A stretch of 64,000 bases of DNA from Candidatus Micrarchaeota archaeon (GTDB lineage Archaea; Micrarchaeota; Micrarchaeia; Micrarchaeales; Micrarchaeaceae). Location: NCBI GenBank assembly GCA_021810105.1, contig JAJZJM010000001.1, forward strand, positions 296,850-360,849, read 5' to 3'. The notes below the pieces were generated by a model. The model worked only from the letters and a program-made list of their open reading frames with translations, was not told where the DNA came from and did no database searches. Position numbers and translations under genes: made by a program. Positions 1-64,000 of this stretch are shown here, one piece after another. How positions within the stretch are numbered: position 1 is the stretch's first letter; the number at the start of each line of letters is the position of its first letter.

Positions 1-83
1 ATGCCGATGAGATACTAAACAAGGTGACATCCTCCCACCACTGAAGGTGGTGGGCTTCCAATGGCGGTTTTTTGATATTACTT

Positions 84-224
84 TGGGGCCGCCGGGATTT
101 GAACCCGGATTTGCTGGTTTCTTCATAATTTTCTTAATTCCAGATTATCATCATCGCGGTTTTCCGCTCATCTTTTGTTTAAATATCTGGAGCCAGCTGC
201 GCTGCCAGGTTACGCTACAGCCCC
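84..224 (-). tRNA. tRNA-Trp (anticodon CCA) with a ~68-nt intron at the canonical 37/38 position
   Basis: The reverse complement reads GGGGCTG-TA-GCGT-AACCTGGCA-GCGC-A-GCTGG-CTCCAG[intron]A-CCAGC-AAAT-CCGGG-TTCAAAT-CCCGG-CGGCCCC-A. The acceptor (one G-U pair), D, anticodon and T arms all pair. Exons are ~224-187 and ~118-84, and the intron is ~186-119. No CCA is encoded. Confidence 0.85.
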
Positions 225-237
225 TCAGGAAGCAGAT

Positions 238-294
238 ATGCACTGAAGATATATAATCCTTGGCTGCCTGAAATACTCTGATTGCATACTATTC
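238..294. repeat. 57-nt direct repeat, copy 1 (contains an ATATATAA TATA-like core)
   Basis: atgcactgaagatatataatccttggctgcctgaaatactctgattgcatActattc matches 3312-3368 at 56 of 57 positions in the same orientation. Confidence 0.95.
249..256 (-). promoter_or_regulatory. Putative TATA box for tRNA-Trp
   Basis: ATATATAA (near-palindromic) lies 25-32 nt upstream of the tRNA-Trp 5' end at 224. That is the expected archaeal TATA spacing. Confidence 0.4.
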
Positions 295-450
295 TATTCG
301 ATATTGAATACAGGCATCCGAACATGCAGGCATTCTCTTTTGTGCAGGTGGACGCCAATAAAATATATTTCGTCGCCAAAATGATACGGCGTTAGACGTA
401 TTATTAGCAATGTATAAGTATCAGAAACAGAATATTATGAGTACGATAAC

Positions 451-1518
451 ATGAGTGTTAGCGCGAAGGCGCCAGGCGTGTTGAAGCTTCTTGGCGAACA
501 TGCGGTTGTATATGATTATTTGGCTGTAGCGGTAGCAGTGGATAGGTTTGCGACAACTGAGATAACCTCGACCTATGGTTCTGACTTAATCATATCGCTG
601 GATGACCTAAACAAGAGCTTCACTTTCACAAGAGAAGACCTGCTTAGGATTTATAATAAGTATAGGGAAATTGGCTTCAAGAGCACTGAGGCGGTGCTAC
701 GCTTCAGAGAAGAATCTGGCATTCCTCAAGATGTGCTTCCATTTGTGCTCATTGCTGCAAGACTTGCTTACCAATATGATGTGAACGTTGCTGGAATGCA
801 CGCACATATAAGGTCTGATATACCAATCGGCAAGGGATTAGCTAGCAGCGCTGCATGCAGCACCTCATTTGCAATATCATTAGAACGCGCAGGTAAGGCG
901 ATGCTTCCGGAAAGTGACATACTTGACGTAGCAATAGATGGTGAGCGTGTTACGCACGGTAACCCTGGGGCAGGGAGGATCGATGTAAGCACATCCTATT
1001 ATGGAGGTGTGGTTAGCGTGCAAAAAGGCAGGACACCTTTTGCTAGAAAAGAGGAGATATCCAATCTGCCAGATATTATAGTAATTGATACCGGACCTAA
1101 GAAGAGCACTGCAGAGACTGTCGGGATAATATCAAAGAGAAGAGCTGTAGACCCAGATTATGCTAACCAAAGGCTCGCAGAAATAGGAAGAGCTAGCGTT
1201 GAGGGACTAGCTGCACTCCAGGAGGGAAAATTCGACACTTTGGGAAGCTGCATGAATACTTGCCAGCACATGCTTGCCGAGCTCGGAGTTTCAAGCGATG
1301 GCCTAGACATAGCGATACATAGGGCTAGAGAGGCCGGAGCATCAGGAGCCAAGCTTAGTGGTGGCGGAGGAGGAGGCGCGGCCATAGCCATAGGACCAGA
1401 CCCGAAAATGCTGATGGAAAAACTTGGGCAATCTAAGTTTAACGTGTCCACTTATGAAATATCCAATATAGGTGCAATGCATTTTCGCTATGAAAAGAAT
1501 AAAGCCAAATCGGTGTGA
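451..1518 (+). CDS. mvk: Mevalonate kinase (GHMP kinase family)
   Basis: GHMP motifs are present: APGVLKLLGEHAVVY at the N-terminus, the PIGKGLASSAACS phosphate-binding loop, and KLSGGGGGGAAIAI near the C-terminus. At 355 aa the length fits. Confidence 0.85.
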   Translation: MSVSAKAPGVLKLLGEHAVVYDYLAVAVAVDRFATTEITSTYGSDLIISLDDLNKSFTFTREDLLRIYNKYREIGFKSTEAVLRFREESGIPQDVLPFVLIAARLAYQYDVNVAGMHAHIRSDIPIGKGLASSAACSTSFAISLERAGKAMLPESDILDVAIDGERVTHGNPGAGRIDVSTSYYGGVVSVQKGRTPFARKEEISNLPDIIVIDTGPKKSTAETVGIISKRRAVDPDYANQRLAEIGRASVEGLAALQEGKFDTLGSCMNTCQHMLAELGVSSDGLDIAIHRAREAGASGAKLSGGGGGGAAIAIGPDPKMLMEKLGQSKFNVSTYEISNIGAMHFRYEKNKAKSV

Positions 1519-1521
1519 TAG

Positions 1522-2190
1522 ATGGCAATTACTAAGGGCAATGCACATGGAAGCGCTGTTGCGTATGAGAGTGTGGAATCGGAAGTGCGTTTCTTCGTAA
1601 ACAGAAAGAGGTTTCCATCAAGCAGTGCATTATTTGACGCGATTAGAAACACATTCGCGCTGGAAATAATGAAAGAGTATCAATTTACCGACATTTATTA
1701 TAGAGGACCTAATGAGAGGGTTGCTAGAGTGAGAAGGTGGGATCGGAATACGGGAATTAAGAGGCGCGCGCTTCCGATACAGGTAATAGAGTCTGAATCA
1801 AAGACTCAAGATTATAAGGGAATACCATTTAAAGTCGGCGCAAAGAAGAATGTTAAGGAATTTGATGCGCTGCGGGATGCGCAGCAGGAACTTGAAATGA
1901 ATGGTTTTGTTTACTGGATGACCATCTCCCACTCAAACGGAGTGCATTTCAGAATTATTGGAGGAAAAACGGAAAAGAGGGTTGCTATAGAGCAGGTTAC
2001 CTGCACGCAAGGATCCTCAAGCTGGTCTAGCCAGATGGCCGAACTGGAAGTGTCCAGTGAGGACAATGATACTGTAGTAAAGGAGATTACTGAATTCGCT
2101 GACAGGTTTGGCATAAGAAATGGTGAAATGCTTGGAGCATCAATGGCGAATATTGCTGAAGTAACATTTAAGAAAAAGGGATTGTTATGA
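1522..2190 (+). CDS. Hypothetical protein (weak CYTH/triphosphate-tunnel resemblance)
   Basis: The ORF starts 4 nt after the mvk stop and overlaps the next gene by 4 nt, which looks like an operon. Only faint cues exist: ESEVRF near the N-terminus and AELEV near the C-terminus resemble CYTH ExExK/ExE strands. Confidence 0.5.
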   Translation: MAITKGNAHGSAVAYESVESEVRFFVNRKRFPSSSALFDAIRNTFALEIMKEYQFTDIYYRGPNERVARVRRWDRNTGIKRRALPIQVIESESKTQDYKGIPFKVGAKKNVKEFDALRDAQQELEMNGFVYWMTISHSNGVHFRIIGGKTEKRVAIEQVTCTQGSSSWSSQMAELEVSSEDNDTVVKEITEFADRFGIRNGEMLGASMANIAEVTFKKKGLL

Positions 2191-2960
2191 AACTTGTATT
2201 TTTCGGTGCGGGAGAGGCATTCCATGATTTCAAGGGCAACATATCGATGCTAGCAATGGGAGAAAAGAACCTACTGTTAGATTGCGGCTACAACATACCG
2301 CAAAGGTTCTGGCAGGCTTATCCAGACAAAGATTTCCTTGATGCTGTGTTTGTAAGCCACTTCCATGGAGACCATGTAGCAGGACTTCCTATGCTCGTGA
2401 TGAGAATGAGGCAGGATAAACGCACGAAGCCGCTGCTGTTGATAGGTCCGGAGGGGTTCGAGGCATCCTTCAAACGGCTATATGATACGCTTTACAAGGG
2501 ATTCCTAGAAGTAAGCGGGTTCCCGATAGAGTTCAAGGAGATCCGGGGAGGCAGCAAACTTTCGGTTGGCAGCATGAATCTCTCCTTTGCGGATGCAAGC
2601 CACCTCGTAGGAACGCAATTCTTCGTCCCAACAGCAGCAATCAGAGTGGATTCCGATGGCAGCTCTTTCTGCTACTCATCAGATACGACATATACCGACA
2701 GGATTGCAGAGCTAGCAAAAGGCTGCAACATGCTTATACATGATTCTTTCATGCCTGCAAGCGCAGAATATCACAAGAGAATGCCCGCACATTCATCACC
2801 GACGGATGCCGGAAGGGTAGCAAAGTATGCAGGAGTGAAGAGACTTGCGCTATTCAACATACACAGGACTCTGGGAGATGCGGCCGCATTGAAAGAGGCT
2901 GGTAGCGAGTTCGATGGGGAAATAGTAACGCCGTCTGAAGGAGATTCGTTTGATATTTGA
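2187..2960 (+). CDS. Metallo-beta-lactamase-fold hydrolase (RNase Z/BN-like)
   Basis: SHFHGDHVAGLP matches the HxHxDH zinc motif. Downstream Asp/His residues (YSSDT, LIHDS, FNIH) follow the usual MBL order. Confidence 0.75.
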   Translation: MKLVFFGAGEAFHDFKGNISMLAMGEKNLLLDCGYNIPQRFWQAYPDKDFLDAVFVSHFHGDHVAGLPMLVMRMRQDKRTKPLLLIGPEGFEASFKRLYDTLYKGFLEVSGFPIEFKEIRGGSKLSVGSMNLSFADASHLVGTQFFVPTAAIRVDSDGSSFCYSSDTTYTDRIAELAKGCNMLIHDSFMPASAEYHKRMPAHSSPTDAGRVAKYAGVKRLALFNIHRTLGDAAALKEAGSEFDGEIVTPSEGDSFDI

Positions 2961-2969
2961 CGGGGTCTC

Positions 2970-3260
2970 ATGACAAATTTTGAAGTAAACGCATCCGCTC
3001 CAGGAAAAATATTATGGCTTGGAGGATATTCGGTGATGGAAAGGCCTAATGTTGGTTTCGTTACGACTATAGACCAGCATGTACACGTGATAGCCAGAAG
3101 CAATACTGATAACACTGTGTTGATAAATGCACCGCAGCTAGTTCCGGAAATTGTGCGAGGCGTGGTAGATACTAAAACCGGCAAGATAACTGTGGAGGGG
3201 GCTATCAATTTCCAGGTCAACTTAGTAAGGCAAATGGTTCGAATTAAACAAAGCATTTAG
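2970..3260 (+). pseudogene. N-terminal fragment (96 aa) of a phosphomevalonate-kinase-like GHMP kinase
   Basis: SAPGKILWLGGYSVMERPNVGFV matches the ERG8-type PMK N-terminal motif (aPGK.ll.GGY.Vl). The ORF stops after 96 codons, whereas full-length PMKs are ~330 aa or more. Only ~50 nt separate the stop from copy 2 of the 57-nt repeat. Confidence 0.55.
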
Positions 3261-3311
3261 GAATTATCAGAGGAGAAGGGCGTTAACCGGATGACCTATC
3301 AAGGATCTGAA

Positions 3312-3368
3312 ATGCACTGAAGATATATAATCCTTGGCTGCCTGAAATACTCTGATTGCATGCTATTC
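3312..3368. repeat. 57-nt direct repeat, copy 2
   Basis: It matches 238-294 at 56 of 57 positions. The single difference (G3362 versus A288) creates the ATG at 3360 that starts the PAP2 ORF. Confidence 0.95.
3323..3330 (+). promoter_or_regulatory. Putative TATA box for the PAP2 gene (near-leaderless)
   Basis: The ATATATAA core of repeat copy 2 lies 30-37 nt upstream of the ATG at 3360. Confidence 0.35.
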
Positions 3369-3932
3369 AACCCTGGGAGCATATCTCTGAACATGTGGGC
3401 GTTCTCTTTTGCGCAGATGGTTGCCAGCCCACTTCTTACTAAGATAATGGCGATATTGGGAAGCAGCTTCTATATTATATTGCCTGCCGTTGCGCTTTAC
3501 CTTTATTTCAGGAAGGACATGAATGCCTATTCTTTTGTTGTTGCCGTTGTCCTTTTTTTCATAGTGTCAGACCTTCTCAAGATGCTGCTTGCGGAACCTA
3601 GGCCATGTAGCACAGGAATAGGAACGTGGCTGAATGGAATGGTAAGCTGCGAGAGCAGCTACTCCCTGCCAAGCAACCATGCCAGCGTTCTTACAGGGCT
3701 CACATTCTTCATGGGAAAATACAGGTATGTGCAGGCCCTCTACATAATATGGCTGGTCCTGATACTCTTTGGAAGAGTCTACCTTGCTGCGCATTACCTG
3801 ACAGATGTGATTGCCGGGGTGGTATTGAGCATAGTTTTATATTATTTGATATCAAAAGTGAAAAACAGGATAAACCACATGATTAATGGAGTGGTAAAGA
3901 AGATCCTGCCTTTTCTCGCGATAAAGGAGTGA
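3360..3932 (+). CDS. PAP2-family membrane phosphatase
   Basis: All three PAP2 motifs are present: KMLLAEPRP (KxxxxxxRP), LPSNHAS (PSGH-like) and [16 protein letters not shown] (SRxxxxxHxxxD). The protein has several TM helices. Confidence 0.85.
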
Positions 3933-3936
3933 CTTT

Positions 3937-4734
3937 TTGAAAAAGAATATGATATACGGGGTTGTAGTTGTTGTAATAATAGTCGCAGCCATAGTGCTTG
4001 TACTTTCCAATAGCTCGTCTGGATCGCAGACTGCACTGATAGCATTCGATAATCAGCCAGTTAATGCTACACAAATTTCTGCTATGGAAAGTATAGCATC
4101 CAACATGACTCTTGCCAACAAGGTTGGAGCCGGATTCATGACATCTTATCCAAAGAACATATCAGGACAGAACGTTACAATGGTTGGCGGAAAACCAGCA
4201 GTCATATACGTAGGAGCTGATTTCTGTCCATTCTGTGCAATAACAAGATGGGGCTTCATAATTGCGCTCATGCGATTTGGGACATTCAGCAAGCTAAACT
4301 ACATGACTTCGAGTTCAAGCTCTACAGAGCCTTTCAGGACGGTTCCCACATTTACATTCTATAATTCATCTTACAGCAGCACGCTCATATCATTCGTTCC
4401 TGCTGAAATAGAGACAAACACATACCAGCCATTGCAGACCCTGAATGCCCTGCAGAATGCGGCAGCGAGCACATATGATACAGGAGGCTCAATACCTTTC
4501 ATAGATTTCGGCAACCAGAGCGTACAGATAGGAGTCCCGCAGAGCGTCTCACCCGGTTATCTTAAGAACTTGAACTGGGGGCAGATAATTGCGCTCATGC
4601 AACAGAGCAACTCTACAGTCTCACAGGCGCTGATGGGGCAGGCAAATGTTTTTACAGCACAGATATGCAGGATGGATGGATACCAGCCATCTTCGGTATG
4701 CAGCCAACCTTTTGTAAAGGAGATATTGTCTTAG
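3937..4734 (+). CDS. Membrane-anchored thioredoxin-like protein (DUF929-like, CPFC motif)
   Basis: It has an N-terminal TM anchor ([15 protein letters not shown]). [25 protein letters not shown] matches my memory of the archaeal DUF929 family with its CxxC motif. Confidence 0.6.
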
Positions 4735-6155
4735 CAGACTCTTGAACCCTTCAGCATACTGTTTGCAGTCTCTCTATGCTTATCTATAATGTTATTCTCC
4801 TCTAGCCTGTCAAGAGCGAGATTGTACAGTTCGTCCTTCTTCTTCCCAAAGAAATGTATTAACTTCATATCTCCTCTGTATATTGCTGTTGCTTTCTTGT
4901 TGTAGTGCATCTTTGCAGCGTATATCTTTTTGGCTGCTGATGATTTTTTCTTCAAAAGGTAGAGCAGGTGCTCGTCCCAGCCTTCGCTTATTCCAGTATG
5001 CTCTGATATCACATACCTTGATGCGCGCATGTTGCCATCTAGACGGCTATATCTGCCATTTGAAATATCGATTATTCCCTGATGGAGCTGTAGAAGGCTT
5101 ACTGGGCTTTCTACCTCTTCGTGGTATGAAAGGGGCTTTCCGTTTTTATAGTTTGTTGCTATGAGAGGGACCTTTGAGACTCCTTCGTATGGCGGCATCG
5201 CATGATAAAGAGCGCCATGTTCTCCGAAAAGCTGCCCATGATCGGATGTTATTACCAGAGTTGCGTCCTCGAGCACTCCTTTTTTCTTTAGTATAGACAC
5301 TGTCTCTTTTACCTGTGTATCCAGATATGATAGCCTCTTTACGTAAGCGTTGTGCATCTGCTTTGTAATATCATCGCCCATCTCTTCTATGCCGCTGAGG
5401 TAAAGCCATTTATCCTGAACCGCTTTCTTGTTCCTCAGAGGATAGTTCTCGTGCGCTTCTATATAGTTTATGAATATGAACTGGGGGTAATAGCTTTGGC
5501 CGTATTTGAGATGCGATGTTAGCAGTTTGTTTGTATCGCTTGCCCCCCTGTCAAGCTTGTGAGTGCCGTCGGCTTTTGCCACGCCTCTGCTCATCTTTAG
5601 CCTTAAATTAAGATAAATGCGGTCTAGAGCTTTTGGCGGGAGCATTTTGGAGACCGCATAGCTTGCCTTGAAAAGCTTTGACCTTGTCTTCGCTCCGCCA
5701 TTTAAGATAAAAGCAAACCTATCGACAATTTTTGGGTTGTACTTTATGTTTGATTTTAGCCAGACGTCGTAAACCTTATCGAAACCTATTGCGAGGTTAG
5801 TGTTGCTTGTAAGAAAGGGATTATTTGAAAATAATGTGGAATTATATCCGCTGCAGGAAAGCTTTTCAGCTATAGTTGCAGTGTCCCGCTCGAGAAATTT
5901 TGTTTTCACCATCCAGGGGTCTATTTTTTTAGAGCCTCCCTTGAAGAAATCCTGGGAGACAAGTTTAAGCTTTGATACCTTGCTATTTGCGAAAAGTGCG
6001 GCATGGGTTGGAGCGGTCCATGTGCCAGGAGCTACCGTATTTGTGTATTTTGTCCCGTATGAGGCAAGCCTATTTATGAAAGGCAGCTTGCTGTTGTCAT
6101 ATACGTCGGATGCTCTGGCGGTGTCAAGCAGGAGCACCACTATGTTCTTCTTCAT
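4731..6155 (-). CDS. Sulfatase / alkaline-phosphatase-superfamily protein
   Basis: [13 protein letters not shown] at the N-terminus and [12 protein letters not shown] match the superfamily metal-binding motifs. A canonical C/S-x-P-x-R formylglycine motif is not evident (TWTAPTH instead). Confidence 0.7.
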
Positions 6156-6228
6156 AATCCTCTATTTAATCTGGAGGTATATTAATATTCATTGTTATCA
6201 TAAGGTTTTGTTACACTCTGTGATTTAG

Positions 6229-7383
6229 ATGGATATCTGTGTTCTTAACCCGTTCTTTTACCCCTATCCAGGAGGCACAGAGAAAGTGCTCCTTGAGATA
6301 TACAGAAGGATGGCTAAGAGGCACAATATAACCGTGATATCAGCTGCGCTAAAGGCAGGGCAGAAAGATTCTGTTGAGGATATATACGGAATAAATGTGA
6401 TTCGCCTCAAGACCTCCTATATAGATGTACCCATACTCCCAATGCCGTTCCCTGTAACTATGGGCCTTAGGGATGCGATATCTAAGCAAAAGGCAGACAT
6501 ATACCACATAAACAATAGACATGTTTATTTTGGCGATACCGTAAAGTGCATAAAAAGGTCTGGAGGCAAGATGGCACTTACCCTTCATGATGCGATACCT
6601 AAGAACATAGATCCATTCACAGACAATGGAGGGTATGTTTACGATATGTTATGGGGCAGGAGGCTCATAGAGCACTCTGATGTCATAACTGGCGTGTCAA
6701 GAGATACGATTGCAACAACGGTACCGAATAACCTTATCGGCAAATGCAATGTGATATACAATGGCGTAGATTTCGGTAAATACAGGCCAAGAGCAAAGAA
6801 CAGCGCATTTAAGATAATGAAAAGGCTTGGAATTAGCAAGGATTCTTTCGTAGTGCTTAATAATGGAAGGTTGATAAACCAGAAAGGGCAGATCTATTTA
6901 ATCCGTGCGATTGCAGAGCTTGCCAAGGAAAGGGGCGATATTGTATTGAATATAATAGGCAGAGGAAGCCTTAAGGACACATTCCTATACATGGCGAGAG
7001 ACCTTGGAATTTCTGACAGAATGAGAATATGCTCTGGCATACCTGAGAACGAAATGCCTTATTACTACAACATGTCTTCAGTATTTGTTTCAGCATCTTT
7101 GTACGAACCTGCATCGATATCCATAATGGAAGCGCTGGCAAGCGGGATTCCAGTAGTTGCGACAAAGGTTGGTGGGGTGCCGGAGACTATGAAAGGCAGG
7201 GGAATATATGTAAAGCCGAGAAGCATAAACGGAATCAAGAGAGGAATTGAGAGATTTATTGACAACCAAAAAGAGGCCAGGAGAATAGGCATGAAGGGAA
7301 GAGAACTTATGATTAAGGAGCATGATTGGAACCTGATTTCGAAGAAATATGAGACTGTGTTCGAATCAACTGTGAGGAAATAG
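6229..7383 (+). CDS. Glycosyltransferase, GT-B fold, family 4-like
   Basis: The C-terminal region YEPASISIMEALASGIPVVATKVGGVPE is typical of GT4 enzymes. Length is 384 aa. Confidence 0.8.
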   Translation: MDICVLNPFFYPYPGGTEKVLLEIYRRMAKRHNITVISAALKAGQKDSVEDIYGINVIRLKTSYIDVPILPMPFPVTMGLRDAISKQKADIYHINNRHVYFGDTVKCIKRSGGKMALTLHDAIPKNIDPFTDNGGYVYDMLWGRRLIEHSDVITGVSRDTIATTVPNNLIGKCNVIYNGVDFGKYRPRAKNSAFKIMKRLGISKDSFVVLNNGRLINQKGQIYLIRAIAELAKERGDIVLNIIGRGSLKDTFLYMARDLGISDRMRICSGIPENEMPYYYNMSSVFVSASLYEPASISIMEALASGIPVVATKVGGVPETMKGRGIYVKPRSINGIKRGIERFIDNQKEARRIGMKGRELMIKEHDWNLISKKYETVFESTVRK

Positions 7384-7384
7384 C

Positions 7385-8422
7385 GTGCCTAAGAAAAAAT
7401 CTTTTTGGTATAGCATAACGCACCAGACCAACCTTGACAAGGAAAGCTACCTGAAAATAGTTAAGAGGATATCTATATTCGTAGGGATAGGCTTTGGCGC
7501 AAGCATCTTGGTCTTCTTTTTGATAGCGTGGTTTGGAGGGTTCAGCAATGTTTTGAGCTACATATCAGAAGTGAAACTCGACATATACGCTTTAGCTTTC
7601 GTAGCTGTTGTGGCAAGCCTCCTTCTCAGGTTCATAAAATGGAATTACTACATGAAAGTGCTGAAATTGAAAGTTCCTTTGAAAAAGAGCATGGCGGTTT
7701 ACCTCTCAATGTATTCTATGTCCATAACTCCGGGCAATATAGGGCGGGTTGTTGCGGCTTACACTCTGAACAGGCTTACAAAAATAAAATTTGCAAAAAT
7801 AATACCAATAGTAACTATGGACATTTTTACCGATTTCTTGGGCTTTGGCATACTTGCACTGCTTGCTGCATTATACTTCCATGAATACGTAATCTACATA
7901 CTTGCACTTGACATATTGCTTCTGCTGCCGTTCCTCTTCCTGCTAAACAGCTGGATGTATAGGAAGATAAAGAAGGTAATGGGGCGCAACAAATTCATAA
8001 AGAATTTTACCCCTTATGGAGAGGAGTATTTCCTATCTCAGAACAAGTTAAACTCTCCTAAGACATACCTGATATCTGTCTTTGTCACCCTTCCGGCCGC
8101 TTTCTTCAATTCCCTTACTCTGTATTTTTCGCTTCTTGCGCTAGGCATAGTTGCACCTTTATCAGGGACTGTATTCATATATTCTTCATCTACGATATTC
8201 GGAATGGCTACAGCAATACCAGGAAGCATAGGTGTCACTGACGGATCAATAGTTGCGCTTCTTGGAGGAATACTCAAATTGTCTCCAAGCATCAGCTCTG
8301 CGGTAACGATATTGGGAAGGACTGCAGACCTATGGTTCAGTGTGATTTTGGGGATAGTGTTCTTCTTTATAACACTACGATACTGGACAGAATCTGTACA
8401 GAAGAAAGGAGGTAAAAAATAG
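7385..8422 (+). CDS. Polytopic membrane protein, flippase-like (UPF0104 / LPG-synthase-TM-like)
   Basis: A GTG start lies 1 nt after the GT4 stop. The protein has about 8 hydrophobic helices and basic termini. This family commonly pairs with GT genes, and the assignment rests on architecture only. Confidence 0.5.
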   Translation: MPKKKSFWYSITHQTNLDKESYLKIVKRISIFVGIGFGASILVFFLIAWFGGFSNVLSYISEVKLDIYALAFVAVVASLLLRFIKWNYYMKVLKLKVPLKKSMAVYLSMYSMSITPGNIGRVVAAYTLNRLTKIKFAKIIPIVTMDIFTDFLGFGILALLAALYFHEYVIYILALDILLLLPFLFLLNSWMYRKIKKVMGRNKFIKNFTPYGEEYFLSQNKLNSPKTYLISVFVTLPAAFFNSLTLYFSLLALGIVAPLSGTVFIYSSSTIFGMATAIPGSIGVTDGSIVALLGGILKLSPSISSAVTILGRTADLWFSVILGIVFFFITLRYWTESVQKKGGKK

Positions 8423-8433
8423 GGAATGCCTGT

Positions 8434-8790
8434 TTACATATCCTCTTCTTCTGGCGCGTCCTGCTCGTCAGGGCTTGCGCTCTGGGCAGATCCATCTCCC
8501 TTTTCTACCACCTTTATCTTTCCGAACTTTCCTGTGGAAAGCTGGGGTGTGCCTCTGAACTCGCTAACATAGCCATTAGACACTTCTATTGTGTCTCCCT
8601 GGTTGACCTCGCCTATTGTGTCACCCCATAATGACATTGCTATTGTTCCTGAATCATCTTCTAGAGTTATGTTTGCAACGCTTAGCCTTTTTCCATATTT
8701 TGTAACTACTTCTCTAGGTTCATCCTTCTGTACAACCTTTGCCGTTACGGTCACATTGCTTGCTCCTGCTTTCAGTTCGCTTATTTTCAT
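8434..8790 (-). CDS. ssb: OB-fold single-stranded DNA-binding protein with acidic C-terminal tail
   Basis: The 118-aa pattern VTVTAKVV...ANITLEDDSGTIAMSLWGD...GDTIEVSNGYVSEFRG is typical of a short archaeal SSB OB fold. The tail is DEQDAPEEEDM. Confidence 0.7.
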   Translation of the reverse strand: MKISELKAGASNVTVTAKVVQKDEPREVVTKYGKRLSVANITLEDDSGTIAMSLWGDTIGEVNQGDTIEVSNGYVSEFRGTPQLSTGKFGKIKVVEKGDGSAQSASPDEQDAPEEEDM

Positions 8791-8887
8791 TATATCACTT
8801 TTCTTGTTAACAACTAAAACTAGTGTTTAGAGATATATTGCATTGTAAGAATTTAATAATCTTGCGCAGGAATGATGATTGTTTATT

Positions 8888-9718
8888 ATGGAGAATACAT
8901 CTTCACAGGAACTGCCCAAAGGGGCGCACCCCTCCTTTCTCAATGTGCTCAGAGCAAAGGAGAGAGTAAAGCAAAATATGGCAAATGTCAAGCATAAGAT
9001 AGGCGTTTACAGTGCCAAGGGAGGCGTGGGTAAGACCACTGTGGCAATAAATCTGGCATACGCACTTTCACAGAAAAATCTTCGTGTTGGTCTTTTGGAT
9101 GCAGACATCGACTGCCCTAATGTGACCATGTTTCTCGGAATAGATGAGAAGATAGATCCGCATGCCCCATTAAAACTGCCAGTTAAGGATGGAGTAAAGA
9201 TTGCTTCCACAGCTATGCTTGTAGATGAACTAAAGAAACCGATAATATGGAGAGGCCCTTTGATAACCAAGATGCTAAGTGATTTTTTCGAGCATGCAGA
9301 TTGGGGGGAGCTGGATTACCTTGTGCTTGATCTTAGCCCTGGCACATCTGATGCGCCATTGACAATAATGCAGCTCCTTGACCTTGATGGTTTCGTTATA
9401 GTCACCACCCCGCAGAAGATAGCAGGATTAAACTCGATAAGATCCGGGCTTATGGCAAAGCGCCTAGGAGTTCATATTTTAGGTGTTGTTGAGAACATGT
9501 CATCAGGAGAGCCAAGCCAAAGCACACTCGACGTTGTAGCTGCTCTCGGGACTGAATTCCTTGGCTGTATAAAAAGAGATGATCTTTTCAACAGGTTGAG
9601 CGACTCTGGAACTGTACCCGTGTTGGCAGAGAAGCGTATTAAAGAGGATTTTGACGCTTTTGTAAGCAGGCTTTTAGGGCATGGAGTGAATTCAAATCCG
9701 GAAGCCCGCAAGGCATAG
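8888..9718 (+). CDS. Mrp/NBP35 (ApbC) family Fe-S cluster carrier ATPase
   Basis: It has a deviant Walker A (GVYSAKGGVGKTTVAINLA) and the DADIDCPN and DLSPGTSD motifs. I prefer the ATG at 8888 over the TTG at 8879 used in the ORF track. Confidence 0.8.
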   Translation: MENTSSQELPKGAHPSFLNVLRAKERVKQNMANVKHKIGVYSAKGGVGKTTVAINLAYALSQKNLRVGLLDADIDCPNVTMFLGIDEKIDPHAPLKLPVKDGVKIASTAMLVDELKKPIIWRGPLITKMLSDFFEHADWGELDYLVLDLSPGTSDAPLTIMQLLDLDGFVIVTTPQKIAGLNSIRSGLMAKRLGVHILGVVENMSSGEPSQSTLDVVAALGTEFLGCIKRDDLFNRLSDSGTVPVLAEKRIKEDFDAFVSRLLGHGVNSNPEARKA

Positions 9719-9780
9719 AGAAAGGCAATTTTACCGAGAGACTCTTTGCAGGAATTACGCGGAAAAACGGCAAAAAAAAC

Positions 9781-9790
9781 ATATAAATAT
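9781..9790 (+). promoter_or_regulatory. Putative TATA box upstream of the MoxR-like gene
   Basis: ATATAAATAT is centred ~34 nt upstream of the ATG at 9819 and preceded by an A-rich tract. This would give a very short 5' UTR. Confidence 0.3.
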
Positions 9791-9818
9791 CTGGAAAGGC
9801 GTAAAACTTATAGATTAT

Positions 9819-11261
9819 ATGGTAGAAAAATCAATGCCTTCAGAAAAAAATCCGGATCAGACTGCATTATTAGATTCGGCAAGGAAAAAAATTAGTGATC
9901 TTTCTTCTGTAATAGGAGATAACTTTTTCCTTGGGTTGCCAGATGTAAAATTTAACAGATTACCGCCTGCTGTTGCCATCACAATTATTACAACACTCAC
10001 AGGTGGCAGCCAAATACTATTCGGTAATTATGGTAGAGGAAAAACCTCTCTTGCTGAGGATATTTCCTCTTTGATTTTCGGCGTACCTCTAAGCGTAGTT
10101 CAGCGCGCTGAAGCCCACGGCAGTGACCAAGCTGCGCCAGAAAGCTATATAGCGGTACCTGTAATGAAAGACCTTGATAGAATAAGATGGAAGCCACATG
10201 TGCTTCTGCCAGCACGTATATTTGATGAGTTTAACAGGCTGCCTGAAAGAGCGCAAGTACATTACTTAGACGGAGTAGGTAGAGGATATTATGAATATGG
10301 CGGCATACTTCTGAGAACTGATAAGGGACCGTTCTTCGGCACTGCCAACTGGCCGGATGGTGGTAATAACGAACTCATACCACCCATTAAAGACAGGATA
10401 GACAGCGCGGTTGTTGTAACAGGTGTCAATCCTGCCCAAGAGCTTGGGAAAGGTGCAAGGGAGTTTAATGAAGAGGATATCGATGATAAAGAGATATCTG
10501 ATCAGATGAATAGAGTGCTTAGCGATGTTACAGTAGGACCTGGCGAGTCGGTATCAGAAATGTATGCTTCTCTGAAAGAAAAGATGGAGGAATTATCTTC
10601 AAGATTCAGGGTGGTGCTTAGTAATAACCTAGGTTTGAAAGTTCCAAAACCCAACGAACTTGCTGCTGTACGCAAGGCAATGAAGGAGATGCCAGTATCC
10701 AAGGATGCGTTGGGATTCCGCTATTTTTTGAACTCTGAGTTTACATGCCCAAACTGCGGAGAAAAAACTCCAGAGCATACGAGTTGCTCAGAAACATGCC
10801 ACTACTTCTATGAAATTAGTAGTGGAAGTAAAAGTGCAAGTGATCAAGGCTACGCATTTTCTAACCTTACAACGCACGTATCCAGCAGGGTCACTGATCC
10901 TACTTCAGGAGCATTGCATACATATTCAGCCGCATATGCTTGGCTCATGGGAGATAGCGTAGTGGAGCCCAAGCATATTGCAGCTATTATGCCATATGTG
11001 CTTTGGCATAGGGTGAAATTCACAGAAAGATTTACAGCGGCGAATAGACCTACTACGAATGGCAGAAATCTAGAGCTCTACCTGTCAGAAGTACTGGCAG
11101 CCCAGATCCTGAGAAGATATGAAGATGCAAAGCCAGAGGTTATGAACGCGATTGACGCTTTAACGAAAGGAGATGGAAAGACATTGGAAAGACTTGTTAG
11201 GACTCATGATCATCCATCAATGTGGCATGCTAAAAACCTATATGATGCACTACGCGTATAA
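9819..11261 (+). CDS. MoxR-like AAA+ ATPase with a Cys-rich (zinc-ribbon-like) insertion
   Basis: Walker A is LFGNYGRGKTS. Walker B is in the MoxR style (ARIFDEFNRLPERAQ, compare DEINRA). FFGTANWPDGGNNELIPPIKDRIDS resembles the MoxR ATxNP...LPeAxlDRF segment. A CPNCGEKTPEHTSCSETCH cluster lies at nt 10744-10800. Confidence 0.75.
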   Translation: MVEKSMPSEKNPDQTALLDSARKKISDLSSVIGDNFFLGLPDVKFNRLPPAVAITIITTLTGGSQILFGNYGRGKTSLAEDISSLIFGVPLSVVQRAEAHGSDQAAPESYIAVPVMKDLDRIRWKPHVLLPARIFDEFNRLPERAQVHYLDGVGRGYYEYGGILLRTDKGPFFGTANWPDGGNNELIPPIKDRIDSAVVVTGVNPAQELGKGAREFNEEDIDDKEISDQMNRVLSDVTVGPGESVSEMYASLKEKMEELSSRFRVVLSNNLGLKVPKPNELAAVRKAMKEMPVSKDALGFRYFLNSEFTCPNCGEKTPEHTSCSETCHYFYEISSGSKSASDQGYAFSNLTTHVSSRVTDPTSGALHTYSAAYAWLMGDSVVEPKHIAAIMPYVLWHRVKFTERFTAANRPTTNGRNLELYLSEVLAAQILRRYEDAKPEVMNAIDALTKGDGKTLERLVRTHDHPSMWHAKNLYDALRV

Positions 11262-11323
11262 ATTTGATTTTGTGAAGGCTGAAGACTGCCACCGACCTAA
11301 AAACAATAATAAATAGAGATTAA

Positions 11324-11710
11324 ATGACCCAAATAGAAAAGCATCCAAGCGCCGAGACGCGCGTTGTGCCTGATGAAAGAAGCCGCTCTTTAATGAGACT
11401 TGAGAGAGTGTTGCATGAAGCGGAAGGAGAGACGCCCAGGGCATTGGTGAGGATGCCTGATGATGCAGTTAAGGAGACTGAGAGAGTTAAAGAATTGAGG
11501 GGGGCGTTGGAGAGGTTGAGTGAGGATAATGAGAGGTATACAGTTGCCGTGAGGAGTAGGAATGTTAGTGTGGAGATATTGGAGAGGTTGATTAGGGATG
11601 AGGATGTAGGTGTTAGGAGTGGAGTGGGAAGGGATGAAAATCTAAATCCCAGTAAGAAGAAAAAGGAAAAGCTTCTGTCGAGAGCTTGGAGATATTTTAG
11701 AAGGAAGTAG
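11324..11710 (+). CDS. Short LRV/HEAT-like repeat protein (paralog 1: shared head, 1-2 repeats, basic tail)
   Basis: It shares the head motif LERVLHEAEGETPRALVRMPDDAVKETER and a repeat RNVSVEILERLIRDEDVGVRSGV with the downstream array. It ends in a K/R-rich tail (PSKKKKEKLLSRAWRYFRRK). Confidence 0.75.
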   Translation: MTQIEKHPSAETRVVPDERSRSLMRLERVLHEAEGETPRALVRMPDDAVKETERVKELRGALERLSEDNERYTVAVRSRNVSVEILERLIRDEDVGVRSGVGRDENLNPSKKKKEKLLSRAWRYFRRK

Positions 11711-11721
11711 AGGAGATATTG

Positions 11722-13323
11722 ATGAGTGATAAAAAGACTGTGATTAAGCGTGATGTTCCTCAGCACGCTAATCCAGAACCTTTATCATCTAAATTGTACG
11801 AAGCATGGACAGAGACGCTTAAAATTATGGGGAGTCCTCCACTTTTACTGCCGTGCTTCCAAACAGTAACAAGATCGCATACTTCAGAAATAGACATGAA
11901 AACGAAGCAGATATCTATAGACACAGGCTTCTTTGGAATGCTTCTCGGAAAGGGGCTAAGCGAGAAAGATGCCTTCCAGGCACTATGCATGCATGAGTTG
12001 GGCCACTATAGGTATCACCCTTACGATCTAGCCACCCTTCTGTTAGAATTGAATAGCCTAAAGTACAATGATGAAGGCAAATTCGGCGGACCAAACGCCA
12101 ATTCTATAAGGTTGTTATATGATGATTTCTGCGATAATCTGTGGCTGCTGCGTATGATTAAAGAGCCTAAGATAAACTTATTATACCGCACTATTGACCA
12201 GGATAATAAAATGCCTGCCATAGTGATAATGCGCGCATATCTTCAGTCTGTAAGCGGCGTAGATTTTGGTATTGAAGAGTCCAAACTTAGCGAGGAAATG
12301 CAGAAGAAGGTTGCTGCGCTAAGAAAAATCGATTTTTTCAGTAGGGAAGCGAACCTTGAAAATATTTCCAGATTCGCAAAGATAATGATGGATATCGCTG
12401 CAGAGGAAGAAGAGAATTTAGGAGGATGTGGCGGTATTGATATCAAAGACTTTGCTGAACAAGATGTAGAGCAAGCTATGCGTAAGATAGTAGACCAAGT
12501 GACAAAAGACGATTGGGAAGGTATCAAGAAATGGGTTGATGAGCAGAGCGGGAATATAGGTACGAAATTGAGAACCGATCGTGAAGAGAAAAAAATGAAA
12601 GCTTCTGTCGAATACTACAAGACAAAGGCATCGCTTTACCCGATAAGGATATTGGGAATGCGGTACGTAGTAGAGGGTACTTCAAAAGCAGGCATAGATA
12701 ATTTTAATACAGGAGATAGGATATCCAGCCTAAACCCATATAGAAGCTTTGGGATATTTATACCTGATTCAGGCATAACGAAGAAGAACGTGTATGCACC
12801 GTCCAAAAAATTCGTACCGAGCAAAAAAGTGCCGGATTCGATAATTGTGTTGGACTCTTCGGGCAGCATGCCAAACCCAATAACAGAGAATTCAAATGCC
12901 GTGCTAGGAGCCTTTGCTGTAGCAATGGCATACCTGAAAAACAAGGGCAACGTGGACGTGATAAATTTCTCTTCAGCGGCGAAGACCGTAAAGTATAGAG
13001 ATAGCGAGACAGTTTACAGGACACTGGTGGACTTTTTGGGGGGCGGCACAGACCCTCCTGTAAAGGAACTGACGGACCTGTTAAAGGAAAATAAAAAAGA
13101 TATCACTGTGATAACCGATGGCTTTGCCGGTGCAGATTCCAGCATGGTAAAACAGTTTATGCAGCTGCTAGATTCGGCAGGACAGACACATAGGGTGTCG
13201 TTAGTATATATAGGGAAAAATCCTCCGGAAGAGTTTACAAGTTATCGCAATATCAAGTTCCATGTTGTGACTAGGGAGACCGACATTGCTTCGATAGTAA
13301 TAGGCGATATCGAATGGCAATGA
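11722..13323 (+). CDS. VWA-domain protein with an N-terminal HExxH putative metallopeptidase module (DUF2201-like architecture)
   Basis: CMHELGHYRYHP contains an HExxH motif. The C-terminal VWA domain has a MIDAS motif (IIVLDSSGSMPNP, DxSxS) and ITVITDGFAG. An AGGAG sits ~8 nt upstream of the ATG at 11722. The last 10 nt overlap the first array gene. Confidence 0.75.
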   Translation: MSDKKTVIKRDVPQHANPEPLSSKLYEAWTETLKIMGSPPLLLPCFQTVTRSHTSEIDMKTKQISIDTGFFGMLLGKGLSEKDAFQALCMHELGHYRYHPYDLATLLLELNSLKYNDEGKFGGPNANSIRLLYDDFCDNLWLLRMIKEPKINLLYRTIDQDNKMPAIVIMRAYLQSVSGVDFGIEESKLSEEMQKKVAALRKIDFFSREANLENISRFAKIMMDIAAEEEENLGGCGGIDIKDFAEQDVEQAMRKIVDQVTKDDWEGIKKWVDEQSGNIGTKLRTDREEKKMKASVEYYKTKASLYPIRILGMRYVVEGTSKAGIDNFNTGDRISSLNPYRSFGIFIPDSGITKKNVYAPSKKFVPSKKVPDSIIVLDSSGSMPNPITENSNAVLGAFAVAMAYLKNKGNVDVINFSSAAKTVKYRDSETVYRTLVDFLGGGTDPPVKELTDLLKENKKDITVITDGFAGADSSMVKQFMQLLDSAGQTHRVSLVYIGKNPPEEFTSYRNIKFHVVTRETDIASIVIGDIEWQ

Positions 13324-14018
13324 AAGGGAAGCAAACTAAGCCTGAAATCGCTTTAAAGGGACTTAAGAGAGTGTTGCATGAAGCGGAAGGAGAGATACCC
13401 AGAGCATTGGTGAGGATGCCTGATGATGCAGTTAAGGAGACTGAGAGAATTGAGGAATCAATGAGAAGATTGGAGAGGTTGAGTTGGAGTGAGAAGTTTA
13501 CGATGGCGATAGACCCAAAAACAGACGGATATATGCTTGATGCGCTTAGTAGGGATGAGGATGCGTATGTTAGGAGTGGAGTGGCAGTGAGTGAGAATGT
13601 TAGTGTGGAGATATTGGAGAGGTTGAGTAGGGATGAGGATGCAGGTGTTAGAAGTGAGGTGGCGAGGAGTAGGAATGTTAGTGTGGAGATATTGGAGAGG
13701 TTAAGTAGGGATGAGGATGCGTATGTTAGGAGTTGGGTGGCAATGAATAGGAATATTAGTGTGGAGATATTGGAGAGGTTAAGTAGGGATGAGGATGCAG
13801 GTGTTAGAAGTGAGGTGGCGAGGAATAGGAATGTTAGTGTGGAGATATTGGAGAGGTTAAGTAGGGATGAGGATGCAGGTGTTAGGAGTGGAGTGGCAGG
13901 GAGTAGGAATGTTGGTGTGGAGATATTGGAGAGGTTGAAAAATGATTCTGACGAATATGTAAGGGATATGGCAATTAAGACTTTGGAAAAAATAAACAGA
14001 GGATCTGGAATAATGTGA
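13314..14018 (+). CDS. LRV/HEAT-like repeat protein, paralog 2 (head + 6 x 26-aa units, including the tail cap)
   Basis: The head is MAMKGKQTKPEIALKGLKRVLHEAEGEIPRALVRMPDDAVKETERIEESMRRLERLSW. Repeats follow NVSVEILERLSRDEDAGVRSEVARSR with a 78-nt period. The tail is ILERLKNDSDEYVRDMAIKTLEKINRGSGIM. Confidence 0.8.
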   Translation: MAMKGKQTKPEIALKGLKRVLHEAEGEIPRALVRMPDDAVKETERIEESMRRLERLSWSEKFTMAIDPKTDGYMLDALSRDEDAYVRSGVAVSENVSVEILERLSRDEDAGVRSEVARSRNVSVEILERLSRDEDAYVRSWVAMNRNISVEILERLSRDEDAGVRSEVARNRNVSVEILERLSRDEDAGVRSGVAGSRNVGVEILERLKNDSDEYVRDMAIKTLEKINRGSGIM

Positions 14019-14024
14019 TATCGA

Positions 14025-14729
14025 ATGGCAATGAAAGGGAAGCAAACTAAGCCTGAAATCGCTTTAAAGGGACTTAAGAGAGTGTTGCATGAAGCGGAAG
14101 GAGAGATACCCAGAGCATTGATGAGGATGCCTGATGATGCAGTTAAGGAGACTGAGAGAATTGAGGAATCAATGAGAAGATTGGAGAGGTCGAGTAGGAA
14201 TGAAAAGTTTACGATGGCCATAGACCCAAAAACAGACGGATATATGCTTGATATGCTTAGTAGGGATAAGGATGTAGTTGTTAGGTGTAATGTGGCGGGG
14301 AATAGGAATGTTAGTGTGGAGATATTGAAGAGGTTGAGTAGGGATAAGGATGTAGTTGTTAGGTGTAATGTGGCGAGGAGTGAGAATGTTAGTGTGGAGA
14401 TATTGGAGAAGTTGAGTAGGGATAAGGATGTAGTTGTTAGGTGTAATGTGGCGAGGAGTAGGAATGTTAGTGTGGAGATATTGGAGAAGTTGAGTAGGGA
14501 TAAGGATGTAAGTATCAGGTATAATGTGGCAATGAATTGGAATGTTAGTGTGGAGATATTGGAGAGGTTGAGTAGGGATAAGGATGTAGGTATCAGGTAT
14601 AATGTGGCAATGAATTGGAATGTTAGTGTGGAGATATTGGAGAGGTTGAAAAATGATTCTGACAAATATGTAAGAGATATGGCAATTAAGACTTTGGAAA
14701 AAATACAAGGAGAATCTGGAATAATGTGA
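14025..14729 (+). CDS. LRV/HEAT-like repeat protein, paralog 3 (6 units, SRDKDVVVRCNVA variant)
   Basis: The head is almost nucleotide-identical to paralog 2. The repeats carry K-for-E and VVVRCN / V[SG]IRYN substitutions. A 6-nt spacer (tatcga) follows the previous stop. Confidence 0.8.
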   Translation: MAMKGKQTKPEIALKGLKRVLHEAEGEIPRALMRMPDDAVKETERIEESMRRLERSSRNEKFTMAIDPKTDGYMLDMLSRDKDVVVRCNVAGNRNVSVEILKRLSRDKDVVVRCNVARSENVSVEILEKLSRDKDVVVRCNVARSRNVSVEILEKLSRDKDVSIRYNVAMNWNVSVEILERLSRDKDVGIRYNVAMNWNVSVEILERLKNDSDKYVRDMAIKTLEKIQGESGIM

Positions 14730-14735
14730 TATTGA

Positions 14736-15206
14736 ATGGCAGTGAAAAGGAAGCAAACTAGGCCTGAAATCGCTTTAAGGAGACTTGAGAGAGTGTTGCA
14801 TGAAGCGGAAGGAGAGATGCCCAGAGCATTGGTGAGGATGCCTGATGATGCAGTTAAGGAGACTGAGAGAATTGAGGAATCAATGAGAAGATTGGAGAGG
14901 CTGAGTTGGCGTGAGAAGTTTACGATGGCGATAGACCCAAAAACAGACAGATATATGCTTGATGCGCTTAGTAGGGATGAGGATGCGTATGTTAGGTTTT
15001 ATGTGATAGGGAATGAGAATGTTAGTGTGGAGATGTTGGAGAGGTTGAGTGAGGATAAAAAGGTACTTGTTAGGAGTGGAGTGGTGGGGAGTAGGAATGT
15101 TAGTGTGGAGATATTGGAGAGGTTGAAAAATGATTCTGACAAATATGTAAGAGATATGGCAATTAAGACTTTGGAAAAAATAAACAGAGGATCTGGAATA
15201 ATGTGA
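14736..15206 (+). CDS. LRV/HEAT-like repeat protein, paralog 4 (3 units)
   Basis: It has the MAVKRKQTRPEIALRRLERV head and the same tail. It is exactly 78 aa (3 x 26) shorter than paralogs 2 and 3. Confidence 0.8.
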   Translation: MAVKRKQTRPEIALRRLERVLHEAEGEMPRALVRMPDDAVKETERIEESMRRLERLSWREKFTMAIDPKTDRYMLDALSRDEDAYVRFYVIGNENVSVEMLERLSEDKKVLVRSGVVGSRNVSVEILERLKNDSDKYVRDMAIKTLEKINRGSGIM

Positions 15207-15212
15207 TATTGA

Positions 15213-15683
15213 ATGGCAGTGAAAAGGAAGCAAACTAGGTCTGAAATCGCTTTAAGGAGACTTGAGAGAGTGTTGCATGAAGCGGAAGGAGAGATACCCA
15301 GAGCATTGGTGAGGATGCCTGATGATGCAGTTAAGGAGACTGAGAGAATTAAGAAATTGCGGATAAAATCGGAGAGGTTGAGTATGGATGATGAGCTTGA
15401 GATGGCTCTGGACCCGAAAACAGATAAGGATATCCTTGATGTGCTTAGTAGGAATAAGGATGTGAGTATTAGGTGTGGGGTGGCAAGGAGTGAGAATGTT
15501 AGTGCGGAGACATTGGAGAGGTTGAGTAGGGATAAGAATGCGTATGTTAGGAGTTGGGTGGCAAGGAATAGGAATGTTAGTGTGGAGATATTGGAGAGGT
15601 TGAAAAATGATTCTGACAAATATGTAAGAGATATGGCAATTAAGACTTTGGAAAAAATAAACAGAGGATCTGGAATAATGTGA
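15213..15683 (+). CDS. LRV/HEAT-like repeat protein, paralog 5 (3 units, divergent linker)
   Basis: Head and tail match the family. The linker differs (IKKLRIKSERLSMDDELEMALDPKTDKDILDVL). Confidence 0.8.
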   Translation: MAVKRKQTRSEIALRRLERVLHEAEGEIPRALVRMPDDAVKETERIKKLRIKSERLSMDDELEMALDPKTDKDILDVLSRNKDVSIRCGVARSENVSAETLERLSRDKNAYVRSWVARNRNVSVEILERLKNDSDKYVRDMAIKTLEKINRGSGIM

Positions 15684-15689
15684 TATCGA

Positions 15690-16472
15690 ATGGCAGTGAA
15701 AAGGAAGCAAACTAGGCCTGAAATCGCTTTAAGGAGACTTGAGAGAGTGTTGCATGAAGCGGAAGGAGAGATGCCCAGAGCATTGGTGAGGATGCCTGAT
15801 GATGCAGTTAAGGAGACTGAGAGAATTGAGGAATCAATGAGAAGATTGGAGAGGCTGAGTTGGCGTGAGAAGTTTACGATGGCGAGAGACCCAAAAACAG
15901 ACGGATATATGCTTGATATGCTTAGTAGGGATAAGGATGTAGTTGTTAGGTGTAATGTGGCGAGGAATAGGAATGTTAGTGTGGAGATATTGGAGAGGTT
16001 GAGTAGAGATAAGGATGCGGGTGTTAGGTATAATGTGGCGGGGAGTAGGAATGTTAGTGTGGAGATATTGGAGAGGTTGAGTAGGGATGAGGATGCGAGT
16101 GTTAGGTATAATGTGGCAATGAATTGGAATGTTAGTGTGGAGATATTGGAGAGGTTGAGTAGAGATAAGGATGCGGGTGTTAGGTATAATGTGGCGGGGA
16201 GTAGGAATGTTAGTGTGGAGATATTGGAGAGGTTGAGTAGGGATAAGGATGTACTTGTTAGGAGTGGAGTGGCAGGGAATGAGAATGTTAGTTTGGAGAT
16301 ATTGGAGAGGTTGAGTAGAGATAAGGATGCGGGTGTTAGGTATAATGTGGCGGGGAGTAGGAATGCTAGTGTGGAGATATTGGAGAGGTTGAAAAATGAT
16401 TCTGACAAATATGTAAGAGATATGGCAATTAAGACTTTGGAAAAAATAAACAGAGGATCTGAAATAATGTGA
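15690..16472 (+). CDS. LRV/HEAT-like repeat protein, paralog 6 (7 units)
   Basis: At 260 aa it equals 234 plus one 26-aa unit. Its repeats are SRDKDAGVRYNVAGSR, SRDEDASVRYNVAMNW and similar variants. Confidence 0.8.
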   Translation: MAVKRKQTRPEIALRRLERVLHEAEGEMPRALVRMPDDAVKETERIEESMRRLERLSWREKFTMARDPKTDGYMLDMLSRDKDVVVRCNVARNRNVSVEILERLSRDKDAGVRYNVAGSRNVSVEILERLSRDEDASVRYNVAMNWNVSVEILERLSRDKDAGVRYNVAGSRNVSVEILERLSRDKDVLVRSGVAGNENVSLEILERLSRDKDAGVRYNVAGSRNASVEILERLKNDSDKYVRDMAIKTLEKINRGSEIM

Positions 16473-16478
16473 TATCGA

Positions 16479-17177
16479 ATGGCAGTGAAAAGGAAGCAAA
16501 ATAGGCCTGAAATCGCTTTAAGGAGACTTGAGAGAGTGTTGCATGAAGCGGAAGGAGAGATACCCAGAGCATTGGTGAGGATGCCTGATGATGCAGTTAA
16601 GGAGACTGAGAGAATTGAGGAATCAATGAGAAGATTGGAGAGGTTGAGTTGGAGTGAGAAGTTTACGATGGCGATAGACCCAAAAACAGACGGATATATG
16701 CTTGATATTCTTAGTAGGGATGAGGATGTAGGTGTTAGAAGTGAGGTGGCGAGGAATAGGAATGTTAGTGTGGAGATATTGGAGAGGTTAAGTAGGGATG
16801 AGGATGCAGGTGTTAGGAGTGGGGTGGTGGGAAATAGGAATATTAGTGTGGAGATATTGGAGAGGTTAAGTAGGGATGAGGATGCAGGTGTTAGGAGTGG
16901 GGTGGTAGGGAATGAGAATGTTAGTGTGGAGATGTTGGAGAGGTTGAGTAGAGATAAGGATGCGTATGTTAGGAGAGAGGTTGCATGGAATAGGAATGTT
17001 AGTGTGGAGATATTGGAGAGGTTGAGTAGGGATGAGGATGCGGGTGTTAGGAGAGAGGTGGCAAGGAGTGAGAATGTTAGTGTAGAAATATTGGAGAGGT
17101 TGAAAAATGATTCTGACAAATATGTAAGAAATATTGCAATTAAGACCCTGAAGAAGTTAAAAAGATCTAATTGCTGA
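16479..17177 (+). CDS. LRV/HEAT-like repeat protein, paralog 7 (6 units, divergent last residues)
   Basis: It shares the family head. Its repeats are SRDEDAGVRSGVVGN[RE] and VRREVA[WR]. The tail ends in ...IAIKTLKKLKRSNC rather than ...EKINRGSGIM, which marks the end of the array. Confidence 0.8.
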   Translation: MAVKRKQNRPEIALRRLERVLHEAEGEIPRALVRMPDDAVKETERIEESMRRLERLSWSEKFTMAIDPKTDGYMLDILSRDEDVGVRSEVARNRNVSVEILERLSRDEDAGVRSGVVGNRNISVEILERLSRDEDAGVRSGVVGNENVSVEMLERLSRDKDAYVRREVAWNRNVSVEILERLSRDEDAGVRREVARSENVSVEILERLKNDSDKYVRNIAIKTLKKLKRSNC

Positions 17178-17424
17178 TGCAATCAGAAGGCTTTGGATAT
17201 GATGTTACATGTGATTACACCTTGCGAAGAATGTTAGGATAACACCACTGCAACGCATTCTACACGAGGAAGTATTCAATGGTGTGGGAGATAGTATAGG
17301 TTTAAATATTTTTATGCTGATATTATGACGGCTATGTGCATTATCGATTACCTATATTTTGGCTCGTTATAAAATAGGACTTTGTATATGGCGTACTTAT
17401 ATTTGGAATAAATGGTGAATTATC

Positions 17425-19083
17425 ATGGCAGAAAATCAATTAGGCGGACAGCAGGTATTATTGCTACCGGAAGGATCTTCAAGAATATTGGGGAGAGATG
17501 CACAGCGCACCAACATTGCAGTGGCAGTTGCCGTGGCAAACGCTGTCAAAACAACACTTGGCCCTAAGGGAATGGACAAGATGCTTGTCAGCGAGCTTGG
17601 AGACATAATAATAACAAATGACGGCGCAACAATCCTGGATGAGATGAATGTTGAGCACCCAGTTGCAAAGATAATGGTAGATATAGCGAAAACGCAGGAT
17701 AAGGAAGTGGGAGACGGAACTACCAGTGTAGTGATAATGGCTGGAGAGCTGCTAAAAGGGGCTGGAGAGCTGATAGAGCAGGGAATACATCCTACAACTA
17801 TAATACGCGGCTACAAGATGGCTGCTGAAAATGCCACACAAATACTTGAAAATGTTGCAAGGAAAGTAGATATGAACGATGATGCAATACTACAAAAAAT
17901 TGCACAGGTATCTATGGGGTCCAAGAACGTAGGTGACGACAATACAAAGGCCCAGCTTGGAAAAATAGTAATAAAGGCCGTAAGGCAGGTAATAGATAAG
18001 GATGCTTCAGGAAAATCCGTAATAGACCATGACTTCATAAAAGTAGAGAAGAAGGCTGGAGGAGCAATAAGCGATACAAACCTCATAAACGGGGTTCTTG
18101 TAGACAAAGAGATAGCGCATCCAGGTATGCCTAGAAGCATATCAAATGCAAAGATAGCCCTTCTTGATGTTGCTCTAGAGATAGAGAAGACAGAAACGGA
18201 TGCAAAGATAGAAATAACATCTCCTGAACAGATGCAGGCATTCCTGCAGCAGGAAGAGCGCATGCTTAAGGACATGGTAAAAAAGATAGAGGCAAGCAAG
18301 GCAAACACTCTCTTTACCCAGAAAGGCATAGATGATGTGGCGCAGCACTATCTTTCAAAGGCTGGCATACTTGCAGTCAGAAGGGTGAAGAAGAGCGATA
18401 TGGAAAAGCTGTCAAGAGCAACTGGCGCAAAGATAGTAACAAGCCTTGACGACCTTAGAGAGCCAGACCTTGGAAAAGCAGGGCTAGTCGAAGAGAGGAA
18501 AATAAGCGGGGAGCGCATGGTATTCGTAGAGGGATGCAAGGACCCGAAAAGCGTTACCATATTCGTTAGGGGCGGCAACCAGCAAGTGGTTGACGAAGTA
18601 GAGCGTTCCATAACTGACGTGATAGGTGCTATATCCAGTGTAATGATAGATGGTAAATACGTGATAGGAGGAGGCAGCGTAGAAATAGACATAGCAAATG
18701 GCCTCAGGGCATACTCCAGCAACGTAGGAGGACGTGAACAGCTTGCAATACAGAAGTTTGCTGATGCTGTTGAAATAGTGCCAAGGACTCTTGCTGAGAG
18801 CGCTGGAATGGATGCCATAGACACGCTTGTTCAGCTAAGAAGCATGCACAAAGGAAAGAGCGGAGGCGTAGAAGGCGTTGACATAAGCAAGAACAGCGTT
18901 AGCGACATGCTGAAGAGGGGAGTATTCGAGCCACTCAAGGTAAAGCAGCAGGCAATATACAGCGCAAGCGAAGCCGCAGAAATAATATTGAGGATAGATG
19001 ATATAATAAGCTCGAAGGGTAGATCCCCTTCAGGTGGAGGGCCTGGAGGAATGGGAGGAGGCCCTGGAGGAATGGAAGACTGA
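17425..19083 (+). CDS. ths: Thermosome subunit (group II chaperonin)
   Basis: Diagnostic segments include [24 protein letters not shown] and VGDGTTSVV. The C-terminal GGM-type tail is [16 protein letters not shown]. Confidence 0.95.
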
Positions 19084-19159
19084 TTACCGCATAAAATATA
19101 GAGCTTGTTCTGATTGTGCCGCGCCTGAGAGGGACGAGTCAGCAGCAACATATTAAAAT

Positions 19160-19747
19160 ATGAATGCTGGCTATATTGGTAATATGCTGATATTTATAGT
19201 AGGTTCTCCGGCTTCTGGCAAGACATCAATAGTGAGCAGATGCAAAGATTACGGAGGATTGCAGAGTATAAAAGTAGGAGACATTATGCTTAAAGATGCG
19301 CGTAGATCCGGATACTCTGGAGATAGAGACGGGCTTAGGAAAATGCAATTACAGGAGATGCTGGAACTTCAGAGGCGCGCTCTGAGAAAGCTGTCAAGGC
19401 TGCGTGGAGATTACCTGATAGATACGCACCTATCTGTTGAGGCGGATGGGCGCTTCGTATCCGGACTTCCGGAATCCTCTTTGGGAGACCTTAAAAAGGC
19501 ATCCTGCATAATATACGTAGACGCACCGACAGAGGAGATAATGTCAAGAAGAGTATTAGACAGGTCTAGAGTGCGTGAAAAGGAGTCCCGGTTGATGATA
19601 GAGACGCAGAGGGGTGTCAATCTTTCGGCATTATCTTATATATCTTGGCACCTTGGCATACCGTTTTACTTGATTGAAAACAGGAATGGAATGCTGGATG
19701 CTTCTGTAAAAAAGGTAAAAGCGATAATTGATGAATTTGTAGGGTAA
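19160..19747 (+). CDS. adkA: Adenylate kinase, archaeal type
   Basis: It has a P-loop (IVGSPASGKTS) and is 195 aa long. It sits in the conserved archaeal context adk-DUF106-L34e-cmk-L14e. Confidence 0.75.
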   Translation: MNAGYIGNMLIFIVGSPASGKTSIVSRCKDYGGLQSIKVGDIMLKDARRSGYSGDRDGLRKMQLQEMLELQRRALRKLSRLRGDYLIDTHLSVEADGRFVSGLPESSLGDLKKASCIIYVDAPTEEIMSRRVLDRSRVREKESRLMIETQRGVNLSALSYISWHLGIPFYLIENRNGMLDASVKKVKAIIDEFVG

Positions 19748-19752
19748 TTTAT

Positions 19753-20274
19753 ATGGCAGCAGTACCTGTTATGAGCATAGAATCCGCAATAGAGATATTC
19801 GTTGCTGGAGTAATATATACGCTGGCAGCGGCAACGGTGCAGAGAAAACTTGTAGATCCTAAGAAAACCAGGGCCATACAGGATAAGATAAAGGTAAAAT
19901 CTGACGAGATAAAAAGATTAATGAAAGAAAATGCGCCTAAGGATCAGATATCCCAAAAACAGTCGGAGATGATGCCGCTGATGAAGGAGAGCATGAGCTC
20001 GAGCATGAGAGCCACCATAGTGCTGATTCCGTCTTTCCTGGTTGTGTACTACCTTATAATCCCTTTTCTTTTTGGAGGACTTGGCACTGCCACATTTAAG
20101 CTAAACATATTGTCTCTGGTGTTCAATCTAGATTATAGAGGAGTATTCTTCGCTACAGTTTTCGTTTTGGGAATGATAACATCAATAAGCATACTCATAT
20201 ATGACAGGAGGAGAGCAAAGAGGGACGCTGCCAAGGAGGAGGCGCAGCTAGACGCTAAAGGTGCGAATAGCTGA
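19753..20274 (+). CDS. DUF106 / EMC3-TMCO1-like membrane protein (archaeal YidC/Oxa1-like insertase family)
   Basis: The topology is TM, then a charged coiled region (KKTRAIQDKIKVKSDEIKRLMKE...), then TM helices. It occupies the conserved position after adk. Confidence 0.65.
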   Translation: MAAVPVMSIESAIEIFVAGVIYTLAAATVQRKLVDPKKTRAIQDKIKVKSDEIKRLMKENAPKDQISQKQSEMMPLMKESMSSSMRATIVLIPSFLVVYYLIIPFLFGGLGTATFKLNILSLVFNLDYRGVFFATVFVLGMITSISILIYDRRRAKRDAAKEEAQLDAKGANS

Positions 20275-20344
20275 TTACAGCAAGGTATATAAATTTAAAT
20301 AAGCAATCAAATCAAGTAAATTCATTGCTGCTTTTGGTGACAGA

Positions 20345-20668
20345 ATGCCCAAACCTATGCATAGATCAAGAAGCTTAAGGAGGCTCAACAGAGTTACACG
20401 CAGCGGAGCAAATGTAATCCATTACAAGCGTCGCGCCAATTCCCTACCGCACTGTGCGATATGCGGAAATGAACTGAATGGAATCTCCCTTTCCAAAAAC
20501 GGAGGAAAGAGCAGGAGAACGAACAGCAGGATATTCGGAGGTGTTCTGTGCTCTGGATGCTCTGCGGAAGTCGTAAAGCTTGGCAGTAGAGTAGAGAATG
20601 GTGAAATGAGGCTTAATGATATAGGCATAAAGCAGAGAATGTATGTGCTGCAACTTGTAGCACATTGA
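20345..20668 (+). CDS. rpl34e: 50S ribosomal protein L34e
   Basis: The N-terminus is HRSRSLRRLNRVTRSGANVIHYKRR, followed by a CAICGNEL...CSGC zinc-binding pattern. Confidence 0.85.
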   Translation: MPKPMHRSRSLRRLNRVTRSGANVIHYKRRANSLPHCAICGNELNGISLSKNGGKSRRTNSRIFGGVLCSGCSAEVVKLGSRVENGEMRLNDIGIKQRMYVLQLVAH

Positions 20669-20701
20669 GATTTTCGTTTATTTCTGCATAAAGGAGTTTG
20701 A

Positions 20702-21265
20702 TTGGAGGCAATAGTCATATGCGGCATGCCTGGATGCGGCAAGACCACTGTTGCGAAGCTCCTATCTAAAAAACTCGGATTGCCAGAATTTAACGGCGGC
20801 GACATACTGAAGCTTATCGCAAAAGAAAAAGGATATTCGGCAGAGGGAGTAGGCTGGTGGGACACTCCTGAAGGAATTAAGTTCCTGAAGGAGCGCGAGA
20901 AGAACCCTGAATTCGATTTGATGGCTGATGAAAAAATAAAGGAAATTATTAATAACGGCTCGGTCATATTGACTAGTTACACAGCACCGTGGCTGTTTGC
21001 CAATGCTTTGAAGATATGGCTTGATGCAAGCCCTGACGTACGCGCAAAAAGAATGGCAGGGCGGGACCACATAAGCCTTGCAGAAGCCAAAAGGTGCATA
21101 AAATTGCGCGATGATGAAAACAAGCGTTTATATAAAAAGATGTATAATATAAAGTTTGGGGAAGATAAATCACCATTCAATATGGTGATTGACGTGAATT
21201 CCATCACCACAGAAGAGATTGCGGATTTGATAATGAAAAAGATAAAGGCGATTGAATGGCATTGA
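20702..21265 (+). CDS. cmk: Cytidylate kinase, archaeal type
   Basis: It has a P-loop (VICGMPGCGKTTVAKLLS), is 187 aa long and sits in the conserved context. The start is TTG. Confidence 0.75.
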   Translation: MEAIVICGMPGCGKTTVAKLLSKKLGLPEFNGGDILKLIAKEKGYSAEGVGWWDTPEGIKFLKEREKNPEFDLMADEKIKEIINNGSVILTSYTAPWLFANALKIWLDASPDVRAKRMAGRDHISLAEAKRCIKLRDDENKRLYKKMYNIKFGEDKSPFNMVIDVNSITTEEIADLIMKKIKAIEWH

Positions 21266-21495
21266 TAGAAATAGGCAGGGTATGCATAAAGAAGTATGGA
21301 AGAGACGCGGGAAGCAGAGCGGTTATAACTTCGATTGCGAAGGACGGATTTGTAACAATACTGACTACGGACAGAAGTAAGAAGGAAAGGCGCTGCAATA
21401 CAAAGCATCTCGAAATATTAAACGAGATGGTAGACTTAAAGAACAAGGAGCAGGTTAACCGCGCTCTTGGAATTGCCAAGTCTGCTGCCGCCTAA
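21256..21495 (+). CDS. rpl14e: 50S ribosomal protein L14e (KOW domain)
   Basis: IEIGRVCIKKYGRDAGSRAVI is a KOW-like N-terminus. The protein is 79 aa and follows cmk as in other archaea. Confidence 0.8.
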   Translation: MALIEIGRVCIKKYGRDAGSRAVITSIAKDGFVTILTTDRSKKERRCNTKHLEILNEMVDLKNKEQVNRALGIAKSAAA

Positions 21496-22700
21496 TCATC
21501 TTCTTTTAGTAGCAGCTCTCCTGCGGCTTTCAGCACCTTCTCTTTGCTCTCTTCGGAGGAGAGCAGCGTGAATAATTCGGATGGTTTGAAGGAACCTCTG
21601 ACTTTGGATTTACTGAGCTTCTCTGAAAGCAGATGCATGCCCAACTCTTTGACAGGCATGCTGTCGACTTTTCCCTCCCTTAGCTCCTCCATTGCGGATT
21701 CGCTCCCTTCGATAGAGAGAGACTGAGTATCAAAGGAGATTATTGCCTCTTTGGAATATTTTGCAGCTATAGACTGAAGCCCCATGTCGGCTTTCTCAAA
21801 GCCCCTTGATGCTGTACCCGATATCTTTATCTTTAGTATGGGTTTAACCCCGCCTTTGGATACGGCATCAGATATCGTGCTCTTGCATTCCTCTATTATT
21901 TTCTCCGCGTCGGTCTGATTTGCGGATATCTCCTTGATTATAAAAGGCCGTGAATTTATTTTAACGAACTCGTATTTGTAGGATTCTGTATCGAAGATAA
22001 TGAAGCCTTTGTTGCCCTGCTCTTCGGATTTGAGCTGTGTAAGGACAGTGCTGCCTGGAATGAGGAGAGGCTTCCCATGCACTTTTGCCTCAACTCTATT
22101 GTGCATGTGGCCGCATGCATAAAGATCAAATCCTTCCGGAAGGTCCGAGTATTTTATGAATGCGTTGCTGAACGGGAGGAGCTCGTATATAGACTGGTGG
22201 AACATAAATATATTGAACGCTCCAGGAACTGGTTTTGGGTTAAGGCTCTCCAATTCCGGCTTTACCATCTCTTCAGAGACTCCACCAAGCCCGAATATAC
22301 AGACTCTTTCATCTCCTTTGGAGAGTGTGGTGGTGGCTTCGCTCGTATCTACAAGCAGCCCAGCCAAAGAGAGAAGCTGGACAGCATTCTCCTTGCCTTT
22401 TGCGATTCTTTCATGAGTACCAGGTATGGCAACTATGGGCTTTTTTGTATATATCTTGTTCTGGCCGGAATATTCTACAACCTCGGCACCGAAGTTTTTT
22501 GAAAGAATTTCCCTGAAAAGCTTCATAGCCTGCGAAATTACGTCTGGTTTTGGGTACCTCTTGTCGAATATATCTCCGGGTATTATTATTGCGTCTGCTA
22601 ATTCTGATGCTTTTTGCAACGCCTCTTTTGCCTGGGAAAGTGCATCCTCAGAAAACCTTTCATATCCAAGATGCATATCAGATACGATTGCAATTTTCAT
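21492..22700 (-). CDS. mre11: DNA double-strand break repair nuclease Mre11
   Basis: The calcineurin-like phosphoesterase motifs appear in order: IVSDMHLG, PGDIFD, IPGTHE, and GHMHN. Confidence 0.85.
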   Translation of the reverse strand: MKIAIVSDMHLGYERFSEDALSQAKEALQKASELADAIIIPGDIFDKRYPKPDVISQAMKLFREILSKNFGAEVVEYSGQNKIYTKKPIVAIPGTHERIAKGKENAVQLLSLAGLLVDTSEATTTLSKGDERVCIFGLGGVSEEMVKPELESLNPKPVPGAFNIFMFHQSIYELLPFSNAFIKYSDLPEGFDLYACGHMHNRVEAKVHGKPLLIPGSTVLTQLKSEEQGNKGFIIFDTESYKYEFVKINSRPFIIKEISANQTDAEKIIEECKSTISDAVSKGGVKPILKIKISGTASRGFEKADMGLQSIAAKYSKEAIISFDTQSLSIEGSESAMEELREGKVDSMPVKELGMHLLSEKLSKSKVRGSFKPSELFTLLSSEESKEKVLKAAGELLLKEDD

Positions 22701-23251
22701 AGCTCTGCAACCCTTTCCGAAACCACTTCAGGAAGCCCTATGTCATGGATGTTTTGGGTGTAAACTGAGAGTTCTTTTATAAATTTCGCATTCTCTCCGT
22801 GTTCTTGCAGGTCATTTAAAAATGTAAGCGTGGCGAACTTGGCATTTTCGCCCCATGCCCTACTTGCTGCGTCAGAAGCCCTGTGGATATACATTTGAGC
22901 CCTTAGTATGTTGCCTCTTTCTAAATATATGAGAAAGCCTGTATAGAATGCCTTGAATGCCAACGCATATTCCTTTTTAGCAGATTCTGGCTTTCCTATA
23001 AGAGCAAAAAGTCCGGCTGCCTTATTGAGATCCCTGCATATGTCCTCTATGGTATCAGGATGGATAGTTCTAGTCTCTTTCAGCCTCTCTTTAAGGTTAA
23101 CCATTTGGGTGACTCCAGAATGTGAGTACATTATTGCTGCTGAAGATAGAAGCTCCTTTGCTTCGTCAGGTTTCCTAATTAGGAGGCTCAGTCCTTCCCT
23201 GTCTAATTTGTTTGCAGAAGACCTAGTCTCTTTTGGATATCTCTGCTTCAT
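22697..23251 (-). CDS. Hypothetical helical protein, translationally coupled to mre11
   Basis: This is a 184-aa ORF whose stop overlaps the mre11 start by 4 nt. I recognised no motif. The composition suggests an all-alpha protein. Confidence 0.5.
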   Translation of the reverse strand: MKQRYPKETRSSANKLDREGLSLLIRKPDEAKELLSSAAIMYSHSGVTQMVNLKERLKETRTIHPDTIEDICRDLNKAAGLFALIGKPESAKKEYALAFKAFYTGFLIYLERGNILRAQMYIHRASDAASRAWGENAKFATLTFLNDLQEHGENAKFIKELSVYTQNIHDIGLPEVVSERVAEL

Positions 23252-23258
23252 TTAAACA

Positions 23259-23603
23259 CTATTTTGGAGTTCCTTCTTGCTTCAGCATTGCTTCTATCTC
23301 AGACCTAAGGCTTTTCTCTTTCTTCGAGGCTTCATCGTATTGCTTATTTATTATTGAAAGTCTAAGCTCTATAGAGTCCTTCTTCTCATTAACGGATTTT
23401 ATCGCTTCTTCTTTCGAGGTCTCTATCATTACGCCCCCTATAGTAGAGTATATTTTACCTGTGGCCTTCTCTATTTCAGCGAGAGCTTCCTTGAATTCCT
23501 CATTTTGCTCGCTAAACTGCGCTTTCTGTATAGACAAGCCTTGCAGTTGATCTTGCAGTGCTTGATACTCCGATGTAAACTTCTCCAATTGCTCTTTGGT
23601 CAT
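23259..23603 (-). CDS. pfdB: Prefoldin beta subunit
   Basis: The 114-aa layout is coiled coil, beta hairpin, coiled coil: QLQGLSIQKAQFSEQNEEFKEALAEIE...IYSTIGGVMIETSKEEA... Confidence 0.8.
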   Translation of the reverse strand: MTKEQLEKFTSEYQALQDQLQGLSIQKAQFSEQNEEFKEALAEIEKATGKIYSTIGGVMIETSKEEAIKSVNEKKDSIELRLSIINKQYDEASKKEKSLRSEIEAMLKQEGTPK

Positions 23604-23647
23604 AGAAACACGTAACTAATAGGGATTTTCAGATTTTTATATCTTGC

Positions 23648-24742
23648 CTACCTGTCAATCTCAGCGAATATAAGGTCAAGGCTCCCTATTATAGAAAAGA
23701 GGTCGGCGAACCTGCCTCCTTCTGCAAGCTTCGGAAGGACTGCAAGGTTTATGAATGCAGGAGACCTAAGCGAGATTCTGTATGGCTTCTGCTTGTCAGG
23801 CACCATATATATTATGCCTTCGCCCCTTGGAAGCTCCTCGCGCATGATAATGTGATCGGGTTTGGCTATAGGCCCTATCAGCCTTATCTGCATTCCTTTC
23901 GCATCTCCATCAGGCATGTTTGCCAGCGCATTCCGGATTATTCCTATGCTCTCAAGCATTTCTTCGTATCTAACCCTGTATCTATCGTAAGAGTCACCTT
24001 TGCTGCCAGTAGGGACCTTGAATTTAATTTTGTCGTATACATAATAGGGGTGGGATATCCTCGCATCCTCTTCCACTCCTGAACCTCTAAGGACAGGTCC
24101 TGACACCCCATATGCGATTGCATCCTTCTTGCTCAGTACGCCTACGCCTTTTGTCCTCTCCATGAATATGCTATTTGCGTCCAGCACGTCAGGGTACCCT
24201 CTTATTTTATCTTCCAGGTAATCGCACAATGCGTATGCTCTTTCCTTGAAATCTTCAGGAGGGTTCTTGTTGAATCCGCCCAGGCGAAGATTAACGTAGA
24301 ACATCCTGCTTCCAGAAACGTCTTCGAGCAGCTTTAGTATTTTTGCCCTGTCTCTGAAGCACCACATGAATGCAGTAAAGAGCTGACCTATGTCATTTAC
24401 GAAAGTCCCAAGCCATAGCAGATGGCTTGCTATCCTTTGGAATTCGAGGAGTATGACCCTTTCGTATTGAGCTGGCTCTTTTACAGGGACTCCAAGAGCA
24501 TGCTCAACTGCGTTTATATACAAGTCATCCCAGCTTAATGGCGCAATATAGTCGAGTTTTTCCGTGTATGAGGGGTTCTGCATATACATCCTAGTCTCCA
24601 TGAGTTTCTCCACTCCCCTATGGAGAAATCCTATGTGCGGCTCTACATTCTTCACAGTGTCTCCGTCTACATCTACGACTAATTTCAATACCCCGTGCGT
24701 ACCAGGATGTATCGGACCAACATTTATCCTCATTATAGACAT
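23648..24742 (-). CDS. nuoD: NADH-quinone oxidoreductase subunit D
   Basis: INVGPIHPGTHGVLKL, IGFLHRGVEKL and the C-terminal GSLDLIFAEIDR are typical NuoD/NiFe-large-subunit-like segments. I prefer the start at M11 (24742), which overlaps the nuoC stop by 1 nt (TAATG). Confidence 0.9.
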   Translation of the reverse strand: MSIMRINVGPIHPGTHGVLKLVVDVDGDTVKNVEPHIGFLHRGVEKLMETRMYMQNPSYTEKLDYIAPLSWDDLYINAVEHALGVPVKEPAQYERVILLEFQRIASHLLWLGTFVNDIGQLFTAFMWCFRDRAKILKLLEDVSGSRMFYVNLRLGGFNKNPPEDFKERAYALCDYLEDKIRGYPDVLDANSIFMERTKGVGVLSKKDAIAYGVSGPVLRGSGVEEDARISHPYYVYDKIKFKVPTGSKGDSYDRYRVRYEEMLESIGIIRNALANMPDGDAKGMQIRLIGPIAKPDHIIMREELPRGEGIIYMVPDKQKPYRISLRSPAFINLAVLPKLAEGGRFADLFSIIGSLDLIFAEIDR

Positions 24743-25122
24743 TATTGCAGCCTCTTGTAGTCTTTTCCCCATACAAAACTTTTCCTAAGCGGATACTCTG
24801 CCCCATTCCACAGCTCCAGGAGGAGCTTTTTTGTGTTTCTTCCTTTTATTTTTATTCCGAACATCTCAGAAAGTTCCCTCTCATACCAATCAGCAGCCTT
24901 AAACAATTCTATTACAGTATCTATCTCGAGCTTTTCCGCTTTTAGAGTAGTCCTGACCACTTCGTCTTTCTTTGCATCATTGTTGTAAAGCAAGTATATG
25001 ACGTCAATATGGTCATTGTAATCTATTGCTGTTATCTTGCTCAGGTAGTCAAACCCGCTCTGCCTCATTGCCCTGCAGGTTTTCACTAAGGCCTCTGGTT
25101 GCGTATCTATCAATTTTATCAC
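24742..25122 (-). CDS. nuoC: NADH-quinone oxidoreductase subunit C (short form)
   Basis: ITAIDYNDHIDVIYLL...DWYERELSEMFGI is the NuoC core. The ORF start overlaps nuoB by 74 nt, so the true start is uncertain (the alternative M at 25068 still overlaps). Confidence 0.75.
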   Translation of the reverse strand: MIKLIDTQPEALVKTCRAMRQSGFDYLSKITAIDYNDHIDVIYLLYNNDAKKDEVVRTTLKAEKLEIDTVIELFKAADWYERELSEMFGIKIKGRNTKKLLLELWNGAEYPLRKSFVWGKDYKRLQ

Positions 25123-25684
25123 GTATATTATCTTGAAGTTTCATAAGCGCGCCAAAAAGGTTTTCCGGCTTTGGAGGGCACCCGGCAACATATATGTCAA
25201 CAGGTATTACCTGATCTATGCCTTGTATTATGTTGTAGCTTTCCCACCAAGGCCCTCCAGATGTGGCGCACTCCCCGTATGCTATCACATAATTTGGCTT
25301 TGACATCTGCTCGTAAAGGCGCTTGACCTTAGGAACTATGGATTTTGTCACCCATCCTGCCACTATCATCACGTCGCACTGCCTTGGCGTGCCACGGAAT
25401 AGGAGATACCCCTTGCGCTCCGCATCTATGCGGGCTGCTCCGAAGTCCATCAGCTCCATTGCGCAGCATGCAAGCCCAAATTGAAGGGGCCATAACGAAT
25501 TTGAACGTCCCCATTTCACAAAGCTTTTTAACGTCAATTTTGTAAGGTCGCTCATCTTTGCAAACATAGCGGGTACGTATTCCCTTCTGTATTGCTTCAA
25601 CGACTCCTGAGTTAGAAGGGTCATCTCCTGCTCCGCATTCATAAACTGCTCTTTAGTGTAAGGAGGTTCATTTTCTTCTTCCAT
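25049..25684 (-). CDS. nuoB: NADH-quinone oxidoreductase subunit B
   Basis: SLWPLQFGLACCAMEL, the internal Cys of GECATSGGPW and VAGCPPKPE supply the conserved N2 Fe-S cluster cysteines. Confidence 0.9.
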   Translation of the reverse strand: MEEENEPPYTKEQFMNAEQEMTLLTQESLKQYRREYVPAMFAKMSDLTKLTLKSFVKWGRSNSLWPLQFGLACCAMELMDFGAARIDAERKGYLLFRGTPRQCDVMIVAGWVTKSIVPKVKRLYEQMSKPNYVIAYGECATSGGPWWESYNIIQGIDQVIPVDIYVAGCPPKPENLFGALMKLQDNIRDKIDRYATRGLSENLQGNEAERV

Positions 25685-26036
25685 TCAAATCACTTATCAC
25701 GATATAACCGAACAACGCAAACACAAGAGATATGCCGGCCATTCCCATCACCAGCAATCCGTTAGACTCTGGCACGCTTCTTGAAACCGATGCCCATAAG
25801 AGAATGATAACAGCTATTATTTCTATTGGAAGAAACAACATAAAAAATGGCATATATTCATTCATTATGTCCCTGTTACTTCCCAAAGTCGCCTCTGCGC
25901 TCTCATATGGCGACTCCTTCACAGAATTTGAGGGGGATTTGTGCCTCAGCAGTTTAGCACCTAAAAGCATAGAGAAAGGCACAAATATCGAGATTAGCGA
26001 GAATACAAACAAGGCGATATAATCGTATGACATTGT
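25668..26036 (-). CDS. nuoA: NADH-quinone oxidoreductase subunit A
   Basis: It has three TM helices and the loop KESPYESAEATLGS (compare YECG). I prefer the start at MSYDYIALF (26036), which gives ~122 aa. The longer ORF reaching 26114 would run into the divergent dtdA start. Confidence 0.75.
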   Translation of the reverse strand, partial: TMSYDYIALFVFSLISIFVPFSMLLGAKLLRHKSPSNSVKESPYESAEATLGSNRDIMNEYMPFFMLFLPIEIIAVIILLWASVSRSVPESNGLLVMGMAGISLVFALFGYIVISDLNGRRK

Positions 26037-26107
26037 ACTACCGTTCCATCCTAATAGCGTATTTGAATAGGATGTTTTTATTTGTTTTGAAATAAAAGTA
26101 TGATTAT

Positions 26108-26899
26108 ATGCCATTCATTGTTTATTCTGAAAATAACCTTACATCGAAGAACATAGCAGATGCAATAAAGAAAGAGATTGAATTCGAAGAGGCAGATATT
26201 GTAGAGGGAATGCCCCACTTCAAATCCGAGAATGTGGACATGCTCGCCATGCAGGAAGGTGTACTGGATGCCAGTTTTCTTGATTCCTGCATAAAGACAG
26301 ATTTGATAATATTCCCATGCAGCCATAGGAGCGCAAAGGGAGTCCCCTCATTTACAGTGCATTCTGAGGGCAACTGGTCTGGAGAGGCAATGCTTGGAGG
26401 CCAACCAAAAAGGCTTTCTACAGCTTCGCCAGATTGGATGCTTAGTGCGTTAAGAAATCTCGTAAAAAACAATGCGACAGAACTTCCAGTTCTTTATGAA
26501 GCAACACATCATGGCCCTCTTTTGAAAACCCCATCATTCTTCATAGAGGTGGGAGGTACAGAGCAAGCGTTGTCAGATAAAGGGTATGCCGCAATTGTTG
26601 CAAAATCAATAGTGGAGACTCTGGATTCTGCTAAAGATTATGATTCATGCACTTTCGGGATAGGGAGCATGCACTATCCTGAGAAGTTTACAAGGCTTGC
26701 ACTATCCAAAGGCTACGCGTTCTCTCACATAATGCCAAAGTACTATGCACATGAGATAGATATGATAAAACAAGGAGTTGAGAGCAGTTCCATAAGCATA
26801 GATAAGGCGATCATAGAGTGGAAGGGGCTCAAGGCTTTAGATAGGAATAAAATAATAGAAGAATTAAATGTATTAGGTATAGATTATGAGAGAGTATAG
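26108..26899 (+). CDS. dtdA: D-aminoacyl-tRNA deacylase, archaeal DtdA type
   Basis: YEATHHGPLLKTPSFFIEVGGTEQ matches the DtdA family signature (tHHGP...FvEiGS). The length of 263 aa fits. Confidence 0.7.
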   Translation: MPFIVYSENNLTSKNIADAIKKEIEFEEADIVEGMPHFKSENVDMLAMQEGVLDASFLDSCIKTDLIIFPCSHRSAKGVPSFTVHSEGNWSGEAMLGGQPKRLSTASPDWMLSALRNLVKNNATELPVLYEATHHGPLLKTPSFFIEVGGTEQALSDKGYAAIVAKSIVETLDSAKDYDSCTFGIGSMHYPEKFTRLALSKGYAFSHIMPKYYAHEIDMIKQGVESSSISIDKAIIEWKGLKALDRNKIIEELNVLGIDYERV

Positions 26900-28874
26900 A
26901 CTGGCTCTGATATTAATTCTTGCTTTGGTACTGGCTCTGAGAACCGTACCTTATGCTTCTGCCCAGTATTGGTTTCAATCCGGGGCTTACGGAGGGCTGT
27001 CATCCCAATATAACAGTGGCGCTAGCGGATACATAGAGACCGTATACCCTCAGTATTTAAATAATGGGTCTTATGGTTTCTGGATTGGAGAGACACTGAG
27101 CAATAATGCATTCATACAGGTAGGTTACGAGATAACCAATAGCTCCGGATATTATCCGCAGGAGTGCAGCCCTTCCAGTTGCAACGGATCCACATACATA
27201 ACTGCGGGTTATCCAACTTGGTTCTGGGAATATTTCCCTGCAAATTATAATGGAACAAATTTCTATGGAGGGATCGGATCAAACGATTCTGTTGGAACAA
27301 ATGGAACATTCAATAGATACTATTTCGTGCTTAATGGAAGCTCTTGGGACTTCTATTTCAACAAACAACTTATAGGAACCGCTAACGTTGGCACTGAAAG
27401 CTCTGGAATCAATTCTCCTGCTGCTTATGCAGAACTGGCGAACACCAACACAAATCAGAATTTCATGTACAAGGTTATGTTCAAAAACATTTCATATTAC
27501 AAAAACGGGGTGCCATACCTGCTTGAGAAAGGCTATGCTTATATCGGATATGGGAGGAATAGCAATACCTCTTTAAGCAACACTTATGGAGTTAAGGAGG
27601 TAAATAATCGTGCAAACTTCTTTGAAGTCGGATCTGGACTGCCAGTAGTTGCAAATGGGTCATTGCTATGGAACAATCTGTATAGATTAAACATATCTTC
27701 ACAGTATGGAAATAGCACAGGTTCTGGATACTATTCAACCTTCTCCGAAGCTCACTTTTCTGTACCAAAATCAGTAGTTGTTGGCAATGGAACTCGCGCT
27801 TACTTTGTAGGTTGGGCTGGTAGAGGCCCGGGTGCATATACAGGACCATCAAATAGCAGTAGTGTTGCAATATCTGGCAATATATCCGAAACTGCTTTAT
27901 GGGATGTCCAATATTACGTGAATGCGACATCAGATTATGGTAATGTGAGTGGAGGCGGGTGGTACGACTCAGGGAGTATAGCTACAATATCGATAGATAA
28001 AACTTTGATTAATTTTTCTAATGGAACCAGGGAGATTTTCTCAGGATGGAACAGTGGGCAGCCTTCTTCATCCATATCTATTGCTGTAAACAAGCCAGAA
28101 AACATTTCAGCGGAGTGGACGCGCCAGTATTTCCTTGGGCTTACCACCCAGTATGGAAAGGGCAGCGGTGAAGGATGGTACAATTCAGGCTCTAGCGTTG
28201 ACATAAGCCTTTCTCAAACTCTTTTTAATCAGACAAATTCGAGCGCTATAGCATTCTATTCCTGGGGAGGAGAATATAATGAAAGCAATACCACAGTCGT
28301 AATGAATGGTCCCGTTTATTTGACAGCAATATTCAATAAGGAATATGCAGCACGCCTTTACCCGCAAAATGAGGAGGGGCAGTATCTTCACAACGTAACC
28401 TTTTATCTAAGCAATGGCGATTCTGGGACTGAGTTCTTGCTATTCTCCGGAAAACAATATAGAGTAGTCTCTGCTGAGTACAAAGGCACAAGGATGAACT
28501 TGAACTACAGCCTGAACATCTCCTCTCTAAAATCATTCTATCTGAAGTTGCCGGTATATAACTTGAATATCAGTGCTACAAGCATGCTTAACGCCCCTTT
28601 GAATGCTAGCGCATATGTAAGTTTCAGCAATGGGTCTAGCTCTTACATATATCTTGGCAGAAATGGTACTTCAATGATTAGGAATGTGACTTTTGGGAAG
28701 GTCTCAGGTTACATGAAATATGGGTTTATAACTGAAGCATTCTCATCAACAGGAAAAAGCGAAGTCAAGGTGGTATTCATAACATTCGATATGCTGGTGC
28801 TAATAATTGCGGTAATAGCGGCAATGGCCTTGGGGCTTTTATTGCATAGCAGGGCAATGAGAAATAAAATTTGA
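26886..28874 (+). CDS. Secreted, C-terminally anchored protein: beta-rich N-domain plus three ~75-aa GxGWY-type repeats
   Basis: There is a signal peptide (LALILILALVLALRTVPYASA). Three repeats each carry a G.G.[WY]Y motif (GSGYYSTF, GGGWYDSGS, GEGWYNSGS) and end in ...[AL]xW / ...AIF. The C-terminal TM is VLIIAVIAAMALGLLL plus a basic stop-transfer. It has many N-x-S/T sequons. Confidence 0.7.
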   Translation: MREYRLALILILALVLALRTVPYASAQYWFQSGAYGGLSSQYNSGASGYIETVYPQYLNNGSYGFWIGETLSNNAFIQVGYEITNSSGYYPQECSPSSCNGSTYITAGYPTWFWEYFPANYNGTNFYGGIGSNDSVGTNGTFNRYYFVLNGSSWDFYFNKQLIGTANVGTESSGINSPAAYAELANTNTNQNFMYKVMFKNISYYKNGVPYLLEKGYAYIGYGRNSNTSLSNTYGVKEVNNRANFFEVGSGLPVVANGSLLWNNLYRLNISSQYGNSTGSGYYSTFSEAHFSVPKSVVVGNGTRAYFVGWAGRGPGAYTGPSNSSSVAISGNISETALWDVQYYVNATSDYGNVSGGGWYDSGSIATISIDKTLINFSNGTREIFSGWNSGQPSSSISIAVNKPENISAEWTRQYFLGLTTQYGKGSGEGWYNSGSSVDISLSQTLFNQTNSSAIAFYSWGGEYNESNTTVVMNGPVYLTAIFNKEYAARLYPQNEEGQYLHNVTFYLSNGDSGTEFLLFSGKQYRVVSAEYKGTRMNLNYSLNISSLKSFYLKLPVYNLNISATSMLNAPLNASAYVSFSNGSSSYIYLGRNGTSMIRNVTFGKVSGYMKYGFITEAFSSTGKSEVKVVFITFDMLVLIIAVIAAMALGLLLHSRAMRNKI

Positions 28875-28881
28875 ATTTAAT

Positions 28882-31659
28882 TTGAAAGGTTGTTTTGTGG
28901 CAGATATATATTCGAATTTTCTTGAGAGGTACGGAAATCTCACTTTGGTGCAGAATGTTGCACGCCCCATAATAGAAAAAGGCGATAACTGCATAATAGT
29001 AGCCCCTACAGGGTCTGGCAAAACAGAAGCCGCACTGCTACCTGCAATAAAAAGGCTTCATGATGAAAGCGCAGAGCTGCGTGGCATAAGGATAATATAC
29101 ATAACCCCGCTGAGGGCATTGAACAGGGACCTGATGAAAAGGCTGGCGTGGCTGTGCGACAAAGCCGGCATAAGCATATCAGTTAGGCATGGAGATACAA
29201 CGCAATCAGAGAGAAAACAGCAAGAAAAAAATGCGCCGGTATTGCTTATAACAACTCCTGAAACACTCCAGAGCATACTGCCCAGCAAGGCATTTTCAAG
29301 TCATTTGAAGAATGTCTCCTTTGTCATTGTAGATGAAATACATGAGCTTTATTTCAATAAAAGAGGGGCGCAACTCTCTGTAGGGCTTGAACGGCTGGAG
29401 GAGCTTTCCAGAGGATTCGTGCGGATAGGGATAAGCGCAACAGTATCCAAGCCCGAAGAGATAGGCAGGTTTTTATGCGGAGGGCGAAAATTCCACATAG
29501 CAGCATCAGAAACTAAAAAGATGACAGATATTAAAGTGCATCTGCCCAAGATTCCCTCCGGTTTGATATCAAAAGAGATGATATCTGATTTCGCCCTTGA
29601 CGATCCTTCAACTGCAAGGCTTGAAGATATAATAAAAACAATCAAGGATTCCAAATCCACACTGATATTCGGAAATACACGACAGGTTGTAGAAGCTCTT
29701 GGCAGCAGGTTGATAGCAATAAACAGAGTAGAGGGCTTTGGAGGAATAGGCGTACATCACGGCTCACTTGACAAGAAGGACCGTATAGAGGTTGAGGATC
29801 TTTTTAAGACAGGAAGAATAAAATCGCTGATATCTACAAGCTCCTTGGAATTAGGAATAGATATTGGTGATATAGATCATGTAATTCAGTATGGATCGCC
29901 AAGGCAGGCAGTAAGGCTTGCACAGAGAGTGGGAAGGAGCGGGCATTCCGAGAAAAGGACTTCGAAAGGGCTCATAATATCATCAAGCCGAATAGATGCG
30001 CTCGAAGCGCTCTCAACCATAAAATGCATGGAGGATGGCAAATTGGAAGAGTTTGCTACGATAAAAGGGCCATTGGATGTCCTTTGCAATCAGATATGCG
30101 GAATTGCGCTGGATAAGAGAGAGGTAGAGATAGATTATGTGAAGGGTATAATTAGATCCTCTTACTGCTTCAGTGACCAGAAAGACGAGGAATTTGAATC
30201 CCTGCTGCTTTTCATGAAAAAGCAGCACCTTGTGTCTGTTGATGGAACCAAGATATTCGCATCAGGAAGCACAAGAATGTACTATTACTCTCATTTGAGC
30301 TTCATACCTGATAGCAAAAAGGTTTTGGTTAAGAACGTATCCGACAATAGGATGATCTCTTCGCTTGATGAGCGTTTTGTAGCTGCAAATCTAGAGGAGG
30401 GAACGGTTTTCATAGCTAAAGGGCTGCCTTGGAAGATTGTAAGCATAGATGATGAATCTATAAGCGTGGAACCTTCGGAGAGCCTTGATGGAGCAATCCC
30501 AGATTGGGTGGGAGAAGACATACCTGTATCGTGGAGAGTGGCCGATACGACTTTGAATTATATTCTGGATCCATCCAAAATCCCATTTGAAAAGATGAAT
30601 CAGGTTACTTTAAATGCTGTGACAGACTTTTGCTCTGAGCAGGGAAAGGCTTGGAGCGAGATTGCAGGCAAAGTGGTTATAGAGAGGCTTGATGATAAGG
30701 TAATATTGCATTCTGGTTTGGGCACTATGGCTAATGAAGGGCTTTCGAAAATACTGTCAAAACTGATACTTTCATTTACAGGAAAAGGCGTTACAGTTCG
30801 CTCTTCTCCGTATATGATAATGTTTGAAGGAACTTCAGACATAAAATTGGATTATCTTATGAGCAGAATACCAAGCCACAGAGTCAACTCAATGCTTGAA
30901 GATGCGATAAAAGAGAGCGATATGTTCCGCTACAATTTCATATACGTAGCTAAGTTTTTTGGAGTAATAGACAGAAAGGCAACCGTATCAAAATCAATGA
31001 GCAAGCGTTTGATGCGAGTACTTTCAGATACTCCGGTTTATAGAGAAACCATAAGGCATTTGATGAATTTGCTTGATATCGAGGTGCTTAAAACATTTAT
31101 CCAGAGGATTGAGGAAGGAACGCTAAGGCTTGTAGAGGTAAATAACCCCGACATATCTCCGCTTGCTCAGGAAGTTCTTAATTCGGCATATTACACTATG
31201 GAGCTGGTTATGCCCATCGCCCCAAGCAAAGCGATAATAGACTCATTCTCAAGTTTCATAATGAACAAGAAGACAGAGCTTTTGTGCACTTATTGCGGGT
31301 TCTATTTCGGAAGGAGCGTTAAAGAGCTCTGGGGGCAGTGCAGCATACACTGCCCTTCGTGCAATAGCGTAATGATATGCAGATATTCTGAAGAACGGCT
31401 CAATGCGGTAAAAAAGAGGATTGCGGGAAAGAGGTTTAATGCGCAGGAAAAGAAGATTTTTGCTGAGGCAATGGCGGATGCCGGACTTCTCAGCTCTCAT
31501 GGAGGAAAAGCCATAGCTGCATTGAATACATACGGTGTCGGGGCATCAGGGGCAGCAAGAATACTTCTTATGCAGCGTGTTGATGATTCATTATTCTACC
31601 GTGACTTGATAGAAGCGCAGAAACGCTTTATAAGGACTAAAAAGTATTGGCGCGTCTAA
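28882..31659 (+). CDS. Lhr-type DEAD/DEAH-box superfamily 2 helicase
   Basis: Motif I is APTGSGKTEAA and motif II is VDEIHE. Further motifs are SAT, TSSLELGIDIG and QRVGRSGH. A long C-terminal extension carries a CTYCGF...CPSCNS zinc ribbon. The start codon is uncertain (TTG 28882 or GTG 28897). Confidence 0.8.
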   Translation: MKGCFVADIYSNFLERYGNLTLVQNVARPIIEKGDNCIIVAPTGSGKTEAALLPAIKRLHDESAELRGIRIIYITPLRALNRDLMKRLAWLCDKAGISISVRHGDTTQSERKQQEKNAPVLLITTPETLQSILPSKAFSSHLKNVSFVIVDEIHELYFNKRGAQLSVGLERLEELSRGFVRIGISATVSKPEEIGRFLCGGRKFHIAASETKKMTDIKVHLPKIPSGLISKEMISDFALDDPSTARLEDIIKTIKDSKSTLIFGNTRQVVEALGSRLIAINRVEGFGGIGVHHGSLDKKDRIEVEDLFKTGRIKSLISTSSLELGIDIGDIDHVIQYGSPRQAVRLAQRVGRSGHSEKRTSKGLIISSSRIDALEALSTIKCMEDGKLEEFATIKGPLDVLCNQICGIALDKREVEIDYVKGIIRSSYCFSDQKDEEFESLLLFMKKQHLVSVDGTKIFASGSTRMYYYSHLSFIPDSKKVLVKNVSDNRMISSLDERFVAANLEEGTVFIAKGLPWKIVSIDDESISVEPSESLDGAIPDWVGEDIPVSWRVADTTLNYILDPSKIPFEKMNQVTLNAVTDFCSEQGKAWSEIAGKVVIERLDDKVILHSGLGTMANEGLSKILSKLILSFTGKGVTVRSSPYMIMFEGTSDIKLDYLMSRIPSHRVNSMLEDAIKESDMFRYNFIYVAKFFGVIDRKATVSKSMSKRLMRVLSDTPVYRETIRHLMNLLDIEVLKTFIQRIEEGTLRLVEVNNPDISPLAQEVLNSAYYTMELVMPIAPSKAIIDSFSSFIMNKKTELLCTYCGFYFGRSVKELWGQCSIHCPSCNSVMICRYSEERLNAVKKRIAGKRFNAQEKKIFAEAMADAGLLSSHGGKAIAALNTYGVGASGAARILLMQRVDDSLFYRDLIEAQKRFIRTKKYWRV

Positions 31660-32195
31660 TTGCTTTTGTTAGGCTTGATTTCGACCCCATGCTGGGATGG
31701 AACAACCTTATATTTTGGATTCTCAAATCGCATTGCAAGCTCGCGGCCTTGGTAAAAATCATGAAGGAAAATTGCGATAGACGATCCGCATGTGTGAGGC
31801 TGAGAAGATATGCTTATGTTGAAGTCTGCAGCATCGTATGCGGCTTTGATTGATTCTGAGAAGCTTGTAATTAGCAGTATGTTTTTGTAAGTACTTATTC
31901 TGTATCTCATTTTTATTATGGGCATACCATATCTTGTCAGATATATCTTTAGGTAATTTCTTTTTTCTTTTATGAATTTTTCCCAATTATTGCAGAAGTA
32001 CACCGAAAAATTACCTCCCCATTTCTTATTTGCCTGTTTTATCGAGCGCTTCAATTTTGCTTCTATAGCGCTCCCTTTGGATGGAAAGAAGGTTATATTG
32101 GAGGCACCGAACGCGCGGGATATCATGCATATGTCAATGCAGGAATCGTATGAGGACTTGCCCAACACGAGAACAGATATCATTTTTATCATCAA
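31656..32195 (-). CDS. trm56: tRNA (cytidine56-2'-O)-methyltransferase aTrm56 (SPOUT family)
   Basis: ISRAFGASNITF and KKWGGNFSV match my memory of the aTrm56 pattern (ARAfGA ... wGG.F). The length of 179 aa fits. Confidence 0.6.
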   Translation of the reverse strand: MMIKMISVLVLGKSSYDSCIDICMISRAFGASNITFFPSKGSAIEAKLKRSIKQANKKWGGNFSVYFCNNWEKFIKEKRNYLKIYLTRYGMPIIKMRYRISTYKNILLITSFSESIKAAYDAADFNISISSQPHTCGSSIAIFLHDFYQGRELAMRFENPKYKVVPSQHGVEIKPNKSN

Positions 32196-32200
32196 TAAAT

Positions 32201-34615
32201 TTATATTACCTGGGCGTCCACCACTTTTGCTTCATTAGTTACTTTCATAAGCCTGACTCCGGATGCACTCCTGCCAGTCACTCTGATTTCTGATATGGGG
32301 AATTGTATTGAAATTCCTTTTGAATTTATCAATATTATAGAGCCAACGGGGCTTACTTTTATGGATTTTACAACTTTGCCTGTCTTCTCATTTGCTCTCA
32401 GGTTTATTACTCCTTTTCCGCCTCTTTTTTGTAGCCTGTATTCTTCAAGTTTGGTGACTTTTCCATATCCGTTCTCAGCTATCGTTGCAATCATATCATC
32501 CTCTTTTGCCTGGAGCATGTTCACTACGTAATCGTTTGACTTGAGGCGGATGCCCCTTACTCCATGTGCATTTCTGCCCATAGCCCTTATGTCGGATTCA
32601 TTAAAGCGCAGGGCTTTGCCATACTTGGTTGCGATGAATATGTTCTGCTTGCCATCTGAGATGCATGCGTCGGATACTAAATCATCTGCATCCATAGGCA
32701 TTGCCATAACGCCGCTGGATCTTGGTTTGGAGAATTTTTCTGCCTTAACCCTTTTTATTTTGCCTTTTTTGGTTATAATATTGAGGAAGCTATCGTTGAA
32801 GGTCCTGGTGTTGACGATCTTTTCTGGTTTTTCTCCGTCTGCGAGCTTTATCAGATTTATTGATGCCTTACCCAGACTGTATCTGCTTTCTTCAGGCACA
32901 GCATATGCCTTGAGCCAGTAAGCCCTTCCTTTACTTGTAATTATTAGAAGATAGTCCTTAGATTTGCATGTGAGGATCTGCTTTACAAAGTCTCCTTCGT
33001 GCAGCTCTATTGCTTTTATTCCTTTTCCTCCACGAGATTGCTCCCTATAGACGGAGGGATTCATTCTCTTCATATATCCGCCTTTTGTTAATATTATGGT
33101 GACCTCTTCATCTACAATAAGGTCTTCGTCTTCTATTTGATCAAAGCCTTCAGATACCTCTATCTTTGTGCGCCTTGGCCTTCCGTATTTTTCTTTTATC
33201 TCTGCAGTCTCGTCCTTTATTATCTTTACAACTGCGCCTTCGTTTTCCAGGACCTCTTTAAGCGTCCTTATATTATCATTCAATGATTGTTTTTCTGAGT
33301 TAAGCGCGCCGCTTTCGAGAGAGGTAAGCTTACCCAGTTTCATGTCAAGGATCGCATTGGCCTGCTTTTCGGATATCTTGTAAGAGTCTATGAGCCTGGT
33401 CCTTGCCTCTTTCGTGTCTGTGCTCATTTTTATCGTGCTTATTACTCCGTTTATGTCATTTATTGCTACAAGAAGCCCTTCGACTATGTGAAGGCGTTCT
33501 GATGCAACATTAAGCTCGTATTTTGTTCTGCTTTTTATTACATTTATTCTGTGGTCTACGAATGCCTTTATCATCTGTTTTATGTTGAACGTGATAAGGC
33601 TGCTCTCTATCACCGCATTATTTATGACAGGTATGGACACCTGCATCTGAGTGTGCTTATATAATGTGTTGAGAACAGAGTCGCTGTTTGCTCCTTTCTT
33701 AAGCTCTATGTATATCCTTATGCCGTCTTTGCTGCTTTCATCCCTGAGGTCGCTTATGCCCTGCACCAGCTTATTCTTAACAAGCTCTGCAATTTTCTGC
33801 ACAAGTTGTGCTTTGTTTACAGCATATGGTATTTCGGTTACGATTATGGCATCCCTTCCGTTCTTCGACTCTATTGCAACTTTACTGCGTATGGTACACG
33901 AACCGCGCCCTAGAAGATATGATGCCTTAAGAGATTGGTTGTAAAACACTATGCCGCCTGTGGCGAAATCAGGCCCTTTTATGTACTCGAGTATCTCTTC
34001 ATGTTTTATCTCGGGATTATTGAGATACGCGATTATGGCATCGCAGACTTCTATGAGATTGTGCTGCATTATGTTTGTTGTAACTCCAACAGCTATGCCC
34101 GATGCGCCATTTACAAGAAGGTTGGGAACCTTTGCAGGTAGGACTGCAGGCTCTTTTTCGGTGTTGTCAAAATTAGGTATTAACGGAACGGATTCTTTAT
34201 CTATATCGGCAAGCATCTCCTCTGCTAGCTTATTCAGCCTTACTTCCGTATACCTTTGCGCGGCTGCTGGATCTCCGTCGATGCTGCCCATGTTTCCCTG
34301 TCCCTGAACCAGAGTGTGATTCATGGAGAATTCCTGCGCCATCCTTACGAGTGTCTCGTATGCGGCTATGTCTCCGTGCGGATGGTATTTTCCTATACAT
34401 TCTCCTATTATCCTTGCGCTCTTCTTTGTGGGTTGATCATGGAAATTGCTTAGTCCGTACATAGCCCACAATATTCTTCTTTGTGCTGGTTTAAGCCCGT
34501 CTCTCGCGTCTGGCAGGGCTCTGCCTATTATGACGCTCATTGCATAATCCAAGTAGCTTGATTGTATCTCTTTTTCAATGAGGGTTTCCTGCACGTTTTT
34601 ATCTTCCATTGTCAC
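32201..34615 (-). CDS. gyrA: DNA gyrase subunit A
   Basis: SYLDYAMSVIIGRALPDARDGLKPAQRRILW and GKYHPHGD are present, with the active-site segment AAQRYTEVRL. C-terminal beta-pinwheel repeats follow. Confidence 0.95.
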   Translation of the reverse strand: MTMEDKNVQETLIEKEIQSSYLDYAMSVIIGRALPDARDGLKPAQRRILWAMYGLSNFHDQPTKKSARIIGECIGKYHPHGDIAAYETLVRMAQEFSMNHTLVQGQGNMGSIDGDPAAAQRYTEVRLNKLAEEMLADIDKESVPLIPNFDNTEKEPAVLPAKVPNLLVNGASGIAVGVTTNIMQHNLIEVCDAIIAYLNNPEIKHEEILEYIKGPDFATGGIVFYNQSLKASYLLGRGSCTIRSKVAIESKNGRDAIIVTEIPYAVNKAQLVQKIAELVKNKLVQGISDLRDESSKDGIRIYIELKKGANSDSVLNTLYKHTQMQVSIPVINNAVIESSLITFNIKQMIKAFVDHRINVIKSRTKYELNVASERLHIVEGLLVAINDINGVISTIKMSTDTKEARTRLIDSYKISEKQANAILDMKLGKLTSLESGALNSEKQSLNDNIRTLKEVLENEGAVVKIIKDETAEIKEKYGRPRRTKIEVSEGFDQIEDEDLIVDEEVTIILTKGGYMKRMNPSVYREQSRGGKGIKAIELHEGDFVKQILTCKSKDYLLIITSKGRAYWLKAYAVPEESRYSLGKASINLIKLADGEKPEKIVNTRTFNDSFLNIITKKGKIKRVKAEKFSKPRSSGVMAMPMDADDLVSDACISDGKQNIFIATKYGKALRFNESDIRAMGRNAHGVRGIRLKSNDYVVNMLQAKEDDMIATIAENGYGKVTKLEEYRLQKRGGKGVINLRANEKTGKVVKSIKVSPVGSIILINSKGISIQFPISEIRVTGRSASGVRLMKVTNEAKVVDAQVI

Positions 34616-36522
34616 ACATCCAAGAATTTAACTTCGCTTGAATGCTCCTGCAGGAATTTTCTTCTCTGCTCCACATCAAGCCCCATTAATATGCTAAACA
34701 TAGTATTTGCAAGCTCTGCGTCTCCTACAGTGACCTTCTTTAACATCCTTACCTTCGGGTCCATTGTGGTTTCCCAAAGCTGCTGCGGGTTCATTTCTCC
34801 GAGGCCTTTGTATCTTTGCACAGAGCCTTTTCCTTCATAAATTTTCATTATTGAATTAAGCTCTTGGTCGGTATAAGCATACTTTACCTCCCTGCCTTTG
34901 ATAATTTTGTATAGTGGAGGTTGCGCTATATAAACAAAGCCCTTGTCTATCAGAGGTTTCATATACCTGTACAAGAATGTGAGGAGCAAGACCCTTATGT
35001 GGCTGCCGTCTACGTCAGCATCCGTAAGTAAGATTATTTTCTTATATCTTACAGAATCTGCATTAAAGGTTTCTTTTATTCCTGTTCCAAATGCCGTAAC
35101 CATTGTATGCAGTTCCGAATTTGCAAAAATCTTGTCTTCGCTCGCTTTCTCCACGTTTAAGACTTTGCCTCTGAGAGGAAGTATGGCCTGGTAGAATCTA
35201 TCCCTTGCCTCTTTGCTGGAACCTGCCGCACTTTGCCCCTCAACTATGAATATTTCACATTTCTCTGGGTCTGTTTCTGTGCAATCTGAGAGTTTGCCCG
35301 GAAGGACCGCGCCCTCAAACATTCCTTTCTTCCTTGCCAACTCCCTAGCCCTTCTTGCAGACTCTCTAGCTTCAGCCGCATTATAGACCTTGTCCATGAT
35401 CTTTGCAGCGTCGCTTGGATTTTCTTCAAGATACCTTGACAACTCAGAATAGACAGAATTCTCTACAAAAGCCTTAATTGAGCTGTTGCCGAGCTTTTCT
35501 TTTGTCTGCCCTTCAAATTCAGGATTCTGCATTAGTATAGATATTATCGCAACTAGGCCCTCTCTTATGTCATCCCCCTCCAACTCTATGCTGCTGCCTT
35601 TTTTCTTGCTACTTTTTTGGCTATATGAAGTTATGGCCCTGGTAAGTGCCGCATGAAAGCCAGTTACATGAGAGCCGCCTGCGGGAGTCTTTATCTTATT
35701 TACAAACGAGAGCAAGTCTTCAGAATATGAATTTGCATATTGCATTATAAGCTCAAGTTTTGTCTCTCCGAGGTCTTTCTTTATTAAAATAGGTTTTGTT
35801 ATAGGTTCCTTCTTCTCCCTTATGTACTCCAAAAACTCGGGGAGCCCTTCTTTGGAATAAAATTCCGTCTCCTTGCTTGGGGGCTCTCTTTCATCTATCA
35901 ATTTTATGCGTATACCTGGGTTAAGAAATGTAAGGTCTTTGATGCGCTCTGTAAGCTGGATTGTGTCAAAGTTTTTTGCAGAGAATATCTCAGCATCGGG
36001 CTTGAATTTTATAGTAGTGCCAGTTCTCCCTTCAGAGTCTCCTGTTATCTCTAGTTCGGATACTGGAGCTCCCCTGCTGAATCTTTGCCGATATACTTTA
36101 CCATTCCTGCTTATTGTTGCTTCTAGATATTCTGAAAGCGAATTTACAACAGTAAGCCCCACTCCGTGCAGCCCTCCAGACACTTTATATGCCTTATTTT
36201 CGAACTTTGCACCGGAATGTAGAGAGGTCATTATAACCTCCAGGGCAGGTTTACCTACTTTCGATATGTTATCTACAGGTATACCTCTGCCGTTATCAGA
36301 TACCTCTGCGATATCTATACCATCCTCCCTGGTTAAGTGTAATGTTATCGAATTGGCATATCCTGCTATGGCCTCATCGATTGCGTTATCCAGAACTTCG
36401 TATAAGAGATGAAGAAAGCCCTGAGTAGATGTTGAGCCTATGTACATTGCTGGTCTTTTCCTGACTCCCTGAGGGCCGGAAAGCACCATTATGTCTTTTG
36501 CACTATAATCTACATCTGGCAT
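34612..36522 (-). CDS. gyrB: DNA gyrase subunit B
   Basis: The GHKL ATPase segments are LHLLYEVLDNAIDE, DNGRGIPV and GGLHGVG. Toprim is EIFIVEGQSAAGS. PLRGKVLNVE and DADVDGSHI are also present. The stop overlaps the gyrA start by 4 nt. Confidence 0.95.
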   Translation of the reverse strand: MPDVDYSAKDIMVLSGPQGVRKRPAMYIGSTSTQGFLHLLYEVLDNAIDEAIAGYANSITLHLTREDGIDIAEVSDNGRGIPVDNISKVGKPALEVIMTSLHSGAKFENKAYKVSGGLHGVGLTVVNSLSEYLEATISRNGKVYRQRFSRGAPVSELEITGDSEGRTGTTIKFKPDAEIFSAKNFDTIQLTERIKDLTFLNPGIRIKLIDEREPPSKETEFYSKEGLPEFLEYIREKKEPITKPILIKKDLGETKLELIMQYANSYSEDLLSFVNKIKTPAGGSHVTGFHAALTRAITSYSQKSSKKKGSSIELEGDDIREGLVAIISILMQNPEFEGQTKEKLGNSSIKAFVENSVYSELSRYLEENPSDAAKIMDKVYNAAEARESARRARELARKKGMFEGAVLPGKLSDCTETDPEKCEIFIVEGQSAAGSSKEARDRFYQAILPLRGKVLNVEKASEDKIFANSELHTMVTAFGTGIKETFNADSVRYKKIILLTDADVDGSHIRVLLLTFLYRYMKPLIDKGFVYIAQPPLYKIIKGREVKYAYTDQELNSIMKIYEGKGSVQRYKGLGEMNPQQLWETTMDPKVRMLKKVTVGDAELANTMFSILMGLDVEQRRKFLQEHSSEVKFLDV

Positions 36523-36642
36523 AAAAATACCGACGACAAATAGCTCAATTATTTGCCTGCTGGTTATTTACTTTTCGGCTTTAAAACACTTTCGGTAAGC
36601 GTTTAGTATCTTGCCTAGTACCTAATGATTTTCGTGTTAGTT

Positions 36643-37461
36643 TCATTCATGCCATGATATTTTGAGGCATCTGAGGCTTCCGTCCATTTTCATGAATTCG
36701 CTTGTATCTATCTCTAGAACATTATCAAAATATGTATCAACAATTTTCCTAGTCCCAGGAAAACCTTTCGGCATCATTACTGTGTTTTCATTCACCGGAA
36801 GAACTGCGGCTGCATATCCTTCTGACTTAGGAACATCTATCACATCAAAAGGAAATGAATCTGGTAGAGGCATTGCAGGATTGTGCAATAATGTAGTTTC
36901 GTTTAGCGGCGACATTCCGGTATCAGCATGCAATACATTTGCTACTTTAATCTTAAGTATAGACAAACCTGGGTTAATTTTCTTCAGAGTTTCTTCAAGG
37001 AGAGATGCGCCTGCAATGTTGGTGCGCGTGGACACTCCGATTATTACATTTTTTCCGAACATTATAACATCGCCGAATTCCAAAGTTGCTGAGGCTTGCA
37101 AAAAGTCAGGAATGATTATCTCTTTGACTACACCTTTGATTATCTTCATAGAATAACCTACCTCTTTCTTCCTTGGCTCTTTGTTAGGGTTGCCGATTAC
37201 TCCAACCAGCCCTCCATTCTCTTTTGCAAATATTCCAGCCATGTCCTCAACAAAATGCCCGTCCGGGTTTCCGGTCGGTTCTGAAAGATAGACCTTTACC
37301 CCTAGAGACTCTAATGCGCTTACATACGCCCTATGCTGCACCAAAGCAAGATCATAATTAGGGCGGCCGTAATTCACAGTAGTAAAGCCGTTCGCCATGT
37401 TCCTGTCTGGCTTTATCATTATTGCGTGATTAAAGAGAAGCCCATTGTTTTTGCTCTGCAT
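36643..37461 (-). CDS. Amidinotransferase-superfamily enzyme (DDAH / arginine-deiminase-like)
   Basis: QHRAYVSALESLGVKV and NPDGHFVEDMAGIF fit the family. The C-terminal DGSLRCL contains the expected catalytic Cys. Confidence 0.6.
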   Translation of the reverse strand: MQSKNNGLLFNHAIMIKPDRNMANGFTTVNYGRPNYDLALVQHRAYVSALESLGVKVYLSEPTGNPDGHFVEDMAGIFAKENGGLVGVIGNPNKEPRKKEVGYSMKIIKGVVKEIIIPDFLQASATLEFGDVIMFGKNVIIGVSTRTNIAGASLLEETLKKINPGLSILKIKVANVLHADTGMSPLNETTLLHNPAMPLPDSFPFDVIDVPKSEGYAAAVLPVNENTVMMPKGFPGTRKIVDTYFDNVLEIDTSEFMKMDGSLRCLKISWHE

Positions 37462-37532
37462 ATTCTTTAGTTTTGTTGGAAAGATTTATAGGCTTTGAAA
37501 AGCATTTGATGTGGACATATTAGGTAGATTAT

Positions 37533-37919
37533 TTGAAGATATCGATATTGCAGATAATTTTAGTGATAGGAATAATCATATCAGTCTACCTCGCGTATGT
37601 GCATTATAATCCTGGAGCACTGGTGTGTCCCACGGCGGGATTGATTAATTGTCAGGATGTGATTACCAGCTCCTATTCTGTAATACTTGGAGTGCCTTTG
37701 GCCATATATGCGGTAATATGGTTCGTAATTGCGCTTATTCTATCTATGTCTAAAATGAGAACAGTTACAGAATTATGGTTTCTTATAGGGATTGGAGGAA
37801 TCATCTATTCCTTATTTTCAATGTATATGGTAGGGAGAATTTGCGAGTTCTGCTCTGCGTTGGATGTAATAATAGTTGCATCGATAGCGCTTCTTTTTAA
37901 AGGACAAGGGTTAAAATAA
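37533..37919 (+). CDS. Vitamin K epoxide reductase (VKOR) family membrane protein
   Basis: It has four TM helices. The loop carries a cysteine pair (VCPTAGLINCQDVITSSYS) and the active-site CxxC is CEFC. The start is TTG. Confidence 0.7.
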   Translation: MKISILQIILVIGIIISVYLAYVHYNPGALVCPTAGLINCQDVITSSYSVILGVPLAIYAVIWFVIALILSMSKMRTVTELWFLIGIGGIIYSLFSMYMVGRICEFCSALDVIIVASIALLFKGQGLK

Positions 37920-37940
37920 GCAAATGCTGTAAATCTTTGA

Positions 37941-38014
37941 GGGCCCATAGCTCAGCCTGGTAGAGCGGCTGGCTCTTAACCAGTAGGTCGGGGGTCCAAA
38001 TCCCCCTGGGCCCG
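37941..38014 (+). tRNA. tRNA-Lys (anticodon CUU)
   Basis: GGGCCCA-TA-GCTC-AGCCTGGTA-GAGC-G-GCTGG-CTCTTAA-CCAGT-AGGTC-GGGGG-TCCAAAT-CCCCC-TGGGCCC-G folds into a complete cloverleaf. Confidence 0.9.
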
Positions 38015-38132
38015 CCTTAATTTTAAATTAACGGCATTTTTCTTCATAGGACATGCTTGGATGCCTTTTCGAATTTGTGTTTATGGAAAGAGTTTTATTG
38101 GTAAATATAGACAATAAGACATTACAAGGTGC

Positions 38133-39839
38133 TTGCTGTTGGTAAACATTAATAGGATTTTTGTATTGTCCTTTGCATTTGCCCTGATTTTTGCTTCTGG
38201 AGTAAGCATGGCTAGTTCTTCTGGCATAGTATATGCAAGCGTCACCGTAGTGCAGCCTGCCAATGTGACAATTGCAAATTTTTCAACATCTTCAATTTTG
38301 ACAGCCGGCACACCTGTACCGCTATATGCCAAGGTGCAGAATGCAGGAGGATTGTCCGCTTCTAATATTACCTTTAATGTCTCCATAACAGGGCCTTCAA
38401 TCACCAATATAACATATAATCTAGGTACGCTCACACCAAGCCAAAGCAAGAACTTGACAACACAAGTAAGTGGTGGTGCACCATTGTCTGGAGCTTATAC
38501 TGTTAATGCGTTTATTAGCTATTATGTCAATGGTGTTCATCACATCTCCGCTTCCAAATATGCACAGTTTAATGCCTCAGTTCCAAACCCGCCTTCTCCA
38601 GGGCCCGGGCCTGGCACAAGCAAGCAATCATACACACCTACACCAAAGATACCAGGAATAAACATAAACTCACTCCCGGTAGCGCTGTCTGCAGCGGTAG
38701 GAGGCCAATTATCTAGCATAATAAATTTACAGTCAATTTCAAACGTAACAGAAATAATAAATTTTACAGTTAGCAATAATTATACCGGAATAGTTACGCT
38801 TTCTCCAAGCAGTATTACCCTGCTTCCTGGGCAGAAAGGCAGCGTTGTAGCCAGCATAAGAGCCACATCTTCAATGCTTCCGGGAACCTATGTTATACCT
38901 ATCACAATGAATGCCTCTTTTGTGGGAGATGCGCCTGCAAGCCAAACAGCATACGTAACATTTACCATATACAGCAATCTCAAAAATGGATTGCAGGTGC
39001 TTGGACAGTCTTATATGGTTAATAACCTTACAGAACTGAGCGGTGCTGTATCAATTAGTAATAATGGCGAGTCTACAATAACAAATGGCACTCTTACAAC
39101 AATGTTGCCTCTTTCGATTGCTGCAAACCTTACAGAGATTAGCGCGTATGGACTACCCAACAATATAACCAGAAGCACAGACGGATATGCTGTAAATTGG
39201 AATGTACAGAAGATACTTCCCGGGCAGATATTGTATGCCTATTACACGATACACAACCCTAGCTCTGCCTCATTGGCATATTATCCACAAAATATATTCA
39301 CGTTACCTACCCCTCCTGTATCCAGCCAGGTGCTTAAAATCATCAGCATTTCTGCACCTACATTTTATTCTAACTCTACGAACAAAATAAATGCCACTGT
39401 TTTCTATGCTGGCAGTACATACCAACCAGTATCATTTTCGCTATCTGGCCCTCCTGGCGTGACAATATACAATTCTACACAGGTGGTTTATACCTCTCCG
39501 AATAGATTGCTTAACAGAAGTTTTAGCATATTTGTTGGCAATTACACTGGAACTTTACTTTTCTACCTTACATTGAGCGCAGGAGGGCTAAATAATACCG
39601 AGACTTTGCCTGCAGTTGTGTTAACCAAGATACCCATAGTATCTCCGCCCTCCCAGAAGCCGTTTTTGATTAGCTTTCAGACATTATTAGGGATCCTGGA
39701 GGCTTTTGCAGGGGCTGCTTTGATATTTATTATTTTGCTCGTAATAATAAACATAAAGAAGCGTCAGAGAGCGCCTGAAAGCAAAACAAGAGAACTGGTG
39801 AAAATGGCGAAGAGAATAAGAGGAGAGATAGATGAATAA
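38133..39839 (+). CDS. Type I membrane-anchored surface protein with multiple CARDB/Ig-like beta domains
   Basis: The signal is IFVLSFAFALIFASGVSMA. A CARDB-like segment reads TAGTPVPLYAKVQNAGGLSASNITFNVSITGP. A Pro-rich linker (PNPPSPGPGPG) follows. The C-terminal TM is AGAALIFIILLVIINI followed by KKRQR. The protein is dense in sequons. Confidence 0.7.
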   Translation: MLLVNINRIFVLSFAFALIFASGVSMASSSGIVYASVTVVQPANVTIANFSTSSILTAGTPVPLYAKVQNAGGLSASNITFNVSITGPSITNITYNLGTLTPSQSKNLTTQVSGGAPLSGAYTVNAFISYYVNGVHHISASKYAQFNASVPNPPSPGPGPGTSKQSYTPTPKIPGININSLPVALSAAVGGQLSSIINLQSISNVTEIINFTVSNNYTGIVTLSPSSITLLPGQKGSVVASIRATSSMLPGTYVIPITMNASFVGDAPASQTAYVTFTIYSNLKNGLQVLGQSYMVNNLTELSGAVSISNNGESTITNGTLTTMLPLSIAANLTEISAYGLPNNITRSTDGYAVNWNVQKILPGQILYAYYTIHNPSSASLAYYPQNIFTLPTPPVSSQVLKIISISAPTFYSNSTNKINATVFYAGSTYQPVSFSLSGPPGVTIYNSTQVVYTSPNRLLNRSFSIFVGNYTGTLLFYLTLSAGGLNNTETLPAVVLTKIPIVSPPSQKPFLISFQTLLGILEAFAGAALIFIILLVIINIKKRQRAPESKTRELVKMAKRIRGEIDE

Positions 39840-40623
39840 GCCATACATAATACGTGTGTCTTCTCAAAAAGGAGGTGTTGGTAAGACTGCAATATCTGTA
39901 AACTTTGCATCCGCATTAAGAAGTCTTGGCTATAGAACCTTGGTAATAGATTTTGATTTTACAAACCCTAGCATTGGATTTCATTTGGGGCTTGAAGGCA
40001 TAAATTCTGGTACAAAAGCGGCTATGGAAAAGAAGACCGCTCTTAGCAGCGTTGTTTCAATACATGAGCCTACAGGCATGCATGTAATAGCTGGAGAGGT
40101 AAAAGGGTGGGATGTACTTCCTGATAAAAGCGTATTGTCCTCTTTTGTTAACGGGCTAAAGAAGACAAATTACAACTTTATCATAGTTGATACCGCCCCA
40201 GGATTTGAACCTGAGGCAGAGCTTAACTATTTTGACGAGGGGTTGATAATAACAACTCCTGACGTACCTTCATGTGCTAGTGCGGTAAGGCTTTCCCATA
40301 AATACAATAGATCCAAGCTAAGGCATTCTCTTATTGTAAATAAGATAAGGAATACCAGATACGAGCTTAGTTTTGATGATATAATGGACATGTATGGAGG
40401 AGACTATGCATCACAACTGCCTGAAGATGATGCCGTTCCTGAAGGGATTGCAGCGCACATACCAGCATATAATCTTAAACCTAGATCAAGATTCTCACGA
40501 AGCATATTCTCACTTGTTAAAAGGCATGTTTCAGCGATTGATACAGACGAACCTCCAATTGCTATGCGTAAGAAAGGACTATGGCACAGGTTTTCAACCA
40601 AATTTCCTTCAAGAAAACGCTAA
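39832..40623 (+). CDS. MinD/ParA-family P-loop ATPase
   Basis: It has a deviant Walker A (VSSQKGGVGKTAISVNFA) and a Walker B (FIIVDTAPG). It overlaps the upstream surface-protein gene by 8 nt. Confidence 0.8.
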   Translation: MNKPYIIRVSSQKGGVGKTAISVNFASALRSLGYRTLVIDFDFTNPSIGFHLGLEGINSGTKAAMEKKTALSSVVSIHEPTGMHVIAGEVKGWDVLPDKSVLSSFVNGLKKTNYNFIIVDTAPGFEPEAELNYFDEGLIITTPDVPSCASAVRLSHKYNRSKLRHSLIVNKIRNTRYELSFDDIMDMYGGDYASQLPEDDAVPEGIAAHIPAYNLKPRSRFSRSIFSLVKRHVSAIDTDEPPIAMRKKGLWHRFSTKFPSRKR

Positions 40624-40665
40624 ATATTTGACTGTAGAACTATTTGCAGCCAATCAGTGAAACAT

Positions 40666-43600
40666 ATGAAACAAGTTTATTTGAACTTATTATTTTTAGT
40701 CTTAGCCATGTTTATAACCGCGCATGCCGTTATGGTTCCTAATGTTTTGTTTCAGAGTCAGAGTAATCCACAAAACAGCATAACAAGCACCATTAGTTCA
40801 ACATCTACAGGAAATGTGACGGCATCATCTGCACAGTCCTCTAATGCCCCTAATAGTACATCCACCATTCTAACCACAAGCGTGTCAACAACCATACCTT
40901 ATGTTTCAACAATGTTCAGAGAATCAGGATTGCCTGAAGGCGTGGCATGGTCTGTCCTATATAATGGAAGGGGCTCTGTTTCCATATCTCCCAATAGCAC
41001 TTCATCTTCAACTCCTCCAGGTAACTATACTTTCATAGTATCTTATCCTACAAGCAATGGAATAACCTATATACCGAATCCATCTAACGGGACCTTAACG
41101 GCAGGAGGTTTATTGACGATAAATTTTACTCAGAATGTAACATTGCCGCAGCAAAAGACAACTTTTCAGGAACTTGGGTTGCCAAATAACAGCTCATGGA
41201 GTGTCACATTTAATGGGATTAATATAAGCGCAATCGCCCCAAACAGCATTGTTTTCTCAACATCGCCTGGCAACTACACATATACGATAGGGAATGTGTC
41301 GTTTGGAGGATTAACTTATCTGCCAAAAACGCAATCAGGGGTACTAGAAGCGGGCGGCAGCCCCATTGTTAATTTTTCCGCCAGTTATTCAGAATCCATT
41401 CCTAGTGCATCGACTTCGCTCCCAGCAAGCAATCTTGGATTAATAACAACACTCAGAACCAGCCTTCCTAACGGGGCTCTGTTTATATCTAATGAGAGTC
41501 CAATTGCACAAGGCGAAAATGGAACTTCAGTAAATGTAATTGCTCCAGTATATTTGAGTTTCCAGAACATGAGCAATATTACTGCCATTAATTCAAGTCA
41601 ATTAGAAAGTGTCAGATCGCAAGTGAATAAATTTTATAGTGGAGGCTTGCGCTCTGCAGGCATTTCGGCTTTATCAGTGAAAAACAGTTACTCTGGAATG
41701 TATGTTTTTAATGAAAATATTTCAGCACAGTACGGCAGCATATCGCAATCAAACAACTACGTGCCAGCTGGAAGAACGCTTCATTATATAGCATATAACA
41801 CTTATGGAATAATCACTTATTACAACGTAAGCGTACACAGAACAAGACCAACTCTTAAAATAAGCGTAAACGGAGCCATAGCCAAAAACCCTAATACCAC
41901 TTCGGTAATACACATACCAATACTGAACGGGCAGAGCGATTACAACATTTCTGTAGCTCTTGATAGTGTTTTGGCAGGTAGAAATCAGGCAAATTTTACA
42001 TATAAAATAAATTTTTCCAATGGTACAATAATAAACAGAACTTTGAATGCCAACTACGTGAACTATTCTGAGACATTCACTCTTCCAGCAGACCAGAATG
42101 CAACAATAACATTTGAGACTGGAGGAAATGCGAATTACACTCCTGTAGATCCAACCGTAGTAATAGTGCCTGCAGCGATATCATATTACTTGCCGATTAC
42201 ATTGACTAATTCACAAACAGTAGCTACCCCTGCACCATTTCAGGAAGAGGTTTCTGTAAATAGTCTGGATTACAGTTCATACGAAGCAAATAACCTAGAT
42301 AATATAGAGTTTTTCTATGCGGCTGGCAATATAATATCAAGTTGGATGGAGGGCAGCGTTAGCAATACATTGCTAAATAACCCGAAAAATTCTTCGTTGT
42401 TACATACATCAACTAATACCACCTATTGGCTTAACATATCAAAAGGGATACCAGCAAGCAATTCTATCACAGTATATATGGGTTTTGCCCCAGTATCAGT
42501 AAGCCTTTTGAATAATATCAATGTCGGAGAGAGCCCTCAGATAAGCAGTATTTATGGGCAGTATGATGATGGAACAAACGTATTTGATTATTATAATGTT
42601 AATCCAACTTCGACTTCAGGGTGGACCTTGGCGGGAATTGCAGGCCGTACAGGTTCCGCCCCTTCTGGAAATCATTTTATCACTACAAATGCATTATATG
42701 CGAATTCGGCTAATGGAGATTATCTTTACACATCCATACTGGATCTGACAACAAACGTGGTGATAACTTATGATGTATACACAACAGGTTTGGGAGACTT
42801 CTTTTTCCTGACAAACTCTGCCGGAAAAGGACAGATGACAAGGCTTGACGGGAGAGGAGGCGCAGATTACTCTGGATTAGCAACAACTTCTACATGGAAG
42901 AGCTGGGCTGCACCTTCTTCGGGGCTCTCCGAGACTACAAAAGTATGGTACAAATATGATACTGTAGTTTCTGGAACATCAGCTTATTCTTATATAGGAA
43001 ACATGTCGGATTCTTTGTCCACATATGGCAAACAGACATCCTCAACCGCATTTACGGTTGTAGATGATGGAAATTATTTGGGGCTTGTTGGAGATGGACT
43101 AGGTTCGTCTTACATAACTTACTGGGATGGAATAATCATACGCGCGGAGCCCCCTGGAGGAGTGATGCCAGTAGCAGCTTTAGGAACGGTTGTGGCTTCC
43201 GATGCCCCGGTGTTGATTTTCCAGTCCAACCCTATCAGTTATGGAGTCAGCAATCTTATTACTTTAACTACCCAGAGAACGGGAGATAGTGTTGAGATAT
43301 TGAAGAATGGCAATGTTATCGCTGGACCTGCGGCAAACAGCGTTAGTTATAGTGTATGCGGGGCTTCGCCATCACTTTCTAGTTGCTGGTCTCCGGGTAG
43401 CTATGTAATAACAGGAAAGGATGTAAATAGCGGGGTAATTAGCAATGGAATACTTATCGTTAATAAAGGGACTCCTTCTTTGAAGCTAGTGTCAGCGAAT
43501 ATTGTTTTAAATACATTGAGTAGCACGCCGGTCAATTATAGCATATCAACGATTGGAAATCAATTGTCTGCAAACCTAATAATAAATAATAATTATATTT

Positions 43601-45090
43601 CCAGCACTTCATCCAGCAATACGTATTCGCTTGCAACCAGCATAGGAAATTACAAATTAAAAGAAACAACCGCTGGCAACAGCAATTATACTTCTTATAA
43701 TCTGACCAAATCCTTATGCATAGTGCAAAAACCGAGCTCTTTTCCTACAGGTTTGATATATTACGCCCCGGTGTGCATAATAAATAATCAATCCTCTTCG
43801 TCATCGGCACAGTTCCAGCAGATGATCAACATAAGCGAAGATGTATATTCTGGCTACCTATCCTATAATGGAGAATTCGCCAATTTTGAGATATTCAATG
43901 CAACTGGAAGTGTGCAGCCATCGTGGATAGAGAGCAACGATTCAGGAGTATTGACAACCTGGATAAAAATGCCGGGTATTATTGGCGCGAATGCAGTTTT
44001 TTCCCTTTATCTAGGATTTGCGCCAAACACATTAAACCTTCTTTCAAACAGCGGGACAAGCGGAATAGGAGAGATACCTACAGCAAGCGGGTCTTATGGA
44101 GAGTATGATGATGGTGCAAGCGTTTTTGAAAATTATTTCCCTGGAAATTCCTTATCGACATGGACAAACGCTGGCACTTCCGGGCAAACTTCTTCTGCAC
44201 CTTCAGGATCACCTTTTGGAACCAATGCTTTCTATGCAAACGGGGCAAATGGAGATTATCTTTATACAACTGCAAATGGGCAGGCTGCAAATATGATAAT
44301 AGAGTATTATACAGACACAGCAAACCTTGATGATGTTTTCTTCCTGACAAACTCTTCAGGGGGAGGGCAGATAGGCAGAGTAGGAAATGGTGTAGGCTGG
44401 TATGGAATCGCGTCTTCAAGCTCATGGACTAGCTGGACCGCCCCTCCAGATAATGGTCAGTGGTCGAATAAATGGCTGCTGATTTCTATAGTATCTATAA
44501 ACGGAACTGCAACTATGTACCTTTCACCTAATGCGGGCAACTATGGGAGTGAGATTGGCCAAAATGCTTCAAATAGCTATTCTGTAGCGAATAATGGAGA
44601 TTATCTAGGTTTTGTTGGAGATGCAGCTGGTGGCACCACAACGCAATATTTGAATGGAATGATAATAAGGCAAAGGCCGCCTAACGGGATAATGCCTTCA
44701 TCGGTATTTGGAAGCCCTACATCTATCCAATCGACATGCTCAGTCTCCATATCTCCAGCAACAATAAATTTTGGGTCTTTAAATCCTGGCTCTTCTTTTG
44801 ATACAAACCAGGTTGTAACAGACTATAATAATGGTACAGTTTCTGCAAATATGCTGGTATATGCAGGAAATTGGATTAATGGTGCTGTTAACTTCGGATT
44901 ATCTAAAACCTTATGGAACCCAACATCTCTCTCATCTTATACTGGAAATGCAATGACTACTGCGCCAACTTTAGCCAATATAATAATACCTGCATCAGGC
45001 TCGAACAGCATATATTTTGGCTTGTCCGTTCCTCCTGGCCAGAGTGCAGGCTCTTACTCTCAAACCATAACCATAGAAAATGAATGTTGA
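40666..45090 (+). CDS. Giant secreted surface protein (~1,475 aa): 2 x ~75-aa modules, 2 x ~320-aa DUF2341 + LamG-like units, C-terminal Cys-bounded domain
   Basis: The signal is MKQVYLNLLFLVLAMFITAHA. Internal duplications were seen directly (see findings). No C-terminal TM anchor is present. N-x-S/T sequons are very dense. A GTG at 40657 is an alternative start. Confidence 0.75.
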   Translation: MKQVYLNLLFLVLAMFITAHAVMVPNVLFQSQSNPQNSITSTISSTSTGNVTASSAQSSNAPNSTSTILTTSVSTTIPYVSTMFRESGLPEGVAWSVLYNGRGSVSISPNSTSSSTPPGNYTFIVSYPTSNGITYIPNPSNGTLTAGGLLTINFTQNVTLPQQKTTFQELGLPNNSSWSVTFNGINISAIAPNSIVFSTSPGNYTYTIGNVSFGGLTYLPKTQSGVLEAGGSPIVNFSASYSESIPSASTSLPASNLGLITTLRTSLPNGALFISNESPIAQGENGTSVNVIAPVYLSFQNMSNITAINSSQLESVRSQVNKFYSGGLRSAGISALSVKNSYSGMYVFNENISAQYGSISQSNNYVPAGRTLHYIAYNTYGIITYYNVSVHRTRPTLKISVNGAIAKNPNTTSVIHIPILNGQSDYNISVALDSVLAGRNQANFTYKINFSNGTIINRTLNANYVNYSETFTLPADQNATITFETGGNANYTPVDPTVVIVPAAISYYLPITLTNSQTVATPAPFQEEVSVNSLDYSSYEANNLDNIEFFYAAGNIISSWMEGSVSNTLLNNPKNSSLLHTSTNTTYWLNISKGIPASNSITVYMGFAPVSVSLLNNINVGESPQISSIYGQYDDGTNVFDYYNVNPTSTSGWTLAGIAGRTGSAPSGNHFITTNALYANSANGDYLYTSILDLTTNVVITYDVYTTGLGDFFFLTNSAGKGQMTRLDGRGGADYSGLATTSTWKSWAAPSSGLSETTKVWYKYDTVVSGTSAYSYIGNMSDSLSTYGKQTSSTAFTVVDDGNYLGLVGDGLGSSYITYWDGIIIRAEPPGGVMPVAALGTVVASDAPVLIFQSNPISYGVSNLITLTTQRTGDSVEILKNGNVIAGPAANSVSYSVCGASPSLSSCWSPGSYVITGKDVNSGVISNGILIVNKGTPSLKLVSANIVLNTLSSTPVNYSISTIGNQLSANLIINNNYISSTSSSNTYSLATSIGNYKLKETTAGNSNYTSYNLTKSLCIVQKPSSFPTGLIYYAPVCIINNQSSSSSAQFQQMINISEDVYSGYLSYNGEFANFEIFNATGSVQPSWIESNDSGVLTTWIKMPGIIGANAVFSLYLGFAPNTLNLLSNSGTSGIGEIPTASGSYGEYDDGASVFENYFPGNSLSTWTNAGTSGQTSSAPSGSPFGTNAFYANGANGDYLYTTANGQAANMIIEYYTDTANLDDVFFLTNSSGGGQIGRVGNGVGWYGIASSSSWTSWTAPPDNGQWSNKWLLISIVSINGTATMYLSPNAGNYGSEIGQNASNSYSVANNGDYLGFVGDAAGGTTTQYLNGMIIRQRPPNGIMPSSVFGSPTSIQSTCSVSISPATINFGSLNPGSSFDTNQVVTDYNNGTVSANMLVYAGNWINGAVNFGLSKTLWNPTSLSSYTGNAMTTAPTLANIIIPASGSNSIYFGLSVPPGQSAGSYSQTITIENEC

Positions 45091-45114
45091 TTACGAAGGT
45101 TAACTAAACATATA

Positions 45115-46110
45115 ATGGATGTTTTTAAACCTTTTCATACTAAACTATTTGGCGATTTTATTAAGACTGAAAGAATATATAGATTAATTAGCACATTTGC
45201 AGCTGCATATCTGGCTTTGTTCGCTGCAACTATCGGACTTACCCAATTTACATTTGCCGGAACAGCATCAAATACAGTAGTTGCTTCGGTATCAATACCT
45301 AGCTCGTGCTTTATAAGTGGTGCAAATTCGATAAACCTGGGTAACAGCCTTCAGCCTGATACAAACTACCCTGCAAGCACCTCTTTTACAGTGAATGACC
45401 CTGGAGGAAATGCTGCATCTAACATATTAATTGCAGCTTCAGGCAACTGGATGCTTGGATCAAACAGCATATATTTTGGCAATGTTATATGGAGCAATAC
45501 GTTAAATTCTGCAACAGGTACAGGATTGACCAATACATTAGCAAATACGCTTATACAGATACCGGCTCCGTCTAGCGGAACTCCAACAACAAACAGTAAT
45601 GTTTATCTTGGGATACAGATCCCTGCTGGCCAAGCGCCAGGAGTATATACATCTAATATACTTTTCCAGAATTCATGCTACCCATCAAACTCTGTCACAT
45701 TGACAGTCCCTACAACAGCAAACGTAGTTCCGTTCTGCTACATATCCCTTAGCACAAACACAATAAACTTTGGCAGTATTGCGCCAGGGGCGAACGTACC
45801 TACTGCAAATACGGTTGTAGTAAGCAACCCTGGAGGAAATGCTGCAGCAAACGTGCTTGTTGACGGAACAAACTGGGCATCAAGCTCAAGTAGCTTTGGT
45901 GTTTCAAACACAATATGGGATGTCTCTTCGCAAACCACGTATAATGGGGTTGCATTGAGCAACTCATTAGCCATTACTGGGATAATATTGGCTGCTCCAA
46001 ATACAGTAAACACAATAACAAGCAATGACATATACTTCGGATTGGGAGTGCCTACCGCCACAGTTGCAGGAACATACACACAGAACATATTGATCGAGAA
46101 CTCCTGCTGA
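45115..46110 (+). CDS. Secreted protein made of two Cys-bounded ~120-aa beta domains (pilin/adhesin-like)
   Basis: The N-terminal hydrophobic segment is ISTFAAAYLALFAATIGL. Domain A (nt 45307-45678) and domain B (45736-46107) each start and end with Cys. Both are homologous to the last 117 aa of the giant protein. Confidence 0.7.
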   Translation: MDVFKPFHTKLFGDFIKTERIYRLISTFAAAYLALFAATIGLTQFTFAGTASNTVVASVSIPSSCFISGANSINLGNSLQPDTNYPASTSFTVNDPGGNAASNILIAASGNWMLGSNSIYFGNVIWSNTLNSATGTGLTNTLANTLIQIPAPSSGTPTTNSNVYLGIQIPAGQAPGVYTSNILFQNSCYPSNSVTLTVPTTANVVPFCYISLSTNTINFGSIAPGANVPTANTVVVSNPGGNAAANVLVDGTNWASSSSSFGVSNTIWDVSSQTTYNGVALSNSLAITGIILAAPNTVNTITSNDIYFGLGVPTATVAGTYTQNILIENSC

Positions 46111-46114
46111 TTTG

Positions 46115-46819
46115 ATGAAAAAGATAGCTGGTTTTGATTGTAAAAGCCTATTCGTATTATTCTTTGTGGGATTCGCTCTGCTATCTTTCATGATGATGTT
46201 ACCTGCGGCACAACTTGGTGAAGAGGCAGGGTCCCTCAACTTCAACGTGCAGGTAGGCCATAACCAGACCCTGCAAATGCATTTGGGGAACTCTGGAAAT
46301 GTGCCTGTAGGATTCAAGATACAACTTCCTTCAATAACAGAGCAAGATAATCAAAGTCCGCCCATTATAACGGCTAGCCCTTTATACGGAGTGGTGCAGC
46401 CATATTCTACTTTTCCTGTAAATATAACAGTTTTTATGCCGTTAAATGATACTCCTGGCGCAACAACATGGAGTGTAATAATATCGGCAGTGCAGTCGAA
46501 TAACGCATCAAACCCCGGAGGCGCTGTGATAGAGGAAGGAGTGGCCAAGATTGCATCCATAAGCGCAATTCTATCAACAACGAGCACTTCAACAGTGACC
46601 ACAACCGTATTGCAGAGGCTCGGCGCAACAGCCCCATTAGTACCCTCTTCGATGCTAGTCATAATAGTAGTAGTGATTGTAATTGTAGTGCTAAGTGCAG
46701 CCGCATTGGCGCTTTATATTAAATCGAAGAAAACCTCTAGAAATAGATCCAAGCACGCACGAAAGACTTCGGGAAGGGCGCGCAAAACAAAGAGCGCACA
46801 TTCCGTAAATCGGCGCTGA
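46115..46819 (+). CDS. Bitopic membrane protein with one beta-sandwich-like ectodomain, S/T linker, C-terminal TM and a strongly basic tail
   Basis: The N-terminal hydrophobic segment is LFVLFFVGFALLSFMMMLPA. The Ig-like pattern is LNFNVQVGHNQTLQMHLGNSGNVPVGFKIQLP...PYSTFPVNITVFMP. The TM is MLVIIVVVIVIVVLSAAALALYI and the tail is KSKKTSRNRSKHARKTSGRARKTKSAH. Confidence 0.65.
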   Translation: MKKIAGFDCKSLFVLFFVGFALLSFMMMLPAAQLGEEAGSLNFNVQVGHNQTLQMHLGNSGNVPVGFKIQLPSITEQDNQSPPIITASPLYGVVQPYSTFPVNITVFMPLNDTPGATTWSVIISAVQSNNASNPGGAVIEEGVAKIASISAILSTTSTSTVTTTVLQRLGATAPLVPSSMLVIIVVVIVIVVLSAAALALYIKSKKTSRNRSKHARKTSGRARKTKSAHSVNRR

Positions 46820-46838
46820 TTTTCAGGCATAAATAGAG

Positions 46839-47990
46839 TCAGGGCTGCATCCAGTCTATTTCATAGTACTCGTAACTGCTACTTGGGAGCTCTATTCTCC
46901 TTACTTTATAGTATGTTACTGCAGTCTCCCTGTCTGCGATTGCGATGATAAGCTCGAGTCTCCTTTCCATGGAGGCACTTATTATCGCAGAAAGCTCACT
47001 GCCGCCTATGTACTCTTCCTCTCCTATCGAAAGCATGCCGAACCTTGGAGCGTCGTTCTTTGGATTCTCTGTGTCTTTGCCCTTTCTATGATATAGCACA
47101 AAGTCTATGTCTAGATTTTTCTTCCTGCTTATTCCAGGTATGGCGAGTATGAAAGTCTTCCTAACAGAATGCGCAACCCTTATGGCCCTGGCCCATTCCG
47201 ATATCAGAAGCTTTGAATCCCTTGGAAATACATGAATGACATGCTTTGAATGCATCCATGATGGATCGTCCCTTATCGGCCTTGCCCCTGGAAAATATAT
47301 CCTAAAATGGGTGCCGAACTTGAATCCCGTTTTTACTACATATCCCTTGCCCCTCCAATCAGCATAGACCTGGTAGAGCTTCTGGAAGTCTTTCCTTCTC
47401 CTTGATGCTATTTGGATTATTTCCGATTTTGATAGGTTATCCACTTTCAGCACTCCTTTATCTATTAGGAATAGAGTTTCGTATATGTCTAACTTATTCA
47501 GAGTCCCGTGCTCCCCCATCTTGTATGTTCCGTATTGCCCAAACCACAACTCATTGTATATCCTTTTGCTGTCTTCGTTTTCGTCTGCTATTGTGATAAG
47601 GTCGTCAGTGAAAAACTCGCCAGTCATGCCATAGCCTGAGAGCTTGAGCTTTCCTGAAGGGTATTTTTTAACCGGAGATTTGCTGTTTTCCTTTCCTTTA
47701 TATGATGCCGGTTTTATTATCAATCCGCGATCCCTCCAGTCCTTGTATGTAAAATACCTTGCTATTACCTTTTTGGGCTGCTTTTCTGCCAATTGGTTGA
47801 ATGAGAGAGCTTCTCCCTGCGAGTTTACGCATTCTGCCTTCCTTACATCCATCAGGTACATCGCTTCCTCAGGGCATAGGCATAACCGGCCATTTTCAAA
47901 CAGCCCTATGAATCCGTCTTTTAATATGTCTGTTGTAGATTGGTCTGCTGCGAATATCGCGCCTTTCTCTTGAATAAGCTTCAAAGTCAT
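46839..47990 (-). CDS. endA: tRNA-splicing endonuclease, unusually long multi-unit form
   Basis: A catalytic unit reads YQVYADWRGKGYVVKTGFKFGTHFRIYFPG...SKHVIHV...AHSVRKTFILA. A second degenerate copy of the Y..Y.DWR.[RK]G motif (YFTYKDWRDRGLIIK) lies upstream, and ~100 extra aa lie downstream. I prefer the start at MTLKLIQ (47990), which overlaps the dph5 stop by 4 nt. Confidence 0.8.
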   Translation of the reverse strand: MTLKLIQEKGAIFAADQSTTDILKDGFIGLFENGRLCLCPEEAMYLMDVRKAECVNSQGEALSFNQLAEKQPKKVIARYFTYKDWRDRGLIIKPASYKGKENSKSPVKKYPSGKLKLSGYGMTGEFFTDDLITIADENEDSKRIYNELWFGQYGTYKMGEHGTLNKLDIYETLFLIDKGVLKVDNLSKSEIIQIASRRRKDFQKLYQVYADWRGKGYVVKTGFKFGTHFRIYFPGARPIRDDPSWMHSKHVIHVFPRDSKLLISEWARAIRVAHSVRKTFILAIPGISRKKNLDIDFVLYHRKGKDTENPKNDAPRFGMLSIGEEEYIGGSELSAIISASMERRLELIIAIADRETAVTYYKVRRIELPSSSYEYYEIDWMQP

Positions 47991-48751
47991 AGCACTCCCT
48001 TCATCGATTCCATTGTCTCCCTTTCTATATCTGTGATTGCAGCGGGTATTATTAGGCATGCCATGCCGTTTTGCTCTATTGACATTGCCTCTGATACCTT
48101 CATGCTTTCCGCCTTTTCATCTTCAGTGCCGAGACTGAGCAGCACAAGGATGTTGCTGCTGCTAGAGATTATGCCCTTGCCATAATGCGCCTCTGCCTTT
48201 TCAAGAATTTCTAATGCGCTTTTAATAGAAATTGAATTTCCGCTTTCCTCGTTGTAATCCAGCAGCACTAGCGAATGGTTATTCTTGGAATGGTTCTTTT
48301 CTATTGTCTCGTAGAAGGATACCGGCTTATACTTGTCCGTCCACCTTGGTATCGTGCAGACCGCACCAAACCTGTAAAAATCAAGGCCGCTTCTGCCTAT
48401 GGCTGCGGTGAATACACTTGATGAGTAGATTATTCTAACTTTGGCACCTTGCTTTTTTGCTTCTATGAAAAGTATCTTGTGGGTTGTTGCAATCAGAGGA
48501 TCTCCTCCAGTCAACACAGATATATCTGAATCCTTTGACTCTCCCACTATTCTGGATGCGTTCTCTTCCAGATCTTTTCTTTTGAGCATGACCACTTCCT
48601 TGCTTATCAGCCTGGATATGTGAGATGTTTTTTCCTTGTTCATGCTGCTGGTGTATGCCTCAGCATAAACTTTAGTTGAAGATTTGGCCGCGCTCACTCC
48701 ATCCACTGATATTCCTTCACGAGATAGCCCTGTGCCTATAAGGAATAGCAT
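47987..48751 (-). CDS. dph5: Diphthine synthase
   Basis: MLFLIGTGLS...KVYAEAYTS...LTGGDPLIATTH shows the tetrapyrrole-methylase-fold motifs typical of Dph5. Length is 254 aa. Confidence 0.85.
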   Translation of the reverse strand: MLFLIGTGLSREGISVDGVSAAKSSTKVYAEAYTSSMNKEKTSHISRLISKEVVMLKRKDLEENASRIVGESKDSDISVLTGGDPLIATTHKILFIEAKKQGAKVRIIYSSSVFTAAIGRSGLDFYRFGAVCTIPRWTDKYKPVSFYETIEKNHSKNNHSLVLLDYNEESGNSISIKSALEILEKAEAHYGKGIISSSSNILVLLSLGTEDEKAESMKVSEAMSIEQNGMACLIIPAAITDIERETMESMKGVL

Positions 48752-48763
48752 TAAACCACATAG

Positions 48764-49726
48764 CTATGCTATGCCATCTGGAGTTATCTTTATTATGCAT
48801 TCTCCCTCAGGCATGTTAGGTGAATCCACAAGCCTCACTATCCTCTTCTCTTCTTTGCTTTTTCTCATATAAAGCCTGGTAGTGGCAGCGTGAGCTATGA
48901 TATTGCCGCCTATTGGCACTGTAGGGTCGCCAAACATTATTCCAGGGTTGTCCATTACCTGGTTTGTTATATAAGCCGCTAGGCTGTATTTGTCTGAGAG
49001 CGTCTGCAGCCTATGTATGTGCTGGTTAAGTTTTTGCTGCCTTTCTCCCAACGAACCTCTGCCTACGAATTCCGCCCTGAATAGAGAGGTTAGAGAATCT
49101 ATTATTATGAGTTTTATGTTCTTTTCCTGTATGAGCTTATCCGCCCTTTCTAGAGACAGAATCTGCTGTTCTGTAGTAAGGGTTCTTACAAGCATTATGT
49201 TTTCCAATGCTTTTTCAGGGTTAATGCCTGCCGCCTTTGCAATAGATTCTATCCTTTCTGGCCTGAATGTGCCTTCTGTATCCAGAAATAGCACGTTTCC
49301 GTCAAGGCCTCCCTTTTCCCTGGGTAGCTGTGCATTTACAGCAATCTGGAAACCGAGCTGCGTTTTGCCGCTTGCAAACCTTCCATACGACTCTGTTATG
49401 CCATTTGTTTCTATTCCCCCTCCTATAAGCTCATCAAGATCCTTTGACCCTGTGCTTATCTTGCCGATCTGCTTCCTTTTATCATAGAACTGCCCTCCGG
49501 TCTCGTACGTTAGCGTTGTTGATTCCTGTGCAGCCTGGACCGCCTTTTTAGCTGCGTCTACGCTTATTCCAGAGATCTCTGCAAGTTCATGCGGGGCTGT
49601 TATTGCAACTTTATCAAGGCTATCTATGCCTGCCGCCTTAAGTTTGGCAGCCGTTGTAGGGCCTATACCTGGAAGATCCTCAAGTTCACGTATTGCTTTT
49701 TCCTTTGGCATTAAAACACGCAACAA
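48764..49726 (-). CDS. radA: DNA repair and recombination protein RadA
   Basis: The N-terminal HhH is LEDLPGIGPTTAAKLKAAGI. Walker A is GRFASGKTQ. LFLDTEGTFRPERI and Walker B LIIIDSL are also present. Confidence 0.95.
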   Translation of the reverse strand: MLRVLMPKEKAIRELEDLPGIGPTTAAKLKAAGIDSLDKVAITAPHELAEISGISVDAAKKAVQAAQESTTLTYETGGQFYDKRKQIGKISTGSKDLDELIGGGIETNGITESYGRFASGKTQLGFQIAVNAQLPREKGGLDGNVLFLDTEGTFRPERIESIAKAAGINPEKALENIMLVRTLTTEQQILSLERADKLIQEKNIKLIIIDSLTSLFRAEFVGRGSLGERQQKLNQHIHRLQTLSDKYSLAAYITNQVMDNPGIMFGDPTVPIGGNIIAHAATTRLYMRKSKEEKRIVRLVDSPNMPEGECIIKITPDGIA

Positions 49727-49965
49727 GTATTCTCATTTTATATTTTTAGCTGTTTGTGTGCTAACACATATAAATTAAAAGATTATGTAAGATAATAAAG
49801 CAATAAAAGAAGAAATAGTGCCAGCGTGGTTAACACGCTGGCAAGGCGACCAGTTCTTCACGACCTTCCTACAGTAGAGAACCCGTAATAAGCTATCCGA
49901 ATATAGGTTTAAAAAGCTTTCTTATATCGTCAAATAGTGGAATAACTTTCCAAAAAGATGGATGT

Positions 49966-50679
49966 ATGACTTTCCTTACTTTGAACAGAAATGGGGTAAT
50001 CGTAGCATTGCTATTGGGAGCGTTGTTGCTGGTATTCGGAGACTTTAACCCAATATTTGTGCTCTTTATGCTTTATTTCCTTGTGCTGTCAGCAATAGTG
50101 ACCACTACAGGAAAGCACTACAAGAAGAGGATAAAAGTTTATGAGAGGTCCAGGGGCACTTGGAACGTATTGTCTAATGGTCTTGGACCTTTGATATTTA
50201 CTGTGCTTTTCTTTATTTCTTTTGCAGTATTCAACTTGACAACCATAGGATATTTGATGGCAATAGGCTTCGGTGCAAGCGTTGCTTCAATAGCTGCGGA
50301 TAAGTTCAGCAGCGAGATAGGAGTACTGAACGGCGCACCTCGCGATATCTTTACATTCAAGAAGCTTAAGAAAGGCATGTCTGGAGGGATAACAGGATTG
50401 GGATTATTTGCAGGTTTTATTGGCGCGGTGCTGGTATCTGTGCCGTTTTCTTACTTTTCTTTGGGAGGTGTTCCGCTCAATTTGGAGATTGAATACATTG
50501 CAATTTTGGCGGTTCCTATAATAATCGGCGGTTTTGCTGGAACTGTTGTTGATTCAATAATGGGGCATTTTGAGGAGAGAGGTATTGGTAATAAATTTAC
50601 CTCTAATTTTATATGCAGTGTTTGCGGCGGTATAGTGGGCATTCTGGTATTTATGCTGGTATCTATATTGCTAGCATGA
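49966..50679 (+). CDS. DUF92 / TMEM19-family integral membrane protein
   Basis: It is polytopic. AADKFSSEIGVL and VVDSIMGHFEERG match my memory of the conserved D..SEiG and DS.lGa.E motifs of DUF92. Confidence 0.6.
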   Translation: MTFLTLNRNGVIVALLLGALLLVFGDFNPIFVLFMLYFLVLSAIVTTTGKHYKKRIKVYERSRGTWNVLSNGLGPLIFTVLFFISFAVFNLTTIGYLMAIGFGASVASIAADKFSSEIGVLNGAPRDIFTFKKLKKGMSGGITGLGLFAGFIGAVLVSVPFSYFSLGGVPLNLEIEYIAILAVPIIIGGFAGTVVDSIMGHFEERGIGNKFTSNFICSVCGGIVGILVFMLVSILLA

Positions 50680-50690
50680 TGCTGCGCTTG

Positions 50691-51791
50691 TTATGGCAGC
50701 ATTGAAGTGAGTTCAAACATTCTTTCCATAGATCTTCTAGCCCCCTGTGTAATTTCTGGGCCTAGATTTACCTCGTGAATTTCTTTTTTTAGAGAATCGA
50801 GGAGATTGTTTAGGTTATTTTTTCTCATATAGTCGCAAAACCTACACGGAGTGAAAAATTCTTTTTCAGGGAAGGCTTCGCGCAGAGGGGCAGCCATGTC
50901 GCATTCGGTTATGAAAAGGACATTCTTCATGTTCGGCTTTCCTTTAAGGTACTCAATCATTTTTTCGGTGCCGCCAACCGCATCTGCCATATTTGCGATC
51001 GAAGGACGAACCTCAGGGTGTGCAATGACAACATCTATCCTGTTGTTTTTTCTGTACTCATGGATATCAAATTCCGTAAATTTGTTGTGGACCATGCATG
51101 TTCCGTCTTTAAGCAATGGGGCTTCTTTTTCGTTTATTTTTATTCGTTCCTCCTTTCCTGTTAAAATATCCTCCATGATTATACTGCCATCATCTATCAT
51201 TTTGTATGCAAGATATCTTTTTCCGTTCTGCTTATTGCGCATGCCTGTTATAATGTTCTTTGAAAAAAAATAGTCGGGCAATAGAATTACCGGATTGCCT
51301 TCTATGTTGCTTAATATTGCGCCGGCATTTGCAGATGTGCATACCGCATCTACCTCGGACTTTACCTCTGCTGTAGTGTTTATGTAAGCAACTATTGCAG
51401 CCTTAGGGTAATTCTCCCTTATTTTTCGGAGAGCATTTACATTCATTCCGTCTGCTATAGAGCATCCGGCTTTTGGATCCGGAATAACTACTTTCTTGCC
51501 AGGGCACATTGATTTTACCATTTCTGCCATGAAGTATACAGTAGAAGTAACTATCAGACTAATTTCATTTGGAAGGGCTTTTGCATATGATGCAAGCGCC
51601 AAGGAATCTCCAGCTTTGTCAGCTATGAGCTGTATTGGAGGAATTTGGTAATAATGGGCGAGTATGACGGCATGCTTTGCCTTTCTTATGCGGTCTATCT
51701 CCTCCAGCTTAGGCATTATGATATCCAATTCTGAGTCAGAGTACTTGTGAATTGTGGAAAGCTTCTTTTTAATCTGTTCTAAGTCTGCCAT
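50691..51791 (-). CDS. nadA: Quinolinate synthase NadA
   Basis: ILAHYYQ is present. Conserved Cys residues (AGCSIADGM, GTCMVHNKF, ITECDMAA) fit the 4Fe-4S ligand pattern. At 366 aa it is somewhat longer than typical. Confidence 0.8.
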   Translation of the reverse strand: MADLEQIKKKLSTIHKYSDSELDIIMPKLEEIDRIRKAKHAVILAHYYQIPPIQLIADKAGDSLALASYAKALPNEISLIVTSTVYFMAEMVKSMCPGKKVVIPDPKAGCSIADGMNVNALRKIRENYPKAAIVAYINTTAEVKSEVDAVCTSANAGAILSNIEGNPVILLPDYFFSKNIITGMRNKQNGKRYLAYKMIDDGSIIMEDILTGKEERIKINEKEAPLLKDGTCMVHNKFTEFDIHEYRKNNRIDVVIAHPEVRPSIANMADAVGGTEKMIEYLKGKPNMKNVLFITECDMAAPLREAFPEKEFFTPCRFCDYMRKNNLNNLLDSLKKEIHEVNLGPEITQGARRSMERMFELTSMLP

Positions 51792-51844
51792 TTTGCCATT
51801 ATTGTAACTTATGCAGGATATTTATAGCGATTAGATTAACACTA

Positions 51845-51928
51845 TGCGCCAGCCGGGATTTGAACCCGGGTTACGAGCTTATTCCTAGTATGGGAAGCTC
51901 GGATCCTACCAGGCTAGATTACTGGCGC
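51845..51928 (-). tRNA. tRNA-Gly (anticodon CCC) with an 11-nt intron at 37/38
   Basis: The reverse complement reads GCGCCAG-TA-ATCT-AGCCTGGT-AGGAT-C-CGAGC-TTCCCA[TACTAGGAATA]A-GCTCG-TAAC-CCGGG-TTCAAAT-CCCGG-CTGGCGC-A. The acceptor and T stems are perfect. It is 84 nt in total. Confidence 0.8.
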
Positions 51929-51952
51929 AGCTTTCTGCTTTAATTAGCGCAT

Positions 51953-52774
51953 TTACCTTATATAAGAAAGGCTAGAATCTGGCTTTCCTCCATGCGAGGC
52001 GTCCTGCGGAGGCATTTGCAATGACATAGACATCTGCTGTTCAATCTCTTTTAGCGCCTTTGCTGTTTTATTTATTATTTTGTCTAAGCTGTCAGTGTTG
52101 ATAGGTATCTCAAGCCTTTCGGATAGTACAGCGAGCACTGATTTTGCTGCAGCTGCATCTAGGTCCATTATTGCAGTCTCACCCATCAGGCATATCCCTG
52201 GAATTCCCCTCATCTTGCCAAGCACAACTATCATTCCTGCAGACCCCCAAATCATGCCTTTTGTCTTGCCGAACAGCACCTTGCTGCCTTTGAACGAGTT
52301 TATTACCTTTTTGTCAGTAGCGTTGCCGAATACCTTGGGTGTGCCTGTTATTGGTTCTGCTGGAGCGTACCCGCCAATAGTGTAGATGTATTTGCCGCCA
52401 AGCTCATTCTTGAAGAAGTCTACCAGCTTTAGGTTGACTTCATGCTGTCCTTCCGGTGTTATAGGCTGGTCGTCACCTGTAAGAAGCACAATGTCGCTCA
52501 TTCCTTTCTTTTTGGGCTTTATATGGTAGAACCTTATGCTCGCCATCCTCAGGCCTCCTGATTTAAGCATTATTGTCCTATGCGGGAGATGATTTGAATA
52601 TAATATTGCGAATTTATTTGCATTGAATTCGTTTTTAAGATGCTCTACAACCAGTTTCCCTACGCTGCCAACGCCAGGTAGGCCTACAAGAAGCACTGGT
52701 TTGTTTAGCTTTATAACGCCTTTCGTTTTTATCCATGTGCCTGATTCGATATTAGATTTGGGCAAGTATATCAT
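51953..52774 (-). CDS. PAC2-family protein (proteasome assembly chaperone-like)
   Basis: LLVGLPGVGSVGKLVVEHL matches the PAC2/DUF75 N-terminal GfPG.G.VG motif. It sits next to aIF2-alpha, as in many archaea. Confidence 0.6.
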   Translation of the reverse strand: MIYLPKSNIESGTWIKTKGVIKLNKPVLLVGLPGVGSVGKLVVEHLKNEFNANKFAILYSNHLPHRTIMLKSGGLRMASIRFYHIKPKKKGMSDIVLLTGDDQPITPEGQHEVNLKLVDFFKNELGGKYIYTIGGYAPAEPITGTPKVFGNATDKKVINSFKGSKVLFGKTKGMIWGSAGMIVVLGKMRGIPGICLMGETAIMDLDAAAAKSVLAVLSERLEIPINTDSLDKIINKTAKALKEIEQQMSMSLQMPPQDASHGGKPDSSLSYIR

Positions 52775-53567
52775 CTTTTTCTCTTTTCAGTTTTTCTTTT
52801 TCAAACTTAAATACTCCCTGTTTAGATAATCTTGATTCTGCTATGTTAAGCGCTTTTTTTATCTTGTTCTCTGCTTCAGAGTAATCTTTGCCTTCTGCTG
52901 AGAACCTGTATTTCGGGGCGCTTATATAGAAGATTTCCACGCCGGTTTTCCTGCCGTCTTCCAATATCGACCTCAATTCTGAAGCCCCGGATTCCGTATT
53001 ATAACTGGTCATTGTTACTATATACGAAACCTCTTTTTTCTTCTCTTTCATGTTTGCTTTTATTATCTTCTTTATTTCCTCTTTTAATTTTTCAGGTATG
53101 TTTAGGTTTTCAAACCATTCGTCCTCAGATATTGCGTGCTGAAATAACTCGGAATACCCTCTATTCTCTACTCTTATTCTTTCCATCTTTTCTTCCGTGC
53201 CTTTTACTCCGGATGCCTTTATCGACTGCTGAACAAGTGCGGTTAGCCTTTTTTCTAGATTATACTTTCCTATTTTGTCTTTTGTTTCTTTAGGAGTAAC
53301 CTTCTTTAACGATACATCTATTGAACGCCTATCTTTATCATAGAGCACAACTTTGCATACTATGTTTTGCCCTTCGTGTATAAACTCTCTTATGTTCTTT
53401 ATCCATCCCGATGATACCTCTTTTATAGGAAGGAATACCTCTATATTGGAATATTCAGGAAGCCTGCAGTACGCGCCGAACTGCATGACTTTGGATACTT
53501 GTACGATTACGAGTTCACCAATCTTTGGTATGTTGGGTGCGTTTTCTCTGTTTCCTTCTTGTTGCAT
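52752..53567 (-). CDS. eif2a: Translation initiation factor 2 subunit alpha (aIF2-alpha)
   Basis: The S1 domain reads GELVIVQVSKVMQFGAYCRLPEYSNIEVFLPIKEVSSGWIKNIREFIHEGQNIVCKVV. Length is 271 aa. Confidence 0.9.
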   Translation of the reverse strand: MQQEGNRENAPNIPKIGELVIVQVSKVMQFGAYCRLPEYSNIEVFLPIKEVSSGWIKNIREFIHEGQNIVCKVVLYDKDRRSIDVSLKKVTPKETKDKIGKYNLEKRLTALVQQSIKASGVKGTEEKMERIRVENRGYSELFQHAISEDEWFENLNIPEKLKEEIKKIIKANMKEKKKEVSYIVTMTSYNTESGASELRSILEDGRKTGVEIFYISAPKYRFSAEGKDYSEAENKIKKALNIAESRLSKQGVFKFEKEKLKREKDDILAQI

Positions 53568-53574
53568 TACTTTA

Positions 53575-53868
53575 TCACTGTGTTTTAATTTCTAATTTTT
53601 TCTTTGTCCTGGTGCCGATGACTCTTTCAACCATATATTTGCATTCTTTGCACTCAAGAAGGACCTTTTGACGCTTTGACGCTTTTATTCTAGTTGCCTG
53701 TCCTTTAACTTTTCCTATATATCCTTTTAGCTTCCTCATCCTTCTCCTTGTACCCATGCTGAGCCCGCTTTCCTGCTTCCCTGCATATACTTTAACAATG
53801 TGTGTAGTGTGCTTATTGCACCTAGGGCAGAATGTCCTTATCTCTTTTACTATTTTCATACAATTCAC
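53575..53868 (-). CDS. rpl44e: 50S ribosomal protein L44e
   Basis: It has a CPRCNKHTTH ... CKEC zinc ribbon, a basic composition and a length of 97 aa. Confidence 0.85.
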   Translation of the reverse strand: MNCMKIVKEIRTFCPRCNKHTTHIVKVYAGKQESGLSMGTRRRMRKLKGYIGKVKGQATRIKASKRQKVLLECKECKYMVERVIGTRTKKKLEIKTQ

Positions 53869-53869
53869 T

Positions 53870-54397
53870 TTATGTGATTTCCTTGCATATGTTGTTGTTT
53901 ATCAGAAAATTTATATCTTCCTTGCTGCGGGATTTTACATTTACCAGCTGATCTTTTTCAAAAGGGCCCTCCTTGTTGCCTGATGGAAGCATTATCTCAG
54001 GGATTTTTTGTATTGCTATCAGGGTTTTTTGCTCTTCTACCTGCGCCGTGCTTAGTTGTTTCGATTTGAGTACAGCTAAGACCTCATTATAAAGCTCTTC
54101 GTCTTGCCTTGGGGATTGCCCTGGCATTTGTTTTCCGTATGCCACATATAGCAATATCTTCTGTTTTCTTTTTTCGAATATTGAATTTATAAGCCTTTGT
54201 GCATTACTGACTTGAAGGTCAGTATCTTCGGTCTTTTGTTTTTTAAGTTCGTTTATCAAAATTACAACATCTTCATAAAGAGTCTTTGGTATGAGCTGTA
54301 GCTCATTTGACTGCTTCTCTTTTTGGTATATTTGCCATATCATTTCATATTCGATATTAGATCCAAGTTCAACCACTGGTACACCCCATACTTCCAC
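53870..54397 (-). CDS. GINS subunit (Gins51-like)
   Basis: The A-domain pattern is IYQKEKQSNELQLIPKTLYEDVV...FEKRKQKILLYV...DEELYNEVL. The B-domain-like C-terminus is IQKIPEIMLPSGNKEGPFEKDQLVNV...INFLINNNICKEI. Confidence 0.5.
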   Translation of the reverse strand: MEVWGVPVVELGSNIEYEMIWQIYQKEKQSNELQLIPKTLYEDVVILINELKKQKTEDTDLQVSNAQRLINSIFEKRKQKILLYVAYGKQMPGQSPRQDEELYNEVLAVLKSKQLSTAQVEEQKTLIAIQKIPEIMLPSGNKEGPFEKDQLVNVKSRSKEDINFLINNNICKEIT

Positions 54398-54503
54398 TAA
54401 TCGCTACTTTTATACTATAATGTTTCTAATGAATAGAATATAAATCATATTATTATAAGGCTAAGCAAATGTAAATATTAGTGGAACTGAGGGGGTATAA
54501 AAA

Positions 54504-54578
54504 TAGCGAGGAATGGATTTGAACCATTGATCTCTGGGTTATGAGCCCAGCGGGCACTCCAGACTACCCTACCTCGCT
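54504..54578 (-). tRNA. Initiator tRNA-Met (anticodon CAU)
   Basis: The reverse complement reads AGCGAGG-TA-GGGT-AGTCTGGAGT-GCCC-G-CTGGG-CTCATAA-CCCAG-AGATC-AATGG-TTCAAAT-CCATT-CCTCGCT-A. The A1:U72 pair and the three G:C pairs closing the anticodon stem are archaeal initiator hallmarks. Confidence 0.85.
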
Positions 54579-54628
54579 ACAAAATATAATAATGAGATAA
54601 AAGAGTTTTTAATACATTGTGAAGCAAA

Positions 54629-55447
54629 TCACAAAATATCGTCGTTTTGGCCGAGCATTACTTCTTTTTCGTTGTTGTCAATTATGTTCTCTACATCTAA
54701 CCTGCTCATCCTTGAAAGCTTCTGGCCACATGTGCATTTGAATGAAGATTCAAAAGCAGAATCGAATGTAAAAATCACATTCTCTTTAGGATAGCAGTTA
54801 TTGCACATAAAATAATCATTGCAATCACTTGTAACTACTGTCTTTTCATTTGCCATATTATTTATGTAATCAAAGAAAGGTTCAACTTTGCTTGTGTTTA
54901 TATACCATGCAAATGACAGCCATCCTCCGGTATTCTTCGAAACATAATAATTGGTAAGTCCATGTCCGTGAAGCAGGTTGAGGATTCTTCTAATTGCGTT
55001 AATCTTCATTCCTAGCTTCTCTGCCAAGTATTCGTCTGTTTTTGGAGAGGTAAGCATCTTAAGCACTTCAGGTGACCATTTGCTAATATTCTTTTTAAGG
55101 AAGGACATTGCCATGTCATTCTGAAACAGTGAATTAAGAGAGGCACCAACCTCTTCGGGCGGCGCAATTACTGGCATTGTCTTTCTTGTACTTAATGGCG
55201 CAGCATCTGCGGCACGCTCTTTATGAATATTAGTTTTTGGTGTGCGCAAACGGCTTTGACTTTTGGAAACAGCATGCGCTTTCATGGTCTTCCTGACAAA
55301 GCTGCCAGAACTGCCACTATTGCGTACTCGCGCAGCTACCTTCACAGGTCTTCTTGAAATTTTTTGCCTTTTGCTCAGAACACGTTTTCTATTTATTGCA
55401 GCCATCTTATGCACTCGCCTGGTAACGAAGAAGTCGTCAAACGCCAC
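54629..55447 (-). CDS. tfe: Transcription factor E (TFE-alpha / TFIIE-alpha homolog) with a possible basic N-terminal extension
   Basis: The winged-helix region is DEYLAEKLGMKINAIRRILNLLHGHGL...WLSFAWYIN. The Zn-ribbon-like region is MCNNC...FKCTCG. The first ~90-110 aa are K/R/S-rich, so the true start could be M91 (55177) or M112. Confidence 0.7.
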   Translation of the reverse strand: MAFDDFFVTRRVHKMAAINRKRVLSKRQKISRRPVKVAARVRNSGSSGSFVRKTMKAHAVSKSQSRLRTPKTNIHKERAADAAPLSTRKTMPVIAPPEEVGASLNSLFQNDMAMSFLKKNISKWSPEVLKMLTSPKTDEYLAEKLGMKINAIRRILNLLHGHGLTNYYVSKNTGGWLSFAWYINTSKVEPFFDYINNMANEKTVVTSDCNDYFMCNNCYPKENVIFTFDSAFESSFKCTCGQKLSRMSRLDVENIIDNNEKEVMLGQNDDIL

Positions 55448-55764
55448 TATATTTAACGCATCTCAAATATTTAAATATAACTATATGGCGACTATTATAG
55501 GAAGTTGAATATTACCTCTGCACATTTTACCTGAATTTTAGCATATAATGGATCAAATGCAAACTAACACTCTCTGTAATCCTCTTATTCCGACAAACCT
55601 CCTTTTCTAAAGCATGAACAACCTTTTTCTGGTGCGGGAAGATATATGTGCAATCTGTCAGCCAAACAAAAAAGTATATAAACACAAACGGATAGATACT
55701 ACCACATATTAAACTAAAGCAGAATCCTAAGTTAAACGTAACGCAGGAAACTCGGTCTAAAAAG

Positions 55765-56340
55765 ATGATTCAGATGAGTATGTATAATCATATGAAGGAG
55801 GCATTTCAAGAGGAGTACAAACAGCGCAGTGACATCTACAAAGCCAGAATAACCAAGTGGAACTCTGAACCTCCAATAATGAGGATCAGCAAACCTACTA
55901 ACATAGCAAGAGCTAGAGAGCTGGGTTATAAGGCAAAAGAGGGGATACTTATGGCCAGAGTTAGGGTCAGGGGAGGCAAAAGCAAAAGAGAGGCACCCGA
56001 TGGAGGAAGAAAGCCCTCGAAAAGCGGCAGATTCTTTTCAAGAGCAAAATCTCTCCAAGCCATAGCCGAGGAAAGGGCTGCAACAAGGTTTTCCAATTGC
56101 GAAGTCCTAAACTCGTATTTTATAGGTGCTGCTGGAACAGAAAAATTTTATGAGATAATACTTCTGGACAGGAGCAATAAAGGAGTACAGAACTCTCCGC
56201 TCTATAAAGAGATACTCGCGCAGAGGGGCAGGGCATATCGCGGCCTGACTCACCAGGGAAGAAAGCATAGAGGATTGGCAAACAAAGGATATGGAACAAT
56301 AAAGCTAAGGCCAAGCAAAAGGGCAAGAAACATGGCTTAG
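55765..56340 (+). CDS. rpl15e: 50S ribosomal protein L15e
   Basis: YNHMKEAFQEEYK..., RARELGYKAKEGILMARVRVRGG and ...GRKHRGL fit L15e. Length is 191 aa. Confidence 0.9.
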   Translation: MIQMSMYNHMKEAFQEEYKQRSDIYKARITKWNSEPPIMRISKPTNIARARELGYKAKEGILMARVRVRGGKSKREAPDGGRKPSKSGRFFSRAKSLQAIAEERAATRFSNCEVLNSYFIGAAGTEKFYEIILLDRSNKGVQNSPLYKEILAQRGRAYRGLTHQGRKHRGLANKGYGTIKLRPSKRARNMA

Positions 56341-56465
56341 AATGTCTCAGTTCCGCAAATGCGCACCTACGGCAAAACAACTAAAAATATATAAATATGA
56401 ACAAGAGATATGTCTGTCTGTTAATTTAATCTGATTTTCAGGCAAGAACAAGCAAAGTGAATTTG

Positions 56466-57425
56466 ATGGCTAGAGGATCACTGCAATACTGGCAGAAAAG
56501 GAGGGCATACAGACGTTTGCCACGCGTACGCAATTACTTCTCTGACTCGAAAGAGCCATCAATAGTCGGCATAGTCGGATATAAAGCTGGAATGACTCAT
56601 GCAACAGTGGCAATCGCAGGAAAGCAAGAGGAGGCCCGCGCATGCACAATAATAGAAGTGCCAAGAATAGAGGCATACGGCATTCGCCTTTACAAAAAGG
56701 AAAGAGGTACAGGATACAAGAAGATTCTTAAGGAATTTCATGACAAGAACTCTGCTCAGAGGGCAGGGGTCAAGAAATCTGATGATTATAATGCAGAGTC
56801 CGCAAAGGCTCTACTTTCAGAAACCGTAGATGTAAGCGTGCTAATGGCGGCTTACCCAAAAGGCATGGCTACAGGACAGCATCATCCTGATAGGTTTGAA
56901 TCACACATATCTGGTAAAGATATAGCCAAAAAGTTTGAACTGGCGAACGGCATTCTCGGAAAGGAAATCAAGCCAGGAGACATATTCAAAGAGGGGGAGC
57001 ATACAGACATAATAACCATAACCAAAGGAAAAGGATGGGCAGGAGTAATAAAAAGGTTTGGTGTAGCTAGGCTGAACCACAAAGCGACTCAGAAAATAAG
57101 GCACGTAGGAGTCCTTGGATCTTTCGGAATAGGCAGGGTCCTATACTCTGTCCCGCAATCCGGTCAACTTGGCTTCAATTACAGGACAGAACAGAATAAA
57201 AGGATATTAAAGATAGGGAGGAAAGAAGACGTCGAGAGCATAAACCCAAAATCAGGATTTATAAATTATGGCAAAGTAAAGAGTGACTTCATCATAATAG
57301 ATGGGTCTGTAGGCGGACCTGCGAAGCGTCTTGTCAGAATAAGAAAATCAATAACAAATGTCGATTCAAAAGGAATAAAAGAAGCAAAAGTAACGTATAT
57401 CGCAACAACAGAAAGGTCATTATAA
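56466..57425 (+). CDS. rpl3: 50S ribosomal protein uL3
   Basis: ARGSLQYWQKRRA at the N-terminus, GYKAGMTH and ITKGKGWAGVIKRFG are present. It is the first gene of the L3-L4-L23-L2-S19-L22-S3 cluster. A GTG at 56457 is an alternative start. Confidence 0.95.
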   Translation: MARGSLQYWQKRRAYRRLPRVRNYFSDSKEPSIVGIVGYKAGMTHATVAIAGKQEEARACTIIEVPRIEAYGIRLYKKERGTGYKKILKEFHDKNSAQRAGVKKSDDYNAESAKALLSETVDVSVLMAAYPKGMATGQHHPDRFESHISGKDIAKKFELANGILGKEIKPGDIFKEGEHTDIITITKGKGWAGVIKRFGVARLNHKATQKIRHVGVLGSFGIGRVLYSVPQSGQLGFNYRTEQNKRILKIGRKEDVESINPKSGFINYGKVKSDFIIIDGSVGGPAKRLVRIRKSITNVDSKGIKEAKVTYIATTERSL

Positions 57426-58225
57426 TGTCTAATGCCAACATCTTGAACTTAGAAGGTAAAAAATCCGGCTCTGTGGAGCTTCCGGCAGCGTTTAACGAAA
57501 CTGTAAGAAGAGACCTCATCTCCAGAGCAATACATGCGGAGAACACAGGAAGGATGCAACCCCAAGGACACTACCTGCTCGCCGGAATGCAGACCACCGC
57601 AAGATACTACGGTGCAATGAGCTCGTACAGAACCGGAAGGCACATGGGAATGGCAATAAGACCAAGAGAAAAATTGGGAGGAGGTGTACAAGGAAAGGTA
57701 AAAAGGATTCCTTCAGCTGTAAAAGGAAAAAGAGCTCACCCGCATAAAATAGAGAAGGTTTTGACAGAGAGGATTAATTCCAAAGAATATCAAAAAGCCA
57801 TAAGGAGCGCAATAGCCGCAACAGTTAATCCTGATTATGCTAGGGTAAAATTAGACGGAAACATTCAATACCCTTTAATACTCTCAAAAGAGATAGAAAA
57901 AGTAAATAAGACGAAAGAAATTGTGATATTATTCAAAAAACTTGGTCTGGACGGCGCAATCCAGAAAGGCAAGGAAAAAAGGAAGAAAAAAGGAATAAGA
58001 AGAGGCGCAGAGCAGAAGAAGTACAAGAAAACAATATTAATGGTTCTCGGCGAAAATGGCGCTGCTGCAAAAGCTGCAAGAAATATAGCAGGCACTGATA
58101 TCTGCACAGTGGAAAACTTAACTGCAAATCAGCTTGCTCCCGGAGGTCTTCCAGGTAGGTTGACTATATGGAGCGAAGATGCGATAAGCAAACTGGACAG
58201 CGCAATAAAAAACATGAAATTATGA
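57425..58225 (+). CDS. rpl4: 50S ribosomal protein uL4
   Basis: The assignment rests on its position in the cluster, a basic loop region, and segments such as RAHPHK. Confidence 0.9.
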   Translation: MSNANILNLEGKKSGSVELPAAFNETVRRDLISRAIHAENTGRMQPQGHYLLAGMQTTARYYGAMSSYRTGRHMGMAIRPREKLGGGVQGKVKRIPSAVKGKRAHPHKIEKVLTERINSKEYQKAIRSAIAATVNPDYARVKLDGNIQYPLILSKEIEKVNKTKEIVILFKKLGLDGAIQKGKEKRKKKGIRRGAEQKKYKKTILMVLGENGAAAKAARNIAGTDICTVENLTANQLAPGGLPGRLTIWSEDAISKLDSAIKNMKL

Positions 58226-58233
58226 TGATATAA

Positions 58234-58488
58234 ATGGTCGGAATATTAAAATATCCTCTATCTACAGAAAAGGCCATAGGCCTGGTTAGCAGGGGTAATA
58301 CTCTTACATACATCGTAGATGCCAGGATAACTAAGAAAATGATAAAGGAAGAGATGGAAAAGATATTTAATGTAAAGGTCAGCAGAATAAGGACGGTAAA
58401 TACTGCAACGAACTTGAAAAAGGCTTACATTAAGCTTGCAAAGGGAAGCAGCGCAGAGGACGTAGCAAAGAGATTAAAACTGGTGTAA
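58234..58488 (+). CDS. rpl23: 50S ribosomal protein uL23
   Basis: ILKYPLSTEKA..., FNVKVSRIRTVN and its position in the cluster support the call. Length is 84 aa. Confidence 0.9.
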   Translation: MVGILKYPLSTEKAIGLVSRGNTLTYIVDARITKKMIKEEMEKIFNVKVSRIRTVNTATNLKKAYIKLAKGSSAEDVAKRLKLV

Positions 58489-58490
58489 AT

Positions 58491-59204
58491 ATGGGAAAAA
58501 GGCTTAGACAGCAAAGAAGGGGAAAAGGCTCCAAAACATATGCAAAGCCACCAGGAACTTTTGACATACGCGTCAACTACGCGAATAACGCCTCTATCAA
58601 AAAGGAAGGAGAGGTAATAAGGATATTTAACCACACAGGGCACACTGCCCCGTTGATAGAGGTCAGGTATGAAGATTTTACAACATCATTCATGATTGCA
58701 CCTGAAGGAATAAAGGTCGGCGACAAGGTTTATCTTGGCATGAACGTATTCTCTCTAGGGAGTACAATGAGGATGGGCGATATTCCTGAAGGTTTTCCGA
58801 TTTATAATATAGAGTCAACTCCTGGAGACGGAGGAAAGCTAGTCAGGAGTGCAGGAGCTGCCGCATACATTACCGCGCATCAGAGCGGATATACAAATGT
58901 GCTGCTGCCATCAAAGAATATAGTGCAAGTTAACAATGACTGCAGGGCACAGCTAGGTCTCGTAGCCGGAGGAGGCATGACAGAGCAGCCAATAATGAAA
59001 GCCGGAAAGAATCATTACATAATGCATGCTACAAATACGATGTGGCCTAAGATAAGGGGAGTCAAGAGCAACCCTGTAGACCACCCGTTTGGAGGAAAGC
59101 AGCACCACAAAGGAAAGAGCAGCATGACATCAAGGAATGCACCACCAGGAAGGAAGGTCGGGCATATAGCTGCAAGAAGAGTCGGAAGGAGGAAAAAAGG
59201 ATGA
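58491..59204 (+). CDS. rpl2: 50S ribosomal protein uL2
   Basis: PGDGGKLVRSAGA, MWPKIRGVKSNPVDHPFGG and GRKVG are conserved uL2 segments. Confidence 0.95.
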   Translation: MGKRLRQQRRGKGSKTYAKPPGTFDIRVNYANNASIKKEGEVIRIFNHTGHTAPLIEVRYEDFTTSFMIAPEGIKVGDKVYLGMNVFSLGSTMRMGDIPEGFPIYNIESTPGDGGKLVRSAGAAAYITAHQSGYTNVLLPSKNIVQVNNDCRAQLGLVAGGGMTEQPIMKAGKNHYIMHATNTMWPKIRGVKSNPVDHPFGGKQHHKGKSSMTSRNAPPGRKVGHIAARRVGRRKKG

Positions 59205-59208
59205 TTGA

Positions 59209-59604
59209 ATGGCAGAGAGAATCGCTTTTAAAGGACTATTGCCCTCGGATGCAGAGAAGCTTACTAATGAACAGTATATACAGCTGATAAAATCAAGGCA
59301 AAGACGCAGCATAAAAAGGAATGCGATGGATTACAGAAAGCTTTGTGAAAAAGTGGAGCGCATAAAGAAGAGCGGCAGCCAAAAGACAATAAAAACCCAT
59401 ACAAGAGAGGCAGTGATACTTCCATCTTGGATAGGATTAAGATTTGAGGTGCATAACGGCAAAACCTTCCAGATAGTCCAAATAGCAGCAAATATGCTCG
59501 GACATAGGCTTGGTGAATATGCATACAGCACCAAAAGCGTAGTGCACTCTGCACCAGGAATAAGCGCAACAAAAGGAAGCAAATTCATAGGAGAAAAGAA
59601 GTGA
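59209..59604 (+). CDS. rps19: 30S ribosomal protein uS19
   Basis: IGLRFEVHNGKTFQIVQI, MLGHRLGEYAYS and its position in the cluster support the call. Confidence 0.9.
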   Translation: MAERIAFKGLLPSDAEKLTNEQYIQLIKSRQRRSIKRNAMDYRKLCEKVERIKKSGSQKTIKTHTREAVILPSWIGLRFEVHNGKTFQIVQIAANMLGHRLGEYAYSTKSVVHSAPGISATKGSKFIGEKK

Positions 59605-60269
59605 CAAGTGGGAACATGGAATATTCATTCAATAGAAACAGGGAAGGGCTTGCATTTGCACACATGAAAGACATAAATGCGAGCTTCAAAGACCTGAGCA
59701 TAGTCTGCGATACTATAAGATACAAAAACGTGCAGCAAGCAATGACGATTCTCGATAAAGTGTCCGAAGGCGACATGCCCGTATTGTATAATAAATACAA
59801 CAAGTACATGGGGTCCAGGCATGAGCTTGGTGGCAGAAAGGGCAGATACCCTATGAAATGCGCACGGATAGTCAGGAAGGTCTTGATGAATGCGATAGCA
59901 AATGCCGAAAACAAAGGGGAAGACCCAGACAACATGTTTATAGTGCATGCTACAGCTAATAAGACGATGATCCTGCCAAGAATTGCGCCAAAAGGTGAGC
60001 TTAGGCTTGGCCATAATATGGGAAGAGGCTCTACAAGGAGGACAAATCTTGAGCTGGCAAAAATAGAGATGGCAATAGGATATGGCACAGAGGAAGGGCT
60101 TAGCGAGAGAATGAAGAAGAGCATAGAACTCAACAGAAAGAACAGCAAAGCAGGCATACAAAAAACCGACGCTAAAGCAAAACACCAGAGCCAGAAAAAA
60201 GAAGCAAAGGCTGCAGCACCAAAAGAGCAGAAAAAGCAGAATGTAAAAACTGAAGATAAAGTGAATTGA
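59601..60269 (+). CDS. rpl22: 50S ribosomal protein uL22 with a Lys-rich C-terminal extension
   Basis: The uL22 core covers roughly aa 1-155 (ASFKDLSIVCDTIR..., ...RTNLELAKIEMAI). It is followed by ~65 aa of K/E/A-rich sequence. Confidence 0.85.
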   Translation: MTSGNMEYSFNRNREGLAFAHMKDINASFKDLSIVCDTIRYKNVQQAMTILDKVSEGDMPVLYNKYNKYMGSRHELGGRKGRYPMKCARIVRKVLMNAIANAENKGEDPDNMFIVHATANKTMILPRIAPKGELRLGHNMGRGSTRRTNLELAKIEMAIGYGTEEGLSERMKKSIELNRKNSKAGIQKTDAKAKHQSQKKEAKAAAPKEQKKQNVKTEDKVN

Positions 60270-60892
60270 TGGCAATAGAAAGAAAATTCCTAGAAGATTC
60301 TATAATAAAGCTGAACATAACAAAGTACCTTGAGAAAGAGCTATCGAAAGCGGGATTCTCCAGGGTAGACATACAGAAGACTCCTGTACTGACAAGGATA
60401 ACCGTTTATGTTCTTAGCCCAGGCAGAGTTATAGGAAGGTCTGGCAAGACGATAGATTCTCTGACCGATAGCATAAAGAAGCGTTTCAAAGTTGAAAACC
60501 CCCAGATAAATGTCATGGAAGTTGAAAATAAAATGCTAGAGCCGCTTCTTGTTGCAAGGGAGATAGCAGAGAAATTCGAGAGAGGCATAAATGCAAGGAA
60601 AGTGATACAGTCAATGCTAAAGCAGATACTTGATAATGGTGCAATTGGCGCAGAGATAATCGCAAGCGGAAAGCTCGCAGCAAAGGGAGCTCGTGCAAAG
60701 ACGATAATAAAGAGCGTAGGTTACATCCCAAAAGCCGGAGACGTGGTTAATTATGTAAGAGAGGCACACGCCACAGCGTATCCAAAATATGGCGCAATAG
60801 GGGTCAAAGTGAGAATCGTGCCTCCAGGAACCGTCTTCCCCGGAATGAAAATAAAACCGATAGAAATACCGAAATCAATACTTAACAGTTAA
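60266..60892 (+). CDS. rps3: 30S ribosomal protein uS3
   Basis: The KH domain reads GFSRVDIQKTPVLTRITVYVLSPGRVIGRSGKTI. Its position in the cluster fits. Confidence 0.9.
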   Translation: MMAIERKFLEDSIIKLNITKYLEKELSKAGFSRVDIQKTPVLTRITVYVLSPGRVIGRSGKTIDSLTDSIKKRFKVENPQINVMEVENKMLEPLLVAREIAEKFERGINARKVIQSMLKQILDNGAIGAEIIASGKLAAKGARAKTIIKSVGYIPKAGDVVNYVREAHATAYPKYGAIGVKVRIVPPGTVFPGMKIKPIEIPKSILNS

Positions 60893-60925
60893 ATTGCTTT
60901 GCTTTAGAATGCTATAGATGTTCTA

Positions 60926-63900
60926 ATGGTCCTGGTATTAGCTACAATATTAATCGCATTCATCTCCATATTCATACCAGGTATGCTCTTGGCGCTGGCT
61001 CTGCTGTACAAAAGAACAGAGCTGCATATATTTGAGATAACAGTAATAGGATTCATCTTTGGATTGATGGGGCCTGCAGGCCTTACATGGATAGAATCAT
61101 TTCTTATAGATAAGTTCCACGCATTCTCATTCTCTCTCGGGCTTTTCGAGGCAAATGCGCTTCTGCTAACAATAATAGGCATAGTGCTCTGCATCCAGCA
61201 AGGTGTATTTTCAAACATAGACATAAAAGGGCTGACCAGGAGCGTGCAGATAAAGAAAGAGGAGGCTATCATAAAAGAATCCGAAGCCAATCTCATGAAA
61301 AGGCTCGAGGATACCAGGGCAAGGCTCTCTTATTATGAAGATGCGAGAGAGATAATAGAGAAGCACAAAGCAGAGGAGCACGAGCTAAGGAAGAAACACA
61401 CAGAAGAGCAAAAAATGATAAATCAGCTGGATGCCAACGACAGGACAAAACTTGCCGAACTGCACAAAACCGAAGAGGAAAAGCTTGCAGCAGACCACGA
61501 AAGGGAAGAGATGATACTCCTCAATAGACTTAACAAGCCTGAGCAGTCAAAGCAGTTCATAAATCTAAAGACATCGTGGCCATGGATTATTCTTCTGGCA
61601 TTGATGATACTGTCGTTTGCAACAAGGATACAGGGGATAGCAACCTCTCCAAGTTATTTCGAATTCGACCCATATTTTGACATGATGGCAGCGCAGTCTA
61701 TACTGGTATACGGGCAGCAGTTCTATACTGCGCATTCGGCATGGCCTGTAGAACTTAGCGGGTCCGTAATGAGGATACAGCCCATAATTCCTTATCTGGA
61801 AGCGTACTGGTACGACCTGGCAAATTACCTTGGGCCCAAAAACTACCAGACATTCAGCACAAGCCTAATGAGCTATGTAGGATCTTTCTATCCTCCCATC
61901 ACGGCAGCACTTCTGGTTTTCGCTGTATTCGTGCTACTTTACAGAGAGTATGGAAAATATGTGGCTCTGATAGCGAGCTCAATAGCCGCATCAATGCCAG
62001 TGCTTTTCACAACCTTCATAGCTGGAGAGCAGCTCCTTGAGCCATGGGGGATATTCTCACTATTCTTCTTCTTTGCAATGTATGTGCTTGCGATAAGAGA
62101 CATGAAGAATTCAAGGCTGGCAATACTTGCAGGAATTGCATTCGCCTCAACATTCCTGGGTGCACACTATTATACTGTAGATGCCGGAGTATTCGCGATA
62201 TACATAATCCTCCAAGGAATAATAAGCATAATGAGGGGCAGCATAAACAAGTACTTCTACAAGATGAATGTGATAATGCTTATAGTCATAGCAATCTTCC
62301 TTGCTGCTTATACTGCATACAAATCAACCCTATCAGGAGCGATACCTTCCGTATTGGGACTTCCGACAACAATAGCATGGCCCTTGCTAGCGCTGATTCT
62401 GGTTGCATTCATAGATTATGGACCGAAACTTCTCAAACGCTTTGGAATTTTCTTCAAAAAACTTGATTGGAGAGAGTACATAATGTGGCTGGTTGTGGTG
62501 ATAATACTGGCATCTGCGGTCACAATAGTCTCGCCTCTATACAGGTCTCTTAAAGGCTACATAAACATAAGCGCGCACTACACGACTCCTTCCATACCTC
62601 TATTCATGACTGTACAGGAATTTGAGCCTACAGGACTGCTCTATGACTTTGGCGCAGCGGGTGTTGGGTTAATAGGTGCAAGTATAGGCGGAGTGCCTAT
62701 AGTGGCTTGGCTTGTTGCTGGAATAGGCATATTATTGCTGCTTATGAGCGTAATAATAAGGAGAAGCGAAACAGGAATACTCTACATAGCAATAGCATTG
62801 CCTATAATGTTCGCAGGCTTCTCAGAGGTCAAATACCTGCCACATTTCGGGATAGTGCTGATAGTGCTGCTTGGCGCCATAATAGGAGAAGCGCTCATAC
62901 TTGCAGACAGCGACTTCAATATTAAGAAATACTCAAAAGCAATGCAGCACGGATTTGGCCCTCACGACTTCAATAATGCATACAAAAATCACAAGCAATT
63001 CTTCTTTGCAATAATCGCAATAGGCTTATTCTTCATATCTCCTATCCTTGCAATAATAATGCTGCTCGCGGTTATATTCATAGCCAAACCTGAGAAAGCC
63101 ACATACTTATGGGCACTCTTTGTCTTCTTTATTATAATAGAGGTTGCAGCGCTTCTAGTTAACCATCAGCTAATGCTAGGCGAATCCGGGGCAATACTTC
63201 AGTCTATATCTGCATCATATATCTTCTCTTCCAATTCCGCAAATGCATGCAACACATTCAATAGCAGGGGCAACTCTGTAGGTGCTGACATATACTGCAA
63301 CCAGGTTCCCTCATACTGGATCGCAGCTACGCAGTGGATGCAGAAGAATGTAGGCCCATTTGGCTATAGGATTCTCTCATGGTGGGATTATGGAGACTGG
63401 ATAAACTGGTTTGGAAACTCCCCGGCTGTAATAAGAGGGGACAATTCCGCACCAACAGAGGATTACGCTACAGCTGCCAGCTTCGTGCTAGGCCCAAAAG
63501 ACGGATACTACCCGAGCACAATGGCTCAGGTGATGAGCTCAAACCAGACAAAATACGTGCTTTTCGACCAGGGGCTTGTAGGGAAATGGCAAGCATTGGA
63601 TTTCCTAGCATGCGTAGATATAAATGCAACATCAAAAGCATACGCAATAGCGCAAGGCCAGGCGCAGAATCCTCCGCAGCCTTACGTCCTCGGCACTTCA
63701 GAGTGCGAGCTATCCCACGACCCACAGTTTGTACTTGTGCCTCTTCCAGCGTTGATACCTACAAACACATCTTCTCAGAACCTTTCGTATTACTGCAGCA
63801 GTTCCAATTCTACATCCCTTCTGATAAGCTCCTATCTTGTAGAGGGTAGCAGCCTGTCAAATCAGTCTGTCTGCGTGAGCGGGCAGCCTAACACAAAGGG

Positions 63901-64000
63901 CGTTCTTCAGGTGTACAATAAATCCGGAGGAAAGATGAATGCTGTTATCCAAGCAAGCCAATACGAAGGCGTAATAGATTTATCAGGCATACCTTTCGTA
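60926..64000 (+). CDS. aglB: Oligosaccharyltransferase AglB (STT3 homolog), 3'-partial, with an N-terminal TM + coiled-coil extension
   Basis: The reading frame is open from the ATG at 60926 to the window end (1,025 codons, read by hand; absent from the ORF track because no stop lies in the window). The WWDYG motif (SWWDYGDWINWFG) is at 63380-63394. An STT3-like first-loop motif (FEFDPYFDMM) lies at ~61660-61690. The core is polytopic. Confidence 0.85.
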   Translation, partial: MVLVLATILIAFISIFIPGMLLALALLYKRTELHIFEITVIGFIFGLMGPAGLTWIESFLIDKFHAFSFSLGLFEANALLLTIIGIVLCIQQGVFSNIDIKGLTRSVQIKKEEAIIKESEANLMKRLEDTRARLSYYEDAREIIEKHKAEEHELRKKHTEEQKMINQLDANDRTKLAELHKTEEEKLAADHEREEMILLNRLNKPEQSKQFINLKTSWPWIILLALMILSFATRIQGIATSPSYFEFDPYFDMMAAQSILVYGQQFYTAHSAWPVELSGSVMRIQPIIPYLEAYWYDLANYLGPKNYQTFSTSLMSYVGSFYPPITAALLVFAVFVLLYREYGKYVALIASSIAASMPVLFTTFIAGEQLLEPWGIFSLFFFFAMYVLAIRDMKNSRLAILAGIAFASTFLGAHYYTVDAGVFAIYIILQGIISIMRGSINKYFYKMNVIMLIVIAIFLAAYTAYKSTLSGAIPSVLGLPTTIAWPLLALILVAFIDYGPKLLKRFGIFFKKLDWREYIMWLVVVIILASAVTIVSPLYRSLKGYINISAHYTTPSIPLFMTVQEFEPTGLLYDFGAAGVGLIGASIGGVPIVAWLVAGIGILLLLMSVIIRRSETGILYIAIALPIMFAGFSEVKYLPHFGIVLIVLLGAIIGEALILADSDFNIKKYSKAMQHGFGPHDFNNAYKNHKQFFFAIIAIGLFFISPILAIIMLLAVIFIAKPEKATYLWALFVFFIIIEVAALLVNHQLMLGESGAILQSISASYIFSSNSANACNTFNSRGNSVGADIYCNQVPSYWIAATQWMQKNVGPFGYRILSWWDYGDWINWFGNSPAVIRGDNSAPTEDYATAASFVLGPKDGYYPSTMAQVMSSNQTKYVLFDQGLVGKWQALDFLACVDINATSKAYAIAQGQAQNPPQPYVLGTSECELSHDPQFVLVPLPALIPTNTSSQNLSYYCSSSNSTSLLISSYLVEGSSLSNQSVCVSGQPNTKGVLQVYNKSGGKMNAVIQASQYEGVIDLSGIPFV

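Follow-up and report, generated by a model that had tools for sequence, protein, structure and literature searches.

The window analysed here is a stretch of 64,000 nucleotides from Candidatus Micrarchaeota archaeon (GCA_021810105.1, JAJZJM010000001.1:296850-360849), which carries at positions 9819-17177 an operon-like set of 9 closely packed plus-strand genes (Table 1). From 5' to 3' the intergenic spacings are 62, 8 (11 from the ATG), −10, 6, 6, 6, 6, and 6 nt, the negative value marking a 10-nt overlap of the start of gene 4 with the end of gene 3. An initial annotation, made from the sequence by a model, had described 9 co-directional genes with minimal spacing, and an ORF listing and a script recover the same layout and spacings. 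All 4 motifs that it had named, GNYGRGKT, FDEFNR, HELGH, and DSSGS, are present. Two antisense ORFs over the array (464 and 727 aa) were rejected as artefacts of its purine-rich repeats.

Table 1. Features of the MoxR-VWA locus, in window coordinates, and the basis for each
Feature	Position	Strand	Basis and remarks
Candidate archaeal promoter of the ATPase gene	9770..9789	+	A-rich stretch then CATATAAATA, which lies 30-39 nt before the ATG of gene 1; read from sequence
Gene 1, divergent MoxR-clade AAA+ ATPase, 480 aa	9819..11261	+	Motifs, profile, predicted fold
Gene 2, LRV-family paralog 1, 128 aa, 1 full repeat	11324..11710	+	ORF listing, Pfam LRV 14.5 bits, repeat parsing
Gene 3, zincin-VWA protein, 534 aa from TTG or 533 aa from ATG at 11722	11719..13323	+	Motifs, relatives, AF2 fold
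Gene 4, LRV paralog, 234 aa, 5 full repeats	13314..14018	+	Pfam LRV 75 bits, HEAT 42 bits; repeat parsing
Gene 5, LRV paralog, 234 aa, 5 repeats	14025..14729	+	Pfam LRV 62 bits; repeat parsing
Gene 6, LRV paralog, 156 aa, 2 repeats	14736..15206	+	Pfam LRV 26 bits; repeat parsing
Gene 7, LRV paralog, 156 aa, 2 repeats	15213..15683	+	Pfam LRV 34 bits; repeat parsing
Gene 8, LRV paralog, 260 aa, 6 repeats	15690..16472	+	Pfam LRV 89 bits, HEAT 64 bits; repeat parsing
Gene 9, LRV paralog, 232 aa, 5 repeats, variant tail	16479..17177	+	Pfam LRV 84 bits; repeat parsing

By its motifs and predicted fold, the product of gene 1 is a divergent MoxR-class AAA+ ATPase. It has the MoxR-clade signature of Walker A (GNYGRGKT), Walker B of the form hhhhDExNR (FDEFNR), sensor 1, and the Arg-finger DR motif, and its residues from about 306 to 327 form a Cys-rich insert. 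Invariant in ATPase alignment A1 are G69, G72, G74, K75, T76, D136, E137, N139, R140, T175, N177, D192, and R193. The AF2 model has a pTM score of 0.81, and Foldseek places it closest to the MoxR protein 2R44 (E = 5 × 10−11, TMt 0.70), followed by BchI (1G8P), MCMs, and RavA. The ATPase family profile also reaches 2R44 in the PDB, at E = 8 × 10−11. The Pfam scores of gene 1 are just under threshold (AAA_lid_2, 22.4 versus 22.7; AAA_5, 18.3 versus 22), its homolog P0004 clears both models at 33.9 and 30.6 bits, respectively, and AAA_3 is present in homologs P0009 and P0010. With 2R44 as the nearest fold and profile match, and with homologs above the AAA_5 and AAA_lid_2 thresholds, the earlier call of a MoxR-type ATPase is upheld. 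Since neither the ATPase nor the VWA domain of the window reaches its Pfam thresholds, the MoxR and VWA assignments rest on homologs, profiles, and predicted folds.

In the product of gene 3, an N-terminal helical domain with the HExxH motif (HELGH) is joined by a disordered linker (approximately residues 309-367) to a C-terminal VWA domain, whose MIDAS is complete (D378-S380-S382, T443, and D466) and sits on a Rossmann-like alpha/beta fold. Among 56 relatives, D378, S380, S382, and D466 are kept in all and T443 in 55, and the H, E, and H of HExxH are kept in 56, 50, and 55, respectively. In the AF2 model (pLDDT 74.6), 3 strands forming a small beta-sheet precede the HExxH helix at 81-98, and the Foldseek matches are VWA domains, namely the MDN1 MIDAS domain, TFIIH p44, and CMG2. 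Both the conservation and these matches agree with the earlier reading that gene 3 joins HELGH to a VWA domain with an intact MIDAS, at a VWA_2 score below the Pfam cut-off (21.4 versus 27). The top viral fold matches are phage CobT-like VWA proteins. The N-terminal domain appears to be M48-like, a putative metalloprotease: 4 of the 56 relatives match Peptidase_M48, and there is a profile match to the minigluzincin MJ1213 (projannalysin) at E = 0.045. The model resembles minigluzincins and peptidase M48 in having its HExxH helix after a small beta-sheet, but the matches of gene 3 to M48 and MJ1213 are all weak and below significance, and no third zinc ligand was located. Because the catalytic Glu is missing in 6 of the 56 relatives, proteolysis may not be essential. 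Proteins of the DUF2201_N/DUF2201 type have a putative metallopeptidase followed by a VWA-like domain and are encoded beside MoxR-like ATPases. Gene 3 shares this domain order and this neighbor, but it matches neither model at E up to 0.1, and 2 of the 56 relatives match DUF2201, weakly.

The remaining 7 genes, gene 2 and genes 4 to 9, belong to a single LRV/HEAT-like family with a repeat period of 26 aa. Six of the paralogs score 26 to 89 bits against the Pfam LRV cut-off of 21.6, with gene 2 below it. Besides its full units, 25 in all for genes 4 to 9, every paralog carries a degenerate N-cap and a HEAT-like C-cap. Of the 78 aa of the head, about 55 are unique sequence and the rest are the N-cap, and the core reads RVLxEAxGExPRALVRMPDxAxxETE. 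The tail is conserved in 6 of the 7. Gene 2, lying between the ATPase and VWA genes, has its own N-terminus, the conserved head core, its one repeat, and a basic tail differing from that of the other paralogs. The annotated family of 7 paralogs with a shared head, and a shared tail in 6, thus stands, but the full repeats number 1 to 6 rather than 1 to 7, and the head is about 55 aa plus N-cap rather than about 58 aa.

The 25 units have 23 distinct signatures. Repeat entropy peaks at positions 7, 10, 11, and 14, a helical periodicity, and pN is 0.355 at variable positions versus 0.04 at scaffold positions, these positions having been picked after seeing the data. Paralogs of one locus have the same head and tail and repeats that differ at few positions. 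Beta-helix arrays of related loci show the same regime of variation, with variable positions rich in W/Y/F/D/R. Other samples contain mosaic proteins and further repeat variants that are new, as well as recombinant forms of gene 2 (P0027 and P0028). The longest exact stretch common to gene 2 and any other paralog is 45 nt, which makes chimeras of k = 141 assembly unlikely. Repeat variation is focused on few positions, and natural populations contain mosaic recombinant forms. All of the data are short-read metagenome assemblies, which leaves the exact copy number, and some of the rearrangements, uncertain.

The pairing of ATPase and VWA protein is conserved across lineages, and the third slot beside it is filled by unrelated solenoid families. 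Of the distinct loci, 33 extend 1.5 kb or more upstream of the VWA gene, and in 29 of these the gene immediately before it is the ATPase gene. For the VWA family, which counts 782 cluster representatives, all source names seen are uninformative, nearly all being "hypothetical protein." Even at the distant locus L005, homology to gene 3 spans the whole VWA protein (24% identity, E = 2 × 10−29). A sister species has the same arrangement as the window, with 62% identity in the ATPase, 67% in the VWA protein, and LRV genes kept on both sides, so the arrangement is not due to chance. Downstream sequence is available for 41 loci, and in 28 of them a beta-helix protein of the GXGXG family, usually in single copy, adjoins the pair; multi-copy GXGXG arrays occur in Marsarchaeota, Aenigmatarchaeota, and other MAGs. 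Locus L065 has LRR_4 proteins with a common head and tail as its third component, L005 has a pair of 297- and 300-aa proteins with their first 214 nt identical and their 3' ends near-identical, and at L042 an N-terminal peptide is common to 6 proteins. In the window proteins themselves, no Pfam match to a third-component family other than LRV/HEAT was found. The heads of different third-component families have no homology detectable by hhalign (probability 0.1%) or a motif HMM, so a single shared docking signal is not supported. Comparison across genomes speaks for a functional link of the third component to the pair. The proposed tie of LRV genes to the MoxR-VWA pair is supported for the window and the sister species, but distant orthologous pairs adjoin GXGXG, LRR, or other families. 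The conserved rule is a pair plus a solenoid-type third component, not a pair plus LRV, and LRV is a lineage-specific substitute. Identified hosts are archaea (Marsarchaeota, Aenigmatarchaeota, and Woesearchaeota) and a few bacteria. Aenigmatarchaeota and Woesearchaeota are DPANN groups.

PADLOC-DB 2.0 defence models give only noise-level partial matches (E at least 7 × 10−4), and there is no obvious defence-island context at the window, the neighbors being housekeeping genes. No effector domain (nuclease, toxin, or pore) is evident here besides the zincin, and no link to a reverse transcriptase, virus, or plasmid was found. A described family with this architecture was not found in Pfam, NCBIfam, PADLOC, or the literature searched, and the locus keeps the standing of a candidate undescribed system that the annotation had given it.

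A close precedent is the work of Kaur, Burroughs, Iyer, and Aravind (2020; PMC7159879) on the mechanism of MoxR-vWA pairs and on repeat-bearing ternary conflict systems, which are of VMAP, FtsH, and beta-propeller types. The locus shares with them a MoxR-clade ATPase, a MIDAS vWA protein, and a further component, the frequency of superstructure-forming repeats (HEAT, TPR, and pentapeptide beta-helix there), and the theme of diversification with paralogous expansion. It differs in that the repeats are separate proteins, where theirs are C-terminal fusions to the vWA, in its C-terminal VWA domain placed behind a zincin domain, in having no reverse transcriptase or DGR, and in hosts, theirs being multicellular bacteria and those identified here archaea and a few bacteria. 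A VMAP-type assignment was rejected, given that the VWA domain is C-terminal here, where those systems have effector domains fused behind it, and that no VMAP, FtsH, or beta-propeller component was detected, whether in the window proteins or in the third components of L005, L065, L022, L047, L042, L030, and L019.

Classical pairs (RavA-ViaA, NorQ-NorD, CbbQ-CbbO, CoxD-CoxE, and the Mg/Co chelatases BchI-BchD and CobS-CobT) likewise have an adjacent partner with a MIDAS VWA, and the ATPase fold here is nearest to 2R44, then BchI and RavA. Unlike this locus, their client is a defined enzyme or cofactor, their VWA partner is without HExxH, and tandem hypervariable paralogs are absent. The Bat operons of MoxR proper, as Snider and Houry reportedly set out in 2006, consist of MoxR, DUF58, the VWA proteins BatA/B, and TPR proteins. 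These too are MoxR-VWA operons that encode alpha-solenoid repeat proteins, but the window proteins scanned have no DUF58, sequence inspection finds no membrane anchors, and the Bat repeat proteins are not tandem hypervariable paralogs.

The locus is best read as a system not yet described, a variant of the MoxR-VWA ternary systems in which the solenoid component can be swapped and, at this locus, is diversifying. In full, we propose with moderate confidence a chromosomal, operon-like, 3-component system whose solenoid has become a diversifying recognition repertoire. Its core would be the MoxR-clade ATPase, presumably a hexamer, paired with the M48-like HExxH and MIDAS-bearing VWA protein. The third component, a single GXGXG beta-helix in most relatives, would here have been replaced by the LRV/HEAT-like alpha-solenoid and amplified to 7 tandem paralogs. 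By its conserved head, and possibly its tail, each paralog may be engaged by the zincin domain or at the MIDAS site of the VWA domain. The MoxR ring, hydrolysing ATP, would remodel, load, release, or license processing of the engaged paralog, and the hypervariable helix face of the repeats would bind ligands.

A housekeeping role is a somewhat unlikely alternative, in which the solenoids form a scaffold or superstructure that the MoxR-VWA pair serves by folding, polymerising, or disassembling them, with heads and tails stacking head-to-tail and no part in conflict or recognition. Characterised MoxR-VWA pairs are indeed maturation or assembly factors (PMC7159879; see also PMC9976466), the pair lies near housekeeping genes (Mrp/ParA-like and thermosome), canonical relatives carry one ordinary-looking GXGXG protein, and end-to-end assembly would fit conserved heads and tails. 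Hypervariable positions, copy-number changes, and mosaic population variants are, however, unusual in structural housekeeping proteins, the family is patchy and rare, close-clade patterns having found only 2 loci among 185,579 species representatives, and the fold of the third component is swapped freely between lineages. It is also unlikely that this is simply pro-protein processing, with the zincin cleaving the head to activate or release solenoids that are themselves effectors, such as inhibitors or sponges, and the VWA domain and ATPase only delivering substrate. The initial annotation had already proposed head processing by the HExxH module, 50 of 56 relatives keep an intact HExxH, with weak links to M48 and minigluzincins, and the heads are conserved far more than the repeats, with 24 columns invariant between the window species and the sister species (alignment A8, heads with N-cap). 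Against it, the catalytic Glu is lost in some relatives while the MIDAS is invariant, and evidence of a cleavage site is absent; in any case this explanation overlaps the preferred one and is compatible with it.

That a selfishly expanding LRV family merely landed beside an unrelated MoxR-VWA pair is very improbable. LRV genes do adjoin the pair only in the window species and one sister species, and more distant relatives have other neighbors, but one LRV gene separates the ATPase gene from the VWA gene, the following one begins 10 nt before the VWA gene ends, a search of 5.8 billion clusters turned up the LRV-head family nowhere else, and independent lineages fill the same slots with other multi-copy solenoid paralogs. 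We give hardly any credence to the array being an assembly artefact or the product of retroelement (DGR) diversification. Contigs from other samples do differ in array structure, some skipping the VWA gene, and a reverse transcriptase adjoins the distant homolog in L005. The array nevertheless recurs in several assemblies and in the sister species, and samples with VWA-skipping contigs also hold matching short VWA-bearing ones. A DGR target was rejected, since tblastn finds nothing RT-like in the window (best E = 0.73) and the L005 paralog mismatches show no adenine bias.

Returning to the recognition repertoire, if the repeat face binds ligands, the array would diversify most plausibly against viruses or other invaders, as in the MoxR-vWA ternary conflict systems. 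Lamprey VLR LRR cassettes, TALE repeats, and DGR-diversified receptors also present near-identical solenoid repeats with few variable surface positions and mosaic or recombinant cassettes, a likeness of evolutionary regime only, with no homology and no common machinery.

All nine genes are co-directional and tightly packed, as the initial annotation had described; an ORF list and a script give intergenic spacings of 62, 8 (11 counted from the ATG at 11722), -10, 6, 6, 6, 6, and 6 nt. A candidate promoter is placed at ~9770 to 9789, ahead of gene 1. The motifs reported for the two core proteins are present, GNYGRGKT and FDEFNR in the 480-aa product of gene 1 (the MoxR-clade ATPase) and HELGH and DSSGS in the 533/534-aa product of gene 3 (the zincin-VWA protein). 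The remaining genes, gene 2 and genes 4 to 9, form a single family of seven paralogs. The 26-aa repeat unit first proposed for them stands, but the 1 to 7 copies counted at that time are amended to 1 to 6 full units, with 1 in gene 2 and 5, 5, 2, 2, 6, and 5 in genes 4 to 9. Pfam LRV matches six of the seven paralogs at 26 to 89 bits, and these six have a HEAT match in their tails as well; for gene 2 the LRV score stays under the cutoff of 21.6. Two long antisense ORFs lie in array regions with a GC skew of 0.55 to 0.63, and were rejected as genes because they arise incidentally from the purine-rich repeats.

The window ATPase scores slightly below Pfam thresholds, and its homologs exceed those for AAA_5 and AAA_lid_2. 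Walker A, Walker B, sensor 1, and the DR motif show no variation within alignment A1. A single-sequence PDB search gave nothing above noise (best E = 0.3). The family profile reaches the MoxR protein 2R44 at E = 8e-11. The AF2 model (pTM 0.81) has the same protein as its nearest fold (E = 5e-11, TMt 0.70), followed by BchI, MCM, and RavA. The homologs, the family profile, and the model fold together uphold the assignment to the MoxR class. A cysteine cluster, CPNC...C..TCH, is inserted at residues ~306 to 327, separating the AAA+ core from the lid, and may be a zinc ribbon. It is kept in the sister species, a second archaeon with the same gene arrangement, is partial in the ATPases of loci L011 and L019, and is missing from ATPases P0003 to P0008; model confidence is low at residues 310 to 348.

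The gene 3 protein is covered by no Pfam family, with DUF2201 and DUF2201_N unmatched, and a single-sequence PDB search with it gave zero matches. Its model (pLDDT 74.6) has an N-terminal helical domain, a disordered linker, and a C-terminal VWA domain with structural matches to MDN1-MIDAS, TFIIH p44, and CMG2. The MIDAS residues do not vary among 56 relatives, of which 56, 50, and 55 have the H, E, and H of HExxH, respectively. The HExxH helix of the model comes after three short strands. A weak Peptidase_M48 match in 4 of the 56 relatives and a weak match to minigluzincin MJ1213 (E = 0.045) are the sequence ties that suggest that the N-terminal domain is gluzincin-like. An exhaustive profile search puts the family at 782 representatives at E ≤ 1e-3, with 253 of them at E ≤ 1e-30. 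The source names seen are all uninformative and nearly all "hypothetical protein", the exceptions being "DUF58 domain-containing protein" and "vacuolar-type H+-ATPase subunit F/Vma7"; organisms named in the records are a WOR-3 bacterium, Planctomycetota, and Woesearchaeota.

The LRV array is tied to the ATPase/VWA pair. In the sister species, with an ATPase 62% and a VWA protein 67% identical to those of the window, LRV-head genes flank the ATPase gene and also occur immediately downstream of the VWA gene. Contig L001 matches the window array with 100% identity and is therefore no independent confirmation. The LRV-head family makes up only 13 clusters among 5.8 billion, all from the window species and the sister species, between which the head core is unchanged and the repeats have diverged. 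The linkage proposed at the outset holds, but LRV proteins are not the general partner of the pair; they are a lineage-specific occupant of a conserved slot for a third component.

We collected 47 distinct loci around VWA-family genes and analyzed them with a script combining ORF calling, HMMs, and all-against-all BLAST. The ATPase is directly upstream of the VWA gene in 29 of the 33 loci with enough upstream sequence, and a protein of ~230 to 280 aa, belonging to one family, adjoins the VWA gene in 28 of the 41 with downstream sequence. This family matches Pfam GXGXG (38 to 41 bits versus 32.5), and the pattern I+xLLxKNPDLL is conserved at its N-terminus. From these two adjacencies, the canonical system joins a MoxR-like ATPase and a zincin-VWA protein to a GXGXG beta-helix protein as a triad. 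About a dozen loci have the third component multiplied or replaced, and the LRR_4 proteins of locus L065 are a third solenoid class in the slot. Since GXGXG, LRR_4, LRV, and other occupants are found across the loci, unrelated solenoid folds fill one genomic slot beside a homologous core.

Paralogs within one locus have heads and tails in common, and judging by sequence the start shared by six proteins at locus L042 looks like a common N-terminal tag around the ATPase/VWA pair. The idea that all third-component families share one head motif was rejected, as a motif HMM fails to separate LRV, LRR, and other heads from controls; LRV heads and GXGXG N-domains have no detectable homology by hhalign (probability 0.1%). 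The bacterial branch (proteins P0016/P0017, locus L016), used as an outgroup only, is without obvious paralogous third components. Separately, one MAG (L012) carries a second, unrelated MoxR-VWA pair ~8 kb from its GXGXG-type system, and loci L057 and L064 have two enzyme-like genes between the ATPase and the VWA gene, with a 640-aa Ser/Thr-kinase-like protein downstream.

Coordinates of features in the window and in fetched loci (L numbers)
Feature	Source	Position	Strand	Remark
Nine-gene array	window	9819-17177	+	
MoxR-clade ATPase (gene 1)	window	9819-11261	+	
Cysteine cluster of the ATPase	window	10734-10799	+	
Zincin-VWA protein (gene 3)	window	11719-13323	+	
Antisense ORF, 464 aa	window	13271-14665	-	stop-free reverse frame of purine-rich LRV repeats
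Antisense ORF, 727 aa	window	14999-17182	-	stop-free reverse frame of purine-rich LRV repeats
tRNA, 141 nt	window	84-224	-	probably intron-containing; Rfam; missed by ARAGORN
Odd tRNA-Asn (anticodon att)	window	40189-40287	-	ARAGORN alone
MBL-fold protein	window	~2187-2960 (L001 2369-3142)	+	Pfam Anti-Pycsar_Apyc1 (PF23023) and Lactamase_B_2; housekeeping-looking surroundings
GXGXG arrays, 2-4 genes	Marsarchaeota MAG, Aenigmatarchaeota MAG, three other MAGs			near-identical 18-aa units
Three LRR_4 proteins (50-98 bits)	L065, 759-kb contig Ga0272448_1000002	4663-10243		same head (MNLDQILKELGKKGDIP...) and same tail; both sides of the pair
Two proteins, 297/300 aa	L005			first 214 nt identical; 3' ends near-identical
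Reverse transcriptase	L005	7059-8744	-	RVT_1 and HTH_40; phrog_1423 at 1e-111
Six neighboring proteins	L042	5409-11072		at least 2 unrelated families; all start M[AST]DFFxKFK[DE]I
Second MoxR-VWA pair	L012	9880-12083		bpMoxR PF20030 with AAA_5 and AAA_lid_8, then a 576-aa VWA protein
Radical-SAM (347 aa) and polyprenyl-synthase-like (344 aa) proteins	L057 and L064	5806-7864		

The 25 LRV units have 23 distinct signatures. Ten repeat positions are invariant, and entropy peaks at positions 7, 10, 11, and 14 (1.85 to 2.07 bits), and also at 16, an i, i+3/4, i+7 spacing that fits a single helix face. At nine variable positions pN is 0.355 versus 0.040 at the scaffold, and pN/pS is 1.38 versus 0.33, a contrast that is indicative only because the positions were picked after the data had been inspected. 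The beta-helix arrays have the same pattern of variation, with positions 5, 6, 9, and 10 variable and rich in W/Y/F/D/R. Other samples contain mosaic proteins and seven repeat variants missing from the window. In P0027 the head of gene 2 is joined to the body of gene 7, and in P0028 a gene-7-like head is joined to the body of gene 2; these reciprocal mosaics come from within the same metagenome samples (L002, L004, and L068 versus L066 and L067) and suggest unequal recombination within the array. The rival explanation is that the junctions are k=141 chimeras, and real recombination is more likely, given that the longest exact match of gene 2 to the other paralogs is at most 45 nt. Contigs L002, L004, and L068 had seemed to come from strains lacking the VWA gene. 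These are probably no real losses, as the same samples also yield short contigs on which LRV genes flank the VWA gene; they carry one LRV gene, a mosaic of 119 aa, the VWA gene, and a further two LRV genes. Retroelement-driven diversification (DGR) was rejected because no reverse transcriptase was found in the window and the changes are without adenine bias. At L005 a divergently oriented reverse transcriptase gene adjoins an ATPase/VWA operon that is only distantly related; the differences between paralogs there have no adenine bias, and so give no sign of diversification by it.

MoxR-VWA pairs are widespread, and clients are known for only a handful. What the locus adds is a conserved triad in which an ATPase and a zincin-VWA protein are joined by a solenoid protein, the third slot accepting wholesale exchange among alpha-solenoid, LRR, and beta-helix folds while locus-specific heads and tails are kept. 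In MoxR-vWA pairs, the MIDAS site binds a substrate peptide and the ATPase ring powers conformational change or release (PMC7159879). On this model, the VWA or zincin protein would catch the solenoid proteins by their conserved heads and perhaps also by their tails, and the ATPase would remodel them, load them, or license their processing. Client recognition by these machines is thereby made testable, with the head peptides as the obvious handle. Taking the variable helix face as a binding surface, the seven paralogs could be a diversifying recognition set, and small hypervariable solenoids of this kind could serve as natural binder scaffolds.

By analogy with repeat-rich MoxR-vWA ternary conflict systems, the hypervariability, the changing copy number, and the exchange of folds would be read most economically as signs of a role in conflict or immunity. 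Two alternatives are live, one structural or in assembly and the other in pro-protein processing, and no effector or defense-island context was found that directly backs the conflict or immunity role. PADLOC, NCBIfam, and PHROGs gave no useful assignment for the system proteins, a virus or plasmid origin is unsupported by IMG/VR, INPHARED phages, or PLSDB, which hold no relatives, and a literature search found no paper connecting MoxR or vWA with GXGXG or LRV. The multicopy hypervariable versions would be a rare archaeal diversifying recognition repertoire, made by recombination and not by a retroelement. We consider it possible, though rather unlikely, that there is a hitherto unrecognized archaeal and partly bacterial three-component class in which a MoxR/zincin-VWA machine services interchangeable solenoids (LRV in the window, LRR and beta-helix in other lineages), deployed in several lineages as tandem, recombining cassettes whose binding faces are hypervariable, and amounting in archaea to a germline-encoded, innate-immunity-like repertoire independent of reverse transcriptase.

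Elsewhere, the source organism encodes a thermosome, archaeal ribosomal proteins, and archaeal RNase P proteins, which mark it as an archaeon, and the window holds two tRNA calls and an MBL-fold protein.

Follow-up and report, generated by a model that had tools for sequence, protein, structure and literature searches.

The window, a 64,000-nucleotide stretch of a metagenome contig from a Candidatus Micrarchaeota archaeon (identical to JGI 3300033990 Ga0373184_0000168), contains an operon in which a MoxR-like AAA+ ATPase is followed by a truncated paralog of the downstream array genes, a VWA/HExxH-metallopeptidase and, at the operon tail, six co-directional LRV genes spanning positions 13314–17177:

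9819–11261, + strand: MoxR-like AAA+ ATPase, 480 aa, the operon's first gene
11324–11710, + strand: truncated seventh paralog (ORF7), 128 aa in translation
11719–13323, + strand: VWA-domain protein, 534 aa, whose N-terminal domain resembles an HExxH zinc metallopeptidase
13314–14018, + strand: LRV paralog g1, 234 aa, 6 units (PF01816 E 2.2e-21)
14025–14729, + strand: LRV paralog g2, 234 aa, 6 units (PF01816 E 2.7e-17)
14736–15206, + strand: LRV paralog g3, 156 aa, 3 units (PF01816 E 9e-6)
15213–15683, + strand: LRV paralog g4, 156 aa, 3 units (PF01816 E 3.4e-8)
15690–16472, + strand: LRV paralog g5, 260 aa, 7 units (PF01816 E 9.8e-26)
16479–17177, + strand: LRV paralog g6, 232 aa, 6 units (PF01816 E 4e-24)

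The Walker A motif G-x-G-K-T (G72, G74, K75, T76) of the AAA+ ATPase, its Walker B residues D136-E137 and also D192-R193 are invariant in alignment A2, and the protein carries a Cys-rich insert (CPNCGEKTPEHTSCSETCH) restricted to this lineage and its sister. Pfam AAA_lid_2 and AAA_5 scores fall slightly under the cut-offs; homologs of the enzyme contain AAA_5/AAA_lid_2 and distant homologs, which bear the source name 'MoxR-like ATPase', AAA_3, and its profile matches PDB 2R44 (E 1.6e-4) and BchI 1G8P (E 1.8e-3). The VWA protein, whose Pfam VWA_2 match is weak, has phmmer homologs at 23 DPANN loci (E 1e-17 to 1e-40); the metallopeptidase motif H92-E93-x-x-H96 is kept in 23 of 24 sequences and the MIDAS residues D379-x-S381-x-S383, T444 and D467 in all 24. 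The stop of its gene overlaps the start of g1 by 10 nt. ORF7, located between the ATPase and VWA genes, is a decayed seventh array paralog, comprising its own N-terminus, the shared head core (RVLHEAEGETPRALVRMPDDAVKETER), a single LRV unit and a basic tail of unrelated sequence. That unit, at 11553–11635, is the sole unit-like sequence outside the array (85.5% identity to a unit), and in the sister species the corresponding slot is filled by a full-length LRV protein.

In each array protein a 68-aa head precedes three, six or seven 26-aa units (numbers in which the degenerate first unit and also the cap are included), and a 10-aa tail follows, which in g6 is divergent and 8 aa long (KKLKRSNC). 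The genes, separated from one another by 6 nt (TGA-TAT[CT]GA-ATG), were all present with the sizes, coordinates and units described in the initial annotation. Tandem Repeats Finder detected 78-nt arrays in every gene (83–93% matches) and a gene-level period of 477 nt across the array. The heads are near-identical, as had been reported: those of g1 and g2 share 104 identical nt, starting 8 nt 5' of the ATG, and first differ at head nt 97, and the g4 head is divergent in its second half. The described head variants MAMKGK/MAVKRK, EGEIP/EGEMP and SWSEKF/SWREKF/SRNEKF were likewise found. The head is lineage-specific: a search of 1.84 billion representative proteins gave only seven matches, including one unrelated repeat protein without any aligned stretch. 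The pattern of the repeat array far exceeds chance. Positions 1–13 of the unit, a 39-nt block, are almost invariant in all 19 internal units, synonymous sites included.

All six array proteins scored above the PF01816 gathering threshold, and the array profile matched 1LRV, the LRV protein of Azotobacter vinelandii, at E 5.7e-21. In the AF2 model of g5, the protein selected for structural analysis, pLDDT was 87.7 overall and >90 over the repeats, and the top Foldseek matches were 1LRV (TM 0.59–0.65) and the alphaRep artificial binders (27–30% identity, TM up to 0.67). By these sequence and model comparisons the units are LRV/HEAT-like repeats, predicted to build an alpha-solenoid. The constant scaffold anticipated by the initial annotation is thus supported, but its assignment to an ankyrin or LRR type is not. 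The array proteins resemble 1LRV in their alternation of short helices and in the D-x-D-x-x-V-R-x-x-V-A signature; they differ in lacking its N-terminal Fe-S cluster domain, in place of which they carry the lineage-specific head, and in their 26-aa units and tandem six-gene layout within an AAA/VWA operon.

Variation within the unit is sharply localized. The framework N-V-S-V-E-I-L-E-R-L-S-R-D-x-D-x-x-V-R-x-x-V-A holds, and Shannon entropy is 0.9–1.9 bits at positions 14, 16, 17, 20, 21 and 24–26, compared with ≤0.8 bits elsewhere. When mapped, the variable residues lie on one exposed stripe comprising helix-B positions i, i+1, i+4, i+5 and i+8 and the following loop, in agreement with the diversified surface proposed earlier; on a helical wheel they occupy 0–140 degrees, and the conserved V18, R19, V22 and A23 occupy 200–340 degrees. 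Positions 16, 17, 20, 21 and 24 align with positions 18, 19, 22, 23 and 26 of alphaRep, a set of artificial consensus thermostable HEAT-like repeats randomised at 18, 19, 22, 23, 26 and 30, of which the first five belong to the concave target-binding face (PMC3754942). The naturally variable positions therefore match randomised ones and, in both, repeat number varies between constant caps. Unlike alphaRep, the array is natural rather than designed, its repeats are of 26 rather than 31 aa, and positions 14, 25 and 26 also vary.

The operon has counterparts elsewhere. About 40 DPANN archaeal genomes contain an AAA-X-VWA-X cassette, with paralogous X genes on both sides of the VWA gene. The X slot usually holds a protein diversified by a diversity-generating retroelement (DGR) and sometimes an LRR protein, and X proteins whose bodies are unrelated, LRR bodies among them, have in common the N-terminal tag M[PV]N[PK]RFLxxAERWxN. 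TR/VR pairs were found at 12 loci, with 85–100% of mismatches adenine-specific, and RT homologs at 10. In the sister species (AAA 62% identical) LRV proteins occupy the X slot and the same positions vary. On sequence grounds, the array is homologous in locus to the DGR cassettes of DPANN archaea (Paul et al. 2015, PMC4372165; PMC10907252, which discusses DPANN/CPR DGRs), but apparently retroelement-free. The likeness extends to homologous AAA+ and VWA-peptidase genes and to paralogous variable proteins around the VWA gene that combine a constant N-terminus with a diversified binding region. An HMM of the DPANN tag did not match the window heads, so a common origin of head and tag is not supported. 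The variable domain also differs, being an LRV solenoid rather than a DGR target domain, and diversity is spread over about 25 units in six genes, compared with one VR per gene in the DGR cassettes. As the homologous operons place actively hypermutated proteins in the X slot, diversity is probably a selected trait of this component. Neither the ATPase and VWA-metallopeptidase partners nor this homology of locus featured in the initial annotation.

An alternative view is that the array comprises ordinary tandem duplicates of a HEAT-like scaffold or adaptor, whose surface residues drift neutrally and which serve no repertoire function. Unrelated LRV proteins likewise contain near-identical repeats with variable xxVRxxVAx positions, and the natural family behind the alphaRep design varies at these positions too; the combination of uniform repeats and variable surface residues is thus partly a property of the LRV family. 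Since LRV/HEAT-like repeats generally vary at these sites, the variability could reflect relaxed constraint and not selection for diversity. Substitutions at the variable sites are, as the initial annotation predicted, overwhelmingly non-synonymous: in estimates that are rough because the units are non-independent copies, dN (0.69) is 3.5 times dS (0.20) at the a-priori surface set (16, 17, 20, 21 and 24), compared with a dN/dS of 0.43 for the remaining 21 codons and a near-neutral 0.84 for the whole unit, while the head value of ~1.3, which also favours drift, is based on very few differences. For the eight variable codons, a set selected by its observed variability after the data had been seen, the bootstrap 95% interval of dN/dS is 1.3–6.4. 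Drift is further at odds with the 17 distinct surface signatures among 19 internal units, with a dS of 0.29 over the variable half of the unit, 2.6 times the 0.11 of the constant half, and with the hypermutated proteins that occupy the same slot in homologous operons, and we consider it unlikely, although it retains appreciable weight. That the array is itself the target of a DGR or of other targeted hypermutation, as in the DPANN relatives, is suggested by the homologous cassettes and by differences that, in most variable codons, fall at the first two positions only. However, no RT homolog was detected among window ORFs ≥80 aa, even at E ≤ 10, and no TR/VR pair in the scanned region 5001–22000. 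The variable columns show no adenine bias, as their consensus bases (G 20, A 10, T 5, C 2) follow composition; the single unit of ORF7, checked as a template, is not A-rich; and the same unit variants are reused by all assemblies, leaving hypermutation of the array very improbable. A modular TALE-, PUF- or PPR-like reader of nucleic acids, with a base specified by the variable residues of each repeat, would fit the near-identical repeats with two or three specificity-like residue pairs and the weak profile matches to AlkC-type HEAT-like DNA-binding proteins (E 0.08). This proposal is barely credible given protein net charges of −7 to +6, a typical unit (NVSVEILERLSRDEDAGVRSEVARSR) in which six residues, counted by hand, are acidic and five basic, repeat numbers of only 3–7, and closest structural analogues that bind proteins. 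Fungal NLR repeats with hypervariable sites and TALE RVD repeats are kept uniform by concerted evolution while a few surface residues remain diverse. The array resembles them in its near-identical tandem units with diversity focused on few surface residues, but folds and partners differ, no NTPase is fused to the array repeats, and nucleic-acid binding is not indicated.

The reshuffling of units proposed initially is consistent with the mosaicism observed. A GENECONV-like test identified mosaic tracts for g1–g6, g3–g5 and g2–g5 (permutation p ≤ 0.002) and for g3–g4 (p = 0/5000), and 162 of 276 pairs of informative sites failed the four-gamete test. Exact repeats of 104–198 nt between array genes exceed common k-mer sizes, and gene order and head/body pairings could therefore contain assembly errors. 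Five other assemblies, with no mismatches or SNPs in ~19 kb of flanks (~9 kb upstream and ~10 kb downstream), contain permuted or collapsed arrays in which repeat number and order and head/body pairings differ. Because these assemblies reuse exactly the window's units, assembler ambiguity, not population heterogeneity, is the likeliest cause. Contig breaks in the NCBI MAG also fall inside the array, and both reciprocal forms of an ORF7/g4 chimera occur on different contigs from the same samples, the signature of a mis-resolved repeat junction. The exact identity between ORF7 and g4 is only 45 nt, below the 141 that MEGAHIT-style contig names (k141_) imply for the final k, and so simple k-mer collapse does not fully explain this junction. 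The six distinct bodies recur in independent assemblies, showing that the paralogs themselves are real, and the unit-level pattern of variation is independent of gene order. That short-read artefacts account for much of the mosaicism, for the gene order and perhaps for the number of copies or repeats, the same bodies existing in a possibly different arrangement, is rather doubtful. In vivo shuffling is a candidate reading only, and head/body mosaics could partly be assembly chimeras. Programmed variation, through silent cassettes copied into an expression site or shufflon-like rapid recombination in a clonal population, might be invoked to explain identical flanks with different arrangements, and the 39-nt block and near-identical heads would be good recombination substrates. 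Assembly accounts for the heterogeneity more simply, however, and no recombinase or invertase is present among the family-assigned genes of the immediate neighbourhood. As the six copies all form intact, translationally coupled reading frames, each with a start codon and all within a single operon, the earlier description 'cassette-like' is misleading, and such a programme is highly unlikely.

The locus also resembles MoxR-vWA 'ternary' conflict systems (Kaur et al. 2020, PMC7159879) and DGR-diversified putative antigen sensors (Dore et al. 2024, PMC10907252). As in those systems, a MoxR-like ATPase and a vWA protein act alongside a third component that varies and would bind ligands, and the locus includes a peptidase; the homotypic N-terminal modules shared by neighbouring genes recall their effector-associated-domain (EAD) logic. 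In contrast to those systems, no VMAP-C, iSTAND or effector domain was recognised at the locus, the vWA protein itself carries the peptidase as its N-terminal HExxH domain, and DPANN archaea, not multicellular bacteria, are the hosts.

The array is best viewed as a hard-wired panel of predicted binding proteins forming the variable component of a DPANN AAA+/VWA operon, a reading to which we assign a probability of about 0.55, because one exposed stripe varies and the slot matches that of retroelement-hypermutated proteins. Each protein would start with a basic, flexible tag of ~35 aa, continue through N-cap helices and between 3 and 7 repeats, and end in a constant C-cap. Recent duplication and gene conversion may have homogenised the framework, helix A and most synonymous positions included, with five to eight codons per repeat, on the exposed helix-B face and the loop after it, carrying amino-acid-changing substitutions. 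Such surface-focused substitutions on a uniform framework suggest that the array encodes related ligand-binding surfaces of differing length. Without a retroelement, diversity would be germline-encoded, arising as genes and repeats duplicate, cross over unequally or undergo gene conversion, and as selection acts on surface codons. The constant parts of the operon would be the MoxR-like AAA+ ATPase and the VWA protein with its zinc-peptidase-like domain, for both of which we infer a role toward the LRV proteins. The constant head and tail may dock every binder onto the VWA(MIDAS)/AAA+ machine while the variable face binds different targets, after which the ATPase and peptidase would remodel or process the binder or its cargo.

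The LRV paralogs g1–g6 form the 3′ part of an operon that also contains an AAA+ ATPase, a truncated seventh paralog (ORF7) and a VWA protein:

9819–11261, divergent AAA+ ATPase with Walker A/B and arginine motifs
11324–11710, ORF7, truncated LRV paralog
11719–13323, VWA protein of 534 aa, its stop overlapping the start of g1
13314–17177, forward strand, g1–g6, six tandem LRV paralogs

As described in the initial annotation, the six ORFs encode exactly 234, 234, 156, 156, 260 and 232 aa with a period of 26 aa (78 nt), and all the head variants listed there are present. The genes run in the same direction, separated by spacers of 6 nt (TGA-TAT[CT]GA-ATG), and their products share a layout comprising a 68-aa head, a degenerate first unit, 1–5 internal units, a cap unit (NVSVEILERLKNDSDKYVRDMAIKTL) and a short tail. 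A thermosome gene lies 247 nt after the array. The window matches a JGI metagenome contig exactly. Its other genes include those for gyrase, Lhr and a tRNA-splicing endonuclease, and its ribosomal protein L3 is most similar to sequences labelled Marsarchaeota (69%), those labelled Micrarchaeota/Micrarchaeia standing at 53–57%; a Micrarchaeota-like DPANN archaeon is therefore the probable source. Rfam places a 141-nt tRNA, probably intron-containing and missed by ARAGORN, at 84–224 (reverse strand), and ARAGORN predicts a 99-nt tRNA-Asn(att) at 40189–40287 (reverse strand) that has no Rfam support. At E ≤ 1e-5 Pfam gave no match for the ORFs at 40657–45090 (1477 aa), 26886–28874 (662 aa), 38133–39839 (568 aa) and 45115–46110 (331 aa).

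All six g1–g6 proteins match the LRV family, PF01816, at 26–89 bits against a curated cut-off of 21.6, and Pfam also detects a HEAT-like C-cap. A profile built from the LRV alignment matched the Azotobacter vinelandii LRV protein (1LRV) at E 5.7e-21 and artificial HEAT-like binders, the alphaRep proteins, at E 1e-9 to 1e-5; the profile was required, as a direct phmmer search of PDB sequences with the 260-aa g5 protein returned no match. The AlphaFold2 model of g5 has a mean pLDDT of 87.7, exceeding 90 across all repeats, and each 26-aa unit folds into two helices, A (positions 4–10) and B (16–23). Foldseek ranked 1LRV first (E 2.9e-6, TM 0.59/0.65), followed by alphaRep and PP2A-A HEAT scaffolds; model and search together indicate a right-handed solenoid of alternating short helices like that of 1LRV. 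Residues 37–66 of g5 are modelled as N-cap helices. The first ~36 residues are modelled at low confidence, which fits a flexible basic tag. The A. vinelandii protein carries an N-terminal 4Fe-4S cluster domain, although Pfam does not require this domain in the family; in contrast, g1–g6 gave no Pfam match to LRV_FeS and their heads contain no Cys cluster. Neither a signal peptide nor a hydrophobic segment was evident by eye in the g1–g6 proteins, which are therefore probably cytoplasmic; their N-x-S sequons are probably incidental, in line with the view in the initial annotation that glycosylation is unlikely. NCBIfam and PADLOC scans of the AAA, VWA and LRV proteins yielded only noise. Scanning metagenomes with g5 brought up five distant LRV proteins, all on short contigs, and no additional copy of the array locus. 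The same design recurs in unrelated LRV proteins of other metagenomes (L058, L059, L060 and L061), whose repeats, such as PAEALALLAQDKDADVRYYVAQNTS, are near-identical and differ only at the xxVRxxVAx positions.

The initial annotation envisaged a constant fold with a diversified surface, and proposed codon-wise entropy or dN/dS and a mapping of the variable sites onto an alpha-solenoid model to see whether they form one face. Among the 19 internal units, codons 1–13 are almost invariant in nucleotides, and entropy peaks at positions 14, 16, 17, 20, 21 and 24–26. Positions 16, 17, 20, 21 and 24 constitute an i, i+1, i+4, i+5, i+8 stripe of helix B at helical-wheel angles of 0–140 degrees, opposite the invariant V18, R19, V22 and A23. 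In a profile alignment the same five positions correspond to alphaRep 18, 19, 22, 23 and 26; natural variation in the family was the reason for randomising these alphaRep positions, which form the concave target-binding face in complexes (PMC3754942). The variable residues thus map to one predicted exposed stripe, a mapping that is based on helical periodicity, the alphaRep alignment and the DSSP string rather than on computed solvent accessibility. Substitution rates were compared between sets of codons:

dN/dS in codon sets of the 26-aa unit (rough values, the units being non-independent copies)
A-priori codons 16, 17, 20, 21 and 24: dN 0.69; ratio 3.5 against the unit-wide dS of 0.20
Other 21 codons: 0.43
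Whole unit: 0.84
Eight codons chosen by variability, after viewing the data: ~2.0 against their own dS; 2.6 against the unit-wide dS; bootstrap 95% interval 1.3–6.4
18 framework codons: 0.27

The 19 internal units display 17 different surface signatures. These data show that g1–g6 comprise a constant solenoid scaffold carrying a diversified exposed stripe. In the units at 13596–17072, dS is 0.11 in codons 1–13 versus 0.29 in codons 14–26 (~2.6-fold), which suggests either that conversion tracts homogenise the first 39 nt or that the second half contains older or faster-evolving alleles.

The array has an unusual base composition. Coding-strand C is scarce in 13314–17177, at 2.4% in the internal units and 6.7% in the whole array compared with 19.6% window-wide, and only 22 two-fold NNY codons end in C against 268 in T, while neighbouring genes use C in 38–64% of cases. 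This depletion accounts for the array GC skew of 0.55–0.63, and is probably the cause of the long antisense ORFs (727, 464 and 221 aa), which are taken as spurious. LRV genes of the sister species (L055:2531–3451 and L010:2450–3109) are partly C-poor, at 11.5–13.7% versus 21.3% in the AAA gene of that species.

Sequence tests indicate mosaicism among the paralogs. Gene-conversion testing had been proposed in the initial annotation, and a permutation test of the GENECONV kind, applied to the alignable parts, detected overlong shared tracts between g1 and g6, g3 and g5, and g2 and g5 (each p ≤ 0.002), as well as between g3 and g4 (0 of 5000 permutations), several other pairs with g4 also being significant. 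In the four-gamete test, 162 of the 276 informative site pairs failed. The longest exact repeats between genes measure 198 nt (g3–g5) and 176 nt (g1–g6). Such repeats bear on how the array is assembled. In the NCBI MAG GCA_027333545.1 contigs end inside the array, and in three assemblies whose k141_ contig names suggest MEGAHIT run to a final k of 141, the AAA gene is followed by an ORF7::g4 chimera, one collapsed gene and then the thermosome gene. Samples with this 'deletion' contig hold the VWA gene on a separate 3-kb contig that bears the reciprocal chimera. Within the same samples, separate contigs carry the two reciprocal chimeras of ORF7 and an array gene (a 165-aa gene in L001/L005/L012; L056:115–474; L057:720–1079), with the junction in a shared RALVRMPDDAVKETER segment whose exact identity of 45 nt is shorter than the final k-mer of 141 implied by the names. 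The arrays of the other assemblies are built from exactly the units of the window, and their flanks, ~9 kb upstream and ~10 kb downstream, show zero mismatches to it. Reciprocal chimeras, shared units and mismatch-free flanks are the pattern of a mis-resolved repeat junction, and the assembly differences are therefore probably artefacts; shuffling in vivo was set aside as the explanation for these differences, assembly ambiguity being the most likely one. The gene order and the head/body pairings of the window may themselves contain errors. Each fuller assembly has the six distinct bodies, and the paralogs are therefore real.

The AAA partner of the array in the operon is a divergent AAA+ ATPase and a candidate member of the MoxR class. 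The Walker A/B and arginine motifs of the AAA protein are invariant in the alignment of its family, and its Pfam matches to AAA_5 and AAA_lid_2 are weak, falling just under the cut-offs. In its distant homologs the Pfam match is AAA_3 and the source name 'MoxR-like ATPase'. The AAA profile matches BchI (E 1.8e-3) and 2R44 (E 1.6e-4), deposited as 'Uncharacterized protein', which we take to be MoxR-type. An AlphaFold2 model of the ATPase built on 8 sequences reached a pLDDT of 48.6 and was unusable for fold search. A Cys-rich insert, C-PNC-GEKTPEHTSC-SETC-H (window 10734–10790, AAA residues ~306–324), occurs in this protein and its 62%-identical sister and is missing from the other DPANN members; it may form a zinc ribbon. 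In the VWA protein the MIDAS residues D379, S381, S383, T444 and D467 are kept in 24/24 sequences and an N-terminal HExxH (H92, E93, H96) in 23/24; its Pfam match to VWA_2 is weak, and the HExxH motif marks a putative zincin-like peptidase domain.

The AAA family is rare, with 10 matches in a search of 5.8 billion proteins and none among viral contigs searched with the AAA profile. A scan of GTDB species genomes returned 40 loci, nearly all from Woese-, Pace-, Nano- and Aenigmarchaeota, and a VWA/HExxH gene lies downstream of the AAA gene in 23 of 42 loci examined, many of which are truncated. The recurring order is AAA, X, VWA, X′, in which X and X′ are paralogs present in up to five copies; in the five-copy locus, L045, the paralogs are of 150–160 aa and surround the VWA gene, and neither a reverse transcriptase (RT) nor a template repeat (TR) was detected there. 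The tag M[PV]N[PK]RFLxxAERWxNxxxP is strongly conserved at the N-terminus of the X proteins, whose bodies are otherwise diverse and mostly without a Pfam match. Classical LRRs are clear in the X slot of L044 (1641–2771) and L028 (5442–6203), and only sub-threshold in L015 (9399–9830); all three proteins carry the same kind of tag. Twelve loci contain a non-coding repeat that matches the 3′ ends of two or three X genes close by, and 85–100% of the differences fall at adenines of the repeat; RT genes are present in 10 related loci. This adenine pattern, together with the RT genes, identifies genuine multi-target diversity-generating retroelement (DGR) cassettes in which AAA and VWA genes are embedded. 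One TR serves two or three paralogous genes in L006, L016, L017, L020, L024, L025, L031, L034, L039, L042 and L049; the L006 TR at 13039–13124, for example, pairs with variable repeats (VRs) at 10150–10235 and 12719–12804. The targeted genes flank the VWA/HExxH gene, after the MoxR-like AAA+ gene, and every target protein starts with the tag. Radical SAM/SPASM genes lie in or beside some cassettes (L026:9750–10793; L006:13177–15252, a locus that also has a Fic gene), which hints at peptide modification tied to the AAA-VWA system. DPANN DGRs with orphan targets (PMC4372165) and bacterial MoxR/vWA systems with DGR-diversified sensors (PMC7159879, PMC10907252) were already known.

In the sister lineage, LRV proteins directly follow the AAA gene and vary at the same unit positions. 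A search of 1.84 billion representative proteins with the 68-aa head gave seven matches, including one unrelated repeat protein without an aligned stretch; as far as these sequence searches reach, the head is confined to the two lineages. The heads of the window gave no match to an HMM built from the DPANN tag, leaving homology between tag and head unproven. Given the related cassettes, g1–g6 might themselves be DGR targets. This was rejected, as a phmmer search of all window ORFs of at least 80 aa with a DPANN DGR RT gave no match at E ≤ 10, a query that finds RTs in the 10 related loci; a self-comparison scan of 5001–22000, the part of the window covered, contains no TR/VR pair, the same scan finding pairs in the 12 related loci; and no bias towards adenine is seen in the variable columns of the units. 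Antigenic variation from silent cassettes relies on promoterless or partial donors and a single expression locus, whereas all six genes are complete ORFs with ATG and stop, 6 nt apart in one co-directional operon, a layout that does not fit this explanation. The ternary MoxR-vWA systems described by Kaur et al. (2020) differ in architecture, their third component being VMAP-C or an inactive STAND protein (PMC7159879); Pfam and PADLOC gave no relevant VMAP/iSTAND match in the LRV proteins or ORF7. The net charge of the g1–g6 proteins, from −7 to +6, argues against a nucleic-acid reader.

The array is a genuine and clearly delimited feature. The repeat family and its hypervariable stripe were already known; what appears new is the tandem array and its position in an AAA/VWA cassette of the DGR type but without a DGR. 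The equivalent slot component is hypermutated in homologous operons. The LRV paralogs may represent a germline-encoded repertoire of binders, which the constant head and tail would couple to an ATPase/VWA-peptidase machine that would remodel or process the binder or its cargo. A possible, if doubtful, scenario, to which we assign a probability of roughly 20%, is that a DPANN archaeon exchanged retroelement hypermutation for a germline array of solenoid binders on the same MoxR-ATPase/VWA-peptidase machine, possibly recombining so fast that arrangements coexist without SNPs in ~19 kb of flanks.

DGR-diversified DPANN proteins are abundant, and their targets are orphan proteins with no known function in the literature examined. 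The array locus suggests that these proteins work with a dedicated MoxR-like ATPase and VWA-metallopeptidase, and the variable component resembles a tagged binder that can be exchanged, be it a DGR target, an LRR or an LRV protein. With its small size, high regularity and confident model, the LRV version offers a tractable entry to the ligands and to the role of the ATPase and peptidase. Engineered alphaRep libraries have a natural equivalent in the array, which is also a clear-cut example of concerted evolution combined with focused diversification. If the germline exchange did take place, the array would be a natural alphaRep library, and DGR targets, LRR and LRV proteins would be interchangeable sensor modules of one archaeal recognition system.

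Follow-up and report, generated by a model that had tools for sequence, protein, structure and literature searches.

A conserved five-gene locus of Micrarchaeota with a proposed role in a strand-complemented surface fibre

We found that five adjacent genes (g1 to g5) recur in a common arrangement in independent Micrarchaeota genomes, that g4 and the C-terminus of g3 have in common a new Cys-to-Cys beta-sandwich domain, and that a strand motif, the new element here, is present twice in g4 and also in g1 while missing from g3. We propose that the product of the locus is a surface fibre that depends on Sec export, is not of type IV, is joined by beta-strand complementation and is anchored in the cytoplasmic membrane, a reading that we regard as about as likely to be right as wrong. 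What is shown is the gene order with its conservation, how domains and motifs are distributed, the folds, the topology, the depletion of sequons and the disulfide covariation. If the proposal is true, this is an undescribed surface fibre of Micrarchaeota and a concrete candidate for how tiny symbiotic archaea hold on to their hosts.

The window, by which we mean the whole stretch of 64,000 nt of DNA analysed, contains the five co-directional genes, as confirmed from its ORF list, together with the following upstream features.

37533..37919, + strand: VKOR-family membrane oxidoreductase (PF07884, matched on an identical contig)
37941..38014, + strand: tRNA gene, upstream operon boundary (Rfam RF00005, 68.8 bits)
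38015..38132, + strand: intergenic region, A/T-rich and TATA-like at about 38093-38112, from reading of the sequence
38133-39839, + strand: g1, ORF of 568 aa
39832-40623, + strand: g2, ORF of 263 aa, overlapping g1 by 8 nt
40657-45090, + strand: g3, ORF of 1477 aa
45115-46110, + strand: g4, ORF of 331 aa, 24 nt after g3
46112-46819, + strand: g5, ORF of 235 aa, 1-4 nt after g4

The gap between g2 and g3 is 33 nt with a GTG start or 42 nt with the ATG chosen by gene callers. The intergenic region is a putative archaeal promoter, inferred solely from its sequence. The VKOR gene, separated from g1 by the tRNA gene and found 5' of g1 in three lineages only (the window, L005/L031 and L035), lies outside the operon; it is possibly an accessory for disulfide formation in g3 and g4, this functional link being inferred.

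Metagenome contigs from three different sources contain the window sequence itself, and of the Micrarchaeota loci fetched, 38 at species level, the majority have the order g1-g2-(g3)-g4(x1-3)-g5, showing that the arrangement is beyond chance. Its invariant core is g4-g5, with g5 directly 3' of the last g4-type gene in nearly every locus having both, with the g4-g5 pairs duplicated in three loci (L039, L040 and L043), and with one to three single-domain g4 paralogues arrayed in tandem. The g1-g2 pair travels as a unit, inverted in one locus (L019); g1 orthologues adjoin g2 in about 20 loci, and the pair lies directly 5' of g3 or g4 in about 20 independent loci with reading frames that overlap or nearly abut. 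No g1, g2 or g3 was found near the g4-g5 pair of ARM-1, and g2 was absent from the L033 and L038 loci, which counts against the fibre reading.

Hydropathy analyses assigned to g1 a signal peptide and a transmembrane segment (aa 521-541), to g2 no hydrophobic segment, to g3 a signal peptide without any transmembrane segment, to g4 a signal peptide only, and to g5 a signal peptide, a transmembrane segment (aa 181-203) and a basic tail. An earlier note, made from the sequence alone, had described five tightly spaced co-directional genes for an anchored CARDB/Ig-like protein, a cytoplasmic deviant-Walker-A ATPase, a giant secreted protein without an anchor, a protein of two Cys-bounded domains that would also end the giant protein, and a bitopic protein with an Ig-like ectodomain and a basic tail, and had raised an ARMAN-like organism as a possibility. 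The spacing, the topologies, the ATPase and the g5 ectodomain (also by AF2 modelling) held, as did the absence of type IV pilus features, none of which were found in the five genes, and the organism was correctly guessed, its relatives all being Micrarchaeota. The CARDB assignment reached only a sub-threshold match (E 0.02), and the claim for the Cys-bounded domains held in part, since g3 has one copy rather than two and only the terminal Cys pair of g4 is invariant. The conserved co-occurrence of the genes across Micrarchaeota was likewise favourable.

The domain that links g3 and g4 was placed as follows.

40729-40902, + strand: g3 Ser/Thr-rich stretch
40903-41430, + strand: g3, two 85-aa beta repeats (44% identical, E 5e-19)
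42154-43176 and 43729-44712, + strand: g3, two 330-aa modules (37% identical, E 2e-52)
44737..45087, + strand: g3 C-terminal Cys1361-Cys1477 domain, g4-type acceptor (domain HMM)
45115-45261, + strand: g4 signal peptide
45262-45306, + strand: g4 N-terminal extension
45307-45678, + strand: g4 domain 1
45679-45735, + strand: g4 linker strand
45736-46107, + strand: g4 terminal domain 2, its last residue being Cys before the stop

The single g4-type domain of g3 (aa 1355-1477, domain E 1.4e-47) has its last 117 aa in common with g4. An exhaustive search gave 724 clusters with the domain, which in all of the top 150 lay at the extreme C-terminus, of small proteins and of many large, variable ones; Cys was the last residue in 68 of 68 proteins. 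The orthologues of g3, ranging from 730 to 2205 aa, all end in this domain despite their variable bodies (weak matches to DUF2341, Spherulin4 and InlB B-repeat), and such a terminal position on variable large proteins is, we infer, as expected of interchangeable tip proteins. Of 115 g4 homologues, those with a label were all Micrarchaeota or 'Marsarchaeota'.

The AF2 model of g4 had a pLDDT of 88, with domains above 95, and its top Foldseek matches were chaperone-usher subunits, including CsuE (1.6e-6), the CfaE/CfaB donor-strand fusions, LpfD and PapG, with TM-scores of only 0.42-0.49. The rank of two-domain pilus subunits against g4 is perhaps inflated, as both domains align. Sequence searches revealed no link with known pilin families or with solved structures, and SCPU matches appeared in just 3 of 42 members (E>=0.003). 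The C-terminal PxGxxAGxY... motif of the domain also occurs in Ig-like domains that are complete, the GH123 N-terminal domain being an example (matched by 40 of 42 members, best E 3e-7), and the g4-type fold is therefore possibly complete. The Cys pair of the terminal domain was invariant (42/42), that of domain 1 was lineage-specific (10/42), and in the other 32 members both Cys were absent together; this joint presence or absence therefore indicates a disulfide from domain start to domain end, which we infer, from the covariation, to be dispensable only where the same chain supplies the following strand.

Sequons were avoided in this domain, with none in the window's g4 against 8.5 expected and, over the C-terminal 125 aa of g3-family proteins, 9 against 61 expected. 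The sequon ratios showed depletion in g4 (0.26x) and in the g3 C-terminal domain (0.15x), and enrichment in g1 (2.1x) and g5 (2.8x); the window's g3 has 44 sequons and its g1 has 21. Secreted Ser/Thr/Asn-rich, Ig-like proteins with membrane anchors and many sequons could also suggest an S-layer or pseudo-periplasmic structural set, made of an S-layer protein, its anchor and accessory factors. We consider this very unlikely, because the known Micrarchaeota S-layer protein, the highly abundant, PF05123-bearing Micr_00292 (bioRxiv 10.1101/2021.04.28.441871), is a different protein, because profile searches gave no S-layer Pfam or NCBIfam match in the five genes, PF05123 included, and because g3 is too variable in length and content for a lattice protein.

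The strand motif, [VIL]xA[NSTG][VLAI]xV, was sought within residues 16-75. It was present in 14 of 18 g1 proteins (Fisher p=7e-20 against the others) and 36 of 49 g4 proteins, in none of 18 g3 or 35 g5 proteins, and in 3 of 388 other ORFs. In g4 it follows directly upon the signal peptide, with alternating hydrophobics, and recurs between the two domains; the linker copy was modelled as a confident 9-residue strand (aa 196-204) and the N-terminal copy (aa 52-61) as coil with a pLDDT of about 70. Residues 5' of the g3 terminal domain had alternating hydrophobics at 20-60%, versus 80-100% in g4. The pairing of the linker strand with domain 1 is inferred from this secondary-structure asymmetry and the Cys argument, with neither a multimer model nor an experiment behind it, and there was no within-genome covariation of the g1 and g4 motifs (p=0.24-0.35). 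In g1 the motif precedes about four Ig-like domains, a transmembrane segment and a conserved cytoplasmic tail.

38214..38258, + strand: g1 mature N-terminus SSSGIVYASVTVVQP, donor-strand-like motif (motif search)
39693-39755, + strand: g1 transmembrane helix (hydropathy)
39756-39836, + strand: g1 cytoplasmic tail KKRQRAPESKTRELVKMAKRIRGEIDE (within region 39693..39836)

Matches of g1 and its orthologues to CARDB, Cep192_D3 and NEW3 were weak, and no g4-type domain was found in g1 by domain search (E>0.1). With the acceptor domain in g3 and g4 and not in g1, these distributions, which are shown, make g3 acceptor-only (proposed tip), g4 donor plus acceptor (proposed shaft) and g1 donor-only with a transmembrane anchor (proposed base). 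A donor-strand fibre follows this logic; strand exchange itself is inferred, as are our proposals of g3 as tip adhesin, g4 as shaft subunit and g1 as membrane-anchored base rather than chaperone.

The same data bear on whether the locus could be two neighbouring but separate modules, with g1-g2 as a system of the MinD type for positioning or division, its partner in the membrane included, and g3-g4-g5 as an unrelated adhesin set. MinD-family ATPases serve many cellular roles, and the ARM-1, L033 and L038 loci as well as the inversion in L019 would agree with this. It is nonetheless unlikely, considering that the N-terminal motif of g4 is also in g1 and that g1-g2 so often directly precede g3 or g4.

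46112-46210, + strand: g5 signal peptide
46211-46573, + strand: g5 Ig domain
to 46651, + strand: g5 Ser/Thr linker
46652-46720, + strand: g5 transmembrane segment
46721-46816, + strand: g5 poly-basic tail

Every top Foldseek match of the g5 Ig domain (AF2 pLDDT about 90) had the PapD-like/ASH/MSP fold, and the pilus chaperones FaeE (5.8e-6), DraB and Caf1M were among them; Pfam matches were weak to ASH/MSP/Cep192 and faint to WxLIP_PGBD (E 0.044). With just one PapD-like Ig domain, tethered to the membrane, g5 is proposed by inference to be a chaperone or cap. That it has one domain, against two in pilus chaperones, speaks against a fibre.

It is also possible that the locus serves non-filamentous surface display, in which the Cys-to-Cys domain would dock large g3-type proteins on g5 and/or g1 as membrane receptors without any polymer, with g4 serving as adaptor or spacer, analogous to Firmicutes WxL/Csc complexes or cohesin-dockerin display. 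Support comes from the domain being a C-terminal tag of hundreds of heterogeneous large proteins, from the peptide- or strand-binding fold of g5 on its anchor with the WxLIP_PGBD match, from the pairwise duplicated g4-g5 core, and from ARM-1 having that pair only. Display leaves unexplained, however, why the motif occupies the mature N-terminus and interdomain linker in g4/g1 and never occurs in g3, and why g4 paralogues form tandem arrays resembling major and minor pilins; it also gives no role to a protein consisting of the docking domain alone.

39862-39888, + strand: g2 deviant Walker A, SQKGGVGKT
40567-40620, + strand: g2 C-terminal amphipathic basic tail

For g2 we found matches to CbiA (2e-15), AAA_31, ParA and MinD-type proteins, with TIGR01969 minD_arch scoring 89 bits, short of its cut-off of 202; g2 fell under the cut-offs of every curated MinD, BcsQ and CpaE model searched. 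Its closest solved structures were Pyrococcus MinD (1ion, 4e-18) and 4rz2 (2e-13; deposited as 'Site-determining protein'), which we take to be FlhG. The tail, of the form [KR]xGFWxRFLxxFRR, was kept in 18 of 19 family members. The protein is thus a MinD-like ATPase in fold, with membrane binding and role inferred, and the g1 tail, conserved as RYxxERxxxLxxhRxxIKR in the family alignment, is its probable binding site, again by inference.

In the fibre that we propose, the following rest on inference: that strands are exchanged, the polarity, the role of g5 as a chaperone, the contact between g1 and g2, and host attachment. Distal g3 would carry variable glycan- or host-binding modules followed by one C-terminal acceptor domain, without a donor strand. 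Signal-peptide cleavage would expose on g4 an N-terminal extension of 14-17 residues with alternating hydrophobics, a strand that would slot into the terminal domain left open in the preceding subunit; in two-domain g4 the identical linker motif would fill domain 1 in cis, with domain 2 staying open for the next subunit. A donor motif without an acceptor domain implies that g1 would terminate the chain and hold it at the membrane by means of a transmembrane helix and a stalk of Ig domains, which at about 480 aa is roughly long enough for a 20-25 nm pseudo-periplasm. Near the membrane, g5 would act on subunits that have just been exported, either binding their free donor strand or shielding the open groove, while g2, probably bound to the g1 tail, would set the place, timing or number of fibre starts rather than power assembly. 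Microscopy has shown thin filaments, their composition unknown, on cells of ARM-1, an organism that encodes g4-g5, and where Micrarchaeum touches its host (PMC11329633, PMC8975820).

With regards to assembly, the earlier note had suggested a g4 fibre with a g3 tip, which is strengthened by the motif in g4/g1 and its absence from g3/g5, co-assembly remaining inferred. Of g1 and g5, suggested as anchors or chaperones, g1 looks like a donor-bearing base and not a chaperone; host attachment is still inference. The folds proved related and complementary in kind, g4 resembling chaperone-usher subunits and g5 being PapD-like, and the genes are not a standard S-layer set, both outcomes favourable to that suggestion.

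Among known systems, chaperone-usher pili (archaic sigma Csu, alternate alpha CFA/I) are alike in having a tip adhesin whose binding domains are joined to one C-terminal pilin-type domain lacking a donor strand, shaft subunits with an alternating-hydrophobic N-terminal extension and a beta-sandwich ending on the last strand, a PapD-like accessory protein, and Sec export without an extracellular ATP source, in addition to the structural matches of g4 (CsuE, CfaE/CfaB) and g5 (FaeE, DraB, Caf1M). The Micrarchaeota system differs in lacking detectable sequence homology, an outer membrane and an usher, in its single-domain, membrane-tethered PapD-like protein, in its transmembrane donor-only base, in a cytoplasmic MinD-type ATPase within the operon, and in subunits that are sometimes tandem two-domain proteins. 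Archaeal donor-strand filaments, namely Sulfolobus threads (Saci_0406), bundling pili (AbpA/TasA-like), Pyrodictium cannulae and haloarchaeal Tat-fimbriae (PMC9715654, PMC9245690, PMC12518558, PMC11821415), are likewise archaeal and non-type-IV, with Sec- or Tat-exported beta-rich subunits linked by an N-terminal donor strand and with minor or cap subunit genes adjoining the major one. None of their subunits was in the top 50 Foldseek matches of g4, and sequence searches matched no solved structure. No chaperone, usher, membrane anchor or ATPase has been identified for these filaments, as the papers on bundling pili and on threads themselves state, the cannulae paper being titled chaperone-free; thread subunits are also heavily glycosylated, unlike the sequon-avoiding g4 domain. 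The WxL/Csc operons of Lactobacillales encode small and large secreted proteins with a common C-terminal domain and a C-terminally membrane-anchored accessory protein (DUF916/WxLIP), the same gene-set logic as here. They differ in their bacterial peptidoglycan context without an ATPase, and to our knowledge no donor-strand motif occurs in their complexes; the WxL domain was not matched in our locus, only WxLIP_PGBD, faintly, in g5. Envelope-linked MinD/FlhG/ParA ATPases, finally, include FlhG/FleN (flagella), TadZ/CpaE (Tad pili), BcsQ (cellulose synthase) and archaeal MinD4 (archaella). The proposed cargo of g2 differs from these in being a Sec-dependent beta-strand fibre instead of a type IV or flagellar machine, as does its proposed partner, a bitopic protein with Ig domains that would be contacted at its tail, whereas the deviant Walker A, the MinD-like sequence, an amphipathic tail resembling the MinD membrane-targeting sequence and the position of the gene within a surface-structure operon are what g2 has in common with them.

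The earlier note had described five ORFs on one strand, a claim that held, as our ORF calls agreed with that description. The genes and one boundary of the block are as follows.

37941–38014: tRNA gene, one boundary of the five-gene block
38133–39839, forward strand: g1, ORF for an Ig-like membrane protein
39832–40623, forward strand: g2, ORF for a MinD-like ATPase, overlapping g1 by 8 nt
40657–45090, forward strand: g3, ORF for a giant secreted protein
45115–46110, forward strand: g4, ORF for a 331-aa protein with two Cys-bounded beta domains
46112–46819, forward strand: g5, ORF for a 235-aa PapD-like Ig protein with a membrane anchor

After the g1/g2 overlap, the genes were separated by gaps of 33–42, 24 and 1–4 nt, and the block was bounded on its other side by a tRNA-splicing endonuclease gene in convergent orientation. 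Metagenome contigs from ENA, JGI and Logan carried identical copies of the locus. Hydropathy analyses gave a signal peptide and a C-terminal transmembrane segment for g1, a signal peptide and nothing else membrane-related for g3 and g4, and a signal peptide, transmembrane segment and basic tail for g5, with g2 being soluble and having a deviant Walker A motif. The claim that type IV pilus signals and genes are lacking also held for the five genes and their immediate neighbours: a type IV pilus or archaellum was rejected, with g1, g3, g4 and g5 carrying Sec-type and not class III signal peptides, and no genes for a prepilin peptidase, PilB/FlaI ATPase or PilC/FlaJ platform were found among g1–g5 or their immediate neighbours. 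A standard S-layer gene set, which according to the same note would remove the novelty, was likewise rejected, as the locus contained no S-layer domain (e.g. PF05123) and the SLP known from Micrarchaeota is encoded by another gene.

Elsewhere in the window, a tRNA match spanning 141 nt (84–224, reverse strand) is likely to represent an intron-containing tRNA gene. Six tandem paralogous genes (13314–17177, forward strand), with 6 nt between each, encoded a common N-terminus of ~75 aa followed by 2–7 LRV/HEAT repeats of 23–24 aa (PF01816, E 1e-21 to 1e-25); this region had an extreme GC skew of 0.37–0.63, and upstream of it (9819–13323) were a MoxR-like AAA gene and a VWA-domain gene with a HELGH motif.

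The g4 protein consisted of two copies of a beta-sandwich of ~123 aa, of which a single copy also formed the C-terminus of g3 (aa 1355–1477, E 1.4e-47). In the fetched related loci, all 50 g4-type and all 18 g3-type proteins ended in ...xYxQxIxIxNxC-stop, with Cys as the very last residue. The first and last Cys of the terminal domain were invariant, while in domain 1 of two-domain g4 proteins both Cys were present in 10 of 42 cases and both replaced (by I/L and N) in the other 32, a covariation that indicates a start-to-end disulfide. An exhaustive profile search with the domain returned at least 724 clusters (50% identity, E≤1e-3), with the domain found at the extreme C-terminus in every one of the top 150, either in small proteins or in large ones of 400–2200 aa. 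Together these clusters make up a new, unannotated family of C-terminal domains. The bodies of g3-type proteins were variable, with weak matches to DUF2341, Spherulin4 and InlB B-repeats; that of the window g3 comprised a Ser/Thr-rich stretch, two 85-aa repeats and two 330-aa modules. Searched whole and in six pieces, g3 had no match above threshold in Pfam/NCBIfam, and a DUF4402 match to its C-terminal domain (E 0.06) was sub-threshold. Two large g3-type members from other genomes (P0195 and P0281) carried the source annotation 'PGF-pre-PGF domain-containing protein', the window g3 having no NCBIfam match. N-glycosylation sequons were depleted to 0.26x expectation in g4-type proteins (window g4, none observed vs 8.5 expected) and to 0.15x in the C-terminal domain of g3. 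The g3 body had about as many as expected, whilst g1 (2.1x) and g5 (2.8x) had more.

A VKOR-family gene, for extracytoplasmic disulfide formation, was found just upstream of g1 in three lineages.

Window, 37533–37919, forward strand: VKOR-family gene
L005, 3945–4331: VKOR-family gene
L035, 2088–2480: VKOR-family gene

Of these, at least the window and L005 had kept the additional Cys pair of g4 domain 1, and the gene could possibly relate to oxidative folding of the Cys-bounded domains.

The AF2 model of g4 was confident (pLDDT 88 overall, >95 in both domains), and its best Foldseek match in the PDB was CsuE (E 1.6e-6), with moderate TM-scores of 0.42–0.49. The other leading matches, being CfaE, the CfaE-CfaB and CfaB-CfaB donor-strand fusions, LpfD and PapG, were also chaperone-usher pilus subunits, with GH123 N-terminal domains and antigen I/II domains ranking lower. 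The subunits gave no Pfam match above threshold to pilin sequence families (Fimbrial PF00419, SCPU PF05229 or related); below threshold, GH123_N_2 was matched by 40 of 42 members of the g4 family and SCPU by 3 of 42 (E≥0.003). Comparison of g3, g4 and the domain alignment with PDB sequences by phmmer and profile searches gave nothing meaningful. The inference that the g4-type domain is an incomplete Ig fold, to which the neighbouring subunit would supply the missing strand from its N-terminal extension, rests on the CsuE/CfaE/CfaB fold matches, the donor-like motif described below, the last-strand end and an asymmetry of strands in the AF2 model, without coordinates or a multimer model, and with the caveat that the C-terminal motif is also present in complete Ig-like domains.

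A Sec-type signal peptide was present in all g4-type proteins, and in most homologues it ended in an AxA-like cleavage site. Between it and the domain-initial Cys lay 14–17 residues with the consensus S-N-x-V-x-A-N-V-x-V-x-x-x. The interdomain linker of two-domain g4 proteins consisted of the same alternating-hydrophobic motif. Positions -10, -8, -6 and -4 from the Cys were hydrophobic in 80–100% of g4 sequences vs 20–60% upstream of the g3 C-terminal domain, where the last strand of the preceding domain leads directly into the Cys. A g4-like motif was also seen at the mature N-terminus of g1, directly after the signal peptide (window g1 SSSGIVYASVTVV vs g4 ASNTVVASVSI; further g1 examples being NSATISANVFVKC and QQGTVTANVLVSC). 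Since an 11-residue HMM was too short to tell true from spurious matches, we used a positional regex, which in its strict form (residues 16–75) was matched by 14/18 g1, 36/49 g4, 0/18 g3, 0/35 g5, 0/19 g2 and 3/388 other ORFs (g1 vs other ORFs, Fisher p=7e-20). No g4-type domain was found in g1, and no motif at the Ser/Thr-rich N-termini of g3. The distribution of motif and acceptor domain therefore gives three classes: g3 has only the acceptor, g4 has both donor and acceptor, and g1, which is membrane-anchored, has only the donor. Within genomes, the donor motifs of g1 and g4 did not co-vary significantly (p=0.24–0.35), in an analysis that was underpowered. In the AF2 monomer of g4, the linker copy of the motif formed a confident 9-residue strand (aa 196–204), reached by a 7-residue turn after the long last strand of domain 1; the N-terminal copy (aa 52–61) was modelled less confidently, as coil, and domain 2 ended in a shorter last strand.

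Most g1 orthologues were ~100 aa longer than the window g1, as their donor-like motif was immediately followed by an additional small, Cys-containing domain at the N-terminus, ...VxANVxVxCPF...C... (L005, L009, L013–L016, L019, L022, L026, L028, L029, L033, L036 and L038), which was absent from the window, L034 and L035 versions.

The main rival to a polymeric fibre is a display complex that does not polymerize and uses the g4-type domain as a docking tag. It is still a viable possibility, but does not account for how the motif is distributed. The fibre reading has its own limits, as some genomes lack g2, or lack g1–g3 near g4–g5, and g5 is without a second chaperone domain.

The AF2 model of g5 showed a single Ig domain (aa 35–153, pLDDT ~90), joined by a linker to a transmembrane helix. 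All 50 listed Foldseek matches were PapD-like/ASH/MSP domains, ciliary central-apparatus chains or pilus chaperones (E 1e-7 to 1e-4), the latter including FaeE, DraB and Caf1M, which places g5 in the PapD-like fold superfamily; in Pfam only weak ASH/MSP/Cep192 matches were seen. Being one PapD-like domain with a transmembrane anchor and no PapD_N or PapD_C match, g5 is not a two-domain chaperone (PapD_N plus PapD_C). The domains of g1 matched CARDB, NEW3, DUF11 and Cep192_D3 weakly. A g5-type domain within g1 was considered and found to be without evidence, the profile-profile match being weak (55% probability) and driven by the transmembrane segment and tail.

For g2, the deviant Walker A motif SQKGGVGKT and the matches to CbiA (2e-15) and AAA_31 (1e-13) established MinD/ParA (SIMIBI) membership. 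The nearest solved structures were Pyrococcus MinD (1ion, 4e-18) and 4rz2, deposited as 'Site-determining protein', which we take to be FlhG. With archaeal MinD TIGR01969 it scored 89.2 bits, under the cut-off of 201.75 bits, and it also fell under every curated subfamily cut-off; we conclude that g2 represents a divergent, locus-specific MinD-like clade. Its conserved C-terminal tail, [KR]xGFWxRFLxxFRR, resembles the MinD membrane-targeting helix.

A word-indexed search gave 115 g4 homologues, none annotated; those with labels were from Micrarchaeia, Micrarchaeaceae and a few 'Marsarchaeota', and one of them was ARM1_0672, from strain ARM-1, which has been cultivated. When a single genome was scanned for each GTDB species, 38 loci were recovered, every one from Micrarchaeota. 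As far as is visible, the operon is confined to this phylum, with almost none of the distant family clusters having a taxon name. ORFs were predicted for every locus fetched, and searches of them with g1–g5 gave the following gene orders.

g1-g2-g3-g4-g5: for example L005, L009, L013, L014, L026, L028, L034, L035
g1-g2-g4-g5, g3 absent: L015, L016, L017, L020, L021, L022, L029
g2-g1 inverted as a pair, after g5: L019
g2 absent: L033, L038
g4-g5 alone, without g1–g3 nearby: ARM-1 (L004)

The g4 gene encoded either one two-domain protein of ~325 aa or 1–3 tandem single-domain proteins of ~170 aa, and g4–g5 pairs were duplicated in L039, L040 and L043. Some loci had additional genes. In L013 a second g2-like MinD/ParA paralogue, missing the C-terminal amphipathic tail, was found ~1.2 kb downstream of g5 (13509–14270, forward strand). 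Peptidase_A4 and Laminin_G_3 proteins lay within or beside the locus in some genomes (L007, 6479–9067, reverse strand; L004, 12978–14954, forward strand), and in ARM-1 a 658-aa LamG protein and an M16 peptidase were encoded downstream of g5.

The synteny check called for in the earlier note hence came out in its favour: the recurring gene orders and the duplications of the g4–g5 pair show that the g1–g5 block is a conserved unit around a g4–g5 core. Its interpretation, a surface locus in which g3 and g4 co-assemble with g1 and g5 as anchors or chaperones and the ATPase in positioning, was supported and is refined by the donor and acceptor classes, with strand exchange and attachment remaining inferences. 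Their distribution matches the requirement of a tip–shaft–base fibre joined by donor-strand complementation. The most likely explanation is a membrane-anchored donor-strand fibre, so far undescribed, whose tip adhesins are exchangeable. We judge it as apt to fail as to hold, and strand exchange is inferred without coordinates or multimer prediction. In this fibre, the g4 linker strand would complete domain 1 of the same chain, leaving the terminal domain open, as inferred from the AF2 strand asymmetry together with the disulfide setting the domain termini side by side; such a reading fits with the terminal domain always retaining this disulfide, which domain 1 can do without. The g5 protein, tethered within linker length of the membrane and having a fold that binds extended peptides or strands, may act as chaperone or cap. 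The g1 ectodomain (~480 residues, ~four Ig domains) could bridge the pseudo-periplasm, measured at 20–25 nm in Ca. M. harzensis, and g2, by inference, would probably bind the conserved g1 tail and position or license assembly. FlhG, TadZ, BcsQ and archaeal MinD4 provide the pattern for such a positioning role.

A bolder reading, to which we give well under even odds, is that the locus encodes the first chaperone-assisted donor-strand pilus of Archaea, one whose architecture lacks a bacterial counterpart. It would have a single-domain PapD-like chaperone tethered to the membrane, and a transmembrane donor-only subunit serving as both fibre terminus and anchor, through whose tail a cytoplasmic MinD-type ATPase would control placement or initiation of an extracellular, ATP-independent polymer; the giant tip adhesins would be swappable and the fibre would be the host-attachment organ of Micrarchaeota.

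It is not yet understood by what means DPANN episymbionts recognize their hosts and stay attached to them. Published work describes thin filaments, of unknown composition and without assigned genes, both on ARM-1 cells and where Micrarchaeum touches its host; no identifiable expression or proteome entry was found for the ARM-1 homologues in PMC11329633. The operon names candidates for every role, i.e. tip, shaft, anchor, chaperone and positioning ATPase, and with these and two cultivated representatives in the lineage, both host attachment and filament assembly become directly testable.

In the literature searched (full-text), we found no prior description of this locus or of chaperone-usher, PapD-like or SCPU pili in DPANN or other archaea. 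Compared with bacterial chaperone-usher pili, design and folds are common to both systems, whereas sequences, usher and envelope are not: no usher-like gene was found at the window locus or related loci, and no outer membrane is seen in cultivated Micrarchaeota. If the fibre reading is true, the chaperone-usher design principle would have arisen, or would persist, without an outer membrane. The subunits of the archaeal donor-strand filaments, i.e. threads, bundling pili, cannulae and Tat-fimbriae, are unrelated to g4, with no homology to Saci_0406, AbpA/TasA, CanA or TafA among the top 50 Foldseek PDB matches of g4 or in PDB sequence searches, and no camelysin/TasA Pfam match in the locus proteins or g4 family. 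The assembly and anchoring of those filaments are unexplained, there being no identified chaperone, usher, anchor or ATPase, whereas the g1–g5 locus holds candidates for a chaperone, an anchor and an ATPase.
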